Positions 1 through 64,000 of a stretch of 64,000 bases of DNA are shown one piece after another. The number at the start of each line of letters is the position of its first letter. The stretch's first letter is position 1. Below the pieces are notes generated by a model. That model did not search any database and was not told the DNA's origin. It saw nothing but the letters and a program-made list of their open reading frames with translations. This stretch comes from Acidimicrobiaceae bacterium (GTDB taxonomy: Bacteria; Actinomycetota; Acidimicrobiia; Acidimicrobiales; Aldehydirespiratoraceae). The DNA is taken from NCBI GenBank assembly GCA_009843735.1, contig VYCW01000051.1, positions 7,964 through 71,963 on the forward strand, given 5' to 3'. The position numbers and the translations under genes are program-made.

Positions 1-1480
1 CGTAGGTCGTGTGGTCGCGCACGTACTCGGTGTTGGCGTCGCGCTCGGGCCGGTAGTCCCAGCCGGGCCCGTTGGCGCCGATCGCAGCTTGGATGGCGCG
101 CCGGGACCGCTGGGAGGCGAGCACCCGCTCGCGGATGGCCGCGCTGTCCCAACGCTGCACGGTCTCGGCTGCGAATGCTGCGGCCAGCTCGGCGCAGCCG
201 GGTTCGTCAGCCAGGTTGGTGCGCTCAAGCGGGTCGGCCTCGACGTCGTAGAGCAGCGGGGGATCGGAGTCGCAGTGGATGTACTTGTGGCGGCCCCGGC
301 GGATCATGAAGAGCGGATGCGACGTCAACACGGCCATGTACTCGCCGACCGTCTCGTCGAGGTCGTCGGTGCCGCCGCAGGCCAGTTCCCAGAGGCTGCG
401 CCCCGAGATCGGCGTGTCGAACTCGGGCCACGAGCCGCCGTCGGAGGCGATGTCGAGCAGGGTGGGCAGAAGGTCGAGCAGCGAGCATGCGTTGGGGACG
501 GTCGTGCCCTCGGGAATGCCGGGCCCGGCCATGATCAGCGGCACCCGGGCCGAGCGCTCGAAGAACGACATCTTGAAGAACACCCCCCGGTCGCCCAGCA
601 TGTCGCCGTGGTCGCTGGTGACGATGACCACCGTGTCGTCCAGGCGGCCGGTCTCCGCCAGCGCATCGACCAGGCGGCCCAGCCAGGAGTCGAAATAGCT
701 GGTGGCGGCGTAGTACCCGTGGCGGGCGGTGCGGTAATGGGCCGCCGTATAGCCGGCGGTGTCGCCCTGGGTGCCCTGGCGGATGCGCAGGGTGTGGGGG
801 TCGACCTCCTCGTCGCGGATGGGATCGGGCAGGTCGATGTCGTCGTGGTCGTAGAGGTTCCACCACTCGGGACGGGCCTCGTAGGGGTCGTGGGGATGGA
901 TGAACGACGCCACCAGGAAGAACGGCCGCTCATCGGTGTGGGGCCGTGCCAAGTCGTAGAGGCGGCGCACCGCGGTGAACCCGACCTCGTCGTCGTAGTC
1001 GATCTGGAAGTTCGCCAGCACCGGTCCGGCCCCGGTCACCGACTCGAAGTCGTAGTACCACTTGCCGGGATGCTGGGCGGCCGCGTCCCAGTTGGCGGCC
1101 CAGGCGAAGCCGGACGGGTAGACGTCGGTGGTGAGGCGCTCCTCGAAGCCGTGGAGCTGGTCCGGCCCGACGAAGTGCATCTTGCCCGACAGGGTCGTGC
1201 GGTAGCCGGCCAGGCGCAGGTAGTGGGCCAGCGTGGGGATGGACGCCACGAACTCCGCGCCGTTGTCGAAGGCCCCGATCTCGGACGCGAGGCGCCCCGA
1301 CATCATCGAGAACCGCGACGGCGCGCACAGCGGCGAACTGCAGTAGGCCGCGTCGAAGCGGACCCCCCGTTCGGCCAGCGCGTCCATTGCCGGCGTGCGC
1401 ACCAGCGGATGCCCGTAGGCGCCGGTGAAGTGCGGGGCCAGCTGGTCGGCCATTACCACCAGGATGTTGGGCTTGCTCAT
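1..1480 (-). CDS. betC: Choline-sulfatase-like type I sulfatase; the 3' end runs off the window start
   Basis: Absent from the ORF track because there is no stop in the window. Hand reverse-translation from ATG (1480-1478) gives MSKPNILVVMADQLAPHFTGAYGHPLVRTPAMDALAERGVRFDAAYCSSPLCAPSRFSMMSGR, which carries the C-x-P-x-R formylglycine motif. Further in I verified RTTLSGKMHFVGPDQLHGFEE, a block I recall from BetC choline sulfatases. Confidence 0.85.
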   Translation of the reverse strand, partial: MSKPNILVVMADQLAPHFTGAYGHPLVRTPAMDALAERGVRFDAAYCSSPLCAPSRFSMMSGRLASEIGAFDNGAEFVASIPTLAHYLRLAGYRTTLSGKMHFVGPDQLHGFEERLTTDVYPSGFAWAANWDAAAQHPGKWYYDFESVTGAGPVLANFQIDYDDEVGFTAVRRLYDLARPHTDERPFFLVASFIHPHDPYEARPEWWNLYDHDDIDLPDPIRDEEVDPHTLRIRQGTQGDTAGYTAAHYRTARHGYYAATSYFDSWLGRLVDALAETGRLDDTVVIVTSDHGDMLGDRGVFFKMSFFERSARVPLIMAGPGIPEGTTVPNACSLLDLLPTLLDIASDGGSWPEFDTPISGRSLWELACGGTDDLDETVGEYMAVLTSHPLFMIRRGRHKYIHCDSDPPLLYDVEADPLERTNLADEPGCAELAAAFAAETVQRWDSAAIRERVLASQRSRRAIQAAIGANGPGWDYRPERDANTEYVRDHTTY

Positions 1481-1539
1481 GGCCGGACGCTAGTGGTGCG
1501 GTAACGAGCCGTCCGGCAATCACACGTATTGTTCGCGGC

Positions 1540-2127
1540 GTGCAGATTGACCGCGACACGTTGCCCGACCCGGTGGCGGGGCTGCTGCTGACCCACGGTG
1601 CGGGTGGCGGCGCCGGCCAGCACACGCTGGTCGCCCTGGAGGAAGGGCTCGACGTGCCGGTGCGCCGTATCGAGTTCACGTATCGCCGCGAGGGGCGCCG
1701 CTTCCCCGACCGGGCCCCGAAGCTGATCGCCGAGGTTCGGTCCGCAGCCGAGACGTTCGCGGCCGAGCTGGGCACAACCACGGCCCGGCTCGTGCTGGGC
1801 GGGCGCTCGATGGGGGGTCGGATGTGCTCGATGGCGGTGGCCGAGGGGCTGCCCGCGGCCGGGCTGGTGCTGCTCAGCTACCCGCTGCATCCGCCGGGCA
1901 AGCCCGACAAGCTGAGGGTTGACCACTTCGGCGCCATCGACGTGCCCACGCTGTTCGTCAACGGCGACCGCGACCCCTTCGGCACGCCCGAGGAGTTCGC
2001 GGCCCACCTCGGCGCCATCGCAGGCAGCGTGACCGCCCACTGGCTCGAGGGTCAGGGCCATGACCCCAAACCCAGGTCCGACGCAGAGATCGTGGTGGCG
2101 GTGGGCGCCTTCCTCGCTGCCCTCTGA
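1540..2127 (+). CDS. Alpha/beta-hydrolase fold protein (COG3571-like predicted hydrolase)
   Basis: 195-aa ORF with LLLTHGAGGG near the N-terminus and a nucleophile elbow GGRSMGG (G-x-S-x-G). Confidence 0.6.
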   Translation: MQIDRDTLPDPVAGLLLTHGAGGGAGQHTLVALEEGLDVPVRRIEFTYRREGRRFPDRAPKLIAEVRSAAETFAAELGTTTARLVLGGRSMGGRMCSMAVAEGLPAAGLVLLSYPLHPPGKPDKLRVDHFGAIDVPTLFVNGDRDPFGTPEEFAAHLGAIAGSVTAHWLEGQGHDPKPRSDAEIVVAVGAFLAAL

Positions 2128-2178
2128 AGCGTCCCGGGCCGCTCAGAGCCCATCGGCGGGGCCGGTAGCCTCGGAGAC

Positions 2179-3246
2179 ATGCTGGAGCGGATAGCCGGGC
2201 TCGAAGACGAGCTCAGAGACGTGGAGATCCGCCTCGGCGACCCCGCGGTGCAGTCCGACCAGCGCCAACTGGCCGAGCTGGGTCGCCGTCACAAGCAGCT
2301 GAGCGAGATCGTGGCGGTGGGGGAGCGTCTGCGGGCCGCGATCGAGGACCTCGACGAGGCCCGCCGGATGCACTCCGCGGCCGACGCCTCAGAGCGGGCC
2401 GAGCTGCGGGAGATGATCGACGAGCTCGAGGCCGCCGTGGACACGGCCACCGACGAGCTGCGGGTGCTGCTGTTGCCGCCCGACCCCAACGAGGGCCGCA
2501 ACGTGATCGTCGAGATAAGGGGCGCGGCCGGCGGCGAGGAGGCCAACCTCTTCGCCCGCGACCTGTTCGACATGTACCAGGCCTTCGCCCGCAGGCAGCG
2601 CTGGAAGCTGGAGCCGCTGGCCGCCTCGCCGTCGGACCTCGGCGGCTATACCGAGGTCAGCGGCCTGATCTCCGGCGACCAGGTGTGGACCCGCATGAAG
2701 CACGAGGCCGGCACCCACCGGGTGCAGCGGGTACCGGTGACCGAATCGCAGGGCCGGGTCCACACGTCGTCGGCCACCGTGTCGGTGCTGCCCGAGGCCA
2801 AGGAGGTGGACGTGCAGATCGACGAGGCCGACCTGCAGATCGACGTCTACCGCTCGTCGGGTCCCGGCGGCCAGTCGGTCAACACCACCGACTCGGCGGT
2901 GCGGGTCACCCATGTGCCGAGCGGCATGGTGGTGTCGATGCAGGACGAGAAGAGCCAGCTCCAGAACAAGCAGAAGGCACTGCGGGTGCTGCGTTCGAGG
3001 CTGCTGCAGGCCGAGCAGGAGCGGGCCTCGGCCGAGCAGTCGGCGATGCGACGGGGCCAGGTGGGCGGTGGCGACCGGTCCGAAAAGATCCGCACCTACA
3101 ACATGCGGGAGAACCGGGTCACCGACCACCGAATCGGGCTCACCCTCTACAAGCTCGAGCGGGTGCTGGCCGGCGAACTCGACGAGCTGAGCGACGCGCT
3201 CGTGCAGGACGAGCAGCGCACGCTGCTGGCCGGCGACGACGCCTGA
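2179..3246 (+). CDS. prfA: Peptide chain release factor 1
   Basis: 355 aa. It has the GGQ motif (SSGPGGQSVNTTDSAVRVTHVPSG) and an RF1-type P-x-T tripeptide region (RVPVTESQGRVHTSSATV). Confidence 0.95.
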   Translation: MLERIAGLEDELRDVEIRLGDPAVQSDQRQLAELGRRHKQLSEIVAVGERLRAAIEDLDEARRMHSAADASERAELREMIDELEAAVDTATDELRVLLLPPDPNEGRNVIVEIRGAAGGEEANLFARDLFDMYQAFARRQRWKLEPLAASPSDLGGYTEVSGLISGDQVWTRMKHEAGTHRVQRVPVTESQGRVHTSSATVSVLPEAKEVDVQIDEADLQIDVYRSSGPGGQSVNTTDSAVRVTHVPSGMVVSMQDEKSQLQNKQKALRVLRSRLLQAEQERASAEQSAMRRGQVGGGDRSEKIRTYNMRENRVTDHRIGLTLYKLERVLAGELDELSDALVQDEQRTLLAGDDA

Positions 3247-3255
3247 GGACCCCGA

Positions 3256-4179
3256 GTGCCCCAGGTGAGCCGCCCGCACGACGCGGACAGCAAGGTCGGG
3301 ATGCAGTCGTGGGGCGATCTGCTGGCTGAGGCACGGCGCCTACTTTCTGGCAGCGGTGCGTCGGATACGCCGGAAGTGGACGCCCGCCGCATCGTGGAGG
3401 CGGCCTCAGGGTCGTCACCCGCCGAGTTCGAGAGGGTGCTGGGAGCGCGGGCCACCACGCTGACTGCGGCCCGGTTCTTCTCGATGCTGGAGCGTCGCTG
3501 CGCGGGCGAGCCGCTCCAGTACGTGGTCGGCGCGTGGGGTTTCCGGTCTCTCGACTTGATGGTCGACCACCGGGTGCTCATACCGAGGCCCGAGACCGAG
3601 GTGGTGGCCGGCTGGGCGGTGGATGAGGTCCAGAGGCTCTGGCACGGCGCAGGCCGTGATCACCAGGTGACCGTCGTCGACCTCGGCACCGGGTCGGGCG
3701 CCATCGGGTTGTCGGTGGCGGTCGAGTGCCCGCAGGCCAGGGTGTTCGCCACCGACGTGTCGGCCGACGCGCTGGCAGTGGCCCGGGCCAACCTCGCCGG
3801 CCTGGGCCGGGCCGCCGCCCGGGTGAGCCTGCACGAGGGCGACTGGTTCGACGCACTGCCCGCCGCGCTGCGGGGAGCAGTGGACGTGGTGGTGTCGAAC
3901 CCGCCCTACATCGGCACCGGCGAGGAGTTGCCTCCCGTGGTGGCCGACTGGGAGCCGTCCGTGGCGCTGTGGTCCGGACCGGCGGGCCACGAAGCGGTCG
4001 AGCAGGTGATCGGCGGCGCCTCGCAGTGGCTCAGGCCGGGCGGGTCGCTGGTCATGGAGGTGGCTTCCCACCGGGCCCGGGAGACGGCCCACATGGTCGC
4101 GGAGACCGGCTTCGCCGAGGTGCGGGTGGAGCATGACCTATCCGGCCTGGAGCGGGTCGTGATCGGACGCTTGCCATGA
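3256..4179 (+). CDS. prmC: Release-factor glutamine N5-methyltransferase (HemK/PrmC)
   Basis: It has the NPPY motif (VVSNPPYIG) and a SAM-binding [12 protein letters not shown], and sits immediately downstream of prfA. The exact start is uncertain. Confidence 0.85.
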
Positions 4180-4808
4180 TCGGCAGTCGCGTCCTTAGCA
4201 CCCGGACGCTTGAGCAGCGCGAGAACGCCGTGGATGCAGCACTGTCCGCACTGCGGCGGGGCGAGGCGGTGGGCGTGCCCACCGACACCGTCTACGGGCT
4301 GGCCGCCGGCGCCGCCGACGCCGACGCGATCCAGCAGCTCTTCGAGCTCAAGGATCGCCCCGCCGAGCGCAGCATCGCGGTTCTGGTCGCCGACCTGGCT
4401 GCAGCCGAGACTCTGGTGGAGCTCACGCCGAGCGCACGACGGCTGGCCGAGCGCTTCTGGCCGGGCCCGCTCACCATCGTCGCGTCGCGCCGGCCCGCAG
4501 CTCCCGCCCATCTCGGCACCGGCACCACCATCGGCGTGCGCCTGCCCGGCGACGACATGATGCAGGCCATCGCCGGTCCAGGACCCCTGGCCGTGACCAG
4601 CGCCAACCTCCACGGCGGCCCCACTCCCTCCACCGCTCAAGGTGTGGCCGACCTGTTCCCCGCGCTGGGCCTCGTCGTCGACGGCGGCCCGCGCCCGGGA
4701 GCCTCGTCCACCGTGGTGGACATGACCGGCGATGTCCCGATCGTGCTGCGAGAGGGCCCGATAAGCCTCGACGAGATCCTGGCCGCAGCCCAGGAGCAGG
4801 AGTCCTAG
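4176..4808 (+). CDS. tsaC: L-threonylcarbamoyladenylate synthase, YrdC/YwlC/TsaC type
   Basis: 210 aa with VGVPTDTVYGLAA and SANLHGGP blocks. It overlaps the prmC stop by 4 nt. Confidence 0.8.
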   Translation: MIGSRVLSTRTLEQRENAVDAALSALRRGEAVGVPTDTVYGLAAGAADADAIQQLFELKDRPAERSIAVLVADLAAAETLVELTPSARRLAERFWPGPLTIVASRRPAAPAHLGTGTTIGVRLPGDDMMQAIAGPGPLAVTSANLHGGPTPSTAQGVADLFPALGLVVDGGPRPGASSTVVDMTGDVPIVLREGPISLDEILAAAQEQES

Positions 4809-4809
4809 G

Positions 4810-5262
4810 ATGGCGGCCGTGCGGATCGCGGTCGGGGCCGACCATGCCGGGTACGGGCTCAAGCAGGACCTGGCCGACCACCTTCGGGCGGCCGGCCACG
4901 AGGTGACCGACTGCGGCACCCACTCCACCGACCGGGTCGATTACCCCGACTTCGGGGCGGCGGTGGGACGGGCCGTGGCCGGCGGCGACGCTGACCTGGG
5001 CGTGTGCGTGTGCGGCAGCGGCAACGGGATCGCCATGGCTGCCAACAAGGTCGCCGGCGTCCGGGCCGCGGTGGCCTACGACGTGACCTCGGCCCGCCTG
5101 GCCCGGGCCCACAACGACGCCAACGTGCTGTGCATCGGCGAGCGGCTCACCGGTGCCGAGGTTGCCCGCGAGGCCCTCGACGCCTGGCTGGAAGCATCCT
5201 TCGACGGCGGTCGCCACGAAGGGCGGGTCGCCAAGCTCGACACCCTCGGCGCAACAGACTGA
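4810..5262 (+). CDS. rpiB: Ribose-5-phosphate isomerase B
   Basis: 150 aa with VRIAVGADHAGYGLK and VCGSGNGIAMAANK, the typical RpiB/LacAB signature. Confidence 0.85.
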   Translation: MAAVRIAVGADHAGYGLKQDLADHLRAAGHEVTDCGTHSTDRVDYPDFGAAVGRAVAGGDADLGVCVCGSGNGIAMAANKVAGVRAAVAYDVTSARLARAHNDANVLCIGERLTGAEVAREALDAWLEASFDGGRHEGRVAKLDTLGATD

Positions 5263-5353
5263 ACACCAGCGGCACCGAAATTGACCCGTCCGTAGCTACC
5301 GTTCGACAGAGCATCCGCGCCGCGGCGCACGGCGAAGGAGAATCGAGGAACCC

Positions 5354-6610
5354 ATGCCCTGGCCCACCGCCGACGAGGCCGTGTTCGACCTGATCCGTCA
5401 GGAGATCCGCCGCCAGAACACGACCATCCAACTCATCGCGTCGGAGAACTTCGCCAGTCCGGCGGTGATGGCCGCCACCGGCTCGGTGTTCACCAACAAG
5501 TACAGCGAGGGCTACCCGGGCCGGCGCTACTACGGCGGCAACATGGTCGCAGACGAGGCTGAGGACCTCGCCCGCCGCAGGGCCTGCGAGCTGTTCGGGG
5601 CCGATCACGCCAACGTGCAGCCCCATGCCGGCGCCATCGCCAACATGGGCGCTTACCAGGCCGTGATCGAGCCGGGCGACACCGTGCTGGGCATGAGCCT
5701 CGACCACGGCGGCCACCTCACCCACGGGTCGCCGGTGAACTTCTCTGGCCTGCAGTACCGGTTCGTGTCCTACGGGGTGACTGCCAGCGACGAGCGCATC
5801 GACATGGACCAGCTGCGTGACCTCGCCCTCGCCGAGCGGCCCAAGCTGATCGTGGCCGGCGCCACGGCCTACCCCCGCCTCATCCACCCCGAGCCCCTTC
5901 GGGAGATAGCCGACGAGTCGGGGGCGCTGCTGATGTTCGACGCGGCCCACATCGCCGGGCTGATCGCGGGCGGCGTCCACCCCAACCCGACCCAGTTCGC
6001 CGACATCGTGACGTTCACCACCCACAAGACCCTGCGCGGCCCCCGGGGCGGAGCCATCACTTGCCGCTCCGACTACGCCAAGGCGGTCGACAAGGCCATG
6101 TTCCCCGGCATCCAGGGCGGTCCGCTCGACCACGCGGTGGCGGCCAAGGCGGCGGCCTTCGCGGAGGCGGCCACCGCGGAGTTCGCCGACTACGCGGCCC
6201 GCATCGTGGAGAACTCCCAGGCCCTGGCCGCCGCGCTGGCCGGGCACGGCTTCCGGCTCGTCTCCGGTGGCACCGACAACCATCTGATGCTGGTGGACCT
6301 GCGGACCTTCGATCCGGACCTCACCGGCAAGGAGGCCCAGGCCACCCTGGACGCGGCCGGGATCAGCCTCAACAAGAACACCGTGCCCGACGACCCCCGG
6401 TCACCCTTCGTCACATCAGGGGTGCGCATCGGCACCCCCGCGGTGACCACCCAGGGCATGGACACCGACGACATGGTCACCATCGCCGATCTCATCTCCA
6501 GGGCGTTGCGCAACCGCTCCGACGCGGCCGCAGTGGCCGCGGTGCGAGCCGACGCGGAGGAGCTGTGCGCGGCCAAGCCGCCCTACCCGGGGTTGGACAC
6601 CGAAGACTAG
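5354..6610 (+). CDS. glyA: Serine hydroxymethyltransferase
   Basis: 418 aa with [15 protein letters not shown] and the PLP-lysine context [14 protein letters not shown]. Confidence 0.95.
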
Positions 6611-6651
6611 TGGCAGCGCCGGTCGGGCCGGTCGCCGGATAGGGCGCCTGG

Positions 6652-7794
6652 GTGCCGCCGCTACTGTCCTTCGCAATCGTCGGGGCGGTGGCCGCCGTCA
6701 CCACCTTCCTGCTGGTTCCGCTCACCGCCAGGGTCGCGGTGCGCGCCGGCGCCAGCCGGGAACCCGACGTCCACCACATCCACGAGACTCCCACCCCGGC
6801 AGCGGGTGGCCTAGCCATGCTCGTGGGAGTCGTCGTCGCGGTCGCGGTCGCACCGGCAGTGGGGAACATCTCCGCGACGTTTGACACGCCCGGGGAGATC
6901 GTGGGCGGCGTGGCCGCAGCCGTGATCGTTCTCGCGGTCGGCTTCTACGACGACATCAGAGACCTGTCGCCGCCCGCCAAGGCTGCGGGTGTGGTCGCGG
7001 CTGCGGTGGTGCTGCACCTATCGGGAGTATCGATCGCCGTCTTCCGGGTGCCGTTCTGGGACCTGGTGCTCCTCTCGGACGAGTGGTCGGCGGTCATGAC
7101 TGTGCTGTGGGTGCTGGGAATGGCCAACGCGGTGAACCTCATCGACGGCCTCGACGGCCTGGCCGCGGGCATCGTGGCCATCGCCTCGGGGGCGTTCCTC
7201 CTCTACGCCCTGCGGCTCGCCGACCAGGGCGTGATCGACGAGGCCAATCCCGGTGCGCTGTGGGCGGCGGTCGCGCTGGGAGTGTGCGTCGGGTTCCTGC
7301 CCCACAACCTGTACCCGGCCCGGGTCTTCATGGGCGACGGCGGGGCGCTGCTGCTGGGCGCGCTAATGGCGGCCGCCACCATCAGCGTGGGGGGCCGTTC
7401 GACGGTGGAGTTCAGCGGTCAGGCGTTCTTCTTCTACGCACCGCTGGTCATTCCCCTGGTGATCCTGGGGGTGCCGGTGGTCGACACCCTCTTCGCGATC
7501 GTGCGCCGCGCCGTGGGACGCCGAGGCTTCTCGGTGGCCGACCGCGAGCACCTGCACCACCGTCTCATGCGTCTTGGCCACGGGCACCGCCGCGCGGTGA
7601 TCGTCCTGTGGCTGTGGACTGCGCTGCTCTCGGCCTTCGTGCTGTTCCCCACCTACACCGGCCGCGGCGACGCCATCGTGCCGGTCGGCATCGCCGCGCT
7701 GGCGCTGGTGCTGTTCACGATCTTCCACCCCCGGTTCGGCTACGACACCGTGGAGGTGGATGCCGAGGAACTGGACCGCCTCAAGAAGCTCTGA
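6652..7794 (+). CDS. wecA: Polyprenyl-phosphate GlcNAc-1-phosphate transferase (MraY/WecA/Rfe family, GT4)
   Basis: 380-aa polytopic membrane protein with NAVNLIDGLDGLA and FMGDGGALLLG motifs. It occupies the rfe position of the conserved prfA block. Confidence 0.8.
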   Translation: MPPLLSFAIVGAVAAVTTFLLVPLTARVAVRAGASREPDVHHIHETPTPAAGGLAMLVGVVVAVAVAPAVGNISATFDTPGEIVGGVAAAVIVLAVGFYDDIRDLSPPAKAAGVVAAAVVLHLSGVSIAVFRVPFWDLVLLSDEWSAVMTVLWVLGMANAVNLIDGLDGLAAGIVAIASGAFLLYALRLADQGVIDEANPGALWAAVALGVCVGFLPHNLYPARVFMGDGGALLLGALMAAATISVGGRSTVEFSGQAFFFYAPLVIPLVILGVPVVDTLFAIVRRAVGRRGFSVADREHLHHRLMRLGHGHRRAVIVLWLWTALLSAFVLFPTYTGRGDAIVPVGIAALALVLFTIFHPRFGYDTVEVDAEELDRLKKL

Positions 7795-7795
7795 G

Positions 7796-9400
7796 CTAGC
7801 CCTCGCCGTCCCCAGGGTGGATGTCTTCGGGGTTGATCTCCTCGAGTTCCTGGCCCACGGTCTCGGGATACTTCAGAAGAACCAGAGCGGCCACAATCAG
7901 GGGGCCGACGGCCAGCAGGGCGAGCGCCGGCCCGAGCCGCCCGTCGAGCGCATCCGACAGCCAGCCGGCCACTATCAGACCCAGGGCGCTCCCGACCACG
8001 CCCACCATCACGATCACGCCGTTGGAGCGTCCGCGCCGGTGGGTGCCGAACAACTCGGGCCCGTAGACGGCCAGCGCGGGCACCGCGATCGCACCGACCA
8101 CGCCGCCGGCCAGGGTCAGCAGCCAGAGGGCGGCGCCGTCGGTGAAGAAGGCCCACGCGATGAGCAACGCACCCAGCGCCAGCCCGGCTGCACCGATGGG
8201 CCGGCGGCCCCGCCGGTCGGCCAGGTACCCGCCCACGAAGACCCCGATGCCGATGGGGGTGTTGGTGAAGTAGGTGAACAGCGTTATGGCCGTAGCCGAG
8301 AACTCGCGCTCGTCCTTGAGGAAGTCGTTGCGCAGCCCGGAGGCCGGCGCCGCGAACATGGCAATCAGGAACGCGGAGGCGGCCAGGAGGATCAGCCTTC
8401 TGCGCCGGCGGGCCGCCACTTCCGGGTCGGCCTGGCGGTCGACCACACCGTCGTGGGAGACCCGTCCGGTTGCGGCCGTCTCGAAGCGCCGGCTCTCCGG
8501 CAGCCGGCGTCCCACCCAGACGACGACGGCCACCCCGGCCAGCGGCACCACGTACACCAGGCGCCAGCCCGAGATGTGCAGGTCGGCCATCGGCAGCACC
8601 GCGAAGGCCATGCCCGACCCCAGCGCCGCGCACAGCACCAGCACCGACATGGCCCAGGCCCGGGATCGGGCCGGCATCTCCTCCGCGGCCAGGATCACGA
8701 TCAGGATGCCGAGGGCGGTCGATAGGCCCCGGGCGACGAGCTGGGTGCCGCCCAGGAACCACAGTCCCGGCGCCGCCGCGCCCACCGCGGTGATCAGGCA
8801 GCTTCCCAGGCCGGTCGCCAGCAGGAGGCGCTTCCGCCCGTGCCGGTCGGCGAGGGCGGCGGTAACCAGCGCGATCAGCACCCCGGCCCGGACCACGCCC
8901 ATCAGGACCCCCTGGGCGGTGTTGCCGCGACCGAACTCGTCGGCTGCGAAGGTGAGGGTGGCGGTGAGGACGGTTCCCAGGTAGCCGTCCACGACCTGGA
9001 TCGTGCACAGCAGGCCGAGCACGGTGGCGGCCCGGGCGCTCAGGCGGTCCGGGGGCGCCCACCAGTAGCCGTAGGCGTCCCGGCGCCTCCGCAGCGCGCT
9101 CCGCACCGGGAAGTGGAACAGCCACGCCCATACCGGCACCGCGAGCCGGTAGATGGTGGTCTCGACGAGTTCGTACCGTCCGCCGTCTCGCTCACCGTCA
9201 GCGGTTCCGGGGTGGCCAGAGTCCAGCTCCGTCAGCTGCAAGTGGCGCTCGTAGTGCCGGAAAGGACCGCCTACGGCCTCGTAGCGGTCGTCGCCCGCAG
9301 GCCGCTCGGCCACGATGTCGCCGCGGGGCGCCCGCCGTGCCGCCCGCTCGCGCTCCATCTCAGCCGCGCTGCCGCGCCGCACCACCCGCAATACGGTCAT
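7796..9400 (-). CDS. MFS transporter with a ~130-aa N-terminal non-MFS extension
   Basis: The ORF track gives 7796..9529. I trimmed it to the internal ATG at 9400-9398 (MTVLRVV...) to avoid overlapping murA. About 12 hydrophobic segments are present, with an MFS loop motif LADRHGRKRLL. Confidence 0.7.
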   Translation of the reverse strand: MTVLRVVRRGSAAEMERERAARRAPRGDIVAERPAGDDRYEAVGGPFRHYERHLQLTELDSGHPGTADGERDGGRYELVETTIYRLAVPVWAWLFHFPVRSALRRRRDAYGYWWAPPDRLSARAATVLGLLCTIQVVDGYLGTVLTATLTFAADEFGRGNTAQGVLMGVVRAGVLIALVTAALADRHGRKRLLLATGLGSCLITAVGAAAPGLWFLGGTQLVARGLSTALGILIVILAAEEMPARSRAWAMSVLVLCAALGSGMAFAVLPMADLHISGWRLVYVVPLAGVAVVVWVGRRLPESRRFETAATGRVSHDGVVDRQADPEVAARRRRRLILLAASAFLIAMFAAPASGLRNDFLKDEREFSATAITLFTYFTNTPIGIGVFVGGYLADRRGRRPIGAAGLALGALLIAWAFFTDGAALWLLTLAGGVVGAIAVPALAVYGPELFGTHRRGRSNGVIVMVGVVGSALGLIVAGWLSDALDGRLGPALALLAVGPLIVAALVLLKYPETVGQELEEINPEDIHPGDGEG

Positions 9401-9428
9401 CGAGTCCCCGCGGTCATAGGCTTCGAGG

Positions 9429-10700
9429 GTGGCGATCGAGCGGATAGTCGTGCGCTCCGGCCGGCCGCTGGAAGGAACCGTTACCGTGGCCGGGGCCAAG
9501 AACTCGGTGCTCAAGCTCATGGCGGCCACGCTGCTGTCCGAAGGCCTCTACCGCCTCACCAACGTGCCCCGCATCGTCGATGTGGACCTCATGGCCGAGC
9601 TCCTGCGGGCCGTGGGCTGCACCGTCGAGTGGGATCCGACCGAGGAGGCGGCGATCCGCATCGACGTGCCCGCGGAGATCACCCCGGTGGCTCCCTACGA
9701 CATCGTGGAGCGGTTCCGGGCTTCGGTCGTGGTGCTCGGACCCATGCTGGCCCGCTGCGGCGAGGCCCGAGTGGCCCTGCCCGGGGGCGACGACTTCGGT
9801 CCCCGGCCCATCGACATGCACGTGAGCGGCCTCGTCGAGCTGGGCGCGCAGGTCGACGTGGTGCACGGCTACATCGAGGCCTCCGCAGCCGAGCTGCTCG
9901 GAGGCCGGGTGGTGCTCGAGTTCCCCAGCGTGGGAGCGACCGAGAACCTGCTGATGGCCGCAGTGGCGGCCAAGGGCGCCACCGTGATCGACAACGCGGC
10001 CCGCGAGCCGGAGATATCCGACCTCTGCCAGTTCCTGGTCCGCATGGGCGCCCGCATTTCGGGCGCCGGCTCGTCCACGCTCGTGGTCGAGGGGGCCGGC
10101 ACGGTTCAGTACCTTCGGGCCGCGGATCATTCGGTCGTTCCCGACCGGATAGTGGCGGCCACCTACCTGGCCGCGCTGGGCGTGGCGTCGGGCGAGGTGT
10201 TCGTGGCCGGCGCCCGCCACGACCACATGGAGCTGCTCTGCCAGAAGCTGACCGAGATGGGGATGGTGATCACCCCCGACGACGGAGGCATCCGGGCCAT
10301 CGCGCCCCGCCGACTCGACTCGGTCGACTGCTCCACGCTGCCCTACCCGGGTGTGGCCACCGACTACCTGCCGTTCCTGGTGGCGATGCTGGCGACCGCC
10401 TCCGGCGTCGGGATCGTCACCGAGAACCTGTTCCCGGGCCGGTTCCGCTACGTGGATGAGCTGCGCCGCATGGGCGCCGACATCCGCACCGACTCCCACC
10501 ATGCCGTGGTGCGGGGCGTGGAGCGGCTCTCGGGGGCTCCGGTCAGGGCGCACGACATACGGGCCGGCGCCGCGCTCGCCGTCGCCGGGCTGGGGGCGGA
10601 GGGCACCACGGTGGTGAGCGAAGCGCATCACGTGGCTCGCGGCTACGAGAACCTGGCCGGCGATCTGGCGTCGCTCGGCGCCGACGTGAGGGCCGAATAG
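9429..10700 (+). CDS. murA: UDP-N-acetylglucosamine 1-carboxyvinyltransferase, Asp-type active site
   Basis: 423 aa with GAKNSVLKLMAATLL. The active-site loop LPGGDDFGPRPIDMH has Asp121 (9789-9791) where E. coli has Cys115. Confidence 0.95.
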   Translation: MAIERIVVRSGRPLEGTVTVAGAKNSVLKLMAATLLSEGLYRLTNVPRIVDVDLMAELLRAVGCTVEWDPTEEAAIRIDVPAEITPVAPYDIVERFRASVVVLGPMLARCGEARVALPGGDDFGPRPIDMHVSGLVELGAQVDVVHGYIEASAAELLGGRVVLEFPSVGATENLLMAAVAAKGATVIDNAAREPEISDLCQFLVRMGARISGAGSSTLVVEGAGTVQYLRAADHSVVPDRIVAATYLAALGVASGEVFVAGARHDHMELLCQKLTEMGMVITPDDGGIRAIAPRRLDSVDCSTLPYPGVATDYLPFLVAMLATASGVGIVTENLFPGRFRYVDELRRMGADIRTDSHHAVVRGVERLSGAPVRAHDIRAGAALAVAGLGAEGTTVVSEAHHVARGYENLAGDLASLGADVRAE

Positions 10701-10719
10701 ACCGGAAGCGAGCGCCAAG

Positions 10720-10866
10720 TCAGTCCTCGTCGGCCGGTGCGGTCTCCGACTGCTTGACCGCCCGCCGCTTCGCGTGCCAGACGATGCCGGCGAACAGCAG
10801 CACCGGGCAGGCCACCAGCAGCGCCTCGTCCCATCCACCCTGATGCGCCAGCACCGCCAAGCCCAT
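10720..10866 (-). CDS. Possible 48-aa small membrane protein
   Basis: This ORF is below the track's length cutoff. Hand translation gives MGLAVLAHQGGWDEALLVACPVLLFAGIVWHAKRRAVKQSETAPADED: one hydrophobic helix followed by a basic then acidic tail. I cannot test for homologues. Confidence 0.3.
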   Translation of the reverse strand: MGLAVLAHQGGWDEALLVACPVLLFAGIVWHAKRRAVKQSETAPADED

Positions 10867-10969
10867 CCCGCGAGCCTACGAGGCCGCCGGAGGCCAGTGC
10901 GGGGCGCGGCCCCGGACTCCTGGGGCGACCGGGGTCGGAGTTGGGGCCGGGCGCTGCGAGACTGGGCCC

Positions 10970-11230
10970 GTGCGGGCCGAAGTGGAGAAGATCATCAAGA
11001 TCATCCGGCCGGCCATCCAGGCCGACGAGGGCGACATCAGCCTCATAGAGGTCGACGAGGCGACCGGCGTCGTCACCGTCGAGCTCTTCGGCGCCTGCGT
11101 CACCTGCCCGGCGTCCACCCAGACCCTCAAGGCGGGCATCGAGCGGATCATGCGCGACCGGGTGCCGGGCGTGACCGAGGTGGTTGAGGTGAACGCCCTG
11201 GGCATGAGCGAGACGTTCGTCTCGCTCTGA
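10970..11230 (+). CDS. NifU-like (Nfu C-terminal domain) Fe-S cluster scaffold/carrier
   Basis: 86 aa with IRPAIQADEGDISLIEV and the CxxC motif GACVTCPAS. Confidence 0.8.
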   Translation: MRAEVEKIIKIIRPAIQADEGDISLIEVDEATGVVTVELFGACVTCPASTQTLKAGIERIMRDRVPGVTEVVEVNALGMSETFVSL

Positions 11231-11249
11231 GCACCAGGGAGGCGCCGGC

Positions 11250-13082
11250 TCAGCGGCCGTGGTGCTCGGCCAGGTTGAGGGCGTTCTCGATCAGGCCGAG
11301 GTGGCTGTACGCCTGCGGGAAGTTGCCCCGGGCCTCGCCGGTGACAGGGTCGTACTCCTCCGACATCAGTCCGGTCGGCCCCGCCAGGGCCGCATAGTCG
11401 TCGAACAGGGCGCGGGCGCCGTCGAGGTCGCCGATGAGGATCTTGGCGTCGATGAGCCACGACGTCATCAGGTTGAAGCCGCTGGGCGTGCCGGGCAGCC
11501 CGTCACGGCCCCGGTAGCGGTAGACGGTGGGACCGATCCTCAGCTGGGACTCGATGGCCTCGACGGTCGCGCTCAAGCGGGGATCGGTGGGCGCCACGAG
11601 GCCCGACAGGCCCACGGCCAGCACGGCCGAGTCCAGGTCGGTGCTGCCGTAGGCGGCGGTGAACGAGCCCACCTCGGGGTTCCAGCCCTCGGAGAGGATC
11701 TCTGCCGCGATCCTGTCGCGTAGCTGCTCCCATTCCGGCATGATGCGACCGAACACGCTCCTGGCCACGGCGATCCCGCGATCGACGGCCATCCAGCACA
11801 TGGCCTTGGAGTGGACGTGATGGCGGGGCGCGGCCCTTATCTCCCAGATGCCCTGATCCGGCTCTTGCCAGCGCAGGCTCACCGCGGCCACCAGTTGCTC
11901 AACCAGGTGCCAGTGGGGCTCGTCGAGAGGCGCTCCCGCCCGGCCCAACCGCCAGACCAACTCCGTGATCGGGCCGAACACGTCGGTCTGGGCCTGCTGC
12001 TCGGCCGCGTTGCCGATCCGCACCGGATGGCTGCCCCCGTAGCCCGGCAGGTGCGGGTCGAAGTGCTCGGGAGGCAGAGCGCCGCCGTCGACGGTGTAGA
12101 TGGGGGCCAGATGATCGAGGTCGGCGCCACCGACCTCGATGAGCTGAAGCAGCCAGCCGAGCAGGTCCATGGCCTCGCGGGTCGAGCCCAGGCGCACCAG
12201 CGTGCTCGCCGCCATCGACGCATCCCGCATCCAGCAGTAGCGGTAGTCCCAGTTCCGGGACCCTCCCAACTCCTGGGGCAGGCTGGTGGTGGGGGCGGCG
12301 ACGATCGCGCCCGTCGGGCCGTGGCACAGCGCCTTGAGCACCAGGGCGGAATGCCGCACGAGATCGGTCTGGAGCGGCGGGAGGGTCAGGCCGCCGGCCC
12401 AGGTGCTCCAGTGCTCGATGGTGGCCGAGCGCCGCTCCGGTTCCGGTGTCGAGTCGTCGCCCGCGCCGGGGCCGCAGAGCAGCTCCAGCACGACCGGCCC
12501 CGCCGACAGGTCCACGTCGGCTCGGGCGGTGTCGTTGCCGCCGTTTGACTCGATACGCCATCGCAGGCCCGGCGACCGCAGGCCCATCTTGGCCGAGTCG
12601 TCGCCGCGCAGGTCGATCCCGCGGTGGCTGCGCTCCAGCCGTGTCGCCTCCGAGCCCGAACGGGGCGCGAACTCGACGACGGCGCGTCCTGAGCCCACCA
12701 GCACCCGAAGCAGGCGGCTCCGTCCGGCGGGCTCTGCCGGCAGTCCCCCGGAGCAGTCGAGGTAGTCGGTGACGCTCATGTCCTCCCACGACGTCTCCAG
12801 CACCATGGAGTCGTCGATGTAGCGCTGCCCCGGGCGACGGCCGGGATCGGCGGGGCCTACCGCGAAGTAACCGGCGGGCGGGCCGCCGAGCAGCTCGGCC
12901 ATCAGCGGATTCGAGTCGACTCGGGGACAGCAGAGCCAGACCACGCGGGCGTCGGGCGTCACGAGGGCCGCGGTGCGCTGATCCGACAGCAGCGAGTGCT
13001 GCTCGATGGGCACCACCGGCGAGGGTGCCGAGTCCGAGGAACGGCCACGCGCTGGACTCGGCTGACGGGCGGAACCGCTCAC
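11250..13082 (-). CDS. Glycoside hydrolase family 15 (glucoamylase/trehalase-like)
   Basis: The N-terminal block IEQHSLLSDQRTAALVTPDARVVWLCCPRVDS and the catalytic-domain block NWDYRYCWMRDAS are typical of GH15. The track ORF reaches 13319, but I chose the GTG at 13082-13080 so that the Arg-rich, non-homologous leader is excluded. The start remains uncertain. Confidence 0.8.
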   Translation of the reverse strand: MSGSARQPSPARGRSSDSAPSPVVPIEQHSLLSDQRTAALVTPDARVVWLCCPRVDSNPLMAELLGGPPAGYFAVGPADPGRRPGQRYIDDSMVLETSWEDMSVTDYLDCSGGLPAEPAGRSRLLRVLVGSGRAVVEFAPRSGSEATRLERSHRGIDLRGDDSAKMGLRSPGLRWRIESNGGNDTARADVDLSAGPVVLELLCGPGAGDDSTPEPERRSATIEHWSTWAGGLTLPPLQTDLVRHSALVLKALCHGPTGAIVAAPTTSLPQELGGSRNWDYRYCWMRDASMAASTLVRLGSTREAMDLLGWLLQLIEVGGADLDHLAPIYTVDGGALPPEHFDPHLPGYGGSHPVRIGNAAEQQAQTDVFGPITELVWRLGRAGAPLDEPHWHLVEQLVAAVSLRWQEPDQGIWEIRAAPRHHVHSKAMCWMAVDRGIAVARSVFGRIMPEWEQLRDRIAAEILSEGWNPEVGSFTAAYGSTDLDSAVLAVGLSGLVAPTDPRLSATVEAIESQLRIGPTVYRYRGRDGLPGTPSGFNLMTSWLIDAKILIGDLDGARALFDDYAALAGPTGLMSEEYDPVTGEARGNFPQAYSHLGLIENALNLAEHHGR

Positions 13083-13126
13083 GGGCCGGACGTTAGTGGC
13101 CGTCTGCGCCGCTACGGTGCCGGGCC

Positions 13127-14062
13127 GTGAGCGAGATGCCCGAGGTGGTGGAACGGCCCCCCGAGCGCCGCTGCTACCGGCACCCCGATCGGCGCGGCGG
13201 CGTCTCCTGCCAGCGTTGCGACCGACCGATCTGCCCGGACTGCATGCACCAGGCGTCGGTCGGGTTCCACTGTCCCGAGTGCACCACCGGGCGGGGCGCC
13301 CGACCGGTGACGGTGTCACCCATGATGGTGGCGCGCTCGTCGCGGCCGAGGGTCACCCAGTTGCTGCTGGGCCTGAACGCGCTGGCCTACCTCTACTCGA
13401 TCGTCCTGACCGGCTCGGCCAGGGGAATAACCCGTCTCGACCAAACACTGCTGGTCGACGGAGGCCTGTTCGCTCGGGCCCGGCTCTTCGACGGCAGTTC
13501 CGTCAGATTGATCGGAGTCGACACCGGCGAGTACTACCGGCTGGTCACCGCCGCGTTCCTGCACGACGGGATCTTCCACCTGGCATTCAACATGTACATC
13601 CTCTGGATCCTCGGCTACATGCTCGAGGGGGGCTTCGGGAAGGCCCGGTTCCTGACGCTGTACGTGGTATCGATGCTGGGCGGTTCGTTCGGGGTGCTGC
13701 TGCTATCGCCGAACTCGCCGACCGTGGGCGCCTCGGGGGCAGTGTTCGGCCTGATGGGTGCGACGGTGCTGATGCATCGGGCCATCGGGGGCAGCATCTG
13801 GCGCTCGCCACTGGCCCCGCTGCTGATGATCAACGTCGTCTTCACGCTGCTCATCCCGCGGGTGTCCATCGGCGGCCACTTCGGCGGACTGATCGCGGGC
13901 GCGCTCATGGGTGCGGTGATGATGTCCTTCGAGCGCCGCAATGCTCCTCGGTGGGTGACGGTGGCTCTGGGCGGCATGCTGTCGGCGCTCCTCGTGCTCG
14001 GATCGGTCCTCGCCCTGCCACTGCGGGACCTGATCTCCGACGTGGTGGACCTGGTCGCATAG
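13127..14062 (+). CDS. Rhomboid-family intramembrane serine protease with an N-terminal zinc-ribbon
   Basis: It has CYRHP...CQRCDRPICPDC...CPEC (4x Cys pairs), a rhomboid GASGAVFGLMG (GxSG) and a downstream GHFGGLIAG (catalytic His). Confidence 0.85.
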   Translation: MSEMPEVVERPPERRCYRHPDRRGGVSCQRCDRPICPDCMHQASVGFHCPECTTGRGARPVTVSPMMVARSSRPRVTQLLLGLNALAYLYSIVLTGSARGITRLDQTLLVDGGLFARARLFDGSSVRLIGVDTGEYYRLVTAAFLHDGIFHLAFNMYILWILGYMLEGGFGKARFLTLYVVSMLGGSFGVLLLSPNSPTVGASGAVFGLMGATVLMHRAIGGSIWRSPLAPLLMINVVFTLLIPRVSIGGHFGGLIAGALMGAVMMSFERRNAPRWVTVALGGMLSALLVLGSVLALPLRDLISDVVDLVA

Positions 14063-14115
14063 AGAGGGTCCAGCGAGCGCCGGGTGCCGGATAGGCGCCC
14101 GCGTAGGATGGCAGG

Positions 14116-15297
14116 GTGGCTGAGCCGTCCGGAGCGCCGGAGACCTACCTCGACCACGCCGCGTCCACGCCGCTGAGGCCCGCGGCCCGCGACGCCTGGC
14201 TGGCCGCCGCGGAGAGGCATCACGCCAACCCGACCGGATCTCACCTGGCCGCCAGGGAGGCTCGCCGGGCGCTGGACGAGGCCCGCAGCCGGGCCGCGTC
14301 CGTCCTCGGGGCCGACCCCGGCGAGATCGTGTTCACGTCGGGAGGCAGCGAGGCCGACAACATGGCTGTGCGGGGCGCGCTCGGGCTCCGGGGCTCCGGG
14401 GCTGCGGTGACCACCGAGGCCGAGCACCACGCCGTCCACGATCCGGTTGAACGCTCCGGAGGAGTCTTTGTGGGCGTGGACGAGCGCGGCATCGTCGGCC
14501 TCGACGCGCTGGCTGATGTGCTGGGTGCCCGCAACGGTGACGTCGCGGTGGTCTCGGTGATCGCGGTCAACAACGAGACCGGCTCGATCACACCACTGCC
14601 CGAAGTGGCCCGGGTGGTTCGCGACCTCGCCCCCGGAGCGCTGCTGCACACCGACGCCGTCCAGGCCGTGAACTGGATTGATGTGGCCGCCGAGACCGCC
14701 GGCTACGACCTCGTGTCGGTCACCGGGCACAAGGTGGGCTCGCCGGTGGGAACCGGGGTGCTGGTGGTGCGCGACGGCGTGGAACTCGACCCGCTGATCG
14801 TTGGGGGCGGTCAGGAGCGGGGCCGGCGGGCCGGCACGCCTGACGTGGCCGGAGCGGTGTCGTTCGCGGCTGCGCTGGTCGAGACCACCGAGCAGCGTGA
14901 CGCCAGTGTCGAGCGGCTCCGCGTCCTGCGGGATGCCCTGATCGACGGCTTGACGGACCGGCTCGGCGACCGGGTGCTGGTCTCGGCGGCCCGGACCAAC
15001 GGTGATCGCGGCCACATCGCGGCGGGCATCGCCAACGTGTGCATCGCCGGGGTGCAGAGCGAGGCACTGCTGTTCCTGATGGACGCGGCCGGGGTGCGGG
15101 CCTCAGCCGCCTCGTCATGTTCCAGCGGTGCCCAGGACCCGTCACATGTGCTGGCCGCCATGGGGGTTCCCCGCGAGGTCGCCCTGGGGTCGCTGCGGCT
15201 GTCGCTCGGCCACACCAGCGTCGCCACCGACGTGGAGCGGGCCGTGGAGGTCATCGCAGCGTCGGTCGAGCGACTCGACCGCTTCGAGGGCGGCTGA
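14116..15297 (+). CDS. iscS: Cysteine desulfurase (class V aminotransferase, IscS/NifS-like)
   Basis: The PLP-lysine context is SVTGHKVGSPVGTG and the C-terminal loop has SSCSSG. It lies directly upstream of mnmA, as in other actinobacteria. Confidence 0.85.
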   Translation: MAEPSGAPETYLDHAASTPLRPAARDAWLAAAERHHANPTGSHLAAREARRALDEARSRAASVLGADPGEIVFTSGGSEADNMAVRGALGLRGSGAAVTTEAEHHAVHDPVERSGGVFVGVDERGIVGLDALADVLGARNGDVAVVSVIAVNNETGSITPLPEVARVVRDLAPGALLHTDAVQAVNWIDVAAETAGYDLVSVTGHKVGSPVGTGVLVVRDGVELDPLIVGGGQERGRRAGTPDVAGAVSFAAALVETTEQRDASVERLRVLRDALIDGLTDRLGDRVLVSAARTNGDRGHIAAGIANVCIAGVQSEALLFLMDAAGVRASAASSCSSGAQDPSHVLAAMGVPREVALGSLRLSLGHTSVATDVERAVEVIAASVERLDRFEGG

Positions 15298-15298
15298 G

Positions 15299-16372
15299 GT
15301 GGCCGGGTCGTCGCCACACGCCCGCGGCAACCGGGTTCTGGTGGCCATGTCGGGCGGGGTGGACTCGTCGGTGGCCGCGGCCTTGCTGCAGGAGGCCGGC
15401 TACGACGTGGCCGGGGTCACCATGAAGCTGTGGGGCGGTCCAAGCGACACCGGCTGCTGCTCGGTGTCGGACGTGGACGACGCCCGCTGGGTGGCCGACC
15501 AGCTCGGCGTCGAGCATCACGTCTTCAACTTCGGCGACGACTTCGAGCGTCACGTCGTGGAGCCGTACGTGGCCGACCACGCCGCGGGCCGCACCCCGAA
15601 TCCGTGCGTGGAGTGCAACCGCCACATCAAGTTCCGCCGGCTGCTGCGCCGGGCCGACGCGCTCGGGTTCGAACTGGTAGCCACCGGCCACCACGCCCGC
15701 ATCGTGGCCACCGCCAACGGTCCCCGGATCGGGCGGGGCGTCGATGCGGCCAAGGACCAGTCCTACGTGCTGCACATGCTCGACGCCCCGGCGTTGGACC
15801 GGCTGCTGCTGCCGGTGGGGGAGATGACCAAGGACGAGGTGCGGCGCCACGCCGAGGCTCGGGGTCTGGTCACGGCATCAAAGCCCGACAGCCAGGACGT
15901 CTGCTTCATCACCTCGTCGTCCGGTCGCCGGAAGTTCCTCAGCGAGCGCATCCCGATGCGTGCGGGGAGGGTGGTCGACACCGCGGGCCAACAGGTCGGC
16001 ACGGTCGAGTCGCTCGAGCTGGTGACGGTCGGCCAGCGCCGGGGACTCGGCGCTATAGGCGACGGGTCGCCCCGCTACGTGCTGGACGTGGATGCCGACT
16101 CGGCCACAGTCACGGTGGGGGACCGGGCTGCACTCGACTGCCCGATCACGCCCCTGGAGGACTGGCGCTGGGCGAACGGGCCAGTGGAGGGTCCCCTGCG
16201 GGTGCAGACCTCAGCCCATGGCGTCGCAGCGGCGGCCACGATCGACGGCGACGGCACCGCAGTGCACTGGGCCGATCCCCGCCGGGCAGTGGCTCCCGGC
16301 CAGAGCGTCGTCGCCTACGCAGGCGATCTCGTGGTCGGCGGCGGCACCGCCGCCCGGCCTAGCGGCCGTTGA
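15299..16372 (+). CDS. mnmA: tRNA-specific 2-thiouridylase
   Basis: It has the PP-loop VAMSGGVDSSVAA plus NPCVECNRHIKF and KDQSYVL blocks. I trimmed the track ORF (15128) to the in-frame GTG at 15299, 1 nt after the iscS stop. Confidence 0.9.
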   Translation: MAGSSPHARGNRVLVAMSGGVDSSVAAALLQEAGYDVAGVTMKLWGGPSDTGCCSVSDVDDARWVADQLGVEHHVFNFGDDFERHVVEPYVADHAAGRTPNPCVECNRHIKFRRLLRRADALGFELVATGHHARIVATANGPRIGRGVDAAKDQSYVLHMLDAPALDRLLLPVGEMTKDEVRRHAEARGLVTASKPDSQDVCFITSSSGRRKFLSERIPMRAGRVVDTAGQQVGTVESLELVTVGQRRGLGAIGDGSPRYVLDVDADSATVTVGDRAALDCPITPLEDWRWANGPVEGPLRVQTSAHGVAAAATIDGDGTAVHWADPRRAVAPGQSVVAYAGDLVVGGGTAARPSGR

Positions 16373-17333
16373 TGACAGCAGAGGAGAACAGCCGCAGGCC
16401 TGTCATCGTGTGCTGGTAGTCGACCGTGTCAATCGTGTCGATGCAGATGATCATCTCGTCGATCCCTAGAGCATCGGTGGAGTCATGCGCCCACTGGTGC
16501 AGGCCGTCTAGCGGGCCAACATACGAGTGGATCCAATGGTCGAGTTCGTGACGGAGCACCGAGGGTTCCATGCCGATCTGGCCGGCGCGGCGATCGATCG
16601 CGGCGTACCGCTCGTCAACGGTGCCGATCGGGTCGTCGGTCAACAGGACCGTGCACATCCGGCTGATCACCAGATCGTCGCCGCGACGCCCAAGCGCGTC
16701 GGCCGTACGGCGAGTAGCGCGGGCGATCTCAGCGGTCCTGGCGTTGCCCCTGGATAACACATTGACGCGGTCTGCGAAGCGGGCGGCCAGAGCCACCATC
16801 CTGGGCTTCTCAGCCGCCAGAAGGATCTCTGGGCCGCCGCTACGTGGTGGCTTCGGCTCGCAGACACCTCCGGAGATCGAGTAGTAGTCGCCCTCGAAGT
16901 CGGTCCGGGTCTGGGTCCACAGCGATCGCAAGATCTCGAGTTCTTCTCCGAGCATGGCGACCCGCTCACGGGCGCTCGGGAACTCGATCCCCAGGGACCG
17001 CTGCTGCTCCGGCGCGTTTCCCGCGCCCATGCCAACGATCATCCGGCCACCACTCAGCAGATCCGCAGTAGAGGTGATCTTCGCGAACAGGCCGGGATGA
17101 CGCCTCCCCACCGGCGACACCAGCGAGCCGAGACGCAGGTGCCTTGTGCGCATCGCCATCGCCGGGAGCATCGTCCAAGGCTCGAAGGTGCCCACATCGA
17201 TGTTCGCTTGATGCGCGAAGATGTCGTCACCGATATAGCAGGCGTGGAAGCCGAGCGACTCGATCTCCGCAGCCGCGTCCAGATACTCGGCGACGGTCCA
17301 GCCCCATCCCACCAGCAGAACCGACGGGAGCAT
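16359..17333 (-). CDS. Luciferase-like monooxygenase (LLM) class flavin/F420-dependent oxidoreductase
   Basis: The LLM blocks are RLGSLVSPVGRRHPGLFAK and GGRMIVGMGAGN. The start was trimmed to the ATG at 17333-17331, 1 nt downstream of the stop of the preceding gene. This is the last gene of the minus-strand operon. Confidence 0.8.
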   Translation of the reverse strand: MLPSVLLVGWGWTVAEYLDAAAEIESLGFHACYIGDDIFAHQANIDVGTFEPWTMLPAMAMRTRHLRLGSLVSPVGRRHPGLFAKITSTADLLSGGRMIVGMGAGNAPEQQRSLGIEFPSARERVAMLGEELEILRSLWTQTRTDFEGDYYSISGGVCEPKPPRSGGPEILLAAEKPRMVALAARFADRVNVLSRGNARTAEIARATRRTADALGRRGDDLVISRMCTVLLTDDPIGTVDERYAAIDRRAGQIGMEPSVLRHELDHWIHSYVGPLDGLHQWAHDSTDALGIDEMIICIDTIDTVDYQHTMTGLRLFSSAVINGR

Positions 17334-17334
17334 C

Positions 17335-18534
17335 TCAGGCCGTCCCGTCTGCGAGCAGGTCGTCAAGGATCCGGTTGGCGAACAGGTATTGGGGCTCGTC
17401 CCAGAACGGCGCGTAGAACCCCCGGTCACGAGCGGGAGAGCGCCGTGACCGCTGTATGGCCTCCATCACCGCCGCGTCTTCCTCGGCAGCCTGAGCGAAT
17501 AGCTCGTCGGCAGCTCGACGCCTCGGCGCGTAGTCCGAGGTGGCGGCCTGCTTGCGCACCAGGGTCGCTCCCCGGACCCGGGTGCGATCGGGCGCCTCGG
17601 GGAACTGGATCACGGGGGCTATCAGGGTGTCCATCACCGCCACCGAGAGGTTCGGGTAGCTCTGCAGGAAGAAGCCCCGCTCGGGCCTGCTGTTCCGGCC
17701 TATGTGGGGCAGGTCGATGGGCGGGTAGGTCGCCGTCACGTCTGACTCGGCGTAACTGAAGCCAAAGACGTTGCCGGTCGAGACCACCTCGAACTTGGGA
17801 GTACCGTCCGGGCCGACCCTGGGAATCTCCGGAGAAGCGGCGTACATGGCGTGCGTGAACGATTCGTGCAGGATGTTCAGGCAGTCGTTGTCAGCGAAGG
17901 TCTTCCAGTTTGTGGCCAGTACTGACTCGAACACGTCGATCTGTCCCGACTCGTCGGTTGCCGTGCCTAGATCGTCGAGGTCGAATTCGTGCAGGAGCTC
18001 CTCGAAGGATCCGATGTAACTGGAGAAATCGGGTGACCGGGAGCCGGCGCTTACGAACACGACTCCGAGGGACACATCGCACGCGATTCCCTTGAGGTCT
18101 CGATGCTGCATGGGGACAGCGGGGAGACCATTGCCGGGAGGCCCCGCCCAGTAAGGCGCGTCGATGAGCCGCCCTTCGAGGTCGTAGCGCCATCCGTGAT
18201 AGGCCACACGCAAGTCAGCCGCCTGCTTCACCGGCGCGGTGACCACTGGGCAGCCGTCGTAGGCGCACACATTGTGGAACGCCCTAATCCGGCCGTCGGA
18301 GCCCTTCACCACGAAGATCGGCAGGCCGCACACGTCGATTGGCATCGCATCGCCGACGTGAGCGAGTTCGTCGGCGAAGCACGCCGCGAGCCAGTTCCGC
18401 TCGACGATGCACTCCTGCTCCAGGGCGAAGAAGTCGGCCGCGGTGAACGCCCGCCGGGGAAACGTCCTGGCCTCACCAATGGGCCGGCGAATCGCTTCCG
18501 TTTCGGCTTGGGTGAGAAGGTGTGCGGTGCCCAT
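17335..18534 (-). CDS. Rieske-type ring-hydroxylating oxygenase alpha-subunit homologue with non-canonical Rieske ligands
   Basis: The start was trimmed to MGTAHLL (ATG 18534-18532). The Rieske region reads FHNVCAYDGC...VAYHGWRYDLEGRL, against the canonical C-x-H...C-x-x-H. The catalytic domain keeps NWK...D and the HESFTH 2-His pattern. Confidence 0.75.
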   Translation of the reverse strand: MGTAHLLTQAETEAIRRPIGEARTFPRRAFTAADFFALEQECIVERNWLAACFADELAHVGDAMPIDVCGLPIFVVKGSDGRIRAFHNVCAYDGCPVVTAPVKQAADLRVAYHGWRYDLEGRLIDAPYWAGPPGNGLPAVPMQHRDLKGIACDVSLGVVFVSAGSRSPDFSSYIGSFEELLHEFDLDDLGTATDESGQIDVFESVLATNWKTFADNDCLNILHESFTHAMYAASPEIPRVGPDGTPKFEVVSTGNVFGFSYAESDVTATYPPIDLPHIGRNSRPERGFFLQSYPNLSVAVMDTLIAPVIQFPEAPDRTRVRGATLVRKQAATSDYAPRRRAADELFAQAAEEDAAVMEAIQRSRRSPARDRGFYAPFWDEPQYLFANRILDDLLADGTA

Positions 18535-18545
18535 CGCGTCTCCTG

Positions 18546-19289
18546 CTAGGTCTGGACCGTGTATCCGTACCAGACGTTGGGTTCCTCCAGCCAGCAGCGG
18601 TCGGCGTCCACGTCGACATGGAGTAGATCCAGAGCGCCATCGATCACGTACCGGCCGCTGGCGGGGAGTTCGAGGCCTGTCCATTCCTCCCAGTCGGAGA
18701 CGGAGCCTTCGAAGCGCATCGGCTCCCGGCAGACGCCCAAGCGCTGGGCACCTCCGGCGATCTGAGCGCGGATCCAGGGGTCGAAGGCGGTGCCGTCGGG
18801 GCGCTTCCAATCGATGTACTCCTCGAATGGGATCGTCGGATAGAGGTGCTTGCGGGTGGGTCGGATCGGGGCGATCAAGTGCGACAGACCATGATCGCGG
18901 CACAGGCGATTGCCCTCTTCCAGCGCCCGGGCCGCCACGCCCTTCCCGCTGTGGGAGTCGGCTACCGCTACCTGGATCCCGCAGAGGGTGGTCACTGCCC
19001 GGCCCTCGCGTCGATGGCGCAGGCTGCGGGCCAGCACCTCGTGCTCGCTGTGGGGCAGGCCCTCGGTCGTTCCGTCCCAGAACACGGGCACGGAGTTGAA
19101 GACTCCGGCCAGTTCGTCGGTGGTCTCGTCCACGAGGTACAGCTGCAGGTCTGCGAACGCCGCGATCACCAGGGGCCAGTGCTCATTCCATATCGAATCG
19201 TGCAGCATGAACTCCGGGAAGGCGTCCGATTCCATCTGCTCGAAGTGCTCGAGCAGTTCGGGCTTCTGGGCGTGGCTCAGGATCTTCAC
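18546..19289 (-). CDS. GNAT-family acyltransferase with a ~100-aa C-terminal extension
   Basis: 247 aa. The acetyl-CoA pocket-like motif is VAVADSHSGKGVAARAL. The conserved-looking C-terminal block is RPTRKHLYPTIPFEEYIDWKRPDGTAFDPWIR. It overlaps the upstream gene's stop by 4 nt. Confidence 0.65.
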   Translation of the reverse strand: MKILSHAQKPELLEHFEQMESDAFPEFMLHDSIWNEHWPLVIAAFADLQLYLVDETTDELAGVFNSVPVFWDGTTEGLPHSEHEVLARSLRHRREGRAVTTLCGIQVAVADSHSGKGVAARALEEGNRLCRDHGLSHLIAPIRPTRKHLYPTIPFEEYIDWKRPDGTAFDPWIRAQIAGGAQRLGVCREPMRFEGSVSDWEEWTGLELPASGRYVIDGALDLLHVDVDADRCWLEEPNVWYGYTVQT

Positions 19290-20134
19290 GTTCCGGAACC
19301 TCTCCGCTGCGGCTCCCGTCGCCTCAGGTAGTCGATCGCGATGCTGTGCAACCGTTCCTGGCCGAAGGCCTCGCCGTGGCCGGGTAGAACCGTGTTCACC
19401 GTCATTTGTGCCAGCCGCCGCATCGTCTCCACATAAGCATCGATATCACTTCCGGCTAGCTCATCGAGGAGCGGGCCGTCGTACACCGCGTCACCCGAGA
19501 GCAGCAGCCCGCTACGGGCGTCGTAGAGCCCGATGCTGCCCGGGGAGTGGCCCGGCAGGTGCAGGACCTCCAACGCCCGGTCGCCGAGGTCGATCACGTC
19601 CCCTTCGCCGAGTAGCCGGGTCGGGGCAGCAGGACGGTGCGGAAGCTGGTCGAGTTCGAACCCGTCGTGCGGCACCGCCATCACGAAACACTCGGGCATG
19701 AGGTATCCCGCCCGTTGCATGTGGGCGTTCTCGGCCGGATCAAGGTCCGCGCTCCAGAGGCTGACGATGTCGGGATCCGCCGTGGCCGGATCCACGTAGT
19801 GGGCCTCGTCCCGGTGCACCCAGCGCTGCCCGAACTCGTGCCACCCGCCGGCGTGGTCGGCATGAGTGTGGGTTAGGACGACCACGGCTTCGCGTCCGGG
19901 GGCGATTTTCAGGTGCGGCCAGAGGGGAGTTATGCCGAGCCCGGTGTCAACCACTAGGTCGAAATGCTTGCCCGCGATCCACCACACATTGCATCGAAGC
20001 ACCTCCGCAACGTACGGCTCCCGCAGCAGGGCGATGCCCGGGGAGAAATCGGCCCGATTCCACCAAGCCCCGGCAATGGGCAGCGGAGCCGAACTCTCGC
20101 CCCGTCCCCGGCTCAAGCGTCCTAGCCCGCTCAC
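19286..20134 (-). CDS. Metallo-beta-lactamase-fold hydrolase
   Basis: It has the HxHxDH motif (VLTHTHADHAGG) and a later HLPGHSPGS. I trimmed the track ORF to the GTG at 20134-20132, which forms a GTGA overlap with the stop of the preceding small gene. Confidence 0.75.
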   Translation of the reverse strand: MSGLGRLSRGRGESSAPLPIAGAWWNRADFSPGIALLREPYVAEVLRCNVWWIAGKHFDLVVDTGLGITPLWPHLKIAPGREAVVVLTHTHADHAGGWHEFGQRWVHRDEAHYVDPATADPDIVSLWSADLDPAENAHMQRAGYLMPECFVMAVPHDGFELDQLPHRPAAPTRLLGEGDVIDLGDRALEVLHLPGHSPGSIGLYDARSGLLLSGDAVYDGPLLDELAGSDIDAYVETMRRLAQMTVNTVLPGHGEAFGQERLHSIAIDYLRRREPQRRGSGT

Positions 20135-20379
20135 GCCGCGTCCCTGGCTCGTGCGATGCCCAGCAGCGCCAGCAGCGCCACGACGAACCAGACGAATTCG
20201 AGCACCACGAAAGGCGGATACCAGATCACGGCCGAGGCAATGCAGGCGAGCGCCGCACCGACGGCGTTCAGCGCCTGGTAGAGGCGGGAGGACGCCGAGA
20301 GCCGGCCGACAAGGTTGAGGGCGAAGGCGGCCAGGAGGATCGACACGCCCGCAGACCCGATGAGGGTCTCGATGCTCAT
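20131..20379 (-). CDS. 82-aa integral membrane protein (3 predicted helices)
   Basis: It is the C-terminal part of track ORF 20131..21456: MSIETLIGSAGVSILLAAFALNLVGRL...WYPPFVVLEFVWFVVALLALLGIA. Its ATG forms an ATGA overlap with the livF-like stop, and its own stop overlaps the MBL start. Confidence 0.6.
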   Translation of the reverse strand: MSIETLIGSAGVSILLAAFALNLVGRLSASSRLYQALNAVGAALACIASAVIWYPPFVVLEFVWFVVALLALLGIARARDAA

Positions 20380-21104
20380 GGAGCGTCCCTCGGAACGATG
20401 TCCTCGGAGCCCAGGTAGGCGGCGTCGAGGCGGGACCGGTCCGCCAGGAGTTGACTGGCAGGCCCTGACAGCACAAGGTCGCCGTGGCTCAGGACGTATG
20501 CCCGGTCGCTGTGGGAAAGTGCCAACTCGGCGTACTGCTCCACCAGCAGGGCGCCTGCGCCGGTGTCCGCGACGACTTGACGGACGACCGGCAGCAGCTG
20601 CGCGAAGATCAGCGGTGCCAGTCCGAGAGAGAGCTCGTCGATGAGCAACAGCCTCGGCTCGCTCAGGATGGCCCGCCCCATGACCAGCATCTTCTGCTCG
20701 CCGCCGGAGAGCAGAGCAGCCTTTCGCTCCATCAAGGGAGCCAGGGCGGGGAAGTAGGCGAGCGCCTTGTCGAAGTCGGGACGGCCGCGCCGAACCCCCA
20801 GCACCAGGTTCTCTCGCACGGTCAGCTGGCCGAGCACACCCCGGCCCTCGGGCACGTGCGCCACGCCTCGCCGGGCGACCTCGTGGGCCCGTCGCAGCCT
20901 TGGGACGGGGCCGCCCAGGACGGTGATGTCCCCCTTGAGGCGGGCCACGAGTCCCGACACGGCACGCAGCGTGGTCGTCTTGCCGGCACCGTTGGGTCCC
21001 AGCAGGGTGACCACCTCGCCGGCTCGAACATGGAGCGAAAGGTCCCTGACCACCGGTACCCCGTCGTAGCCGGCGCTCAGCCCGTCGATATCGAGCAGCG
21101 TCAT
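20376..21104 (-). CDS. ABC transporter ATP-binding protein, LivF-like
   Basis: Walker A GPNGAGKTT, signature LSGGEQKML, Walker B LLLIDELSLGLAP. Confidence 0.9.
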   Translation of the reverse strand: MTLLDIDGLSAGYDGVPVVRDLSLHVRAGEVVTLLGPNGAGKTTTLRAVSGLVARLKGDITVLGGPVPRLRRAHEVARRGVAHVPEGRGVLGQLTVRENLVLGVRRGRPDFDKALAYFPALAPLMERKAALLSGGEQKMLVMGRAILSEPRLLLIDELSLGLAPLIFAQLLPVVRQVVADTGAGALLVEQYAELALSHSDRAYVLSHGDLVLSGPASQLLADRSRLDAAYLGSEDIVPRDAP

Positions 21105-21868
21105 GTCCGATCCTCGGCGTCGGAGTGCTCCTCGCCCAGGTAGGCCTCAACCACTCGGGGATCCCGGCGGATCTGCTCGGGAGCGCCCTCAGCGATGACC
21201 GACCCGAACTCGAGCACCCAGATGCGGTCGCACACCGACAGGACCAGGTCCATGTCGTGGTCCACCAGCAACAGCGTGGCCCCGCCGTCGACCATGGCGC
21301 GCAGCCGGGCACCCAGCCACACCGTCTCAGCCCGGTCCAGGCCTGCTGCCGGCTCGTCGAGCAGCACGATCCGCGACTGGGCCACCATGGCGCGGGCAAT
21401 CCCCACCAGCTTGCGCTGGCCGAGCGATAGTTCCTGGGGCAAGCGGGAGCGCGCACCAGTCAGCTCGAAACGCTCCAGTACTTCCTCGATGCGCTCGTCG
21501 CGCTCACGGCGCCACAGCCCGGTAACGGCTCGGCCCAGCGTCAAGGGCTGGCTGGCTACGGCCAGGTTCGACCAGACATCGATGTCGTCGAAGAGCTCGA
21601 CGGACTGCCAGGTCCGGTTGAGGCCCCGCTGAGACAGCACGTGGGGCGGCACGGAGCTGATGTCCTCCCCCCTGAACAGCACCGTGCCTGACGCATTGGA
21701 CGGCAGGAATCCAGTGACTGCGTCGATGAAGGTCGTCTTGCCGGCGCCGTTGGGCCCGATGAGTCCCGTCAGCTCACCGTGGCGGCAGGCGATGTCGACC
21801 CCCGTTAGCGCCTCCACCCCGCCGAAGGCGACCCGCAGGCCCTGGCTCTCGAGCACAGTGGGGCTCAC
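21101..21868 (-). CDS. ABC transporter ATP-binding protein, LivG-like
   Basis: Walker A GPNGAGKTT, signature LSLGQRKLV, Walker B VLLDEPAAGLD. The start was trimmed to the GTG at 21868-21866, giving a GTGA overlap with the permease stop. Confidence 0.9.
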   Translation of the reverse strand: MSPTVLESQGLRVAFGGVEALTGVDIACRHGELTGLIGPNGAGKTTFIDAVTGFLPSNASGTVLFRGEDISSVPPHVLSQRGLNRTWQSVELFDDIDVWSNLAVASQPLTLGRAVTGLWRRERDERIEEVLERFELTGARSRLPQELSLGQRKLVGIARAMVAQSRIVLLDEPAAGLDRAETVWLGARLRAMVDGGATLLLVDHDMDLVLSVCDRIWVLEFGSVIAEGAPEQIRRDPRVVEAYLGEEHSDAEDRT

Positions 21869-23934
21869 GGCGCGCTTCCGATCGGCGCTGGGGGCAGTGC
21901 CCGGCGATTGAGAAGGGCACGACACTTCTTCGCAACATACCGATTGAACCGCCGGGTCGACCCGGCGATGCCGTCGGCGTCGAAGGCCAACTCGGCGATC
22001 AGGAAGGTTCCCGCGATATAGGTCTCGTAGCGCCCGAGCACGATCAACTCCTCGCCGACGACTGTGCCGATCCCGGCTCCCACCAGCGTGCCGGTCCACA
22101 GGGCACCGCTCACCGTGCTGATGCCACCGAGGTAGGCGTAGGCGATTAGCACTAGCGAGGCCGTCCAGCCGAACGTGTCGGACTGAAACGATCCAAGCTG
22201 GGCGGCCTTCAGGCCACCCGCGGCTCCGGCCAGCGCGGCACCGATCACGAAGGCCGTCAGCTTGATGCGGGCGATGTCGACACCGGCCGCCGCGGCGGCC
22301 CGCTCGTTGGCCCTTACCGCCAGCATCTGCCGGCCCGTGGGGCTGCGCCGCAGCAGCGACACGAACACGCACGCAGCCACGGCCACGGCCAGGATGAGCA
22401 CTCCGATGGCCGGAGATGGCCGCTTGTCGTCCCCCAGGAAGAATTCAGAGGCCGAACCCAACTCGATCCCGAACAACTCGGGTGCGTCCGCTCTGGCCCG
22501 TCGTGACGTTCCGAACCATCCGTCGCGGCGGAACAGCACGGCTTCGATGGCGATGCCGGCGCCGAGAGTGATGATGGCCAGGCTCGGGCCCCGCGACCGC
22601 AGTGCCAACATCCCGACAACGAGACCGAACAGCGCTGAGGTGGCGATGGCAAGCGGGTATCCGAGGATGAACGGGACGCCGGCCTCGGCTACATACGACC
22701 CGAGACCAAAGGCCGCGATGCCCGACAGCGCGACCTGGGCCAGTGACACCTGCCCCACGAAACCGGTGACGACCACGAGGCTGAGCGCCAGGATGATCCC
22801 GATCAACGAGTTGTTGATGCCGTTGCGGTACTCGAAGGGCAACCAGATGGACGCAGCCAGGACCGCGAGCACGAACAGCACCACCGGAACCGGCCGTATC
22901 CGGTCGGCGTAGGCCAGCGGAAGACGCTCGCTGCCGACCGCTCCCCGTCCTGGCACCGCGTCACCCCTGGCGGCCATCGCCACCGCGATCACCGCCAGCG
23001 GGAGGATCTCGGCCAGGTCCAAGTCCGGTACCCAGTCCTGACGCTGCTCCAGGATGAAGATCAGGCTCTGAGCCATGCCGATCCCCACGCCGACGAGGGC
23101 CGACGTCCAGAACGACGAGAAGGCGCCAACCAGGGCCGCGGCCACCGCCGGCACGATCAGGAGTGTCATCCTGCCCGGGCTGACACCGGTGATAGGAGCC
23201 ACCAGGATGCCGACACCGCCGGCTACCACGCTGGCGACGACCCAGCTTACGGCGGCCTGGAAGTCCGCCGAGTAGCCCAGCAGGGTCGCGACCTCCTCGT
23301 TCTCGGCCGCGGCGCGGGTGGCGATCCCGAAACGGGTGAAGCGGAACGCGGTCCACAGCACCAGCGTGACCGCTAGCAGCAGGGCCAGCAGAATGAACCG
23401 GTCGCGCGGGATCAAAGTCCCTGCGATGCTCACCGTGGCGTCGGGAAGCAGCGCCTCCGCGTGCTTGGCCTGCGATCCGAACCTGAGCACCACCACGGCC
23501 TGCAGAGTGAGCAGCATCCCGATCGAGGCCACCACCTTGGCCGTCGCGGGGGCGTATCGCAGCGGTCTGAACACCAGGAAATGAGCCGCGAGTCCCAACA
23601 GCACCGCCGTTGCCATCGCGACGGCAATCGCGGTTGGAATGGAGGTTCCGTCGCCCACGTCGATGATGGTTGGAAGGTCGGGAGCGTCGAAGTGGAGGCC
23701 GAACCATCCGGCGATCCCGGCTGCGATGGCAAGAGGATTGGGAAGCGGAGGCACCGGGTACTCGCCGTTGTTCCGCATCTCGACGAAGACGTAGGTGACG
23801 TAGGTGGCGATGGCTCCGTGCCCGAAGTTGATGACGCCCGAGGCCCGGAAGCTGAGGGTCAGCCCAATCGCTAGCGCGCCGATGATGACACCGGTGCCGA
23901 TGCCGATGAGCAGGAACTGCAGATAGATGCTCAC
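21865..23934 (-). CDS. Fused LivH/LivM-type branched-chain-amino-acid-family ABC permease
   Basis: 689 aa and highly hydrophobic throughout. Two permease halves are in one polypeptide, and the gene sits upstream of the LivG/LivF-like ATPases. Confidence 0.85.
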   Translation of the reverse strand: MSIYLQFLLIGIGTGVIIGALAIGLTLSFRASGVINFGHGAIATYVTYVFVEMRNNGEYPVPPLPNPLAIAAGIAGWFGLHFDAPDLPTIIDVGDGTSIPTAIAVAMATAVLLGLAAHFLVFRPLRYAPATAKVVASIGMLLTLQAVVVLRFGSQAKHAEALLPDATVSIAGTLIPRDRFILLALLLAVTLVLWTAFRFTRFGIATRAAAENEEVATLLGYSADFQAAVSWVVASVVAGGVGILVAPITGVSPGRMTLLIVPAVAAALVGAFSSFWTSALVGVGIGMAQSLIFILEQRQDWVPDLDLAEILPLAVIAVAMAARGDAVPGRGAVGSERLPLAYADRIRPVPVVLFVLAVLAASIWLPFEYRNGINNSLIGIILALSLVVVTGFVGQVSLAQVALSGIAAFGLGSYVAEAGVPFILGYPLAIATSALFGLVVGMLALRSRGPSLAIITLGAGIAIEAVLFRRDGWFGTSRRARADAPELFGIELGSASEFFLGDDKRPSPAIGVLILAVAVAACVFVSLLRRSPTGRQMLAVRANERAAAAAGVDIARIKLTAFVIGAALAGAAGGLKAAQLGSFQSDTFGWTASLVLIAYAYLGGISTVSGALWTGTLVGAGIGTVVGEELIVLGRYETYIAGTFLIAELAFDADGIAGSTRRFNRYVAKKCRALLNRRALPPAPIGSAP

Positions 23935-24019
23935 GAGTCGTCGCCGACGATCTCAGCCGCTCCGGTCGTGATGTTAGCCGCGGAGACTCGAGGCCCCGCT
24001 TCAGGGCTTGTGATGATGT

Positions 24020-25357
24020 TCAGCCGAGAGCCTCGAACTCCGAGAAGTCGATCGGCGCCAATCCGACGTCCTTCATCGAAGTGCCGTCGACCTCGAGCAC
24101 TATCAGGCTCGATACGCACGCACCGGGGAACGGGTCGGGTCCTGGACAGGAGACGTCGGCGTAGTAGCCGGTCGTGAGCTGTACCCGGCTCAGCGCCTCG
24201 TTGACCGTCTCGCGGGAGAGATTCTCGTATCCCACGTCAACCAGCGCGGCGTGGACACCGAGGACAGACACGAGGGCCCAGCCGGCGAGACCGTAGACCT
24301 CAGCTTCTTCGGATCCGTAGGTTTCGATGATCCGCTGACCCTCGAGGACCGCATCGCTGGCCAGGGACGGGTCGACCGGCAGGGCGCTGGCTCCGAACAC
24401 AAGCCACCCGTCCAGGGCGCCACTCGCCACCGTGTCCTCGAGAGCACAAGTGTCGAAGGTGATGATGGCCGTTTCGACCGACAGTGACGACAGCGCATCG
24501 GCTAGCGGCGAGCACTGGGTGCCGTCTATAGCGGCCATCACGACGTCGACGTCGGCCGCTCCCGAGGCGGTGACCACACCGACGTAGTCGGCCTGTTCGA
24601 AGGCTGCAGGCGTGATGCCGGTTACTTCCAGGCCAGCATTCTCTGCGAAGACGCTGGCTGCGTCGCAGGCCTCCAGGAAGAAGGGGTCGTCGAGGCAGAT
24701 GATCGCCATGGTGCCAGCGCCAATGGTGTCGGCCGCATAGGCCACGGGTCCCTGTACCAATCCCAGGAAGCCGGGATCGAAGATCCATTCGGTCGGTCGC
24801 TGCCAGTCGTCGGGCAGGTTGGCCAGTGCCAGCTGCGGCAGACCGGCCGGGACGGTGACCTCCGCAGCCTCGTTGCTCGAGTAGCTGCTGGTGATCATCA
24901 CGTGGATGTCGTCGTCGTTGGCGAACTGCTGGGCGCATGCCACCGCGCCTTCGGGACCGTCACCGGAAGTGCAGAGCTCAAGCTCCAACGGGTGCCCGTC
25001 CACTCCACCGAGCTCCGCGTTTATGTACGCAACCGCAGCTTCGGCAGCCCTGCGGGCTTCGATGATCGAGAAGAGCTCCTCCTCCTGGGAGTCGAATCCG
25101 ATTCTGACCGGGTCCATAGCAGTGTCGTCCGGCTCTGGTGCCTCCTCTGGTGCGGCGGTTGTTGCCGGTGCGGCAGTCGTCGCCGGTGCGGCGGTTGTTG
25201 CCGGTGCCTCCGCTTCGGGCGCGTCGTCATCCCCGCAGGAGGCGGCAACCAGCGCGAACACCCCGAACAGGCCAGCGAGCAGCCGAACCCCTCTCGCCGA
25301 GATCGGACTTCTGCCGGTCTCTGTTCGTGTGGTTGCCTCGCCCCGCTGCCGGTTCAT
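24020..25357 (-). CDS. Lipoprotein substrate-binding protein (type I periplasmic-binding fold, Liv/amide family)
   Basis: The start was trimmed to MNRQRG (ATG 25357-25355). The signal and lipobox are LLAGLFGVFALVAASCG, followed by a low-complexity linker with 3x PATTAA and then a PBP1-like domain. Confidence 0.8.
   Translation of the reverse strand: MNRQRGEATTRTETGRSPISARGVRLLAGLFGVFALVAASCGDDDAPEAEAPATTAAPATTAAPATTAAPEEAPEPDDTAMDPVRIGFDSQEEELFSIIEARRAAEAAVAYINAELGGVDGHPLELELCTSGDGPEGAVACAQQFANDDDIHVMITSSYSSNEAAEVTVPAGLPQLALANLPDDWQRPTEWIFDPGFLGLVQGPVAYAADTIGAGTMAIICLDDPFFLEACDAASVFAENAGLEVTGITPAAFEQADYVGVVTASGAADVDVVMAAIDGTQCSPLADALSSLSVETAIITFDTCALEDTVASGALDGWLVFGASALPVDPSLASDAVLEGQRIIETYGSEEAEVYGLAGWALVSVLGVHAALVDVGYENLSRETVNEALSRVQLTTGYYADVSCPGPDPFPGACVSSLIVLEVDGTSMKDVGLAPIDFSEFEALG
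25149..25202 (-). repeat. 3 x 18-bp in-frame tandem repeat encoding (APATTA)3 in the SBP linker
   Basis: The plus-strand units are ggtgcggcggttgttgcc / ggtgcggcagtcgtcgcc / ggtgcggcggttgttgcc. Units 1 and 3 are identical, and unit 2 differs only synonymously. Confidence 0.9.
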
Positions 25358-25387
25358 GACTGCTCCCATCTCCGATTCCGAAATTTT

Positions 25388-25405
25388 TTCGTTCGACTGA
25401 ATGAA
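25388..25405. promoter_or_regulatory. Candidate TetR operator (imperfect palindrome) in the divergent SBP/TetR intergenic region
   Basis: TTCGTTC-GACT-GAATGAA has half-sites matching 6/7 as an inverted repeat. It lies in the 77-bp AT-richer gap between divergent starts 25357 and 25435. Confidence 0.3.
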
Positions 25406-25434
25406 TTGGGCGAGGTTATGCTTACCGCCCATCC

Positions 25435-26118
25435 ATGTCAAACGACAGCCTTGGTTCCCCCGTTAGGCGGGTCGGCCGTCCCCGTGCCGACAAACGCGTC
25501 CCCGAAGGCGACGTCTCCGAGCACATCCTCGCGGCGTCAGCCGAACTGTTCATCCGCCAGGGCTACACGGCTACCACCACCCGCCAGATAGCGGCTGCGG
25601 TCGGCTTGCGGCAGGGGTCGTTGAGCCACTACTTCCCGCGGAAGAAGGACATTTTCGCAGAACTGCTCGACCGTACGGTTGAACCCGCGCTGACGATGAT
25701 CGACGGACTCGATCCAGGGTTGCCGCCCGAGGTCCGGCTGTGGCTCCTGCTGTCGACCGACTGCTTCAATCTGGCGTCGGGTGAGCAGAACCTGGCCAGT
25801 CTCATGCTGCTCCCCGAAGCACGAAGTGATGAGTTCGACCAGTTCTGGGCTAGGCGCGACCAACTCAAGGATCGGTATCGGGACATCATCGTGGCGGGCT
25901 TGAGGCACGGGTCCCTGTCTTGTAGCGATGTTCTTCTAGCCGTTGACGCCACCTTCGGGATCGTCGAGAGCATCATCACCTGGTTCGAGCGGGGCGGGCC
26001 GGTGACGTCTCGCGGCGCTGTCCATCACGTCGCGCGAGCCGCACTGGCTGCGCTATTGACGTCGCCGTCTGAAGTGGATCGGGTAATCGCTCAGGCCGAA
26101 GCGCTGGTGGCAGCATGA
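25435..26118 (+). CDS. TetR/AcrR-family transcriptional regulator
   Basis: The N-terminal HTH is FIRQGYTATTTRQIAAAVGLRQGSLSHYFPRKKDIF. It is divergent from the ABC/enzyme operon. Confidence 0.9.
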   Translation: MSNDSLGSPVRRVGRPRADKRVPEGDVSEHILAASAELFIRQGYTATTTRQIAAAVGLRQGSLSHYFPRKKDIFAELLDRTVEPALTMIDGLDPGLPPEVRLWLLLSTDCFNLASGEQNLASLMLLPEARSDEFDQFWARRDQLKDRYRDIIVAGLRHGSLSCSDVLLAVDATFGIVESIITWFERGGPVTSRGAVHHVARAALAALLTSPSEVDRVIAQAEALVAA

Positions 26119-26152
26119 GGCCGCGGACCATGCGGACGGGTGATTCGACAGC

Positions 26153-27214
26153 TTGATGTCAACGAGGATCAATTCGCCCATGACCGGACCGAGCCGACGC
26201 GAGGTCTCCTTGCCCAAGCTGGATGTCTATGTGCTGCCGGTCGAGGTGAGCTGGCAGCAGGTCCGCACCATGTTTCTGCGAGCAGAGGAATTGGGCTTCC
26301 ACACTGCCTGGATCCACGACAACGTGGTCGGGCCTGTGCCCTGGAAGCCTGACGCCGCGGTCTACGACTCCTGGAGTGTTCTAGGTGCGCTGGGCGAAGC
26401 CACGTCGCGCATAAGGCTCGGATCTCTGGTCACTCCGATGGGACGACGCCATCCAAGCGTTTTCGCCAAGATGACGGCGTCCTTCGACAACACCAGCGGT
26501 GGGCGCCTCGACTTGGGGATGGGTCCCGGAGATGAGCCCCATCAATACGAGCCCTGGGGACTGCGCTATCCGGAGCCACCCGAACGCATCGAGATCCTCG
26601 AGGAGGAGATCGAGATCATCAAGGGACTCTGGACCAATGATCGCGTGACCTACGAGGGCAAGCACTACCAACTGCGGGACGCCACGCTTGCCCCGAAGCC
26701 GCTGCAGAAGCCCCACCCACCGATCTGGATCGGTCTCGTGTTCGGCCGCAGAGTCATGCCGCGCGTCGCCGCCCGCCACGCCGACGGTGTGAACTTCTAC
26801 TCCAAACATGACGAAGACGTGGCCGCGACGATTGAGCAGGTCCGGTCGCTGTGCAGAGACATCGGACGCGACCCCGCACCGATCAAGTTCTCGCGCTGCG
26901 TGTCGGTTTGGGTGACCGACGACATCCCCGATGTCGAAGCCGAGTTGAACCGAGTCGGTGAGGAGTACGGCACCGGCGGAGACTACGTGCGCGACTATGT
27001 GGCCGCTTATGAGCGCATGGCGATCGGCCCCCCGGAGGTGATCGCTGAGGAGTTCGTGAAGCAGGCCCAGCTTGGAATCGACCAGATCATCGTCAACATG
27101 ATCCTGGGGCCCGGTCCGGCACACAAGGACTTGCCGGTTGTGGAAGGAGTGCTTCGCACCTGGGAGCGCATCGCCACAGAGGTGCGGCCCTTGATGGAGG
27201 CGACGCTCAGCTAG
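26153..27214 (+). CDS. LLM-class flavin/F420-dependent oxidoreductase
   Basis: It has RLGSLVTPMGRRHPSVFAK, GGRLDLGMGPG and KPLQKPHPPIWIG blocks. The start could instead be the internal M at about 26180. Confidence 0.8.
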   Translation: MMSTRINSPMTGPSRREVSLPKLDVYVLPVEVSWQQVRTMFLRAEELGFHTAWIHDNVVGPVPWKPDAAVYDSWSVLGALGEATSRIRLGSLVTPMGRRHPSVFAKMTASFDNTSGGRLDLGMGPGDEPHQYEPWGLRYPEPPERIEILEEEIEIIKGLWTNDRVTYEGKHYQLRDATLAPKPLQKPHPPIWIGLVFGRRVMPRVAARHADGVNFYSKHDEDVAATIEQVRSLCRDIGRDPAPIKFSRCVSVWVTDDIPDVEAELNRVGEEYGTGGDYVRDYVAAYERMAIGPPEVIAEEFVKQAQLGIDQIIVNMILGPGPAHKDLPVVEGVLRTWERIATEVRPLMEATLS

Positions 27215-27224
27215 CCCTTCGTCC

Positions 27225-28136
27225 TCAGCCGATCCGGAGGCCGCGGCGCTCGGCCGTGGCCAGCACCGCCGCGGGACGGCTTGGGGACATCAGCAGCGCG
27301 GTCACCGAGCGCTCCTCGCTGCGGTTGCGGCCCGTCATCACGCCGGCCTTGACCGGCCCGGTGAGGCGCAGCTCCAGAGCCATGCCGAAGGCTTGGGCGG
27401 TCAGGTCGGCGGCGCCGGTGCCGGTCCGTGCCGGACCGATGGAGTCGACGCTTCGGCGGCTCAACGGCAGCGGCTCGTTCACGGCCAGATGGTCGTGGAC
27501 CACCAGCCCGTTGGGCACGAACACCAGCCATCGCCGGTTCAGACGGAACAGGGCGTGGGCCGCGAAGGCTGCGACCGGAAGCCCCACCGCGGCCGCCACT
27601 ATTCCCGCGGTCCATCCCCGGTCGGCCAGAAGCAGGGGCCCGACGGCCACACCGAGCACCGCGATCGCCCACACCGGCACGATCAGCGCGATCATCACCG
27701 GTCCCGGCGGGCGAAGCAGGAAGCGGCGCTCGTCTCCGTAGCTGGCCGCGTTGACGTGGGCCTCGGCGTAGAGGGGCTGTAGCACCACGAGGGTTCCCAC
27801 CAGCCCGACGAACAGCGCGATGACGGCAACCAGGTCACTCGAGTCGGCCGCGGCCAGCGCCGCCTCCAGCCCGCCGGCGGGCACCCCGATCCGGACCACG
27901 GTCAGCGCCCGGGGTCCGGGCAGCAGCAGCGCGGCGAGCACCAGCGCATAGGCGAGCCACATGGCCACGATCACCGCCGTCTGGGCCGCATCGTCGTCGG
28001 GCCGGAGTGACGGATGGATCAGGTCGCCGAGCAATGCTGCCAGTCCGGTCGCCAGCCAGGCTGCGATTGCCGCGGCCCGCACTAGCAGCGCGGTCCGGGC
28101 CCGGCCCTGTTCCGCGGTTCGGGCCTCGCCTCGCAC
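27225..28136 (-). CDS. Hypothetical polytopic membrane protein with a soluble C-terminal domain
   Basis: 303 aa with about 6 hydrophobic segments, followed by RLNRRWLVFVPNGLVVHDHLAVNEPLPL, which resembles a bacterial PH-like domain. The function is unknown. Confidence 0.5.
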   Translation of the reverse strand: MRGEARTAEQGRARTALLVRAAAIAAWLATGLAALLGDLIHPSLRPDDDAAQTAVIVAMWLAYALVLAALLLPGPRALTVVRIGVPAGGLEAALAAADSSDLVAVIALFVGLVGTLVVLQPLYAEAHVNAASYGDERRFLLRPPGPVMIALIVPVWAIAVLGVAVGPLLLADRGWTAGIVAAAVGLPVAAFAAHALFRLNRRWLVFVPNGLVVHDHLAVNEPLPLSRRSVDSIGPARTGTGAADLTAQAFGMALELRLTGPVKAGVMTGRNRSEERSVTALLMSPSRPAAVLATAERRGLRIG

Positions 28137-28199
28137 CGCGCAATTCTGGCACCGGGCGGCGCCGGGGCGGTCATAGGCCCGCCATTAATCCCGCTCTAG

Positions 28200-30422
<2,223 letters not shown>

Positions 30423-30547
30423 GCGCGGGTCCCGCGGCCCTCCGCCACCGTGTCGCATGGGCGATGTAGGTTCAGGCCTGTGACTCCATCGGGCCTGTCC
30501 TCGATGCCGCGTCGCGGCATTGGCCGTGCGTTCCGCCCGGTAAGGCC

Positions 30548-32080
30548 ATGAGCGCCGCGCCGCGGCGGGGAAGCACGGCCACATCCAGTTTCGGCGTGAG
30601 CCGTCGCGAGGGCCATGACGCGTCCGCGTTCTACGAGCGTTTCCCAGTGCCTGAGATCAGCGACGACTCCGACGTAGCCCGCCCGCCGGGGGAGTGGCTC
30701 GACCGCCTGTGGGTGGGCGACGCCCGAAACATGGACGCGAATGGCAATGTGGCCGACAGCTCAGTCGCACTGGTGGTCACCTCACCGCCGTACTTCGCGG
30801 GCAAGGAGTACGAGGAGGCCGTCGGTCAGGGCCACATTCCCGCCGACTACGTGGCCTACGTCGAGATGCTCGAAGCCGTCTTCGCGGAGTGCGTGCGCAA
30901 GCTGGAGCCCGGTGGACGCATAGCCGTCAACGTCGCGAACCTGGGACGACGCCCCTACCGCTCCCTATCGGCCGATGTGATCAGGATCCTCCAGGACCGG
31001 CTGGGCCTGCTGCTGCGGGGCGAGGTCATCTGGCGCAAGGCTCGCGGCGCGGCGGGAAACTGCGCCTGGGGCAGCTTCCAGCGGCCCAGCAACCCGGTGC
31101 TGAGAGACCTCACCGAGCGGGTCGTGGTCGCCTCCAAGGGCCGCTTCGATCGAGCTGTGCCCGCGGCTCAGCGCGCCGCGCTGGGACTGCCCTCGGAAGG
31201 GACAGCCCCGGTGGACGAGTTCCTGGAGGCAACCACCGACGTCTGGGAGATTCCGGCCGCCTCGGCCACCCGGGTGGGGCATCCTGCGCCCTTCCCGGTC
31301 GAGCTGCCCCAGCGTCTGATCGACCTCTACACGTACCGTGGCGACCTAGTGCTCGATCCCTTCATGGGCGCCGGAACCACCGCGGTGGCCGCCGTGCGAA
31401 CCGGACGGCGCTACGTCGGTTTCGACACCGACGCCGGCTACATCGCCCTAGCCGAGGAGCGCATCAAGTCCGAACGTGAGCAGCTGGCCCGCCGATCGGA
31501 CATGGAGCGATGGGAGGTGACGGTCGCGCCGAGGGCCAACGGGCGTCAGTCGCGGCTGTTCGACGAGCCGCCCGCACAGCCATCCTCAAAGCGAAACAGT
31601 GCGGCCGCGCCGGTCAATGGCTCCGAATCCGACGCTGACGACAACTTCCAGGCTCGAGCGGTGCGGGAGGGGCGTAAGGCCCAGGAGCTGGCCTGGCAGG
31701 TAATGGCCGAGAGCGGCTTCGACAAGATCCAGAGCCGGGTCTCGCTCGAAGGAGGGGTCGAAGTCAACTACTCGGCGCTGGACCAGAGAGGCCGCCGGTG
31801 GCTATTCGACGTGTCGGGTGCGTTCAGCCTCACCCAGCGCCCCGGGCTGAGGCGCACGGACACGCTGTGGAAGGCGATCGGGCGAGCTGCCGTCCTGCAC
31901 TCGCGGCCCAACCGGGAGCCGCTGGTGCTGCTGACCACCGACCGCCCGGCTCCCAACAGCGCTGGGCAGCGCGCCCTGGATGCCATTACCGGTGACGACA
32001 AGCCGATCCGTGCTGTGATCGAGATGGGCAACCTCGAGGACCTGGAGCGTCTCACCCGCTTCGCGAGCGGCGACGTGTGA
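30548..32080 (+). CDS. Beta-class N4/N6 amino DNA methyltransferase (SPPY type) with a ~170-aa C-terminal domain of unknown function
   Basis: Motif IV VVTSPPYFAGKEYEE precedes motif I VLDPFMGAGTTAVAA, which is the beta permutation. After about residue 330 comes a low-complexity linker, then an extra domain (FQARAVREGRKAQELAWQVMAESGFDKI...WLFDVSGAF...). Confidence 0.85.
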   Translation: MSAAPRRGSTATSSFGVSRREGHDASAFYERFPVPEISDDSDVARPPGEWLDRLWVGDARNMDANGNVADSSVALVVTSPPYFAGKEYEEAVGQGHIPADYVAYVEMLEAVFAECVRKLEPGGRIAVNVANLGRRPYRSLSADVIRILQDRLGLLLRGEVIWRKARGAAGNCAWGSFQRPSNPVLRDLTERVVVASKGRFDRAVPAAQRAALGLPSEGTAPVDEFLEATTDVWEIPAASATRVGHPAPFPVELPQRLIDLYTYRGDLVLDPFMGAGTTAVAAVRTGRRYVGFDTDAGYIALAEERIKSEREQLARRSDMERWEVTVAPRANGRQSRLFDEPPAQPSSKRNSAAAPVNGSESDADDNFQARAVREGRKAQELAWQVMAESGFDKIQSRVSLEGGVEVNYSALDQRGRRWLFDVSGAFSLTQRPGLRRTDTLWKAIGRAAVLHSRPNREPLVLLTTDRPAPNSAGQRALDAITGDDKPIRAVIEMGNLEDLERLTRFASGDV

Positions 32081-32144
32081 GTCCGTGACCGGCGCGCTCG
32101 TCGATCAGGAGCGCAAGCGGTGCGGGTGAGCGCTCCGTTTCTCC

Positions 32145-33209
32145 ATGGCTGACGATCGCACCAAGATCACCGAACTGGCCACCGCCCTGGGAATGACGGG
32201 GCACAACACGCTGCAGGAGGCGCTCGAAGCGCGGCCCGACGTACTCGAGATCGGCTCCGATGACTGGGACGACCTAGCCCGCATAGTTCGCACCGGAAGG
32301 CTGACAGCGGTCGCCGAGACGGCCTTCTCCAACGGCGCCTACTTCGGATCCCACACCGATGGCCTTGCCGGACGGATTCCCCAGCACATCGAGTGGAGCG
32401 GAGGGAGGCGCATTCCCGGTGACAGGCCGGTGCCCGCGGACCTGCTGGTCGATCGGGTGTACATGATCAGCTGCAAGTACCTGTCGAGGATCCTCCACAA
32501 CACGGCGCCCGCCCATGTCTTCCTCGATGGCCTGGTGGCCGCGCCCGGATACCGCGGATTCAACTGGTTTCAAGAGGTGGCGCCGGACGCACACGAAGCC
32601 CTGTATGCCCGGACGGTGGAAGTCCTCGGCCTGGTCCCCATGGCGAAGACCCCTCAGGAACTGACCAGCGAACATCGCAAGAAGCTGAAGGCTGCCTTCA
32701 GAGAGCGAGCTGTGCCGGGACTCCCGGCCGAACTCGATCACCAGTACCAGAGACTCATCGATGAAGTGAGCCACGCGTCGGCTGAGCTGTGGAGGGAACT
32801 TCTCGGTGGTCGGGCGGACCAGGAGCGGATCCTCTGGCGGCTGCTACGCATCTATTCGTCCACGTACTTCATTCTCGGCATCGACCAGCGAAGAACCATG
32901 AGGCTTCGGGTCATCACGCCGTGGGAGTGGCGGCAGTCCTACCAGTTCGTGTCGCTCACGGTCAGAGCGGCCGGCCGGGGCCAGCCCCGGATCGACTGGG
33001 AGGCGACCTACCGTGACCTCGCCGCCGGCCAACGCCGTCGCGTCAGGGGTCATGTCGAGATCCGGTGGAGCCATCGCCCGTTCTGCGAGCCACCCGAGGC
33101 GAAGGTGTACCTCGACACCCCGCACGCGCAGGTGCCGGGCTATCGCCGGCTCGACCACACCGACGAGCCCCCGCCCTACGACCAGCAGAGCCTGATCGAC
33201 TGCCCCTGA
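32145..33209 (+). CDS. Hypothetical protein; possible PD-(D/E)xK-like nuclease partner of the adjacent methyltransferase
   Basis: 354-aa ORF, 64 nt downstream of the MTase on the same strand. I recognise no family. The segment PVPADLLVDRVYMISCKY resembles a PD...(S/E)xK motif variant. The functional call is inference only. Confidence 0.45.
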   Translation: MADDRTKITELATALGMTGHNTLQEALEARPDVLEIGSDDWDDLARIVRTGRLTAVAETAFSNGAYFGSHTDGLAGRIPQHIEWSGGRRIPGDRPVPADLLVDRVYMISCKYLSRILHNTAPAHVFLDGLVAAPGYRGFNWFQEVAPDAHEALYARTVEVLGLVPMAKTPQELTSEHRKKLKAAFRERAVPGLPAELDHQYQRLIDEVSHASAELWRELLGGRADQERILWRLLRIYSSTYFILGIDQRRTMRLRVITPWEWRQSYQFVSLTVRAAGRGQPRIDWEATYRDLAAGQRRRVRGHVEIRWSHRPFCEPPEAKVYLDTPHAQVPGYRRLDHTDEPPPYDQQSLIDCP

Positions 33210-33219
33210 AGCCGCTCCG

Positions 33220-33253
33220 GCCATGGAGACGGGCCCGGGTCGTGGCCCATGGC
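33220..33253. terminator. Possible bidirectional terminator hairpin between convergent genes
   Basis: GCCATGG (33220-33226) pairs with CCATGGC (33247-33253), enclosing a GC-rich GGGCCCGGG core. It lies in the 53-nt gap between the stops at 33209 (+) and 33263 (-). There is no clear U-tract. Confidence 0.3.
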
Positions 33254-33262
33254 GATGCCGCG

Positions 33263-33754
33263 CTAGGAGACCTCGAAGCACCAGCGGACGGTGTCGGACT
33301 CGTCGGGACGGGCGATGAGCACGAATCTCGCGATCACGCAGTTCGTGTCCGGCGACAGGGCTTCGATGAGGCGGCCCTCGCCGGGCGCGAACTCGAAGCG
33401 GTTGAGCCCCTCCATGTGCTCGACCTCTGAGGTCACGTCAACCCCCTCGGTGGCATTGTCGCTCGGCAGGATCACCATCGAGGAGAGCCGGTAGCGGGCG
33501 TCCAGGACTACGCCGACCCGCTGCTGCTGGAGCACTTCGTCGCCGGGGTTGGGGATCACCCGGTCCACCGCAGGCCCCGCCGTGACGGCGCGTTCGGATT
33601 CGTCTTCACCCGAGCCGACCAGCGCGGCCACGACGAAGCCCAATATCCCGAACAGCGCGAGCGCGACGATGCCCACTCGTATCCGCCACCCGCTGCGCAG
33701 GCGCGGCGGCGAGGAGTCGGGGCCCTGTCCGTTCGTTGCCATCTCGTGTCGCAC
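33263..33754 (-). CDS. Single-pass membrane-anchored protein, unknown function
   Basis: 163 aa with an N-terminal basic stretch, then the TM helix IRVGIVALALFGILGFVVAALVG, then a beta-rich ectodomain. It is divergent from the pseudokinase. The start may be the M at 33742. Confidence 0.55.
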   Translation of the reverse strand: MRHEMATNGQGPDSSPPRLRSGWRIRVGIVALALFGILGFVVAALVGSGEDESERAVTAGPAVDRVIPNPGDEVLQQQRVGVVLDARYRLSSMVILPSDNATEGVDVTSEVEHMEGLNRFEFAPGEGRLIEALSPDTNCVIARFVLIARPDESDTVRWCFEVS

Positions 33755-33815
33755 AGTACCGGACCCCGGCGACAGCCCCTTGCGTCCCTATCATCGCCAC
33801 GCCGGTACCGTGGCG

Positions 33816-35381
33816 ATGATGGTCACGCCCGCAGAGTCGTTGCGATCCTTCGGCGATCGTTACCGGTTGCTGAAGCTCGTCGGCGAGGGTTCGAGCGCGC
33901 GGGTCTATGTGGCCGAGGATCTCACGCTTCACCGGCGTGTCGCCCTCAAGATCCTGAAGGTGGAGATAGCCGATGACACCAGCTTCCGGGACCGCTTCGC
34001 GGCGGAGATGAGAGCGACGTCGCTGCTGAACCATCCCCGGGTCCTGCCTGTGTACGACTGGGGCCTGGACCCTCAGCCCTACTCCGTCACCGAGTACCTC
34101 ACCGGCGGCAGCCTGGCCATGCTCCTGGACGCCGGGCACCGCCTGACCCCGTCGCAGGCGCTGGTGATGGGATTGGAGGCGGCTCGGGCCCTGGTGAACA
34201 TCCATGCCGGCGGCCGGGCCCATCTGAGTCTCGGGCCGTCCGCCATCCTGTTCGACTCCGGCGCCCGCCCCTACATCTCCGACCTTGGACTGTCGGCGGC
34301 GCTGCTGCCGGCCGCCGCCAGCGACGGCGACGCTCCTGAAGAATCCGAGGAAACCGAGGAGTCCGGGGACGTCTCGCCGGCCGCCGCCGAGACGCCGGAC
34401 GGCGGCGCCGATGACGATGGCGCCCGATCGGCGACCGAGCCGGAGGCGGGCCCGGACGAGCAGGCAGCGGCTGCTCGGAGCTACTCACCGCTGGAGCAGA
34501 CCCAGGACGTGCACGACCTGGCGCTGCTCCTCTGCGAGGCCGTGACCGGCTCCAGGGCCCTGACCGCCGATGACGGCGACGAAGCCTCCATGGCTTCGCT
34601 GACCGCGCTCGGCCCCCTGCAGGCCGTGCTGGCGCGGGCCGCCGCGGCTGAACCCGCCGACCGGCTCAGCGCGGCGGACCTGGCCGAGGAGCTGCTGAGA
34701 GTGGCAAACCTGCTCCCAAGGCCCGATCCGATCCCTGTCCCGTCCGAGTACAGCCCTCCGAGCGCTTCGGCCGCAGCCTCCTACGATCAGACCGAGGACT
34801 TCGCGCAGGTCGGCCCCTCAGTGTCGGAGCGTTCGGCAGTGCCGCTCGACGATGCTCCCCGCCGTCGCTGGCCGGGAATCGTCCTTGCCGCGATCCTGGT
34901 CCTCGGCGGGGCTGCAGCCGGGGTGTGGGCTTTGTTCCTGAGAGGCACCGACAACCCCGCGGTGCCTGAACTGGAAGGCCAGACGCTCGGCGCCGCGACG
35001 TCCGTTGCGGCCGACCTGGGCTGGCAGGTCAACGAGATACTGGTGCGCGAGTCCGGCACCAGCCGCGGACGGGTGGTGCGTACCGAGCCACCCGCCGGTG
35101 GCACCCTCGACGAGGGTGCCACTCTGGACCTGTTCGTGTCGCTGGGCGAGCCACTCATACCGGTGTCGGACCTGCGCTTCCTTTACGGCATGTCGGTCGA
35201 GGAAGCCACCGACGAGCTGGAGTCGCTGGGTCTGAACCCATCGGGGGAGACGCCCGTCAACGATGCCGTCGTGCCGTCGGGACTGGTGGTCGGCCTCGAC
35301 GTGGAGGAGGGCGTCTACGAACTGGAAGTGGGGGCCGAGGTAGACCTGCTGGTGTCGGACGGCCCGTCCGAGGCCGGGTAG
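33816..35381 (+). CDS. PknB-like Ser/Thr protein pseudokinase with a TM helix and two PASTA-like domains
   Basis: The start was trimmed to ATG 33816 (GTG 33810 is also possible). The G-loop GEGSSARV, VALKIL Lys and alphaC Glu are retained. The catalytic loop reads HLSLGPSA (34221-34244) instead of HRDxKPxN, and DFG is DLG. The C-terminus has WPGIVLAAILVLGGAAAGVWALFL followed by 2 PASTA-like repeats. Confidence 0.85.
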   Translation: MMVTPAESLRSFGDRYRLLKLVGEGSSARVYVAEDLTLHRRVALKILKVEIADDTSFRDRFAAEMRATSLLNHPRVLPVYDWGLDPQPYSVTEYLTGGSLAMLLDAGHRLTPSQALVMGLEAARALVNIHAGGRAHLSLGPSAILFDSGARPYISDLGLSAALLPAAASDGDAPEESEETEESGDVSPAAAETPDGGADDDGARSATEPEAGPDEQAAAARSYSPLEQTQDVHDLALLLCEAVTGSRALTADDGDEASMASLTALGPLQAVLARAAAAEPADRLSAADLAEELLRVANLLPRPDPIPVPSEYSPPSASAAASYDQTEDFAQVGPSVSERSAVPLDDAPRRRWPGIVLAAILVLGGAAAGVWALFLRGTDNPAVPELEGQTLGAATSVAADLGWQVNEILVRESGTSRGRVVRTEPPAGGTLDEGATLDLFVSLGEPLIPVSDLRFLYGMSVEEATDELESLGLNPSGETPVNDAVVPSGLVVGLDVEEGVYELEVGAEVDLLVSDGPSEAG

Positions 35382-35402
35382 CGCTCCGGCTATATTGCCC
35401 GA

Positions 35403-35705
35403 GTGTCCGGTCGAATCAGCCGCGACGAGGCCGCCCACGTAGCCCGGCTGGCCCGCCTGCGCTTCAGCGACGACGAACTCGACGAACTCGCCGCGCAGCT
35501 GTCGGCCGTGCTCGACCACGCGGCCGACGTGGAGGCGCTGGACGTCTCCGGCATCGAGCCCACCTCCCATCCTCAGCCGCTCACCGACGTGACCAGGGTC
35601 GACGAGGTGCGGCCCTCGCTGGAACGTGACGAGGTCCTCGCCCAGGCGCCGTCGGTGGCCGAGGGCCAGTTCCGGGTGCCGCCGATCCTTGGAGAGGCGC
35701 CGTGA
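35403..35705 (+). CDS. gatC: Asp/Glu-tRNA amidotransferase subunit C
   Basis: 100 aa with [27 protein letters not shown]. It overlaps gatA by 4 nt. Confidence 0.9.
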
Positions 35706-37195
35706 CCGCGCTGGGAGTCGCGGCGGCGGTGAACGCCGGGGAACGCACCGCCCGCTCCGTGGCGGAGGACTACCTGGACCGCATAAGCAAGGGCGACGGC
35801 GAGATAGGGGCCTTCAACCTGGTGCTGGCCGAGGAGGCCCTCGCCGACGCGGACCGCATCGACGCCGCCGTGGGCCGGGGTGAGCCGGTAGGGCCCCTGG
35901 CGGGGGTGCCGGTGGCCCTCAAGGACAACCTCTGCACCCGGGGCATCCCCACCACCTGCTCGTCACGGATGCTCGAGGGCTGGCGGCCCCCGTACAGCGC
36001 AACCGTGGTTCAGCGCCTCAGGGCCGCGGGCGCCGTGATCGTCGGCAAGACCAATCTCGACGAGTTCGCCATGGGCTCCTCCACCGAGAACTCCGCCTTC
36101 GGCCCGACCCGCAACCCCCACGACACCAGCCGGGTGCCCGGAGGCTCCAGCGGCGGCTCGGCCGCGGCGGTGGCCGCCGGCTTCGCCGCGCTGGCCCTCG
36201 GGTCCGACACCGGAGGCTCCATCCGCCAGCCCGCCGCCCTGTGCGGTGTGGTGGGGATGAAACCGACCTACGGGCGGGTGTCGCGCTACGGCCTGGTCGC
36301 CTTAGCGTCCTCGCTCGACCAGATCGGCCCGTTCGGGACCAACGTGGCCGACGCGGCCGCCTGCTACGAGGCCATCGCCGGCCACGACCCGCTCGACTCG
36401 ACCTCGATCGACCAGCCGGTGGAGCCGGTAGGGAAGGCGCTCACCGACGGGGTCGAGGGACTGAGGGTCGGGGTGGTCGCCGAGCTCTGCGGAGGCCGGC
36501 CGCAGGAGGCTCACCTCGCTGGCACGGACGGGTCCGCGGCGAGCGGCGTCGAGGGAGTCGCCGGCGACGTGCTGTCGCGGGTGCAGGACGCCGCCGAGGC
36601 GCTGGAGCAGGCTGGCGCCGAAGTGCGGACGGTGTCGGTGCCGTCCGCGGTGCTGGGACTGTCGGCCTACTACCTGATCGCCCCGGCCGAGGCCTCCAGC
36701 AACCTGGCCAGGTACGACGGTGTGCGCTACGGGCTGCGGGTCGACGCGGCCAACGCCGCCGAGATGAACGTCAACACCCGCACTGCCGGCTTCGGAGCGG
36801 AGGTCAAGCGCAGGATCATGCTCGGCACCTACGCCCTGTCCGCCGGCTACTACGACGCCTTCTACGGCAAGGCGCTACGGGCGCGCACCCTCATGCTGCA
36901 GGAATTTGCAACCGTCTACGAGGACGTCGACGTCCTGCTCTGCCCAACCGCGCCGACGACCGCGTTCGAGTTGGGGGCCAAGACCGCCGACCCGCTGCTG
37001 ATGTACCTCAACGACGTGTGCACCATCCCGTCCAACCTCACCGGCCACCCGGCGATATCGGTGCCCTTCGGGCGGGGGGACGACGGTCTCCCCGTCGGCG
37101 TGCAGGTCATGGGCCCGGCCCTGTCGGAGCGGTTGATCTTCCGGGTCGCGGCCGCGCTGGAGCGGACCGCGCCCGGCGACGGGAGCACACCGTGA
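35702..37195 (+). CDS. gatA: Asp/Glu-tRNA amidotransferase subunit A
   Basis: The amidase signature is [14 protein letters not shown], together with [13 protein letters not shown]. Confidence 0.95.
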
Positions 37196-38652
37196 GCGGA
37201 ACACCCGAGCGCGAGGGAACTCTTGCCGACGGATGGGAGCTGGTGGTGGGCCTTGAGGTCCACGTCGAGCTGAGCACGGCCACCAAGCTGTTCTGCGGCT
37301 GCGCCAACCGCTTCGGCGACGAGCCCAACACCAACGTGTGCCCGGTGTGCCTGGGCCTGCCCGGCTCGCTGCCGGTGGTCAACGCGGCTGCGGTCGACTT
37401 CGCCATGCGCCTGGGCCGGGCCCTCGGATGCGAGGTGCGCCCGGCGGTGTTCGCCCGGAAGAACTACTTCTACCCCGACATGCCCAAGGACTACCAGATC
37501 TCCCAGTACGACCAGCCCACCAACACCGACGGCTGTCTGGAGCTGCCCGACGGCGATGTGGTGGGCATCGAGCGGGCCCACATCGAGGAGGACACCGGCA
37601 AGACCACCCACGTGGGCGGGGGCGGGCGCATCCACGACGCCGACCACGCGCTGGTGGACTACAACCGGGCCGGCGTGCCGCTGGTGGAGATCGTCAGCCG
37701 CCCCGACATCCGCGGTGCCGAGCAGGCCCGGACCTACGTGCGGGAGCTGCGGGCCATCCTGCTCGCCATCGGCGTGTCCGACGCCCGGATGGAGGAGGGC
37801 TCCATGCGGGTGGACGCCAACGTGTCGGTGCGCCCGGTCGGCTCCAACGAGCTGCGGACCCGCTGCGAGATCAAGAACCTGAGCTCGCTTCGCTCGCTGG
37901 GCCGGGCCATCGCATTCGAGGCTCACCGCCACGTCGATCTGTGGTCGGGTGGGGAGCGGCCCCGCCAGGAGACCCGCCACTGGGACGAGGCGGGCGGTCG
38001 CACCACGCCGGGGCGCTCCAAGGAGGACGCCGAGGACTACCGCTACTTCCAGGATCCCGACCTGGTGCCGCTGGCGCCCTCGGCCGACCAGGTCGCAGCC
38101 ATAGACGCCGCGCTGCCCGTACTGCCGGCGGCCCGCCGGGCCGCGCTCCTGGCCGCAGGCGCCGGAGCCGTTTCGGCCTCCGACGCGGCCCTGCTGGTGG
38201 AGCGGGACCAGGACGCACTGGTCCGGACCGCGGTCGCGATGGGGGCCGACCCGGGCCTGACCGCGACCAGGGTGTCCAACGACCTGGCCGTCGACGACTG
38301 GTCCCGAGTGACGCCGGACGGCCTGGCCGCCCTGATCGGGTTGGAGGCCTCGGGGCAGATCACCGCCACCCAGGCCAAGCAGGTGCTGGCCGAGATGGTG
38401 GAGGCTGGTGATGATCCGGCCTCCATCGCCGAGCGTCGCGGCTTCCAGGCCATGGCCGGCGACGACCTGGCCGCAACCGTCGACCGGGTGATCGCCGGCA
38501 ACCCCGACGAGTGGCAGCGGTTCTGCTCCGGCGACGACACCGACCGCAAGAAGCTGTCCGGGTTCTTCATCGGCCAAGTGATGCGGTCCACCCGGGGCCG
38601 GGCCGACGGCGCCGCCGTCAACCGCCTGCTTCAGGAGAAGGCCGGCGGCTGA
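37192..38652 (+). CDS. gatB: Asp/Glu-tRNA amidotransferase subunit B
   Basis: I trimmed the 803-aa track ORF to the GTG at 37192, which forms a GTGA overlap with the gatA stop. The N-terminus reads [23 protein letters not shown]. Confidence 0.95.
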
Positions 38653-38698
38653 ACTTCTGTCAAGAATCCACCGCATAGGTGGGAAATCGACAGAAGTT
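38652..38698. terminator. Compound hairpin, probable bidirectional terminator between gatB and the MATE gene
   Basis: There is a perfect 10-bp inverted repeat, AACTTCTGTC (38652-38661) / GACAGAAGTT (38689-38698). It encloses an inner 5-bp stem, CCACC-gcata-GGTGG (38668-38682). The element is unusually AT-rich for this sequence. Confidence 0.55.
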
Positions 38699-38715
38699 CG
38701 AATGGGGCGACGGGA

Positions 38716-40035
38716 TCAGCGGTCGGCGCCGGTGACCTGCCAGCGGGTGCTGGCGAAGCGCCACAGCATCAGGGCCAGGCGGGTCGCCATCCAGGCGTGG
38801 AGGGCAGCCCAGAGCCAACCGATCCCTGCCCCGGCCGCCACGACCAGCAGCCCGCCGCCCACCAGCACCACCCCGGCGCCGACCATGGACACGGCCAGGA
38901 AGCGCAGGTCGCCGGCTCCGATCAGCACGCCGTCCAGAGCGAACACCACCCCTGCGGCCGGTTGGGAGAATCCGACGTGCAGCAGCAGGAAGGCCGCCAG
39001 CGCGACCACGGCGGCATCCTCGGTGAACACGTGGGGCAGCACACCGGAGACGGCCAGCACCGCCGCGCCCGTCAGCACGCCGGAGGCCGCGCCCCAGCCG
39101 ATCATGCGCCGTCCCAGCGCCCTGGCCCGGTCCGGCTGGCTCGCACCCAGGGCCAGGCCGATCAGGGCCTGCCCGGCGATGGCCACCGCGTCGAGCACTA
39201 GGGCCAGAACCGTCCAGACCTCGAACACGATCTGGTGAGCGGCCAGGTCGTCAGTCCCGATCCGGGCGGCTATCGCCACCGTGACCGTGAGGCTGGCCCG
39301 CAGCGCCGAGGTCCGGATCAGTAGATCCCATCCGGCGACGGCCAAGCGCCGGATGACGGCCGGATCCGGCCGCAAGCCCACGCCGTGTCGGGCTACGGCC
39401 TGCCGGATCCACCAGACGAAGATGGCCGCGGCCGCGGCCTGGGCCACCACCGTCGACAACGCCGACGCGCCGATCCCCTGGTCGAAGCCGTACACCAGCA
39501 CCACCTCGAGAACGAAGTTCCCGACAGCCGAGCCCAACGCCACCGCGAAGGGCCGCTTGGTGTCCTGCACGCCGCGCAGGTAGCCCACCCCGGCCAGCAT
39601 TACGAGCATGGCCGGCAGCCCGAACAGGGAGATCCTCAGGTAGACGAGCGCGTTGTGGCGCACCGCGGGGTCGTCCCCGCCCAGCGTGTCCACCAGCCAG
39701 GACGACAGCAGCAGGCCGGCCGCGGCCAGGACGACACCGGCGGCCAGCGCCAGCCAGATGCTCTGGACCGCCTGATGGGCGGCCCGGCGGTGCTCGCCGG
39801 CGCCCAGCAGCCGGGCCACCGCCGCGGTGGTGCCGTAGGCGAGGAAGATGAACATGGCGTGAGCGGTCAGCAGGATCGACGCGGCCAGCGCAAGGCCGCC
39901 GAGTTGGGGCGTGCCGATGCGGCCCACGATGGCGGTGTCGGCCAGCACGTACAGCGGTTCGGCCACCAGCGCTCCCAGCGCGGGCCATGCCAACCGCCAA
40001 ATCTCACGGTCGTCAGCGGTCAAGTTCAGCCGCAT
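38716..40035 (-). CDS. MATE-family efflux transporter (DinF/NorM-like)
   Basis: The start was trimmed to MRLNLTADDREIWRLAWPALGALVAEPLYVLADTAIVG (ATG 40035-40033). About 12 TM segments are present. Confidence 0.85.
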   Translation of the reverse strand: MRLNLTADDREIWRLAWPALGALVAEPLYVLADTAIVGRIGTPQLGGLALAASILLTAHAMFIFLAYGTTAAVARLLGAGEHRRAAHQAVQSIWLALAAGVVLAAAGLLLSSWLVDTLGGDDPAVRHNALVYLRISLFGLPAMLVMLAGVGYLRGVQDTKRPFAVALGSAVGNFVLEVVLVYGFDQGIGASALSTVVAQAAAAAIFVWWIRQAVARHGVGLRPDPAVIRRLAVAGWDLLIRTSALRASLTVTVAIAARIGTDDLAAHQIVFEVWTVLALVLDAVAIAGQALIGLALGASQPDRARALGRRMIGWGAASGVLTGAAVLAVSGVLPHVFTEDAAVVALAAFLLLHVGFSQPAAGVVFALDGVLIGAGDLRFLAVSMVGAGVVLVGGGLLVVAAGAGIGWLWAALHAWMATRLALMLWRFASTRWQVTGADR

Positions 40036-40130
40036 GACGCTCGTGGTCCGGCGGTCATGCTCCGAGGGCGCGATAAGTAGTCTCGGAGAGATGAGCGCAC
40101 GGCGCAGAAACCTAGGCCGGGCAACCTGAC

Positions 40131-42413
40131 ATGAGCGTGTCGGCGCCCTCGGAGGCCGCCTCACCGGGCGTGCCCGCCCGGGCTGCTTCGCGCCTGCCGG
40201 GCCTCGACGGGCTTCGGGGCCTGGCGGTGGCGTGGGTGCTTGCCTTCCACCTGTGGCCCGATCTAGTGCGGGGCGGCTGGCTGGGGGTGGGTCTGTTCTT
40301 CACGCTGTCCGGCTACCTGATCGCGGGGTTGCTCGACAAGGAGGTCACTGCCACCGGCCATCTGCGGCTGGGACGGTTCATGGCCCGGCGGGTCCGCCGG
40401 CTGCTGCCGGCTGCGCTGGTGACGATCGCGGCCACTCTGGCGCTGACCGCGCTGCTGGACGACCAGCCGCTGCGCACCATCGGCATCGATTCGCTGACCG
40501 CGGCGCTGAACGTGTTCAACTGGCACGCGTCCCTCGACGAGACGGGCTACGCAGGGATCTTCGAGGCCGCACCGGAGCCGCTGGCCCATTTCTGGTCCCT
40601 GGCGATCGAGGAGCAGTTCTACCTGGTCTTCCCGGCCGCGGTCGCTCTGATCCGGAGACCCGGCCGGGTGGTGGCCGCGATGGCGGTCATCGGTCTGGGC
40701 GGCGTGTGGCTGTGGTGGGGATCGACCGACGCCTACGTGGCCACCCCGGTGCGCGCGTTGGAGATCGCGGCGGGCGCAGGTCTGGCCGTGGCCCAGGCCC
40801 GCTACGGCGCGGTGCGCCGCCTGTTCCAGCCTCCTGCGGACCTGCCCCGCTCGTCACGGATTGCCTGGGCTGTGCTGCTGGCGGTCGCGGCTGCGCTCAC
40901 CGTGGTCTCGGTGTTGCGTCTCGGGCCCGACGACGGATTCGTTTTCCGGGGCGGTCCCCAACTGATGGCGCTGTGCTGGGTGGTGCTGGTGATCGCCGCG
41001 GTGCGAGACGGCTGGCCGGCCCGATTCATGTCCTGGGCGCCGCTGCGCTGGCTGGGTCTGCGCTCCTATGCCATCTACCTGTTCCACTGGCCGGTGATCG
41101 AGTTGACCGACTGGCATCCGGTAGTGGTCATCGTGGTCACGCTGGGACTCGCCGAGGCATCGTTCCATCTGCTGGAGATGCCCGTGCGCCGCGGCACCGG
41201 CCGGCTCGCCATACCGGTGCTGGCCGCAGCCGCGGCCGCGGTGGTGACGGTGGCTGCGGTGGCCGCGGCCGCCTCCGCGCCGGAGCGCGGCATCGCAGAA
41301 CGGGCCGAGGGCGCCGACGAACTGCCGGCCTGGCTGACCGAGCAGGAGGAGCCGGCCGTCGCCGCGCCGACCACACAGCCGGCTCCGACGTCGGCACCCG
41401 AGCAGCCGGCCCCGGACACGGCTGCGGCGACGGTGCCGGTGACGCATCCCACCACGGTCGAGCAGCCCGACGAGCAGTCCCAGGACCCCGAGCCCTCCGC
41501 GCCCGACCCCTCCGCGTCGGCGCCCGCGGCGCCGACTTCGGAACAACCCGAGTCGGAACCATCCCCGGCCACGTCCGAACCGCCGGTGACCGAGGCGCCG
41601 CAGCCCGAAACGGACTCCGAGCCGATACCGGACAAGCCCGACGGCGCCGACGACGCGACGCCGGGGACCACTGCGCCGGTCACGGCGCCACCGCAGCCCG
41701 AGACCACCTTCACGGTGCCGATCGTCACCGTTCTCGGCGACTCCGCCGCGGTCCACATCGCCGACGGGCTGCGCGAGTGGGGCAACGCCAGCCGCCTGAT
41801 GGCAGTGGTGGACCATTCCCGGATCGGCTGCTCGCCCGCGGGCACGGCCGGCAGCGGCTGGCGCTACCTGCGGGGCAACATCGGCGACGAGGCCAGTCCC
41901 ATGGGGTTCCTGGAGGACCGGGCGTGCCGCGACGACTTCATCCAGGACGGCTCGCACGCCGTACTGGTCGTCGACCACGGCGCGGTGCTGTTCGACCACC
42001 TCAGCGCCGACGGCGACTGGGTGTCGATCCTCGACCCCGCTCTGGCGGCCGACGTGGCCGACTCCTACCGGCGCCTGGTGGCCAAGGCCCGGGGCGTCGG
42101 GGCCCGGGTGATGTTCACCACCGCGCCGGTGCTGCTCCCTAGCTACGACCGGACCGCCGCCGACCAGCCCCAGACCAGTCCCGACAGGGCCGAGGCCTAC
42201 AACACGCTCCTGCGGGGGCTGGTCGAGGAACTCAACACGGCAGGCGTCCCCCAGCCGGTAGGGCTGATCGACACCGCCGCGGTGCTGGACAACTACGGCT
42301 ACGACGGCACCTTTGGCCGTTCCGACGGCATGCACCTTGACTACGACCGGGCCGAGGTCTTCGCGGCCGAGGTGCTGGGTCCCGCGGTGCTGGCCCTGCT
42401 CGATCTCGAGTAG
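40131..42413 (+). CDS. Acyltransferase-3 (OafA-like) membrane domain fused through an acidic Pro/Thr/Glu-rich linker to an SGNH-like domain
   Basis: The N-terminus reads LPGLDGLRGLAVAWVLAFHLW and continues into about 10 TM segments. The linker at about 41300-41710 is low-complexity (PEPSAPDPSASAPAAPTSEQPESEPSPATSEPP). The C-terminal domain starts VTVLGDSAAVHIADG (GDS block). Confidence 0.8.
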   Translation: MSVSAPSEAASPGVPARAASRLPGLDGLRGLAVAWVLAFHLWPDLVRGGWLGVGLFFTLSGYLIAGLLDKEVTATGHLRLGRFMARRVRRLLPAALVTIAATLALTALLDDQPLRTIGIDSLTAALNVFNWHASLDETGYAGIFEAAPEPLAHFWSLAIEEQFYLVFPAAVALIRRPGRVVAAMAVIGLGGVWLWWGSTDAYVATPVRALEIAAGAGLAVAQARYGAVRRLFQPPADLPRSSRIAWAVLLAVAAALTVVSVLRLGPDDGFVFRGGPQLMALCWVVLVIAAVRDGWPARFMSWAPLRWLGLRSYAIYLFHWPVIELTDWHPVVVIVVTLGLAEASFHLLEMPVRRGTGRLAIPVLAAAAAAVVTVAAVAAAASAPERGIAERAEGADELPAWLTEQEEPAVAAPTTQPAPTSAPEQPAPDTAAATVPVTHPTTVEQPDEQSQDPEPSAPDPSASAPAAPTSEQPESEPSPATSEPPVTEAPQPETDSEPIPDKPDGADDATPGTTAPVTAPPQPETTFTVPIVTVLGDSAAVHIADGLREWGNASRLMAVVDHSRIGCSPAGTAGSGWRYLRGNIGDEASPMGFLEDRACRDDFIQDGSHAVLVVDHGAVLFDHLSADGDWVSILDPALAADVADSYRRLVAKARGVGARVMFTTAPVLLPSYDRTAADQPQTSPDRAEAYNTLLRGLVEELNTAGVPQPVGLIDTAAVLDNYGYDGTFGRSDGMHLDYDRAEVFAAEVLGPAVLALLDLE

Positions 42414-42460
42414 CCGTGTCCCAGTTGTCGCTCGCCGATTCAGCGGCCATAATTGGCGCC

Positions 42461-42499
42461 GTGAACGACGCTGTCCTGCCCGTGGTAGTACCTGGCTGA
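42461..42499 (+). promoter_or_regulatory. Candidate ilvB leader peptide (12 codons, Val/Leu-rich)
   Basis: GTG AAC GAC GCT GTC CTG CCC GTG GTA GTA CCT GGC TGA translates to M-N-D-A-V-L-P-V-V-V-P-G. It contains two consecutive GTA codons, an A-ending codon type expected to be rare in a genome this GC-rich. It lies 116 nt upstream of the ilvB start. Confidence 0.5.
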
Positions 42500-42535
42500 C
42501 AGCGCGCGCTCGCAACCCCATCCGAACGTGCGCAA

Positions 42536-42560
42536 GACCTCCCCCCGGGAGGTCGTTTCG
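42536..42560 (+). terminator. Candidate attenuator terminator in the ilvB leader
   Basis: A perfect 8-bp stem, GACCTCCC (42536-42543) / GGGAGGTC (42547-42554), has a 3-nt loop and is followed by GTTTCG. It lies between the leader peptide stop and the ilvB ATG. Confidence 0.5.
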
Positions 42561-42614
42561 CGTGCGGCCCACTTCCCTCGACCGAACCCCAGCAACCGCC
42601 CCGGAGGCCCGATC

Positions 42615-44348
42615 ATGGAAATGAACGGCGGACAAGCCCTCGTCAAGGCCCTCGAGTGCGAGGGCACCGAAGTGGTATTCGGGCTGCCCGGCGGAGCCAT
42701 CCTCCCGGTGTACGACCCGATCATCGAGTCGCCGGTGCGCCACATCCTCGTTCGCCACGAGCAGGGCGCCGGCCACATGGCTGAGGGCTACGCCCACGCC
42801 ACCGGGCGCCCCGGCGTCGTGATGATCACGTCCGGGCCCGGTGCCACCAACGTGGTGACTGCGCTGTGCGACGCCTACATGGACTCGGTTCCGCTGGTGT
42901 GCATCACCGGCCAGGTCCCCTACGCCGCCATCGGCACCGACGCCTTCCAGGAGTGCGACACCACCGGCATCACCATGGCGGTCACCAAGCACAACTTCCT
43001 GGTCACCGAGGCCCAGGACATCCCTCGCATCGTCCACGAGGCCTTCCACATCGCCACCACCGGGCGTCCCGGCCCGGTGCTGGTGGACATCCCCAAGGAC
43101 ATCGTCGACCCCCGCAATCCGCGCTCGGCCATGACCTGGTACGAGCCCACCGACGACATCATGGAACTGCCCGGATACCGCCCGGCCACGGCCGGCGATC
43201 CCCAGTTGGTGCGGGCTGCGGCCGAGCTGATCTGCAAGGCCGAGCGTCCCGTCCTCTACGCCGGCGGCGGGATCCTCAAGGCCCGGGCCGCGGCCGAACT
43301 ACTCGCCCTCGCCGAGCTGATCGACGTGCCGGTGGTCACCACCCTCATGGCCCGGGGCTGCTTCCCCGACAGCCACGAGCTGTGCCTGGGGATGCCCGGC
43401 ATGCACGGCAACTACACCGCGGTCACCGCCATGCAGCGCTCGGACCTGCTCATCGCGCTCGGGGCCCGCTTCGACGACCGGGTGACCGGGCGCCTCGACG
43501 GCTTCGCACCCGACGCCAAGGTGATCCATGTGGACATCGACGCGGCCGAGCTGGGCAAGGTGCGGGTCCCCGACGTGGCCATCCGGGGCGACTGCAAGCT
43601 GGTGATCGCCGAGCTGGTCGAGGCTGTGCGAGCCTGCGGCGGCGCCGAGGCCCAGCCGGACCGCCGGGCCTGGCGCTCGACGATCAGCGGCTGGCAGGAG
43701 CGCTACCCGCTGGTGTACGAGCAGTCCGAGCCGGGGGAGCTGCTCAAGCCCCAGTACGTGCTGGAGGTCCTGCGGGACTCGACGCCCGACGACACCATCG
43801 TCACCTCCGGAGTGGGCCAGCATCAGATGTGGGCCAGCCAGTACTGGCGCTTCGACCACCCCTACACCTGGATCAACTCCGGCGGTCTGGGCACCATGGG
43901 CTTCTCGGTCCCGGCCGCGATCGGGGCCAAGGTCGGGATGCCGGACCGGATGGTGTGGGCCGTCGACGGCGACGGCTGCTTCCAGATGACCGCCCAGGAA
44001 CTGGTCACCGCGTCGATGGAGCGCATCCCCATCAAGGTGGCGCTGTTCAACAACGCATACCTGGGCATGGTCCGCCAGTGGCAGGAGATGTTCTACGAGG
44101 AGCGCTACAGCGAGGTCTACCTCTCCTACGAGATCCCCGACTACGTGAAGTGGGCCGAGGCCATGGGCTGTGTCGCCCTGCGGGTGGAGTCCCCCGAGGA
44201 GGTCGCCCCGGCCATCGCCAAGGCCAACGAGATCGACGACCGCCCGGTGGTGCTGGAGTTCCGCAGCTCCGCGGGCGAGAACGTGTTCCCGATGGTCCCG
44301 GCCGGCCAGTCGAACTCCGACATCGTCGTCGACCCCTCGCAGCGATGA
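42615..44348 (+). CDS. ilvB: Acetolactate synthase large subunit
   Basis: The start was trimmed to [34 protein letters not shown] (ATG 42615). The ThDP motif is [16 protein letters not shown]...DGDGCFQM. Confidence 0.95.
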
Positions 44349-44875
44349 CTGCAGAGGCTCCCGCAGCCGGCCATGCCGCGCCGGCCGACCGGTTCCACAC
44401 GATCGTCACCACCGTGGAGAACAAGCCGGGCGTGCTGGCCCGGGTGGCGTCGCTGTTCGCCCGGCGAGGCTTCAACATCGAGTCGCTGGCGGTGGCGCCC
44501 ACCGCAGACGAGCGCTTCAGCCGCATCACGTTCACCGTGGACGTGGCCTCGTCGTCGCTGGAGCAGGTGGTCAAGCAGCTCGACAAGCTGATCAACGTGG
44601 TGGAGATCAGCGAGCTGAGCCCAGCGGAGTCGGTCGAGCGGGAGCTGATGCTGGTGACCGTGGCTGTCGAAGCGGCCGGCGGTCGCCGCCACGGGCTGCT
44701 CGAGTTGATCGACGACTTCCGGGCCTACGTGCTCGACGAGGACCAGTCCCAGATGATGCTGTCGCTGGCGGCCCGCCCGGCCCGGCTCGACGAGTTCGAG
44801 GAGCGGCTACGGGCCTTCGGGATCGTGCAGCTGCAGCGAACCGGCCGGGTCGCCCTGCCCTCGCTGGGCTCCTGA
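44345..44875 (+). CDS. ilvN: Acetolactate synthase small (regulatory) subunit
   Basis: There is an ATGA overlap with the ilvB stop. The ACT domain reads [33 protein letters not shown]. Confidence 0.95.
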
Positions 44876-44892
44876 TCTGTACCGTCAATCCC

Positions 44893-44944
44893 GAACATCG
44901 GTTCCCTATCAACACTTGGAACACTGGTTCCCTACCAACACAAG
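44893..44944 (+). repeat. 2 x 26-bp tandem repeat immediately upstream of the ilvC ribosome-binding site
   Basis: The units are GAACATCGGTTCCCTATCAACACTTG and GAACACTGGTTCCCTACCAACACAAG, 21/26 identical. Each starts with an inverted GAAC-N4-GTTC, and the second ends in the AAGGAGAGG RBS. Confidence 0.85.
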
Positions 44945-44955
44945 GAGAGGCTCTC

Positions 44956-45987
44956 GTGGCGAACATCTACTACGAGCAGGACGTGGACCGCTCGGCCATC
45001 GCCGGCCGCAAGGTGGCCGTGCTCGGCTACGGATCCCAGGGCCATTCGCACGCCCTCAACCTGAAGGACTCGGGCATCGACGTGCGGGTGGGCCTGCGCG
45101 ACGGTTCCTCGTCGGCCGCCAAGGCCCGGGAGGCCGGGCTGGAGGTCCGCTCGATCGCCGACGCCGTGGCTGAGGCCGATGTGACGATGATGCTCATGCC
45201 CGACACCGAGATGGGCGCCATTTACGCCGAGCACGTCGAGCCGAACCTCGAGCCGGGCGGGGCGCTGTTCTTCGCCCACGGCTTCAACATCCGCTTCGGG
45301 CTGATCTCGCCGCCGGAGTCGGTGGACGTGTGCATGGTGGCCCCCAAGGGGCCCGGCCACCTCGTGCGGCGCACCTACGTCGAGGGCGGCGGGGTGCCGT
45401 GCCTGGTGGCGATAGAGCAGGACGCCTCCGGTGGCGCGTTGGCCCTCGCGCTGGCCTATGCCGACGCCATTGGTGGGGCCCGGGCCGGGGTAATCGAGAC
45501 CACCTTCACCGAGGAGACCGAGACCGACCTGTTCGGCGAGCAGGCCGTGTTGTGCGGGGGCACCACCGCTCTGGTGCAGGCCGCCTTCGAGACGCTGGTC
45601 GACGCCGGCTACCAGCCCGAGATCTGCTACTTCGAGTGCCTGCACGAGTTGAAGCTGATCGTGGACCTCATGTACGAGGAGGGCATCGCCGGGATGCGCT
45701 ACTCGGTGTCGGACACCGCCGAGTACGGCGACCTGACCCGAGGTCCCCGCATCGTCAACGACGCGGTGCGGGCCGAGATGCAGCGCATCCTGGCCGAGGT
45801 GCAGGACGGCTCCTTCGCCGAGGAGTGGGTGGCCGAGAGCCGCGGCGGCCGGGCCAACTTCCTGCGCCTGGAGGCGGCCGGCCACGACCACCCGGTCGAG
45901 ATCGTGGGCAAGGAGCTCCGGGCCATGATGCCGTGGATCTCAGCAGGCAAAGCGTCAGTGAAGGAGACTTCGGGTGGCCAGGGCTAA
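44956..45987 (+). CDS. ilvC: Ketol-acid reductoisomerase
   Basis: The start was trimmed to GTG 44956, which is preceded by the AAGGAGAGG RBS. The N-terminus reads [39 protein letters not shown]. Confidence 0.95.
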
Positions 45988-46462
45988 CCAGGCGCCAGCC
46001 ATCGACATCGGCATCGACGAGGCTGACCGCGTCGCCATCGCCGAGGGGCTGTCCCGGCTGCTGGCCGACAGCTACACCCTTTACCTGAAGACCCACAACT
46101 ACCACTGGAACGTGGTCGGGCCGATGTTCAACACGCTGCACCTGATGTTCGAGGAGCAGTACACCGAACTGGCCCTGGCCGTCGACCAGATTGCCGAGCG
46201 GATCAGAGCGCTGGGCGAGCCCGCGCCGGGCAGCTACGCCGAGTTCGCCAAGCTGTCGTCGGTGTCGGAGGAGACCGACCGTCCCGACGCCAACGAGATG
46301 ATCCGCCGCCTGGTGCAGGGCCAGGAAGCCGTGGTCCGCACGGCCCGGTCAGTGTTCCCTGCCACCGAGAAGGCCGGCGACGAGGCGTCCGCCGACTTGC
46401 TTACCCAGCGAATGCAGGTCCACGAAAAGACAGCCTGGATGCTCCGCAGCCTCCTGGCCTGA
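45974..46462 (+). CDS. dps: Dps (DNA protection during starvation) ferritin-like protein
   Basis: It has [28 protein letters not shown]. The AAGGAG RBS is 8 nt upstream of GTG 45974, and the gene overlaps the ilvC 3' end by 14 nt. Confidence 0.9.
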
Positions 46463-46475
46463 GGAGGCTCCGCGA

Positions 46476-47642
46476 CTATTGGAAGGACACGTAGAAGATC
46501 TTGGGTGACCGTGCCAGCACTTGCTCGGGCGTGGCCATCGGGCTGTCCTCGTCGTAGAAGTTCTTCCACCCCCAGTAGAAGTGGTCGGCATCGGGCTCGC
46601 CGGTCAGCGTGTTCCAGGTGTTGTACTTGGCTGACAGGGAGCCTTGGCCGTCCATGTGGATCATCACGGCCAACTCCGGGGGCGTCTCGATCTGCTCGCG
46701 GTTGGTGATCATCGAGAACCGGAACTGGTGAACGATCAGCAGCTTCTGGGGGAGGCCTTCTTCCCGGACGATCCCGGCCAGCCAGTCCACGACCTGGTTG
46801 ATCTCCGCCGCGTCCACCGTGCCGATCTGCCTCAAGTGGACCTCGTGCGGCTTGAGCCTCCACTCCGGATCGAGGGCGAGCCCGACGTGGGGCAGGCGAA
46901 GGAACTCCTCGTAGTGCTTGGCCTGCGTCAGGAAGTCCGTTCGTCCCGGCTGGAGATCCAACACCACGTAGACGCCGTTGGCGGCCGCGACCTCGATCCA
47001 GGGCCTGATCACCTCGTGATCGGTCACGCTCGAGTAGTCCCCATCGGCGCCGGCCGAGGCGGAGGCGACGGTGGCAATGACCTCGAAGGTGGGCAGCACC
47101 GCTAACCCGTCCGCCCCGTAGCCCGCGGCTATGGATCGAAGGCGCTCCACCGCAGCCTCGGGGCCCTGCTCGCCCAACACACCGAGACCCGCGGTCGACG
47201 GATGGCCGTATGCAGCCACCAGACGGCGATCCGGCATGTCGTCACCCGTCTCGAACAAGAGCTGGTCGCCACTAGGCAACTCTGCCCAGGAGGTTTGTGG
47301 GTTCTCGGGCTGCGGCTCCGGTTCGGCGGGCTCTGGTTCTTCGGTCTGTGGTTCTTCGGGTTGGGCTTCTTCGGTCTGCGGTAGTTCTTCGGCTGGCGCT
47401 TCCGGAACGGCAGGCTCGGCCAGCGGCGGCGCCGAAGTGGACGAAGGGGGTGCAGTGGCAGCCTCTAGGCCGGTCGAGGCAGCGTCCGGCTCTAGGGCCT
47501 CTAGGCGCTGCCCAGTGAAGTGCGGTCCGGTTCCGCCGGGGACGGCGTCACTCGCGCATGAGGCGGCCAGCAATAGGAGCGCTGCGCACACGCGGATGCT
47601 GGCGGCGAGGCGATGGGGAGGCCGCGTCGACATGGTCGGCAC
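46476..47642 (-). CDS. Secreted lipoprotein with an acidic Pro/Glu linker and a conserved-looking C-terminal domain of unknown function
   Basis: The signal and lipobox are VCAALLLLAASCAS, and the linker is PEEPQTEEPEPAEPEPQPENPQ. The C-terminal ~270 aa is well-balanced in composition (VVLDLQPGRTDFL...LIVHQF...). I cannot assign a family. Confidence 0.65.
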   Translation of the reverse strand: MPTMSTRPPHRLAASIRVCAALLLLAASCASDAVPGGTGPHFTGQRLEALEPDAASTGLEAATAPPSSTSAPPLAEPAVPEAPAEELPQTEEAQPEEPQTEEPEPAEPEPQPENPQTSWAELPSGDQLLFETGDDMPDRRLVAAYGHPSTAGLGVLGEQGPEAAVERLRSIAAGYGADGLAVLPTFEVIATVASASAGADGDYSSVTDHEVIRPWIEVAAANGVYVVLDLQPGRTDFLTQAKHYEEFLRLPHVGLALDPEWRLKPHEVHLRQIGTVDAAEINQVVDWLAGIVREEGLPQKLLIVHQFRFSMITNREQIETPPELAVMIHMDGQGSLSAKYNTWNTLTGEPDADHFYWGWKNFYDEDSPMATPEQVLARSPKIFYVSFQ

Positions 47643-47724
47643 TGGACGCTAATTGCTCCGGTTGCTTCGGTCGTGTCAATTACCGAATGTCCTCCGGCAT
47701 CTGTGTGGATTCCCGAATGCGCCG

Positions 47725-48927
47725 TCAGTTGAGGCGTTCGACGATCATGGCCATGCCTTGGCCGCCGCCTACGCACATGGATTCGAGGCCGATGGTGTTG
47801 TCGCCGTCCTCAAGGCCGTTTAGCAGGGTGCACATGATGCGCGACCCGGTCATGCCGAAGGGGTGGCCCAGGGCGATCGACCCGCCGTTGGGGTTGAGCT
47901 TGTCGTAGTCGATGCCCAGGTCGTCGGCCGAGGGGAGCACCTGGGCCGCGAAGGCCTCGTTGATCTCCACGTGGTCGATGTCGTCGATGGTCATGCCGGC
48001 CCGGCCCAGGGCCTGGCGGCAGGCGTCGACCGGGCCGAGGCCCATGATCTCGGGGTTCAGCGCCGACACGCCGGTGGCCACGATCCGGGCCAACGGCTTG
48101 GCCCCCACCGCGGCCGCCTTGGCGTCGGACATCACCACCACCGCGGCGGCGCCGTCGTTCAGCGGGCAGCAGTTGCCGGCGGTGACCGTGCCGTCGGGGC
48201 GGAACACGGGCTTGAGCTGGGAGACGCCCTCGAGTGTCGTGCCCTCGCGGATGCCGTCGTCCCGGCGCACCTCGTTGCCGCCAGACAGCGGGTAGGGGGT
48301 TATCTCGCGCTCGAAGAAGCCCCGGTTCCGGGCCGCCTCGGCCCGGTTCTGGGACATCACTCCCCACTCGTCCTGGGCCTGGCGGGACACAGCCTTGTAC
48401 TGGGCCACGTTCTCGGCCGTCTGGCCCATTGCGATGTAGATGTCGGGCAGGCCCTGCGGTGGAGCCCACGACTCCGCGCCTCCGGCGGTGCGGCCGGCGG
48501 TGCGTCCCTCAGCTTCGGCGAAATCGTCGTTGTGGGGTCCGCTGTCGGCGGCGCCGTAGTCGTAGCGCGACACCGTCTCCACGCCCCCGGCCACGAAGCA
48601 GTCGCCCTCGCCGGCCTTGATGGCGTGGGCCGCCATGCGGATGGTCTGAAGCGACGACGAGCAGTAGCGGTTGACGGTCACGCCTGGAGCGTTGACGCCG
48701 GCCAGGATCGAGGCGACCCGGGCGATGTTGTAGCCGCCCTCGCCGCCGGGCTGGCCGATGCCCCAGATCACGTCCTCCACGTCGGCGGGCTCGAGGCCCG
48801 GGACCTTGGACAGCACGTCGCCGATGATGAACGCCGACATGTCGTCGGGCCGGACCTCGGTGAGCGATCCCTTGACGGCCCGGCCGATCGGGGTGCGGGC
48901 GGTGGCGACGATGACGGCTTCAACCAT
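47725..48927 (-). CDS. Acetyl-CoA C-acetyltransferase (thiolase)
   Basis: The start was trimmed to MVEAVIVATARTPIGRA (ATG 48927-48925). The active-site Cys context is NRYCSSSLQ and the C-terminal block is CVGGGQGMAMIVERL. Confidence 0.9.
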   Translation of the reverse strand: MVEAVIVATARTPIGRAVKGSLTEVRPDDMSAFIIGDVLSKVPGLEPADVEDVIWGIGQPGGEGGYNIARVASILAGVNAPGVTVNRYCSSSLQTIRMAAHAIKAGEGDCFVAGGVETVSRYDYGAADSGPHNDDFAEAEGRTAGRTAGGAESWAPPQGLPDIYIAMGQTAENVAQYKAVSRQAQDEWGVMSQNRAEAARNRGFFEREITPYPLSGGNEVRRDDGIREGTTLEGVSQLKPVFRPDGTVTAGNCCPLNDGAAAVVVMSDAKAAAVGAKPLARIVATGVSALNPEIMGLGPVDACRQALGRAGMTIDDIDHVEINEAFAAQVLPSADDLGIDYDKLNPNGGSIALGHPFGMTGSRIMCTLLNGLEDGDNTIGLESMCVGGGQGMAMIVERLN

Positions 48928-49003
48928 GACGGCTCCTTGCGGGTTTGGGGGGTTCGTTGGCGGGCGTGCGCCGGTCGATGCGGGCCTGCATAGGCTCGCG
49001 CCG

Positions 49004-50488
49004 GTGCACAACAGTAGCGACGGCACGGCCATTGACACCGAGCGGGCCTGGAAGCTCCTGATCGGCGGGGAGTGGGTCGACCCGGCTGGGGGGACCTACC
49101 CGGTCATCGACCCCAACGACGGCAGCGTCGTGGGTCACGCTCCCGAGGCGACCGCGACCCAGGCGAACGACGCTGCCTCGGCAGCCCGCGAGGCGCTTCC
49201 GCAGTGGCGGGCCCTCAGCCCCGAGGAGCGCGGCAACCGCCTGGCCCGTCTGGCCGGTGTGATCGAGCGGATGGCGCCGTCGTGGCTCGAGCTGGTCCAG
49301 GCCGAGACCGGCTCGGTGACCTCCATCGCCAAGGGACTCCAGGTGGGCGGGCCCATGATCGAGCGGTTCCGCTACTACTCGAGGCCGATCAACGTCGACG
49401 AGGACGTGGCCCCCATGCCGGCTGAGGCTGGGGCGCTGGGTCCGGCCGGACTGATCGCGGCCACGGTTAAGCGCCACCCGGTGGGGGTGGTGGCCTGCGT
49501 CACCCCCTACAACATGCCGCTGGTGAACGTGGCCGGCAAGGTCGCCCCGGCGCTGGCCGCAGGCAACACCGTGGTGATCAAGCCCGCTCCCCAGGACCCG
49601 CTGGGCGTGCTGCTGCTCGGCGAGGCGGTAGCCGAGGCCGGTCTGGGCGACGGCGTGGTCAACATCGTCACCGGTTCAGGACCGGAGGCACCGGCGGCTC
49701 TGGTGGCCTCCACCGACGTGAACATGGTGTCGTTCACCGGCTCGACCGCCGTGGGCGCCCGCATCTACGCGGACGGCGCGGCCACCATGAAGCGGGTACT
49801 GATGGAGCTCGGCGGCAAGGGCGCGCTGGTGATGACCGAGGACGCCGACGTGAACGCGGCCTGCATGGGGATCGCCACCACCTGGGGGCTCCACTCGGGC
49901 CAGATCTGCACCGCGCCGACCCGGGTGATCTGCCATCGCAGCATCCTCGGCCAGACGGTGGAGACGCTGAAGGCCTTCGCGGGCTTCATGAAGGTGGGCG
50001 ACGGCCGAGCGCCAGACACCATCGTCGGTCCGGTCATCACCGAGGCCCACCGCGACCGGGTCGAGGGCTTCATCGCGGGCGGGATCGACGCCGGGGCGAC
50101 CGCCGTGTGCGGCGGGCAGCGGCCCGATCTGCCCGGCTACTTCGTGGAGCCCACCCTGCTGGCGGACGTGACCCCTGGCATGGAAGTCGCGCGCGAAGAG
50201 GCTTTCGGGCCGGTGGTGGTGGTCCTGGCCCACGACGGCGACGACGAGGCCGTGGCCCTGGCCAACGACTCGTCGTACGGTCTGTTCTCCTACGTCTACG
50301 CCGGCGACGCCAAGCGGGCCTACGAGATCGGCTGCCGGCTGGAGTCCGGCAACGTGGCTCTCAACACCGTGCAGCCCCACATGTACGCCCCCTTCGGCGG
50401 CTTCAAGATGTCGGGCATCGGCCGAGACCGGGGCAAGTGGGGCATAGAGGCCTACACCGAGATCCAAGCCATCAACTGGCTCTCCTAG
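49004..50488 (+). CDS. NAD(P)-dependent aldehyde dehydrogenase
   Basis: It has KLLIGGEWVD, the catalytic Glu in ELGGKG and the catalytic Cys in SGQICTAPTR. The start is uncertain: I chose the in-frame GTG at 49004, and the ATG at 48926 would overlap the divergent thiolase start. Confidence 0.85.
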   Translation: MHNSSDGTAIDTERAWKLLIGGEWVDPAGGTYPVIDPNDGSVVGHAPEATATQANDAASAAREALPQWRALSPEERGNRLARLAGVIERMAPSWLELVQAETGSVTSIAKGLQVGGPMIERFRYYSRPINVDEDVAPMPAEAGALGPAGLIAATVKRHPVGVVACVTPYNMPLVNVAGKVAPALAAGNTVVIKPAPQDPLGVLLLGEAVAEAGLGDGVVNIVTGSGPEAPAALVASTDVNMVSFTGSTAVGARIYADGAATMKRVLMELGGKGALVMTEDADVNAACMGIATTWGLHSGQICTAPTRVICHRSILGQTVETLKAFAGFMKVGDGRAPDTIVGPVITEAHRDRVEGFIAGGIDAGATAVCGGQRPDLPGYFVEPTLLADVTPGMEVAREEAFGPVVVVLAHDGDDEAVALANDSSYGLFSYVYAGDAKRAYEIGCRLESGNVALNTVQPHMYAPFGGFKMSGIGRDRGKWGIEAYTEIQAINWLS

Positions 50489-50540
50489 GCAATCCGACCG
50501 CGCGTAGCGGCTCATACCCCTGGCCCGGTAGCTTCCGGCC

Positions 50541-51011
50541 ATGCTTGATGTGGACTCGCGGGCGCCCGACTTCGAGGCGCCCGACCAGCACGGCAACCTT
50601 GCGCGGCTGGCCGACCTCCGCGGTAGCTGGGTGGTGCTGTGGTGGTACCCCAAGGCCTCGACCGCCGGTTGAACCAAGGAGGGCAGGGGGTTCCGTGACC
50701 GAGCCCCGGAGTTCGAGGAGGCAGGCGCAGTCGTGGTCGGCGCCTCGTTCGACACCGTCGAGGAGCAGCGGGCCTTCGCCGAGACCGAGAGCTTTCCCTT
50801 CGCGCTGATCAGCGACACCGACAAGTCGGTCGGCCGGCGCTACCACGCTGAGCGTGAACCGGGGGAGGACTACTACGAGCACGGGCTGCCTCGCCGCATC
50901 ACCTACCTGATCGATCCGCAGGGGCAGATAGCCGCGGCCTACGATCTCGCCGGCCAGGACCTCGCCGGTCACGCGGCCCAGGTCCTGGCCGACATCGCAG
51001 CCCGGTCCTGA
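50541..51011 (+). CDS. Bcp-type peroxiredoxin with an in-frame TGA at the peroxidatic-Cys position (candidate selenoprotein, otherwise a pseudogene)
   Basis: Hand translation from ATG 50541 gives MLDVDSRAPDFEAPDQHGNLARLADLRGSWVVLWWYPKASTAG-TGA-TKEGRGFRDRAPEFEEAGAVVVGASFDT..., continuing in the same frame as track ORF 50733..51011. It aligns with E. coli Bcp YFYPKAMTPGCTVQACGLRD. Confidence 0.7.
50670..50672 (+). other. In-frame UGA codon (codon 44), putative selenocysteine
   Basis: Offsets of 129 nt (50541 to 50670) and 192 nt (50541 to 50733) are both multiples of 3, so the UGA sits in a continuous reading frame. The flanking TAG-U-T matches the TPG-C-T peroxidatic motif. Confidence 0.6.
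50686..50706 (+). promoter_or_regulatory. Candidate SECIS-like hairpin downstream of the UGA
   Basis: GGGGGT (50686-50691) pairs with ACC (50698-50700) and, after a GAG bulge, with CCC (50704-50706). The apical loop is UCCGUG. The hairpin starts 16 nt after the U of UGA. A longer-range CCTCGA (50656-61) / TCGAGG (50713-18) pairing also brackets the codon. None of this has been folded computationally. Confidence 0.3.
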
Positions 51012-51039
51012 CGGTCCCGCCCATCCGGATACAACGACG

Positions 51040-52047
51040 GTGATCATCGACTGCCACGGCCACTACACCACCACGCCGCCCGCAGTGGGGGAGTGGCGCG
51101 AGGCCCAGAAGGCCGCGGTGGCGTCCGATCCGGGCCACGTCGGGACCAAAGGCGAGATCGCGGTCAGCGACGACGAGATCCGCGAGAGCCTGGAGGGCGC
51201 CCAGCTCGCCTTCCAGCGCGAGCGGGGCACAGACCTGACGATCTTCTCGCCCCGGGCGAGCTGGATGGGCCATCACATCGGCAACGAGCACACTTCGAGG
51301 TTCTGGACCCAGCACCAGAACGAGTTGATACGGCGAGTGTGCGACCTGTACCCCCGCAACTTCGCCCCGGTGGCTCAGCTGCCCCAATCACCGGGCGCGC
51401 CCATCGACGCCTCGGTGCGGGAGCTGCGACGCTGCACGGAAGAGATGGGCTTCGTCGGCTGCAACGTCAACCCCGACCCGAGCGGCGGCCACTGGAACGG
51501 GCCGCCGCTCTGGGACCGCTACTGGTGGCCCCTGTGGGAGGCGATGTGCGAGCTCGACGTGCCGGCCATGATCCATGTCAGCGCGGCCTGCAACGAGAAC
51601 TTCCACACCACCGGCTCGCACTACCTGGGCGCCGACACGACCGCCTTCATGCAGGCGCTCACCTCGGGATTCGTTCACGACTTCGAGGGACTGCGGCTGG
51701 TGATCCCCCACGGCGGGGGAGCGGTTCCCTACCACTGGGGGCGCTTCGCGGGAATGGCCCAGGACTCGGGCTGGGACCTGCACGGGCTGATGGAGCACGT
51801 CTGGTTCGACACCTGCGTCTACCACCAGCGGGGCATCGACCTCCTCGTCGACGTAGTGCCCGCCGACAACATCCTGTTCGCGTCGGAGATGGTGGGCGCG
51901 GTGCGGGGCATCGATCCCGCCACCGGCCACCATTACGACGACACCCGCCGCTACATAGACAACGCCGACCTCGACGACGAGGCTCGGACCAAGATCTTCG
52001 AGGGAAACGCCCGGAGGGTCTATCCCCGACTGGAGGTGAGGCCATGA
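51040..52047 (+). CDS. ligJ: 4-oxalomesaconate hydratase-like amidohydrolase (LigJ family)
   Basis: It has MIIDCHGHYTT, DPSGGHWNGPPLWDRYWWPLWEAMCELDVPAMIH, PHGGGAVPYHWGRF and IFEGNARRVY. These closely parallel my recollection of Sphingobium LigJ. Confidence 0.75.
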   Translation: MIIDCHGHYTTTPPAVGEWREAQKAAVASDPGHVGTKGEIAVSDDEIRESLEGAQLAFQRERGTDLTIFSPRASWMGHHIGNEHTSRFWTQHQNELIRRVCDLYPRNFAPVAQLPQSPGAPIDASVRELRRCTEEMGFVGCNVNPDPSGGHWNGPPLWDRYWWPLWEAMCELDVPAMIHVSAACNENFHTTGSHYLGADTTAFMQALTSGFVHDFEGLRLVIPHGGGAVPYHWGRFAGMAQDSGWDLHGLMEHVWFDTCVYHQRGIDLLVDVVPADNILFASEMVGAVRGIDPATGHHYDDTRRYIDNADLDDEARTKIFEGNARRVYPRLEVRP

Positions 52048-52754
52048 GCGGACACGGCCGTCCCGTAGTGGTTCGTACGGTGGAGCGGGCCGATCCGGCC
52101 GCTGTCGACGGTCTGGCGACGATGGGGAGTGCCACCGTGCACGAGGCCATCGGCCGGCGGGGCTTCCTGGATCCCGACATCCGCCCCATCCAGTCCGGCA
52201 CCCGCATCGCGGGCACCGCGGTGACCGCGCTGTGCCATCCCGGCGACAATCTGATGATCCACGCCGCGGTCGAGACATGCCAACCGGGTGACATCCTGGT
52301 CGTGGCGGTCAGTGCGCCCTCGATGCACGGCTTTTTCGGGGATCTGCTGGCTACCTCGGTCCAGGCCCGGGGAGTGCGGGGCCTGGTGATCGACGCCGGC
52401 GTGCGCGACACCGCCGAGCTGCGGGCCATGAACTTCCCGGCGTGGAGCCGGCACGTCTCCTGCCAGGGCACCGTCAAGGCCACGGCGGGGTCGGTGAACG
52501 TGCCGGTGGTGGTCGGCGGTCAGATAGTCAGCCCCGGCGACGTGGTGTGCGCCGACGACGACGGCGTGGTGGTGGTGGCCCGCTCCGAGGCCGGGTGGGC
52601 GCTGGAGATGTCCCGGCAACGGGTGGCCAACGAGGAGGACGCCCGGGCGCGGCTGGCGGCCGGCGAGCTGGGTCTGGACATGTACGGCCTGCGCCAGCAG
52701 CTGGTCGGCATGGGCGTCGACTGGGTGGACACCCTTGAGGAGCCGGCGAACTAG
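52044..52754 (+). CDS. ligK: 4-carboxy-4-hydroxy-2-oxoadipate aldolase / oxaloacetate decarboxylase (RraA-like, LigK family)
   Basis: There is an ATGA overlap with the ligJ stop. The blocks are SATVHEAIGRRG, FGDLLATSVQARGVRGLVIDAGVRD, GTVKATAGSVNVPVV and RLAAGELGLDMY. Confidence 0.8.
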   Translation: MSGHGRPVVVRTVERADPAAVDGLATMGSATVHEAIGRRGFLDPDIRPIQSGTRIAGTAVTALCHPGDNLMIHAAVETCQPGDILVVAVSAPSMHGFFGDLLATSVQARGVRGLVIDAGVRDTAELRAMNFPAWSRHVSCQGTVKATAGSVNVPVVVGGQIVSPGDVVCADDDGVVVVARSEAGWALEMSRQRVANEEDARARLAAGELGLDMYGLRQQLVGMGVDWVDTLEEPAN

Positions 52755-52778
52755 AGCCGCATCTGGCCCCGCCCAGGG

Positions 52779-53648
52779 TCAGGCGAAGTCGTAGAGGCGC
52801 TGGGGGTTGTCGACCAGGATCCGGTTGCGGTCGGTCTCGTCGGGAGCGAACACGGCCAGCAGGTCCACGAGGTCTCCGTCGTCGGGCATGTGGCGCACGT
52901 TGGGGTGGGGCCAGTCGGTGCCCCAGAGCACCCGGTCGCCGGCTGCCGCGATGAGCGCGGCGGCCAGCGGAGCCACATCGTCATAGGGCGGGCGCCCCCC
53001 GGCGGTGAGCCGCTCCGCCCCCGAGATCTTCACCCAGGCCCCTTCGTGTTGCATGAGTTCCAGCAGCGCGGCGAACGGTGACTGGTCGAGGCCGCCGGCT
53101 GCGGGCACGCGGGCCATGTGATCGATGATGAACGGGCAGGGCAGGCGGAGCAGCACGCCGGCGAAGTCGGGCAGATCAGAGGCGTCGAGATGCACGACCA
53201 TGTGCCAGCCCCGGGACGCCACCCGGCAGGCGGTGCGCTCGAAGGCCCCGAGGTCGCCGCCTCCGAGATGCCTGACGAAGTTGAACCGAGCGCCCCGCAC
53301 ACCGACCTCGTGCAGCCGGTCGATCTCGGACTCGGGGCAGGACTCGTCGATCATGGCCACACCGGCGTACCGGCCGCCGGACCGCAACAGCGCGTCGACC
53401 ATGGCGGAGTTGTCGGTTCCGTGGCAACTGGCCTGAACCAGCACGGCCCGGCTCAGCCCCATGCGCTCATGCAGCCCCGCGAGCTGGTCCGCGCCCGCGT
53501 CGGGGGGTGTGTAGGACCGGCCGGCCGCGAAGGGAAAGCGGCTCGCGGGTCCGAACACATGGCAATGGGCGTCGCAGGCACCCGGTGGCGGGGAGAACGC
53601 CAACGGCGGGTGCGGGTCCGGATGGGGAGGCGGGATCGTCGGCTGCAC
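52779..53648 (-). CDS. ligI: 2-pyrone-4,6-dicarboxylate hydrolase-like amidohydrolase (LigI family)
   Basis: 289 aa with the N-terminal CDAHCHVFGP motif, WHMVVHLD, and a C-terminal WGTDWPHPN. Confidence 0.75.
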   Translation of the reverse strand: MQPTIPPPHPDPHPPLAFSPPPGACDAHCHVFGPASRFPFAAGRSYTPPDAGADQLAGLHERMGLSRAVLVQASCHGTDNSAMVDALLRSGGRYAGVAMIDESCPESEIDRLHEVGVRGARFNFVRHLGGGDLGAFERTACRVASRGWHMVVHLDASDLPDFAGVLLRLPCPFIIDHMARVPAAGGLDQSPFAALLELMQHEGAWVKISGAERLTAGGRPPYDDVAPLAAALIAAAGDRVLWGTDWPHPNVRHMPDDGDLVDLLAVFAPDETDRNRILVDNPQRLYDFA

Positions 53649-53672
53649 GCCGGGGGTGCCTCTGCCTGCCGT

Positions 53673-54824
53673 TCAGCGGGGACGGGGGAAGACGACCCCG
53701 TCGAAGAGCTTCCGGGCAGTGCGGATGATCCCCGCGCTCTCCACCACGGGCACCCCTCCGGGCTGGGTGGTCAGGTTCACCGCGGCTTCGAACGTGCCGG
53801 TCGGATGCTCCAGCGTGACCACCCGGTCGATCCGGGACGCTGCGGCCGGTCCGGCCGGTCCGCCGGCTCCCTCGGGCAGCATCTCGTTCCCGACGGCGTC
53901 GGGCAGCACCGCGGCGGTGGCGACCGACACCGCGCCGAGCACGCCGATGGCCTCATGGCAGCGGTGGGGGATGAAGGTCCGGGTGCAGAGGTGCCCTTCG
54001 GCGGTTCGGGGCGGTGCCACCAGCGTCATCTTGGGCACGCTGGACGCAGTCACGTCCCCGAGGCCCATCAGGTGGCCCGCGGCTCTGCGCACCTCCTCGA
54101 GCCGGGTCCGCAGGCGGCGGTCGGCTTCGAGGGTGGCGCAGTCCTCGTAGCCGGTCAGGCCAAGGTCGCCGGCCCGCATCACGACCGTCGGCATGCCGTT
54201 GTCGACGAGGGTGCAGTCCACGCCCTCGACAGAGTCGGTGAGGTTGCCGGTAGGGAGCAACGCGCCGCAGGAGCCGCCCGCGATGTCCTCGAAGTCGAGT
54301 CGCACCGCGGCCGCCGTGCCGGGTACGCCCGCGATGGACGCCGGGCCGGAGTAGTCGGGCATGCCGTCTCGAATCGGGAACGTCGCGGTTGCCGCCGATC
54401 CGGTGTTCACCATGTGGATCCGCACCCTCGCCTCGGCCCCGTTGGGAGTGACCAGGCCTCTCTCCACCGCGAACGGTCCCACACCGGCCAGCATGTTGCC
54501 GCAATTCTGGGCGTCGCTGACGAGGGGCTCGTCCACCGAGGGCTGAAGGAACAGGTAGTCGACGCCGGCACCGGGACCCGATCGCGGACCTACGACGGCC
54601 ACCTTGGTGGTGAGCACGTGAGCTCCGCCGATGCCGTCGATCTGGCGGGGGTCCGGCGACCCGACGATGCGCAGGATGAGGTCGTCTCGCTCGGCGGGAT
54701 CGTCGGGCAGGTCCAGGCTGCAGAAGAAGGCGCCCTTGGAGGTCCCGCCTCGCATCAGCATGCACGGCACGCTCTCGGTCACACCGCCATTGTGCCCCGC
54801 GAGGCGTCGGTGAGCGCGCCGCAT
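53673..54824 (-). CDS. PrpF-superfamily isomerase (4-oxalomesaconate tautomerase GalD / LigU-like)
   Basis: 383 aa with VPCMLMRGGTSKGAFF and RIVGSPDPRQIDGIGG blocks, typical of PrpF/GalD/LigU. Confidence 0.75.
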   Translation of the reverse strand: MRRAHRRLAGHNGGVTESVPCMLMRGGTSKGAFFCSLDLPDDPAERDDLILRIVGSPDPRQIDGIGGAHVLTTKVAVVGPRSGPGAGVDYLFLQPSVDEPLVSDAQNCGNMLAGVGPFAVERGLVTPNGAEARVRIHMVNTGSAATATFPIRDGMPDYSGPASIAGVPGTAAAVRLDFEDIAGGSCGALLPTGNLTDSVEGVDCTLVDNGMPTVVMRAGDLGLTGYEDCATLEADRRLRTRLEEVRRAAGHLMGLGDVTASSVPKMTLVAPPRTAEGHLCTRTFIPHRCHEAIGVLGAVSVATAAVLPDAVGNEMLPEGAGGPAGPAAASRIDRVVTLEHPTGTFEAAVNLTTQPGGVPVVESAGIIRTARKLFDGVVFPRPR

Positions 54825-54841
54825 GTTCTAGCTTCGGGGCC

Positions 54842-56071
54842 GTGATCGGCGATGCGGTGCTGGACGGCCTGCGGGTGGTCGAGGGCTCGGCGTTCGTGGC
54901 CGCGCCCTCGGGAGGTATGGCGCTGGCCCAGCTGGGAGCCGAAGTGGTGCGCTTCGACCGGATCGGCGGGGGCATCGACTACGGGCGGTGGCCGCTCACG
55001 GCGGAGGGCCGCTCGCTGTACTGGGCGGGATTGAACAAGGGCAAGAAGTCGGTGGCCGTCAACCTGCGCGATCCGGCCGCCCAGGAGCTGCTCTCCGAGC
55101 TGATCGGTGCGGCCGGCACCTTTCTCACCAACTTCCCGGCCCAGGGGTGGATGGCCCCCGAGAGGCTGACGGCCCGGCGGGCCGATCTGGTGATGGTGGC
55201 GATCACCGGCAACCGGGACGGGACCACCGCGGTGGACTACACCGTCAACGCCGCGGTCGGGTTCCCGATGGTGACCGGCCCCGCGGACCTCGACGGCCCG
55301 GTCAACAGCGTGCTGCCCGCCTGGGACCTGCTGTGCGGGCAGACGGCTGCCGTCGGGATCCTGGCCGCGGAGCGGCGCCGGCTGCTGACGGGGGATGGGT
55401 CGGTGATGATGCTGGCGTTGAGCGATGTGGCCCTGGCGGCCACGGCCGCGCTGGGCTATGTCGCGGAGGTCCAGGTCAACGGCGCGATCCGGCCTCGCGG
55501 TGGCAACGACCTCTACGGCGCGTTCGGGGTGGAGTTGTCCACCGCGGACGAGCGCCGCCTGTACGCGGTGGGCATCAGCGGCCGGCAGTGGGCGTCACTG
55601 CTGGAGGCCACCGGGAGCGAGGCCGCGGTCGCCGGGATCGCCTCGGCCCGGGGCCTCGACTTCACCGACGAGGGCGACCGTTACGAGGCCCGCCACGAGA
55701 TCAAGGCGGTGATGCAGGACTGGGCCGGCGCACGGTCCTTCGCCGAAGCGGCCGAGCGCTTGGACGCGCTCGGCGTCTGCTGGGGGCCCTACCAGACCTT
55801 CGCGGAGCTGGTCGAGAACGACCCGCGCTGCTCGCCTGCTGCCGGACTGTTCCGTGAGGTGGACCAGTCCGGCATCGGCCCCTATCTGGTGCCGGGGTCG
55901 CCGCTGGCGTTCGCGCCAGGCCCGGGGACGGGAACCGATGCGCTCGGCGACGCCGCGACCGCGCCCGTGCTGGGGCAGCACACCGACGAGGTGCTGGCCG
56001 GATGGCTGGGACTGTCGGCTCGTGAGATCGGCCGCCTGCACGACGCCGGCGTGGTCGCAGGCGGGAGCTAG
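54842..56071 (+). CDS. Family III CoA-transferase (CaiB/BaiF)
   Basis: 409 aa with LDGLRVVEGSAFVAAPSGGMALAQLGAEVVRFD. The start is a GTG at 54842. Confidence 0.8.
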   Translation: MIGDAVLDGLRVVEGSAFVAAPSGGMALAQLGAEVVRFDRIGGGIDYGRWPLTAEGRSLYWAGLNKGKKSVAVNLRDPAAQELLSELIGAAGTFLTNFPAQGWMAPERLTARRADLVMVAITGNRDGTTAVDYTVNAAVGFPMVTGPADLDGPVNSVLPAWDLLCGQTAAVGILAAERRRLLTGDGSVMMLALSDVALAATAALGYVAEVQVNGAIRPRGGNDLYGAFGVELSTADERRLYAVGISGRQWASLLEATGSEAAVAGIASARGLDFTDEGDRYEARHEIKAVMQDWAGARSFAEAAERLDALGVCWGPYQTFAELVENDPRCSPAAGLFREVDQSGIGPYLVPGSPLAFAPGPGTGTDALGDAATAPVLGQHTDEVLAGWLGLSAREIGRLHDAGVVAGGS

Positions 56072-56189
56072 ATGGGGCATGGCTCAGAATTGTCAGAGTT
56101 ATTGAAGATCGCAGTTTGTGAAATATAGGACGCGCCAATATATGGGTCCTGACCTGCCCCTTTTCCTAAAGCAAATATTCGCCTTGCAC

Positions 56190-56224
56190 AATTGTATACC
56201 GATGCTAAATTGTATACCGATGCT
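56190..56224 (+). repeat. Perfect 17-bp direct repeat (18-bp period) spanning the whiB-like start region
   Basis: AATTGTATACCGATGCT occurs at 56190-56206 and again at 56208-56224, separated by a single A. Each copy carries an in-frame ATG (56202 and 56220) and the palindrome GTATAC. The repeat lies within a roughly 150-bp low-GC stretch (about 40-45% GC by eye). Confidence 0.9.
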
Positions 56225-56558
56225 CGAGGTGTACGAGACGGCCGTAGCCCCGGTGGGCTCCACGGCCTGGATGGAGCAGGGGCGCTGTGTGGGCGAGAGC
56301 GACCTGTTCTTCGCTCCGTTCGCCGAGCGGCCCGAGGCCCGGGTCCGCCGCGAGGCTCGGGCCCGGTCGATCTGCGAGCAGTGCATGGTGCTGGCGGCGT
56401 GCCGGGACTATGCCCGAAGGAACCGCGAGCTCGGCTTCTGGGGAGGCGAGAGCGAGTCGGAGCGGGCCGAAGCCGGATTCGCTCCCACCACGCCGATCGT
56501 TGGCCGCAAGCGTGTCGCGGAGGAGCGCGCCCTCGACGCCATGCGCCGAGTCCGCTGA
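56220..56558 (+). CDS. WhiB-family Fe-S transcription factor
   Basis: The Cys pattern is C-x28-C-x2-C-x5-C (GRCVGESDLFF...SICEQCMVLAACRDYA), followed by GFWGG. The start is ambiguous between ATG 56220, ATG 56202 (in the repeat) and the track's 56118. Confidence 0.85.
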   Translation: MLEVYETAVAPVGSTAWMEQGRCVGESDLFFAPFAERPEARVRREARARSICEQCMVLAACRDYARRNRELGFWGGESESERAEAGFAPTTPIVGRKRVAEERALDAMRRVR

Positions 56559-56563
56559 CAGCG

Positions 56564-56616
56564 CCGACCCCTCTCACAAGTCGAACGACCGCTGGCGCGG
56601 GGTCGTCGCTGTGTTT
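56564..56616 (+). terminator. Weak candidate terminator after the whiB-like gene
   Basis: CGACCCC (56564-70) pairs with GGGGTCG (56598-604) across a large loop, and is followed by TGTGTTTTA. This is low confidence. Confidence 0.2.
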
Positions 56617-56689
56617 TACGTTCTCTGCTGCCCTTGCTACCGTCCGAGCCGGCGGTGCCAGGGAGGTGCCCGCGACCAAGGAAGTCTGA

Positions 56690-58954
56690 ATGGGCCACAC
56701 GCTTCGGCGCGCCGCCATGTCATGCCTGCTGCTGCGGAGGCGTGCCGCGGCACGGATCGCGGCCGCCCCGGTCGCGTTGGCGATCCTCGCGGCATTGCTG
56801 GCGCCGGGAGCGGCCGCCCAGACCGCCGGGATCTCGATTCCCGACGCGGGCCTTCGCAGCGCCATCGAGAGCGCCCTCGGTAGGCAGCCCGGCGATGCGA
56901 TCACCGAGGGCGACATGGCGCTGGTCGGCGTCCTGGACGCCGGCTACGCGGGAATCACGAACCTCGATGGCCTGCAGCACGCGGTCAACCTGCGTGCCCT
57001 GTACCTGCAGGGCAACAGCATCTCGGATGCCTCGAGCCTCGCGGGTCTGGCTCGCATGCAGGTGCTCCTCCTTCACGGCAACGACATCGCCGACATCGAT
57101 CTGACCGCCATGACCGATCTGAGGTTCGTCGACCTCAGCTACAACGACCTGACGACCATCGATCTCTCCGGTCAGAGAACCACGGTCGGGGAGAACGCTC
57201 GAAGCAGCATGCTGTACGCGCTGTGGCTCAACAACAATCGCCTGACGTCGGTCGACGTCTCGGGCCTGACTGCGCTGAGGGACCGGCCCGACGGCACGTC
57301 CCACCCCAACTATGTGAGCCTGCGGCTTGACCGCAACCAGCTGACGAGCGTCACCGGGCTCGCCGACCTCCCGCGCCAGGTCTGGAGCCTGAGACTCGAG
57401 CACAACCAGCTGACCTCTGTCGATCTACGGGGCGCGGAGCACGTCCACTACCTGTACCTCAACGACAACCCGATCTCGAACGCGTCCCAGCTCGATGGCT
57501 TCACGTCCCTGACCGACCTGCGGAGGCTTCACTTCTACGGCACCGACATCTCGGCCATCGACCTGTCCCGGTTCTCCCGGCTGGAGCGGGCCTTCCTCAA
57601 CGACAACCGGCTGGCCTCGGTCGATGTGACCGGACTGGACAGCATCCAGCGGCTGTGGCTGAGAGGGAACCGCATCACCGAGGTCACCGGGTTGCGGGAC
57701 ATCGGCGACACCCTCATCTCGCTCAACCTGAGAACCAACCGCCTGTCGTCGATCGACTTGTCGGGGCTGTCCGGCCTCCGCCAGCTCTACCTGAGCGACA
57801 ACCAGCTCACCTCGGTGGACTTGAGTCCCGTGACCGATTTGGGCGTCCTGTGGCTCGACAACGGCTCGACTTCTGCTGGGAGCACGCCCGACCCCGCCTA
57901 CCGGAACCAGATCACGACGCTCGCCCACCTGCCCCGCTTCCTCACCGATCTCAGGCTGAGCGGCAATCCCCTAGACGCGCCGGTCTCGGTGTCGTCCAGG
58001 ACGGGCCTCCGGAAGCTGCATGTCAGCGGCACCCAGATCACCGGCCTGTCCGAGGTGGCCGGTCTCACCGGCCTGACCGAGCTGGGGCTGACCAGCATGG
58101 GCCTGAACGGTTCGGACCTGTCGGAGCTGTCCGGGCTGGGGGCGCTGGAGAAGCTCGACCTGAGGGACAACACGATCACGGACCTGTCGGCTCTGGCCCC
58201 CTTGGTCCGCTTGACCGAGATCCGGCTCGACGGCAACTTCGTCGGCGACGTCTCGCCGCTGGCGAGCATGGGCGGTCTCCGGGATCTGTACGTGGCCGGC
58301 AACCTCATCAGGGACTTCGCGCCGCTGCGCGACCTGATCGTGGCGGGGTTGACGATCCACGGTGGCGACCGGCAGCGGGGAGACTCGCCCGACAGCTTCT
58401 TCTGGGATCTGGACGCCGCGGGCTCGATCCACGGTTGGAACCTGAGCCGGCTGGCCGCGGACGGGGTGCTGGACAACACCGAGTGCGGGCTCGACCTCAT
58501 CTGCCCCAGACTGGCAATCGAGCGCTGGGTCTTAGCCATCTGGCTCGTGCGGGTGCTCGACGGCCGCGATCCCGAGCCGCTCGGCTTCAACCGGTTCGAG
58601 GATGTGCATCCGGGCCTGCAGTGGGCCGCGCACGTCGAGCGTCTCGCCGAACTGGGCGTAGCGTCCGGCTGTTCGGTCGAGCCGGCCCGGTTCTGCCCCC
58701 AGGCGCCGGTGACGAGGGCAGAGATGGCAACCCTGCTCGCTCGGGCCTTCAACCTGGAGTCGGACACGCCCGCCGGGTTCGTCGACGTCGACCCGCAGAG
58801 CGCGCACGCGGCCAGCATCGACGCCATCGCGGCGGCCGGCATCGCCGGGGGCTGCGGAGCCGGACCCGATCGGTACTGCCCCGACGACTTCGTGACGCGG
58901 GGCCAAGCGGCCACCTTCATCGCCACCGCTAGAGACCACGCCAGCGGCAGTTAA
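56690..58954 (+). CDS. Secreted leucine-rich-repeat (internalin-like) protein with three C-terminal SLH-like cell-wall anchoring repeats
   Basis: The signal peptide is ...LAILAALLAPGAAAQ. About 20 LRRs of roughly 22 aa follow (LRALYLQGNSISDASSLAGL, LRFVDLSYNDLTTIDLSG, LRQLYLSDNQLTSVDLSP ...). The C-terminus has 3 repeats of the GC-x5/6-(F/Y/I)CP-x3-VTR-x-(E/Q)-xA type. Confidence 0.8.
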   Translation: MGHTLRRAAMSCLLLRRRAAARIAAAPVALAILAALLAPGAAAQTAGISIPDAGLRSAIESALGRQPGDAITEGDMALVGVLDAGYAGITNLDGLQHAVNLRALYLQGNSISDASSLAGLARMQVLLLHGNDIADIDLTAMTDLRFVDLSYNDLTTIDLSGQRTTVGENARSSMLYALWLNNNRLTSVDVSGLTALRDRPDGTSHPNYVSLRLDRNQLTSVTGLADLPRQVWSLRLEHNQLTSVDLRGAEHVHYLYLNDNPISNASQLDGFTSLTDLRRLHFYGTDISAIDLSRFSRLERAFLNDNRLASVDVTGLDSIQRLWLRGNRITEVTGLRDIGDTLISLNLRTNRLSSIDLSGLSGLRQLYLSDNQLTSVDLSPVTDLGVLWLDNGSTSAGSTPDPAYRNQITTLAHLPRFLTDLRLSGNPLDAPVSVSSRTGLRKLHVSGTQITGLSEVAGLTGLTELGLTSMGLNGSDLSELSGLGALEKLDLRDNTITDLSALAPLVRLTEIRLDGNFVGDVSPLASMGGLRDLYVAGNLIRDFAPLRDLIVAGLTIHGGDRQRGDSPDSFFWDLDAAGSIHGWNLSRLAADGVLDNTECGLDLICPRLAIERWVLAIWLVRVLDGRDPEPLGFNRFEDVHPGLQWAAHVERLAELGVASGCSVEPARFCPQAPVTRAEMATLLARAFNLESDTPAGFVDVDPQSAHAASIDAIAAAGIAGGCGAGPDRYCPDDFVTRGQAATFIATARDHASGS

Positions 58955-58971
58955 GGCTCTGCGCGGTTTGC

Positions 58972-60108
58972 CTAAACCGGGTCCTGGCCCTCAGCGGTGA
59001 CGGTGATCACCAGGCTGCCGACGTGACGCTTGGCCGCGAAGGCCTCCTGGGCGGCGCGGATCTCCTCCAGGGGATAGGTGCCGCCCACCACCGGCCGGAC
59101 CTCGCCCCGCTCGATGTAGCCGACCAGATCGGCGAATACCTGAGGCTCGTAGACAGTGGCGCCGTGGAGCTGCAGGTCATTCAGGTAGAGCGTGCGCAGG
59201 TCCAGCTCCACGATCGGGCCAGCGATGGCCCCCGACGTCACGTAGCAGCCGCCCCGGTTCAGCCCTTCGAGCCAGCCGCCGAAGCTGTCCCCGCCGACGA
59301 TGTCGGCGACCACGTCGAAGCAGCCCCCGTTGGCCTCCACCGCGGCCGTAACCACGTCGGCTGACTCCCGGGCCACCACCGCGTCGGCACCGAGATTGCG
59401 GACCGCGGCCAGCTTGGACTCCCCGGCCACGGCGACCACCCGGGCCCCGTGGTGCTTGGCGAGCTGCACCAGCGCGCTGCCCACACCGCCCGACGCGCCC
59501 GGGACCGCGATCGTCGCGCCCGGGCCGAGCCCGGACCGCTGGAGCATGTGCTCCGCGGTCGACCACGAGCAGGCGAAGCTGGCCAGTTCGATGTCCGACA
59601 GCCCGACCGAGACCGGGTAGACGTTCTCGCCGGGGACGGTGCAGTACTCCGCGTAGCCGCCGTCGCGCTCGCTGCCCAGATAGCCGGCGAGCTCGCGGTC
59701 GTCGGGGCGGTCCCGGTCCCGCAGCCACGGGTCGACCAGCACCCGGCGTCCCACCAGCCCGGCGTCGGCGCCCTCACCCGCCGCGACCACCACGCCCGCG
59801 ATGTCGGCGCCCTGGATCCGGGGGAACGACAGGCCGCTGCGGCCCCAGCCCGAGTCGTCGGGGTCGGCCTCGTCGAACCCCTCCGAGTCCGTGGCCGAGG
59901 TGACGGCCCGGCTGTACCAGCCGACCCGGGTGTTGATGTCGGTGTTGTTCATCCCGCACGCGGCCACCTGCACCAGCACGTCGCCCGGGCCGGGCCTGGG
60001 CACACCCACGTCGTCGCGAACCTCCAGCATCTCCGGCCCGCCGGTTCCCAGCAGCACCGCGGCCCGCATCACTGCGGGCAGCTCAGGGTCGGGCACGGTC
60101 GGTGTCAT
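58972..60108 (-). CDS. Medium-chain dehydrogenase/reductase (zinc-ADH / quinone-oxidoreductase family)
   Basis: It has MRAAVLLGTGGPEMLEV, VQVAACGMNNTD and the Rossmann motif AVPGASGGVGSALVQLAK. Confidence 0.8.
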   Translation of the reverse strand: MTPTVPDPELPAVMRAAVLLGTGGPEMLEVRDDVGVPRPGPGDVLVQVAACGMNNTDINTRVGWYSRAVTSATDSEGFDEADPDDSGWGRSGLSFPRIQGADIAGVVVAAGEGADAGLVGRRVLVDPWLRDRDRPDDRELAGYLGSERDGGYAEYCTVPGENVYPVSVGLSDIELASFACSWSTAEHMLQRSGLGPGATIAVPGASGGVGSALVQLAKHHGARVVAVAGESKLAAVRNLGADAVVARESADVVTAAVEANGGCFDVVADIVGGDSFGGWLEGLNRGGCYVTSGAIAGPIVELDLRTLYLNDLQLHGATVYEPQVFADLVGYIERGEVRPVVGGTYPLEEIRAAQEAFAAKRHVGSLVITVTAEGQDPV

Positions 60109-60114
60109 CGGCGT

Positions 60115-60882
60115 TCATCCAGTGAGTCGGTGGCGGTGCATGGCCTGGTAGTGGGGCAGGCAGGCCTCGTAGGCGTCGAGGAGGAGTTGGTTGTGGTCGA
60201 TCGGGACATAGTCGCGCTTCTGGTGTGACAGCGTCGTGGACTGGGCGAGGTTGGCATGCCAGGTGCCGCTCTCGTACCAGGTGTGATCGGAGGCCTTGCT
60301 GGTGCCCCACTCGAGGGCGTGGGGCTTGAAGTCAATGCCCACCGCCTCGCACCAGGCGGCGGTCACTAGGTGGGGGTCGTCGAGCAGGTCGCCGGCGTCG
60401 ATGACTGGGGGAGGGGTTCCGGAGCGCTGCGTCACCAGGTCGAATAGCGCCCGCTGCTCGGCGAAGCCGGTCTCCGACAGGGTGAAGTCGGTCCACTGCC
60501 CGTACATCGAGGTCAGCGTCTTGGCCGGGTCGCGGATCAGGAAGGAGTGGTTGAACGCGTCGAGGAACGGAACGGCCGCGCCGTCAGGTCCCGCGGCGGG
60601 CGCGACCCAGCCGTGCATGTGGGCGACGTAGTGGGGGAAGTCCTTCATGAACACCGGTCCCCGCTCCGCTGCCGACACCAGGTCCTGCCACACCGCCTCG
60701 TAGCTGAGCCCGGGCCGGTGCTGGATGTGGCTCTCCGGCGGGCGGGTGTCGTTGCCGATCGAGTACCACACCTCCCCGAAAGGCTCGTGAACGCACTCAT
60801 GGTCGCCCCGCTGGCTCATCATCCGCTCGAAGGCAGTCGAAGTCGATCGGGGCACCGCCCACAGCACGAGGACCGGGATCAT
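60115..60882 (-). CDS. Sulfotransferase-fold-like protein (tentative)
   Basis: 255 aa. The N-terminal LWAVPRSTSTAFERMM resembles the PAPS-binding 5'-PSB loop (PRSGST-like) of sulfotransferase-family proteins. The rest is unassigned. Confidence 0.45.
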   Translation of the reverse strand: MIPVLVLWAVPRSTSTAFERMMSQRGDHECVHEPFGEVWYSIGNDTRPPESHIQHRPGLSYEAVWQDLVSAAERGPVFMKDFPHYVAHMHGWVAPAAGPDGAAVPFLDAFNHSFLIRDPAKTLTSMYGQWTDFTLSETGFAEQRALFDLVTQRSGTPPPVIDAGDLLDDPHLVTAAWCEAVGIDFKPHALEWGTSKASDHTWYESGTWHANLAQSTTLSHQKRDYVPIDHNQLLLDAYEACLPHYQAMHRHRLTG

Positions 60883-60900
60883 GCTCGCACCTCCGGCTAG

Positions 60901-63405
60901 CTAGGCACGCAGGCGCGTGTTCGTCGGGTCGTGCACGGCCTCGCCCAGCACCCGGGCCGGGCACAGTTCCCCGACGACCCGTACCTGCAGTTCGGTGCCG
61001 GGCTCGGCGTGCTCGGGGGCCAGGTAGGCGAAAGCCAGGCTCTGGCGGCAGTGGAACCCGTAGGCGCCCGAGGTCACCAGGCCCACCGCCTGCCCGCCGG
61101 CGTAGACGCCGTCGGCGGCGTGCACGTCGGCGTGGTCGGCCTCGACGGCCAGGTAGGCGAGGCGCCAGCGGTAGGGCTCCTCCCCCGAGGCGGCTAGGGC
61201 CCGGCGGGCCAGCAGCGCATCCCGGCCGACGAAGCCGCCCTTGCCGGTCTTCACGAAGCGGTACAGCCCGGCCTCGTCGGGATTGACGTCGTGGGTGAGC
61301 TCACGGCTGGTGCAGTAGCGCTTCTCCATGCGCAGCGAGTCGAGGGCATGGTTCCCGGCGTCGGCCACCCCCAGGGGCTCGCCCGCCTCCCACAGGGCGT
61401 CGTAGACGGTGGCGAGGTCCTCGACGGGCAGGTGCAACTCCCAGCCCAGCTCACCGGTGAACCCGACCCTCAAGGCCCGCACGTCCGGCACGCCAGCCAC
61501 AGTAATGACCCTGCCCCGCAGCCACCCGAAGGCCTCGTTGCCCAACTCCGCGCCGGTCACGCGGGACAGCAGGCGCCGGGCCTCGGGCCCGGTCACGTTG
61601 AGAACCCCCAACTCCATCGACCGGCTCACTAGTTCGGCGTCGGCGCCGTCGGGCCAGTGCGTCTCGAAGAACTCCCGGTCCTTGCCCTCGCCGGCCGCGG
61701 CCGACACCAGGTAGAGGTGGTCGGCGGCCAGGCGGGTGACGGTCAGCTCGCTCTCGATCCGGCCCTGCGGCGTCAGCAGGTAGGTGAGGCCGATGCGCCC
61801 GAGGCTGGGAACGGTGTTGGTGGTGAGGTGGTCGAGCACCGCGGCCGCGTCGGGGCCGACCAGGTCGAACTTGGCGAAGGCGGTGGCGTCGAGGATCCCG
61901 ACCCGCTCGCGCACGGCCCGGCACTCCTCGGCCACGGTGTCGAACCAGCCGGTGTGGCGGAACGAGACCATGTCCTCCGGCGGCAGCCCGGCTGCGGCCG
62001 GGAACCATTTGGGCCGCTCCCAGCCGTAGATCTGGGTGAACACCGCTCCCTTGCCGTGCAGCCGCTCGTACAGGGAAGTGGTGCGGTAGGGACGCCCGGC
62101 CGGCCGTTCCAGGCCGGGCAGCGGCGTCTGGTGGCGGTACTGGTGGTCCTCGGTTCCCTTCGTCCGGCCGTAGGACATGGCATCGGCACGGTCGATGTAT
62201 CCCAGCCGGCGGGCGTCGTAGGCCCGCACGCTGACGCCGGTGGTGCCGTGCACCATCCAGCGGGCCAGTTCCCGGCCCAGTCCCGGCCCGTCGGCGATCC
62301 CCACCTGCACGCCGGCCATCTGCCAGAAGTTGGGCACTCCCGACGGGCCCAGCAGGGGCTCGCCGTCGGGCGGGTAGGAGATCGCGCCGCAGATCACCTG
62401 CTTGATCCCCAGCGGCTCGAGCACCGGCATCCGCTCGAAGGCCCGGGCCAGCCACGGGCCGACCCGGTCGAAATCGGCGTCGAACAGCGGGTTCTCCAGC
62501 GACCAGTCCGGTCCGTCCCCGTCGTGCCACACGGCCTCGGCGCCGGTCTGCTCGTAGATGCCGATCAGGCCCGACTGTTGCTCCTGGCGCAGGTATCCCG
62601 ACACGTAGTCGTCGCGCACCACCGGCAGTTCCCGGTCGAGGTCGGCGAACTCGGGCACCGGCTCGGTCAGCAGGTAGGTGTGAAGCACGTTGGCGATGGG
62701 CACGTCGAGCCCCACCATGCGGGCCACCCGGTGGGCGTAGCAGCCGGCCGCGTTGACCACCTGCTCGGCGTGCACGGTGCCCCGCTCGGTGTCCACGTCG
62801 AAGCCGCCGCCGCGCCGCCGCCGGATTCCCAGCACCCGGTTGCGGCGACTCACCGCCGCGCCCAGGTTGCGGGCGGCCCGCACCATGGCGTTGGCCGCCC
62901 CGGCGGGGTCGACATGGCCGTCATCGGGGGTGTGGACCGCGCCGAGCATGCCGTCGGTCGCGTAGAAGGGGTGCAGCTCTGAGATCCGTGCCGGGTCGAC
63001 CCACTCCATGGCGTTGCCCACATACTCGGCCGGTCCGAGCTGGGCCCGCAGCCAGTCCACCTCCTCGGCGTTGTAGGCCACCCGGAGGCTGCCGCTGCGG
63101 TGCCAGGAGGTGGCCACCCCGCTCTCGGTCTCCAGCGAGGCGTACAGCTCGCAGGCGTAGCGGCGGAACTCGGCCAGCGCGTAGCTCGACACCGAGTGGG
63201 TGACCTGCCCGGCCGCGTGCCAGGTCGAGCCCGAGGTCAACTCGGCCTTCTCGATCAGCAGGGCGTCCGTCCAACCCTCGTGGGCGAGGTGATACAGCGC
63301 GCTGGCGCCGCAGATCCCGCCGCCGATGATCACCACCCGGGCCGAGCCTGGCAGCTCGGGACCGGCAACACGGATCCCACCGGGCTCAACGGAACCTTCA
63401 GCCAC
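60901..63405 (-). CDS. Dimethylglycine/sarcosine dehydrogenase-like FAD oxidoreductase fused to a GcvT aminomethyltransferase domain
   Basis: 834 aa. The FAD dinucleotide fold is VVIIGGGICGASALYHLA, STWHAAG gives the covalent-FAD His context, and the C-terminal folate-binding GcvT-like half has GFTGELGWELH. The start is a GTG at 63405. Confidence 0.85.
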   Translation of the reverse strand: MAEGSVEPGGIRVAGPELPGSARVVIIGGGICGASALYHLAHEGWTDALLIEKAELTSGSTWHAAGQVTHSVSSYALAEFRRYACELYASLETESGVATSWHRSGSLRVAYNAEEVDWLRAQLGPAEYVGNAMEWVDPARISELHPFYATDGMLGAVHTPDDGHVDPAGAANAMVRAARNLGAAVSRRNRVLGIRRRRGGGFDVDTERGTVHAEQVVNAAGCYAHRVARMVGLDVPIANVLHTYLLTEPVPEFADLDRELPVVRDDYVSGYLRQEQQSGLIGIYEQTGAEAVWHDGDGPDWSLENPLFDADFDRVGPWLARAFERMPVLEPLGIKQVICGAISYPPDGEPLLGPSGVPNFWQMAGVQVGIADGPGLGRELARWMVHGTTGVSVRAYDARRLGYIDRADAMSYGRTKGTEDHQYRHQTPLPGLERPAGRPYRTTSLYERLHGKGAVFTQIYGWERPKWFPAAAGLPPEDMVSFRHTGWFDTVAEECRAVRERVGILDATAFAKFDLVGPDAAAVLDHLTTNTVPSLGRIGLTYLLTPQGRIESELTVTRLAADHLYLVSAAAGEGKDREFFETHWPDGADAELVSRSMELGVLNVTGPEARRLLSRVTGAELGNEAFGWLRGRVITVAGVPDVRALRVGFTGELGWELHLPVEDLATVYDALWEAGEPLGVADAGNHALDSLRMEKRYCTSRELTHDVNPDEAGLYRFVKTGKGGFVGRDALLARRALAASGEEPYRWRLAYLAVEADHADVHAADGVYAGGQAVGLVTSGAYGFHCRQSLAFAYLAPEHAEPGTELQVRVVGELCPARVLGEAVHDPTNTRLRA

Positions 63406-63534
63406 CTTGCCCCTCTCTCAACAAATCCGCCTCGGCGGGCGCCGGTGCGCGACGTTATCGCCGCGGATGGGGCACAATACGGCACCAACGCAAGCCGATT
63501 CGTCGACGGCAAGGACAGGACACAGGAGGTCGAG

Positions 63535-64000
63535 GTGCGCCTTTCGCATCCCGGTCTGGCCGACCCGGAGTTCTATGTGCCCGGCCTGCCCGCCGATTAC
63601 GTGACGGCCCGCTACGGCGTGAGCGGTACCGACATCGCCAAGCTCGGCTCGGCCGAGAATCCTCTGGGCGCCTCGCCGCTGGCGGTGCAGGCCATCCGCG
63701 ACCGGCTGGGCGACCTTCACCTGTACCCGTCGTGGACGGCGGAGCCGCTGCGGGAGAAGATCGCGCTCCTCTACGGCTTCGAGCCCGAACGGGTGATGTG
63801 TGGGGCGGGCGAGACCGAGATCATCTCGTGGCTCATCCGGGCGTTCTGCGAGCCGGGAGGGCGCATCCAGATGCCGGGCCCGTGCTTCCCCATCTACCAC
63901 CTGTTCGCCGAGGCCGAGGACCGCGTCCCGGTCCTGGTGCACTCCGCCACCGACCGGGACACCATGGCCGTGGACGGGGACGCCTATATCGGCGCCATTG
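63535..64000 (+). CDS. Class I/II aminotransferase, HisC-like (5' part; runs off the window end)
   Basis: Absent from the ORF track because there is no stop in the window. GTG 63535 is preceded by the CAGGAGG RBS. The translation VRLSHPGLADPEFYVPGLP...KLGSAENPLGASPLAV...LYPSWTAEPLREKIA matches the histidinol-phosphate aminotransferase-like N-terminus. Confidence 0.7.
   Translation, partial: MRLSHPGLADPEFYVPGLPADYVTARYGVSGTDIAKLGSAENPLGASPLAVQAIRDRLGDLHLYPSWTAEPLREKIALLYGFEPERVMCGAGETEIISWLIRAFCEPGGRIQMPGPCFPIYHLFAEAEDRVPVLVHSATDRDTMAVDGDAYIGAI

Follow-up and report, generated by a model that had tools for sequence, protein, structure and literature searches.

A conserved PknB-like PASTA membrane protein lacking kinase catalytic residues in Aldehydirespiratoraceae (Acidimicrobiia)

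PASTA kinases such as PknB, StkP, PrkC and PrkA are central to Gram-positive growth, division and beta-lactam tolerance. Within a 64-kb stretch of DNA from an acidimicrobial genome (64,000 nucleotides, hereafter the window) lies a gene whose product resembles these kinases and appears to have lost their catalytic residues, and we asked (i) whether this gene is intact and maintained; (ii) whether the catalytic residues are truly missing and, if so, which other features of a PASTA kinase went with them; and (iii) what a PASTA receptor of this kind might do. The organisms that carry the gene are uncultured and known solely from metagenome-assembled genomes.

The open reading frame is real: at positions 33816-35381 of the window (+) it encodes a protein of 521 aa, followed by a stop codon. 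The start codon is uncertain by two codons, with GTG at 33810 and ATG at 33819 as alternatives to the ATG at 33816, and the orthologous proteins begin with MMV, MV or MAxV. Pfam matched Pkinase to residues 16-163 only (E 3e-16) and two extracytoplasmic PASTA repeats to the C-terminal half (PF03793, E 1.7e-19; residues about 380-445 and 447-516; 34953-35363, +). Between them, preceded by the residues RRRWPG, is a transmembrane (TM) helix (residues 353-375; 34872-34940, +), which was seen both as a hydropathy maximum (2.39) and as a helix in the AlphaFold2 model. This model, computed from a 138-sequence alignment (mean pLDDT 84.5), has a Hanks-type bilobal kinase fold with pLDDT above 90 over both lobes and mostly above 90 in the PASTA repeats, while disorder is predicted at residues 164-221 and about 310-350; it supersedes an earlier run on a family-only alignment, which gave a poor N-lobe and a mean pLDDT of 59.

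The best PDB matches found by Foldseek were the kinase domains of Mycobacterium tuberculosis (Mtb) PknB and PknA (E about 1e-16), and the best matches in both sequence and structure are the Stk1/PknB-family PASTA kinases (PknB, StkP, PrkC; KAPD in the bacterial STK atlas; NCBIfam NF033483), with which the protein shares the Hanks fold, the juxtamembrane linker, the single TM helix and the extracytoplasmic PASTA repeats. An earlier, sequence-only reading of this DNA had described a PknB-like PASTA membrane protein, and the Pfam domains, the TM helix and the Foldseek matches bear this out: the gene encodes a bitopic PknB-like PASTA membrane protein in which the kinase catalytic residues are missing. 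Its whole-protein score against NF033483 is 175 bits, below the curated cutoff of 450 bits; three active kinases found at the same chromosomal position in other genomes (P0129, P0131 and P0138, see below) score 389-462 bits. The protein carries two PASTA repeats versus about four in active relatives, a reduction that could alter or weaken ligand sensing.

When the protein was aligned with Mtb PknB (1MRU) by phmmer, residues 12-166 were covered with only one gap, of five residues, in the beta4-beta5 loop. The catalytic loop is ungapped in this alignment, HRDVKPAN falling on HLSLGPSA (residues 136-143; 34221-34244, +), at the very coordinates that the sequence-only reading had assigned, and DFG on DLG (residues 156-158; 34281-34289, +). 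Measured against HRDxKPxN, the catalytic Asp has become Ser, the Lys Gly and the Asn Ala; the His is kept, as are the metal-binding Asp and the Gly of DLG. No other alignment register of the pseudokinase provided an HRD Asp or a catalytic Asn. Pseudokinases are generally defined by a kinase fold from which one or more of the VAIK Lys, the HRD Asp and the DFG Asp are missing; the protein fits this definition, its HRD Asp missing and its kinase fold conserved, with Lys45 and Asp156 present.

Kept and lost residues were determined by comparing 22 members of the pseudokinase family with 93 active relatives. Relative to the latter, the kinase core has lost R137, D138, K140, N143, F157, the alphaD residue R101 and R161, and the activation-loop GT..RY motif and alphaG positions 247, 248 and 254 have been lost as well. 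The positions of the catalytic-loop Lys and Asn vary within the family (G/V/T/A/S and S/A, respectively). At alphaD position 101, Ala is found in 91% of the pseudokinase family, whereas 88% of the active relatives have Arg, a KAPD-specific residue (PknB R101) that sets substrate specificity (bioRxiv 10.1101/2025.01.12.632604). This joint loss of catalytic and substrate-handling features suggests relaxed selection for both catalysis and substrate binding.

In place of the activation loop there is an acidic, disordered insert (residues 164-221; 34305-34478, +; pLDDT 43-61). The sequence-only reading had proposed that an acidic insertion of roughly 70 aa replaces the activation segment; the acidic character and the replacement of the loop stand, but the insert is 58 aa long, and the segment is not replaced in its entirety. 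The activation loop with its phospho-acceptor Thr and the GT..Y..PE P+1 segment are absent, and only SYSPLEQ remains as a P+1/APE remnant. The slice from residue 164 to 222 (59 residues) contains 18 acidic and 2 basic residues. Across the family, the insert ranges from 25 to 158 aa in length and consists of 23% acidic and 15% Ser/Thr residues, and DxG and alphaF are 30-163 aa apart, as compared with 40-53 aa in active relatives. Evolution of this segment is close to neutral (dN/dS 0.4-1.3), and in 8 of 120 orthologue clusters the insert contains tandem repeats of a 12-aa unit.

SYSPLEQ is followed by helices alphaF to alphaI (residues 222-300; 34479-34715, +), as delineated by the AlphaFold2 model and residue comparison. 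The pLDDT of this stretch is mostly above 90, with a drop to about 77 over residues 251-260. The alphaG region has diverged, but Asp231 of alphaF and Arg283 of subdomain XI are still present. Family comparison also revealed a conserved juxtamembrane motif, GPSVSERSAVPLDD (residues 333-346; 34812-34853, +), which lies in the disordered linker, is (near-)invariant in the pseudokinase family and is missing from active relatives. No conserved Thr is present in either the insert or this motif in the family alignment.

The motifs that the sequence-only reading had listed as conserved, GEGSSARV, VALKIL, FAAEMRA (with Glu64) and YSPLEQ, are all present and conserved in the family, and comparison with active relatives showed nucleotide-pocket motifs to be retained, as it had held possible, despite the loss of the catalytic Asp, Lys and Asn. 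Residues kept in both the family and the active relatives are G23, G25, V30, A43, K45, E64, E93, L95, H136, L145, D156, G158, D231 and R283. They include residues of the Gly-rich loop (GEGSSARV, residues 23-30; 33882-33905, +), in which Glu24 is invariant and specific to the pseudokinase family, and the beta3 Lys45 of VALKIL (residues 42-47; 33939-33956, +), whose salt-bridge partner is the alphaC Glu64 (34005-34007). Lys45 is invariant in the family and Glu64 is conserved in at least 90% of it, both being kept in active relatives too; the hinge is also retained. Judging from these pocket motifs, we infer that the pseudokinase domain would bind nucleotide.

The same N-lobe (33858-34058, +) contains counterparts of the residues through which PknB forms its back-to-back dimer. 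According to the PknB alignment, Arg15 corresponds to R10, which we take to be one of these dimer residues, Leu38 to L33 and Asp81 to D76; all three are invariant in the pseudokinase family and kept in active relatives. In PknB, L33 and D76 make up the N-N interface that positions alphaC (PMC13434768), and L33D and D76A are published interface-breaking mutants (PMC13434768; PDB titles). Because active relatives keep these residues too, however, they may have been retained for the stability of the fold and not for dimerisation. Compared with the PknB family, the pseudokinase conserves ATP-pocket and N-lobe dimer residues, but lacks the catalytic Asp, Lys and Asn, has DLG for DFG, and has lost the activation loop with its conserved Thr, the Arg of alphaD and the surface of alphaG.

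The degenerate state is a family trait. Every one of the 120 homologue clusters has a dead loop of the form H-[LF]-[GS]-L-x-x-x-x, as do 32 of 32 species-level genomes of Aldehydirespiratoraceae (Acidimicrobiales), so that the HLS/DLG state noted in the sequence-only reading proved to be conserved among orthologues. The open reading frame is intact, with no frameshift, in all 32 genomes, among them closed long-read chromosomes; an apparently truncated copy in L037 was an artefact of taking the best HSP, the reading frame there being full length. The next outgroup beyond these genomes, L038, has HRDIKPAN/DFG. Purifying selection acts on the gene: dN/dS is 0.02-0.31 over the N-lobe together with the catalytic loop, and 0.2-0.4 over the PASTA repeats. 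In the closest comparisons only the 25-residue TM helix is more constrained than the N-lobe. With such values for its dead kinase core, the gene is therefore not decaying. About 30 additional HRD-less relatives exist; a neighbour-joining tree, which covers about 157 columns of the N-lobe, carries no support values and is taken here as a hint, groups dead lineages together, a grouping that may be due to long-branch attraction.

The chromosomal setting indicates where the pseudokinase came from. Across Acidimicrobiia the locus has the shared order ligA, small membrane gene, kinase, gatCAB, and in other members of the class canonical HRD/DFG PASTA kinases occupy the position of the pseudokinase (P0129, P0131 and P0138). 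A divergent small upstream gene is present at all four canonical relatives whose context was analyzed (these three and P0251); gatCAB adjoins three of the four, those on contigs long enough to show it, and ligA is also present at two. None of the four is a distinct division-cluster PknB. A sister dead lineage, P0121 (YCGLTASS/DLG), is found at the same locus. Since active PASTA kinases are encoded at this locus elsewhere, the pseudokinase is their positional orthologue and one that died in place.

Directly downstream are gatC (35403-35705), gatA (35702-37195) and gatB (to 38652; 35403-38652 in all, +), an arrangement common to all related loci. The spacer between the pseudokinase gene and gatC is 21 nt and lacks a terminator-like site in a consensus scan, which is uninformative for this taxon; gatCAB is probably co-transcribed with the pseudokinase gene. 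With N-lobe and PASTA-region queries, tblastn revealed no second kinase or PASTA gene in the window. A weak PASTA-like match at 50237-50467 (-) is spurious, as it lies antisense to an aldehyde dehydrogenase gene.

Upstream and divergent is a gene (33263-33742, -; possible GTG start at 33754) whose product, a small bitopic membrane protein, is about 159 aa long; it crosses the membrane with one TM helix, and about 110 aa form its extracytoplasmic domain. The 73-bp intergenic region separating the two genes (33743-33815) was defined by reading the sequence and presumably holds the promoters of both; a consensus scan found no sigma-70-like site in it, the consensus being uninformative for this taxon. 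A homologue of the small protein is encoded directly upstream, in divergent orientation, at every flank-complete kinase or pseudokinase locus, and homologues with 27-65% identity also adjoin active PASTA kinases and other dead lineages. At Acidimicrobiia loci these proteins measure about 135-185 aa. The four closest orthologues all have the cysteines C138 and C158, which are not invariant in the family at large. Searches of Pfam, NCBIfam and PDB profiles gave no significant match for the protein, and among the 127 homologues found, those that carry a name are called 'hypothetical protein'.

The sequence-only reading knew of a single precedent, the MviN/MurJ-linked pseudokinase of mycobacteria. 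This claim does not hold, as seven bacterial Hanks-type pseudokinase families plus YukC/EssB have already been described, none of which carries PASTA repeats (PMC12599244; bioRxiv 10.1101/2025.01.12.632604). The VAIK Lys is substituted in all seven (ActPs1, ActPs2, ActPs3, GLW, CP1, DYD and DLHK), in every member of five of them and in 34-60% of the members of CP1 and DYD, whereas here Lys45 is invariant. Judged by the family descriptions, the pseudokinase family fits none of the seven.

Several of these systems nevertheless share features with it. MviN (Rv3910; ActPs3), which acts without catalysis, is also a Hanks-type pseudokinase of actinobacteria that is tethered to the membrane, has an extracytoplasmic domain and is linked to the cell wall. 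In MviN, however, the pseudokinase domain is joined to the MurJ flippase in a fusion protein and the ectodomain binds carbohydrate, whereas the protein described here has PASTA repeats and no MurJ domain; and while MviN has all three catalytic motifs degraded, an ATP pocket filled by aromatic residues and a deleted activation loop, here the Lys, the Glu, the DxG Asp and the pocket residues are kept and an insert takes the place of the activation loop. ActPs2 is likewise actinobacterial, with a C-terminal TM helix and a large disordered activation-loop insertion, but there the beta3 Lys is changed to Arg, the HRD Asp to Asn and DFG is deleted, in contrast to the invariant Lys45 and DxG Asp found here; ActPs2 also has a 32-aa insertion between beta3 and alphaC, and PASTA repeats have not been reported for it. 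YukC/EssB, a scaffold of the type VIIb secretion system, is similarly bitopic: it has a cytoplasmic pseudokinase domain at its N terminus, followed by a single TM helix and an extracellular domain. It belongs to Firmicutes T7SSb operons, however, carries no PASTA repeats and has diverged strongly from Hanks kinases; in the flanks examined, the pseudokinase locus has no secretion genes nearby.

Eukaryotic receptor pseudokinases offer a further parallel. HER3 and plant receptor-like pseudokinases such as BIR2 have kept a ligand-binding ectodomain and lost the catalytic base, HER3 keeping its nucleotide pocket as well, and they act by allosteric dimerisation with an active relative. Their lineage and ectodomains are, however, unrelated to those of the pseudokinase described here.

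We consider it most likely, with a probability of roughly 0.6, that the protein functions as a nucleotide-binding, non-catalytic PASTA scaffold or allosteric partner. Its ancestor was an active Acidimicrobiia PASTA Ser/Thr kinase of the Stk1/PknB type, encoded at the same place in the chromosome. Without a catalytic Asp, a catalytic-loop Lys or a Mg-binding Asn, the protein is predicted to be incapable of canonical phosphotransfer, while the adenine and phosphate pocket appears intact and the N-lobe back-to-back dimer face appears to have been kept. Acting probably in concert with the small membrane partner, the two PASTA repeats may bind cell-wall material or be targeted to it; the nucleotide-bound pseudokinase domain might then relay a signal by dimerising with itself or with an active Hanks kinase, and cytoplasmic partners might be recruited through GPSVSERSAVPLDD and the acidic insert. 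For comparison, the activation mechanism of the catalytically active PASTA kinases is itself still debated (PMC13434768).

Other explanations account for parts of these data. The protein might be a phospho-acceptor scaffold of the MviN type, in which an active Hanks kinase phosphorylates Ser/Thr residues of the insert or the juxtamembrane region and thereby recruits FHA or other phospho-binding proteins. The MviN precedent and the family-specific VSERS in the juxtamembrane linker are in keeping with this, as is the acidic, Ser/Thr-containing composition of the insert, KAPD kinases preferring acidic residues N-terminal to the acceptor (bioRxiv 10.1101/2025.01.12.632604). However, FHA domains bind pThr, and neither the insert nor the juxtamembrane motif has a conserved Thr; the insert is nearly neutral and varies from 25 to 158 aa; the flanks examined contain no FHA or active kinase gene; and the conserved ATP-pocket residues would be left unexplained. 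We therefore regard this possibility as unlikely. An atypical enzyme, be it one with weak or Mg-independent activity (HER3, CASK), a relocated catalytic residue (WNK) or another nucleotide chemistry (SelO, SidJ), would explain why the pocket residues, the Lys45-Glu64 pair and the DxG Asp are kept under strong selection and why Glu24 of the Gly-rich loop is invariant in this family. Three catalytic-loop residues were lost together, though, with the Lys and Asn positions left free to vary, and the activation loop, the substrate Arg and the alphaG surface were lost in parallel, making such an enzyme improbable.

That the PASTA repeats act by themselves, as a cell-wall anchor or ligand sink attached to an inert cytoplasmic remnant, would agree with their conservation (dN/dS 0.2-0.4) and with the perturbed growth reported for mycobacteria that overexpress the PknB PASTA ectodomain alone (PMC4632501). 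The dead N-lobe, however, is tightly constrained (dN/dS down to 0.02) and its kinase fold is confidently modelled, and we give this explanation very little credence. Finally, sequencing or frameshift errors, or a recently inactivated pseudogene, are refuted by the recurrence of the same substitutions within an intact reading frame in 32 species-level genomes and by dN/dS values well below 1.

As compared with these alternatives, a nucleotide-binding, non-catalytic PASTA scaffold or allosteric partner remains our preferred explanation. The pseudokinase family represents a natural, conserved, kinase-dead PASTA receptor in which ectodomain, ATP pocket and N-lobe dimer face have survived, and the active orthologues at the same locus constitute built-in controls, by which the non-catalytic parts of such a receptor can be separated from those needed for phosphotransfer. 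HRD-less, Lys-retaining and PASTA-linked, it is a type new to the classification of bacterial pseudokinases. Moreover, the locus points to a conserved partner shared by active and dead Acidimicrobiia PASTA kinases, a small membrane protein so far uncharacterised.

A broader, tentative and rather doubtful proposal is that in Aldehydirespiratoraceae genomes the ancestral PASTA receptor kinase, as the sole copy of the module paired with the small membrane protein, became a nucleotide-binding pseudokinase. If this were true, PASTA-based cell-wall sensing would proceed in these bacteria without phosphotransfer by the receptor itself, signalling would run through an undescribed two-protein membrane module made up of the pseudokinase and its small bitopic partner, and the family would show, by a natural example, that a PknB-type receptor can signal independently of kinase activity.

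The open reading frame at 33816-35381 (+) is intact over 521 codons; Pfam confines its protein kinase domain to residues 16-163 (E 3e-16) and detects two PASTA repeats (E 1.7e-19), while against the NCBIfam PASTA-kinase model NF033483 the protein scores only 175 bits versus a cutoff of 450. In a phmmer comparison with PDB sequences, residues 12-166 pair with M. tuberculosis PknB, the sole gap being five residues in the beta4-beta5 loop. The catalytic loop is gap-free: HLSLGPSA (residues 136-143, nt 34221-34244, +) aligns with PknB HRDVKPAN, and DLG aligns with DFG, confirming the degenerate motifs on which the sequence-only reading had based its proposal of a PknB-like PASTA pseudokinase. The Gly-rich loop GEGSSARV, VALKIL with Lys45, alphaC Glu64 and SYSPLEQ also lie where that reading had placed them. 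The acidic insert it described does replace the activation segment, but occupies 58 rather than about 70 amino acids (residues 164-221, between DLG and SYSPLEQ); the 59-residue slice 164-222 contains 18 acidic and two basic residues.

An AlphaFold2 model built on a 138-sequence alignment (a shallower one had given a poor model) has a mean pLDDT of 84.5, with both kinase lobes confident and disorder predicted at residues 164-221 and about 310-350. Its TM helix (353-375) and two PASTA folds, together with the Pfam results, bear out the proposed kinase-TM-PASTA architecture. The best PDB matches found by Foldseek are the kinase domains of Mtb PknB and PknA (E about 1e-16, target TM 0.65-0.74).

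The degenerate state is not peculiar to this genome. Among the homologue matches listed, 120 clusters from Acidimicrobiaceae MAGs (51-97% identity) all read H-L-[GS]-L-x-x-x-x at the catalytic loop, lacking Asp, Lys and Asn, accompanied in every case by VALK, alphaC Glu (occasionally Gln) and DLG. When GTDB species representatives were scanned, 32 species-level genomes proved to carry the gene. Their labels are Candidatus Aldehydirespirator, Acidimicrobiaceae or Acidimicrobiales, several are closed chromosomes, and the loop is degenerate in all 32; conservation among orthologues, which had been suggested as a check, thus holds throughout. NCBI names family members only 'PASTA domain-containing protein'. 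The next relative found (locus L038, 42% identity) is a canonical HRDIKPAN/DFG kinase. The Aldehydirespiratoraceae (formerly UBA11606) comprise sponge symbionts as well as free-living forms (PMC11706023).

Pairwise dN/dS between the pseudokinase and 13 orthologues, computed region by region, was 0.02-0.31 for the N-lobe plus dead catalytic loop, 0.11-0.34 for the C-lobe, 0.18-0.41 for the PASTA repeats and 0.38-1.29 for the acidic insert. Few parts of the protein are thus as constrained as the dead kinase core, and the ectodomain is also under selection. This constraint, together with the intact reading frame, excludes a decaying gene, a frameshift or a sequencing artefact, an explanation to which we assign a negligible probability.

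To determine which residues had been lost, we placed 22 family members and 93 canonical relatives in a single alignment, counting as lost the residues with at least 80% conservation in the active set that the family lacks. These are R137, D138, K140 and N143 of the catalytic loop, the DFG Phe, R161 and the activation-loop/P+1 motif (GT..RY), alphaG positions 247, 248 and 254, and alphaD Arg101, which is replaced by Ala. The last is the counterpart of PknB R101, a substrate-specificity determinant particular to PASTA kinases (bacterial STK atlas, bioRxiv 10.1101/2025.01.12.632604). Catalytic, activation and substrate-handling elements have thus been removed from a conserved kinase fold. The nucleotide pocket and scaffold are preserved: G23, G25, V30, A43, K45, E64, E93, L95, L145, H136, D156 and G158 are common to the family and its active relatives, as are alphaF Asp231 and subdomain-XI Arg283. 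So is the N-lobe dimer face, represented by Arg15, Leu38 and Asp81, which phmmer aligns with PknB R10, L33 and D76; R10 is presumably a residue of this dimer. Classically, the PknB back-to-back dimer is broken by the substitutions L33D and D76A (PMC13434768; PDB entry titles); its interface has been proposed to position alphaC (PMC13434768).

The family has also gained features: Glu24 of the Gly-rich loop, invariant here, and a juxtamembrane motif, GPSVSERSAVPLDD (residues 333-346), which active relatives lack. From DxG to alphaF the activation segment varies between 30 and 163 amino acids, versus a fixed 40-53 in active relatives, and the length of the ectodomain matches about two PASTA repeats in 81 of 120 clusters, versus about four in 96 of 105 active relatives. 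In eight of the 120 clusters (P0034, P0042, P0049, P0055, P0058, P0059, P0064 and P0070) a 12-aa unit, EQGSxxRSYSPTEQ, holding the P+1/APE remnant, is repeated two to five times in tandem within the insert, which fits a disordered, slippage-prone linker.

The neighbouring gene at 33263-33742 (-) is divergent and lies 73 bp upstream of the pseudokinase. Its uncharacterised product, about 159 aa long, is a bitopic membrane protein whose extracytoplasmic part (about 110 aa) carries two Cys. It has no match in Pfam, NCBIfam or the PDB, and only 127 homologues were detected; in Acidimicrobiia, a homologous gene is divergent upstream of this pseudokinase at every locus with complete flanks, and is likewise encoded beside active PASTA kinases and other dead lineages. 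Each complete Aldehydirespirator chromosome is represented once among these homologues, which hints weakly at a single copy of the module there. Downstream lie gatC, whose GTG start follows the pseudokinase stop by 21 nt (35379-35405) with no terminator-like site found in the spacer, and then gatA and gatB; the two genes overlap in loci L004 and L044 and are 300-400 bp apart in others. All related loci with enough flank share the order ligA, variable DNA-methylase cassette, small gene (-), pseudokinase (+), gatCAB, MATE transporter. Here the cassette comprises an N6/N4 DNA methyltransferase with a long C-terminal extension (30548-32080, +) and an adjoining 354-aa ORF without family match (32145-33209, +). 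Since the methylase, present in most related genomes, flips orientation and the ORF occurs only in a subset, 30548-33209 resembles a variable restriction-modification-like cassette. About 5 kb downstream, a 760-aa acyltransferase-3/SGNH fusion of OatA-like architecture (40131-42413, +), syntenic in L001 and L003, is possibly a cell-envelope O-acyltransferase. The stretch from about 16000 to 28000 has a G+C content of 0.64-0.67, versus 0.70-0.72 elsewhere, and may be an island or merely differ in gene content. No active PASTA or Hanks kinase is encoded in the 64-kb window.

When 1.84 billion cluster representatives were searched exhaustively and genomic contexts looked up, canonical HRDIKPAN/DFG PASTA kinases emerged at this same locus, beside a homologous small divergent gene: P0129 and P0131 are flanked by ligA and gatAB or gatCAB, and P0138, on a short contig, lies directly 5' of gatC. 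These active proteins score 389-462 bits on NF033483. By position, then, the pseudokinase is orthologous to an active Stk1/PknB-type kinase, and its ancestor was a catalytically active receptor kinase. A sister dead lineage (P0121, 705 aa, YCGLTASS/DLG) likewise occupies the ligA/gatCAB locus. About 30 of the best 150 representatives lack the HRD Asp, so loss of catalysis seems recurrent in this PASTA-kinase group. Their loops read HFGVKPSN, HGGVRPSN, HRGLKPAN, HRNIKPEN and others (for example P0130, P0134, P0135, P0125, P0127, P0128, P0172, P0214 and locus L041), and some also lack the alphaC Glu or beta3 Lys; P0130 lies at a different locus, yet again adjoins a homologous small gene. In a rough NJ tree, which has no support values and may suffer long-branch attraction, most dead forms cluster and further losses are scattered.

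The observation is therefore real, and its original interpretation, a sensor that retains its ectodomain and possibly the nucleotide pocket without phosphorylating, is essentially right. We suggest that the pseudokinase binds nucleotide without phosphate transfer, that its PASTA repeats may sense or localise, perhaps jointly with the small partner, and that it could pass on a signal by dimerising, either with another copy or with an active Hanks kinase, while the juxtamembrane motif or acidic insert might recruit partners. That it instead serves as an MviN-like phospho-acceptor scaffold we consider unlikely. An atypical enzyme, with the pocket retained and the catalytic Asp, Lys and Asn gone, is less probable still, and a function confined to the ectodomain, beside so constrained a kinase core, very improbable.

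The closest family, the Stk1/PknB (KAPD) PASTA kinases, has fold, architecture and ancestry in common with the pseudokinase, which differs in catalytic loop, activation loop, alphaD Arg and HMM score and, because of these four differences, ought not to be classed among them. It falls within the general definition of a pseudokinase, but none of the seven described bacterial families (ActPs1-3, GLW, CP1, DYD, DLHK) fits, since each of them shows loss of the VAIK Lys and has no link to PASTA. In MviN/ActPs3, unlike here, all motifs are degraded, the pocket is occluded and there is a fusion to MurJ; YukC/EssB, which is also different, belongs to type VIIb secretion. Full-text searching, within incomplete literature coverage, brought up no description of a PASTA-linked pseudokinase. 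The protein combines a bacterial Hanks-type pseudokinase with a PASTA receptor. It overturns nothing established, and its hosts are uncultured; the family provides a PknB-type receptor that is kinase-dead in nature and can be compared with matching active orthologues, and it points to a new candidate partner.

Follow-up and report, generated by a model that had tools for sequence, protein, structure and literature searches.

The window, by which we mean the whole 64-kb stretch of DNA analysed, contains an ORF for a family III CoA-transferase at 54842-56071, followed by an ORF at 56220-56558 that matches the Pfam family Whib (PF02467, 4.5e-12, 46.8 bits). The DNA between them (56072-56219) has a GC content of 0.432 compared with a window mean of 0.697, and the lowest values of the whole window fall within it (0.41 over 100 nt and 0.42 over 150 nt, with standard deviations of 0.047 and 0.042 respectively). 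It runs into a perfect repeat of AATTGTATACCGATGCT, found at 56190-56206 and again at 56208-56224 with a single A at 56207 between the copies (56180-56240 reads cgccTTGCACAATTGTATACCGATGCTAAATTGTATACCGATGCTCGAGG). TRF describes the array as 1.9 copies of period 18 with a 100% match and a score of 70, the third highest of the 63 rows returned for the window and the only AT-rich array among these. With up to three mismatches allowed, the 17-mer matches the 64-kb window at these two places only, where shuffled sequences predict 0.02 matches. Each copy contains a GTATAC and an ATG (56202 and 56220), the two ATGs being 18 nt apart and in frame. The first-pass annotation of this DNA had described the AT-rich intergenic region, the perfect 17-bp repeat and the ATG and GTATAC of each copy, all of which are confirmed. 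The further copies of the 17-mer for which it suggested searching do not occur in the window.

The downstream ORF encodes a Wbl protein of 112 aa. In a search of the PDB, WhiB3 from M. tuberculosis was the best match (3e-14), followed by WhiB1 (1.7e-5), WhiB of Streptomyces (8dy9, 2.8e-5) and WhiB4 (9e-3), and no WhiB7 chain matched at E<=0.01. The translation contains the four cysteines (C23, C52, C55 and C61) and, as GFWGG, the G[VIF]WGG turn of the Wbl domain. R38 and R42 of M. tuberculosis WhiB3 are invariant in the Arg-rich DNA-contact motif of the WhiB3 subclass (PMC10245118), and a phmmer alignment places ERPEAR of the present protein against ERGRAR of WhiB3, such that both invariant arginines are kept and the variable R40 is replaced by E. 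NCBIfam offered no family for the protein. The C-terminus (...TTPIVGRKRVAEERALDAMRRVR) carries a basic tail, IVGRKRVAE, with no RGRP AT-hook; that RGRP is missing from this end of the protein (...IVGRKRVAEERALDAMRRVR) had been recognised at the outset. By these matches the protein belongs to the WhiB3/WhiD class and is not a WhiB7. In WhiB7 genes a long 5′ leader contains a uORF/attenuator, and the DNA immediately before the -35 has a conserved AT-rich tract. The autoregulated promoters of WhiB7/WblC resemble the present locus in that a wbl gene has AT-rich DNA upstream. However, the locus has no AT-hook, long leader, uORF or attenuator, and AT-richness before its -35 is not a conserved trait of the genus, being confined to about 8 close relatives. 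With WhiB3 as the best relative and no WhiB7 chain matched, the analogy with WhiB7 that had been drawn for this gene is not supported.

One genome per GTDB species was scanned with the Wbl protein, which has hundreds of close homologues, yielding 80 loci. All but four of these are titled as Acidimicrobiia; two of the four are titled Actinomycetota only and two carry Gammaproteobacteria/Verrucomicrobiales binning labels. The closest loci are titled ‘Candidatus Aldehydirespirator’ or belong to MAG series that we take to derive from sponge metagenomes. The only paper found that names the genus ‘Ca. Aldehydirespirator’ is about sponge-associated Actinobacteriota. Two copies of ATTGTATAC are found directly before the start codon in 32/80 loci and in a further one, L081. 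The copy number is exactly two in all 33 of these tandem-type relatives, with a period of 18 bp in 31 and of 19 bp in the other two (L003 and L015). Altogether, at least 34 related species of Acidimicrobiia, all uncultured, have the twin-site arrangement. A polymorphic (phase-variable) slippage repeat was therefore rejected as an explanation, there being no variation in copy number in any of the 33.

Thirty three distinct species-level sequences from the genus, namely the window and 32 relatives, were anchored on the ATG at 56220. Positions -10 to +5 relative to this ATG (TTGTATACCGATGCT) are invariant in 33/33, and two 1-nt indels are the sole departures from invariance in the first copy. Variation is free upstream of about -38, as it is at third codon positions just downstream of the ATG, and the two copies are thus conserved well beyond a neutral level. 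TGTATAC occurs nowhere else in the window or within ~6 kb around each of the 35 motif-bearing loci, about 280 kb of sequence in total, and is absent from all 45 out-of-genus loci. A scan of metagenomes for ATTGTATAC-N9-ATTGTATAC recovered unrelated low-GC satellite repeats, with no high-GC whiB promoter among the at least 120 matches listed.

The conserved module comprises cTTGCnn (-35), a 16-nt spacer containing ATTGTATAC(C/A)G, TGn-TAnnTT (extended -10), GTATACCG and then the ATG (Table 1). Within the putative -10, the T and A at -14/-13 are found in 32/33 sequences and the T at both -10 and -9 in 33/33, with -12/-11 varying among A, G and T. The TG at -17/-16 is present in 27 and 29 of the 33 respectively. 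Such a pattern of fixed and variable positions is typical of the TANNNT -10 element of actinobacteria. Conservation of the hexamers is imperfect: L081 has GAAATT at the -10, and its -35 TTG is displaced by 2 nt. A consensus promoter scan of 55900-56750 gave no sigma-70 hit, because the -35 fits the consensus at three of its six positions only; the call of a promoter here rests on the comparative data.

Table 1. Predicted features of the intergenic region and whiB gene. Coordinates are positions in the window; O1 and O2 denote the predicted operators and their centres are given relative to the ATG at 56220.
Feature	Coordinates	Strand	Details
AT-rich intergenic stretch, CoA-transferase stop to core promoter	56072..56183	+	Lowest GC in the window; outside the module conserved genus-wide
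Conserved upstream block AATTGTCAGAG	56088..56098	+	~103 bp upstream of O1; has the AATTGT of the operators
-35-like hexamer TTGCAC	56184..56189	+	cTTGC conserved genus-wide; 16 nt from the -10; 3/6 consensus positions
Predicted operator O1, ATTGTATACCG	56191..56201	.	Core TGTATACC at 56193-56200, centre -23.5, in the promoter spacer; all 35 motif-bearing loci and L081
Upstream in-frame ATG	56202..56204	+	Due to A at 56202 (position -18: A in 8/33, C in 22/33); not a conserved start
Extended -10, TGC-TAAATT (TGn + TANNNT)	56203..56211	+	Hexamer at 56206-56211; alignment of 33
Predicted operator O2, ATTGTATACCG	56209..56219	.	Core TGTATACC at 56211-56218, centre -5.5, between the -10 and the start; invariant in 33/33
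WhiB3/WhiD-class Wbl gene, 112 aa	56220..56558	+	Conserved start ATG 56220; Pfam Whib; best PDB match WhiB3
Weak terminator-like hairpin and T-run 3′ of the whiB gene	56593..56618	+	Consensus scan only: 5-bp stem, 1 found vs 0.5 expected

No Shine-Dalgarno sequence is found in the 8 nt before the ATG at 56220. To calibrate the distance between the -10 and the start codon, TANNNT was counted at gaps of 0-20 nt before the in-frame ATG or GTG of GC3-supported ORFs. Gaps of 6, 7 and 8 nt accounted for 3, 9 and 3 cases among the 56 ORFs of the window, compared with ~0.7 per other gap, and the pooled set gave the same picture at 6-8 nt. About a quarter of the window ORFs (15/56) thus have a TANNNT 6-8 nt before their start. 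The gap for whiB is 8 nt, or 7 nt in L081, L029 and L069 (the last two counted by hand). As there is no Shine-Dalgarno sequence and the gap for whiB lies within the 6-8 nt peak of the genome, we infer that the whiB mRNA is leaderless, with a predicted TSS at 56219-56220. Orthologues from outside the genus have a conserved region of 100 nt or more upstream instead, one group with a GGAGG-like Shine-Dalgarno sequence, and the leaderless layout therefore appears to be a trait of the genus. The CoA-transferase gene itself is preceded by TAGCTT, then 7 nt, then its GTG.

Of the primary TSSs of M. tuberculosis, 73% are preceded by TANNNT; a consensus -35 is lacking, and TGN accompanies the strongest promoters (PMC3898074). 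The whiB promoter resembles these actinobacterial leaderless sigma-A promoters (PMC3898074) in having TGn-TANNNT 7-8 nt from an ATG or GTG and no Shine-Dalgarno sequence. It differs in its discriminator, gtataccg, which is AT-rich and invariant, presumably because it serves as an operator too. Discriminators of the remaining leaderless candidates in the window are GC-rich and unrelated, and conservation of gtataccg is therefore not a general requirement of such promoters.

O1 always lies 5 nt upstream of the -10, and its core has one mismatch, in L029. In 8/33 sequences it is TGTATACA. Most sites have the core TGTATACC, which is palindromic at 7/8 positions, within asymmetric flanks (ATT-GTATAC-CG). 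A different arrangement is found in L029, L060 and L069. Here the TAGATT hexamer and O1 are in their usual places but O2 is missing; the discriminators are unrelated (gagagcg, gctggttc) and the second copy is instead 24 bp upstream of O1, by the -35, rather than 18 bp downstream. The sites in these three species have palindromic flanks and are extended palindromes (GGCTGTATACAGCC and GTTGTATACAAC), with a perfect palindrome of 12-14 bp in L029 and L060. The motif therefore keeps its sequence, tends to dyad symmetry and moves around fixed promoter hexamers. Protein-binding sites behave in this way, unlike promoter hexamers or coding sequence, and the best explanation is a site for a protein that is sequence-specific and probably dimeric. 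Neither the spacer nor the discriminator has to have a particular sequence for a promoter to work. Neither spacing, 18 bp or 24 bp, is in helical phase, which lends no support to a rigid tetramer.

Taken together, we consider it probable, though well short of certain, that the two 17-mers are twin operators, centred at -23.5 and -5.5, of a repressor-controlled promoter from which the leaderless whiB mRNA is made. Under this scheme sigma-A RNA polymerase would begin transcription at the A of ATG 56220 or 1 nt earlier. At each of the two sites the core TGTATAC(A/C) would be recognised by a sequence-specific dimeric helix-turn-helix protein encoded away from the locus, and once bound this protein would block either binding of the polymerase or formation of the open complex. 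The WhiB3/WhiD-class Fe-S regulator would in this way be kept off until a signal released the repressor. Repression is preferred over activation from the position of the sites only, as their occupancy, whether at these centres or on either side of the -35, should exclude RNA polymerase. The first-pass annotation had offered, as its second option, direct-repeat binding sites overlapping the translation start. The notion of binding sites is retained in modified form: on the evidence of the alignment they would be DNA-level elements that flank the gene’s own -10, that is, operators of the promoter. MerR-type activation from within the spacer needs a spacer of 19-20 nt; it was considered and rejected, the spacer here being 16-17 nt.

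No gene for a regulator was found in the ~10 kb around whiB or in the syntenic loci. A Pfam search of 10 flanking ORFs identified metabolic enzymes, ferritin, AhpC and similar proteins and no regulator. Clustering by synteny of 36 loci added a VapBC-like pair and a transposase only, and a scan of small ORFs gave no helix-turn-helix candidate. A literature search for TGTATACA and TTGTATACA brought up GntR/VanR, OhrR and HsmR precedents, and no actinobacterial regulator with such a site was found.

Several other readings of the repeat were weighed against twin operators. We give almost no credence to a recent tandem duplication of the start codon, whether it yields two isoforms with and without MLNCIP or is a neutral product of slippage. 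The copies are indeed identical over 17 bp in the window with both ATGs in frame, and gene callers have used upstream starts in relatives (P0002, 124 aa; P0003, 118 aa). However, the two-copy arrangement is found in at least 34 species and so cannot be recent, and no relative has one or three tandem copies. The upstream ATG at 56202 is present in 8/33 species, CTG occupying the same place in 22/33. In L081 the GTG start is one base closer to the repeats, which puts them in another frame where they read LYT...LYT instead of NCIP...NCIP; the repeat is therefore conserved at the DNA level. The codons of the putative extension (cta-aat-tgt-ata) have AT-rich third positions, whilst the GC3 of called ORFs in the genome is 0.80-0.94. 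From ATG 56220 onwards substitutions in the anchored alignment fall mostly at third positions, and the N-termini of the 80 orthologues are colinear, distant ones included. The alternative N-termini differing by MLNCIP, proposed in the first-pass annotation, are thus not supported, and neither is a strain-specific or recent duplication, on which the comparison with orthologous upstream regions that it suggested has now been made. Its own refuting condition, absence of the duplication from close relatives, does not apply, as the pair is found across at least 34 species. Database entries of 118, 123, 124 and 139 aa appear to be over-extended through the repeats, compared with the 112 aa called here. 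A reading at the level of RNA also seems very improbable. It would have a transcript arriving from upstream in which the two AUUGUAUACCG copies fold, or bind a factor, and so control translation from a start that lacks a Shine-Dalgarno sequence. GUAUAC is self-complementary and the copies could pair with each other; in the window copy 2 can pair with 56227-56235, leaving the AUG in a loop; and read-through is conceivable in L016-L027, where the gene begins ~65 nt past the CoA-transferase stop. Yet single-sequence folding gave z-scores of -1.5 and -1.0, which are not significant, RNAalifold found zero consensus pairs across 19 species, and Rfam returned nothing at E<=1 for 55800-56800. In addition, the second copy switches to the other side of the -10 in three species and TAnnTT stays fixed 7-8 nt from the start, both of which fit a promoter acting as DNA.

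That the copies are true head-to-tail direct repeats deserves more weight, although we still regard it as unlikely. The protein bound would then be a response regulator, or a small MerR-type protein that resembles BldC and takes units of 9 bp (18 = 2 x 9), coating ~36 bp as a repressor or an activator. BldC, a regulator of developmental genes, binds cooperatively to direct repeats of 9 bp with the form AATTXXXX(C) (PMC5859096), and the conserved upstream block GAATTGTCnGAG is similar to TGTCCGAATTGTCCGAATTG, the optimised BldC site of whiI. In nearly all species both copies have the same asymmetric flanks, ATT...CCG-N-TGCT, and TGC recurs with this periodicity at 56185, 56203 and 56221. Against this, the spacing in L029, L060 and L069 is 24 bp, which is not a multiple of 9, and the palindromes at their sites are perfect and extended. 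Read as AATTGTATA-CCGATGCTA, the unit has A rather than C at position 9, and the first A of AATT is G in 19/33 O1 sites; nor is there an ORF for a BldC-like protein in the window. Beyond the 11-bp site copy 1 continues as (C/A)TGCT and copy 2 as ATGCT, and these shared ends can be explained separately: judged from the alignment, TGCT in copy 1 consists of the TGn followed by the initial T of the -10, and ATGCT in copy 2 corresponds to Met-Leu. The 17-bp identity is, on the same grounds, a species-level detail, in which a C-to-A change at 56202, an A common to 8/33 species, completes the match and incidentally creates an ATG that is presumably unused. The recurrence of TGC is also the basis of the idea that the array arose by an ancient 18-bp duplication, which is possible. 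Improbable in our view is autoregulation by the Wbl protein through the twin sites, either in the manner of WhiB7, with the C-terminal basic tail on AT-rich DNA beside sigma-A region 4, or as a free apo-protein autorepressor. The basic tail IVGRKRVAE is conserved and apo-WhiB1 reportedly binds and represses its own promoter. The Arg-rich DNA-contact motif of the WhiB3 subclass is also kept, as ERPEAR (PMC10245118). Nevertheless, the protein has neither an RGRP AT-hook nor a WhiB7 match, and Wbl proteins bound to sigma-4 contact DNA at or upstream of the -35 (PMC10245118), whereas the sites here are centred at -23.5 and -5.5. WhiB3 DNA binding is moreover reported to be of low specificity (PMC10245118). 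Finally, tail and operator are not co-distributed, since the tail is equally conserved in the 45 out-of-genus orthologues, which have no TGTATAC.

For twin operators under a repressor, three known systems offer points of comparison. BldO is a dedicated repressor in Streptomyces venezuelae that binds an AATT-centred site overlapping the -10 and TSS of whiB, apparently its only target (PMC5485038). As at that promoter, a wbl gene here has a putative AT-rich, AATT-containing operator, with TGTATAC found only at the wbl promoter in the ~280 kb examined (which is not whole genomes). The differences are that the gene is WhiB3/WhiD-like rather than WhiB/WhiB2, that the motif is TGTATAC(A/C) rather than TGxAATTxCA, and that a pair of discrete sites accompanies a predicted leaderless start. 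Atu1419, a GntR/VanR regulator of Agrobacterium fabrum, represses through ATGTATACAT palindromes lying over the -10 or between the -35 and -10, in which the G is essential (PMC7797058). Its operators share the 8-bp core TGTATACA, the presence of two sites per region and repression by occupancy, the last being judged from position in the present case. In contrast, it belongs to an unrelated phylum, and its sites are 109-190 bp apart with tetramer looping, against 18 or 24 bp here. Most sites here are also TGTATACC (7/8), and no GntR gene lies nearby. The ohrA operator of OhrR, a redox-responsive repressor of the MarR family in B. subtilis, is TACAATTAAATTGTATACAATTAAATTGTA and contains AAATTGTATACAATT (PMC2651793). 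The latter is nearly the same as O2 with its left flank (TAAATTGTATACC), and a redox repressor would suit a redox-sensing Wbl target. Unlike the OhrR half-sites TACAATT/AATTGTA, which are inverted about AA, the part conserved genus-wide here is centred on GTATAC, and symmetry about AATT is not a conserved feature, many species having GGGGATTG. These precedents are best treated as leads and not as tests.

A bolder version of the twin-operator reading, which we would back only as a rather doubtful conjecture, is that TGTATAC is the target of a dedicated repressor with a WhiB3-class gene as its single target, an independently arisen analogue of BldO-whiB, or, less likely still, of the Wbl protein itself, and that the second site has been relocated. 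The second site may in that case have moved between a position upstream of the -35 and one downstream of the -10, in either direction, possibly through duplication of 18 bp, an event that would also have shaped the extended -10 of a leaderless promoter.

We know of no previous work on gene control in this uncultured and sponge-associated lineage of Acidimicrobiia. For its redox regulator of the WhiB3/WhiD class, the analysis supplies a precise and testable cis-regulatory map that covers a -35, an extended -10, two predicted operators and a predicted leaderless start. The comparison of L029, L060 and L069 with the main group would be a case of operator turnover around a fixed promoter, and the 11-bp site is a ready bait for finding the regulator. 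Start codons of orthologues called at 118-139 aa are corrected to give 112 aa. As the proposed design of repressor and operator is a standard one, familiar in kind though in an unstudied lineage, its wider significance is modest.

The region upstream of the -35 has a different distribution. It is GC-rich in most species of the genus, AT-richness being confined to about 8 close relatives. The ~110 bp that separate the -35 from the CoA-transferase stop have conserved blocks in 7 close relatives only (L001, L002, L003, L005, L006, L008 and L010), and in L016-L027 the stop is ~25 nt upstream of the -35 with the whiB start only ~65 nt after it. The AT-rich stretch would therefore lie outside the core mechanism, and is perhaps a clade-specific addition carrying auxiliary sites. 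TTGTGAA at 56115-56121 was considered as a Rex operator and rejected by eye, the second half-site being absent. The blocks common to the close relatives are AATTGTCnGAG (56088-56098), GATCGCnGTTTG and CTGACCTG. In an alignment of 8 sequences, A29, A30, T32, G33, T34, C35, G37, A38 and G39 of the block at 56088-56098 are invariant even where the left flanks differ, and one might speculate that it serves as an auxiliary half-site.

Outside 'Ca. Aldehydirespirator', the twin operator of the whiB promoter (O1, 56191-56201; O2, 56209-56219) is replaced in Wbl orthologues by long, strongly conserved upstream regions. In one group of these orthologues the region reads ...GGTTTCCTAAGTTGAAAC...GGGGCACC...AAGCGGGTG, and in another ...GGCAAGAGTGGAGTAGAGGG...CCTGCCCTC.GAGGGAC, which includes a Shine-Dalgarno (SD) sequence. 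Such regions may contain structured or regulatory elements.

Five public-database orthologues (P0002, P0003, P0009, P0013 and P0023) have called N-termini that are 6 to 27 residues too long and run across the operator repeats, reading MLDCIRM..., MHNCIPLLDCIPM... and MELYTAAKLYTV... The conserved Wbl start in these proteins is the first residue, M or V, in MLE/MLD/VLD. Window-wide, 15 of the 56 GC3-supported ORFs (about a quarter) carry the -10 hexamer TANNNT 6-8 nt before an ATG or GTG, leaving no room for an SD. The CoA-transferase gene adjoining whiB has TAGCTT, 7 nt and then GTG at 54842; leaderless genes, this one among them, thus appear to be abundant in the source genome.

Upstream of the operators, the block AATTGTCAGAG (56088-56098) is kept in eight species, including those with a different left flank. 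It has AATTGT in common with the operators and lies about 103 bp, or about 10 helical turns, from O1. The block resembles the whiI site (GAATTGTCCGAATTG) of BldC, a small MerR-type protein that binds 9-bp direct repeats.

The genes around whiB vary among relatives. Only about a third of syntenic loci (noted for L015-L027) have the downstream LRR + SLH-domain protein, which appears to be a eukaryote-like repeat protein inserted at this site; such proteins are frequent in sponge symbionts. At many other syntenic loci a convergent zinc-ADH gene directly follows whiB, and in L012 and L013 a small, putative VapBC-type toxin-antitoxin pair lies downstream (L012 3511-4172). In orthologue locus L007 the usual upstream neighbour gives way to an ORF (1214-2536) whose translation reads as transposase-like, yet the twin-operator promoter is unbroken.

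Positions of further features (window positions unless loci are named)
Feature	Detail	Position
Direct repeat	AACATCGGTTCCCTATCAACAC / AACACTGGTTCCCTACCAACAC, period 26	44894-44915 and 44920-44941
Tandem array, 18 bp	GGTGCGGCGGTTGTTGCC, 3.3 copies, TRF score 97	25149-25207
Example starts	TANNNT 6-8 nt before start	54842, 2179, 28311, 14116
LRR + SLH-domain protein	downstream of whiB	56690-58954
Long conserved upstream regions	L031, L035, L040-L043 etc.	about 2880-3000
Long conserved upstream regions	L061-L080	about 2880-3040

The window has other repeats as well. The period-26 repeat, which may be a further pair of regulator sites, sits within a low-GC intergenic stretch; directly downstream come AAGGAGAGG and, at 44956, the GTG start codon of a protein. 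Next to the 18-bp array is a stretch (25342-25474) with a GC fraction of 0.43-0.47, the second lowest in the window. In metagenomes, ATTGTATAC-N9-ATTGTATAC is frequent in unrelated low-GC contigs among the matches listed (L082-L201), where it forms satellite-like arrays of 9 or 18 bp, with 12 or more matches in L097 and L099, for instance.
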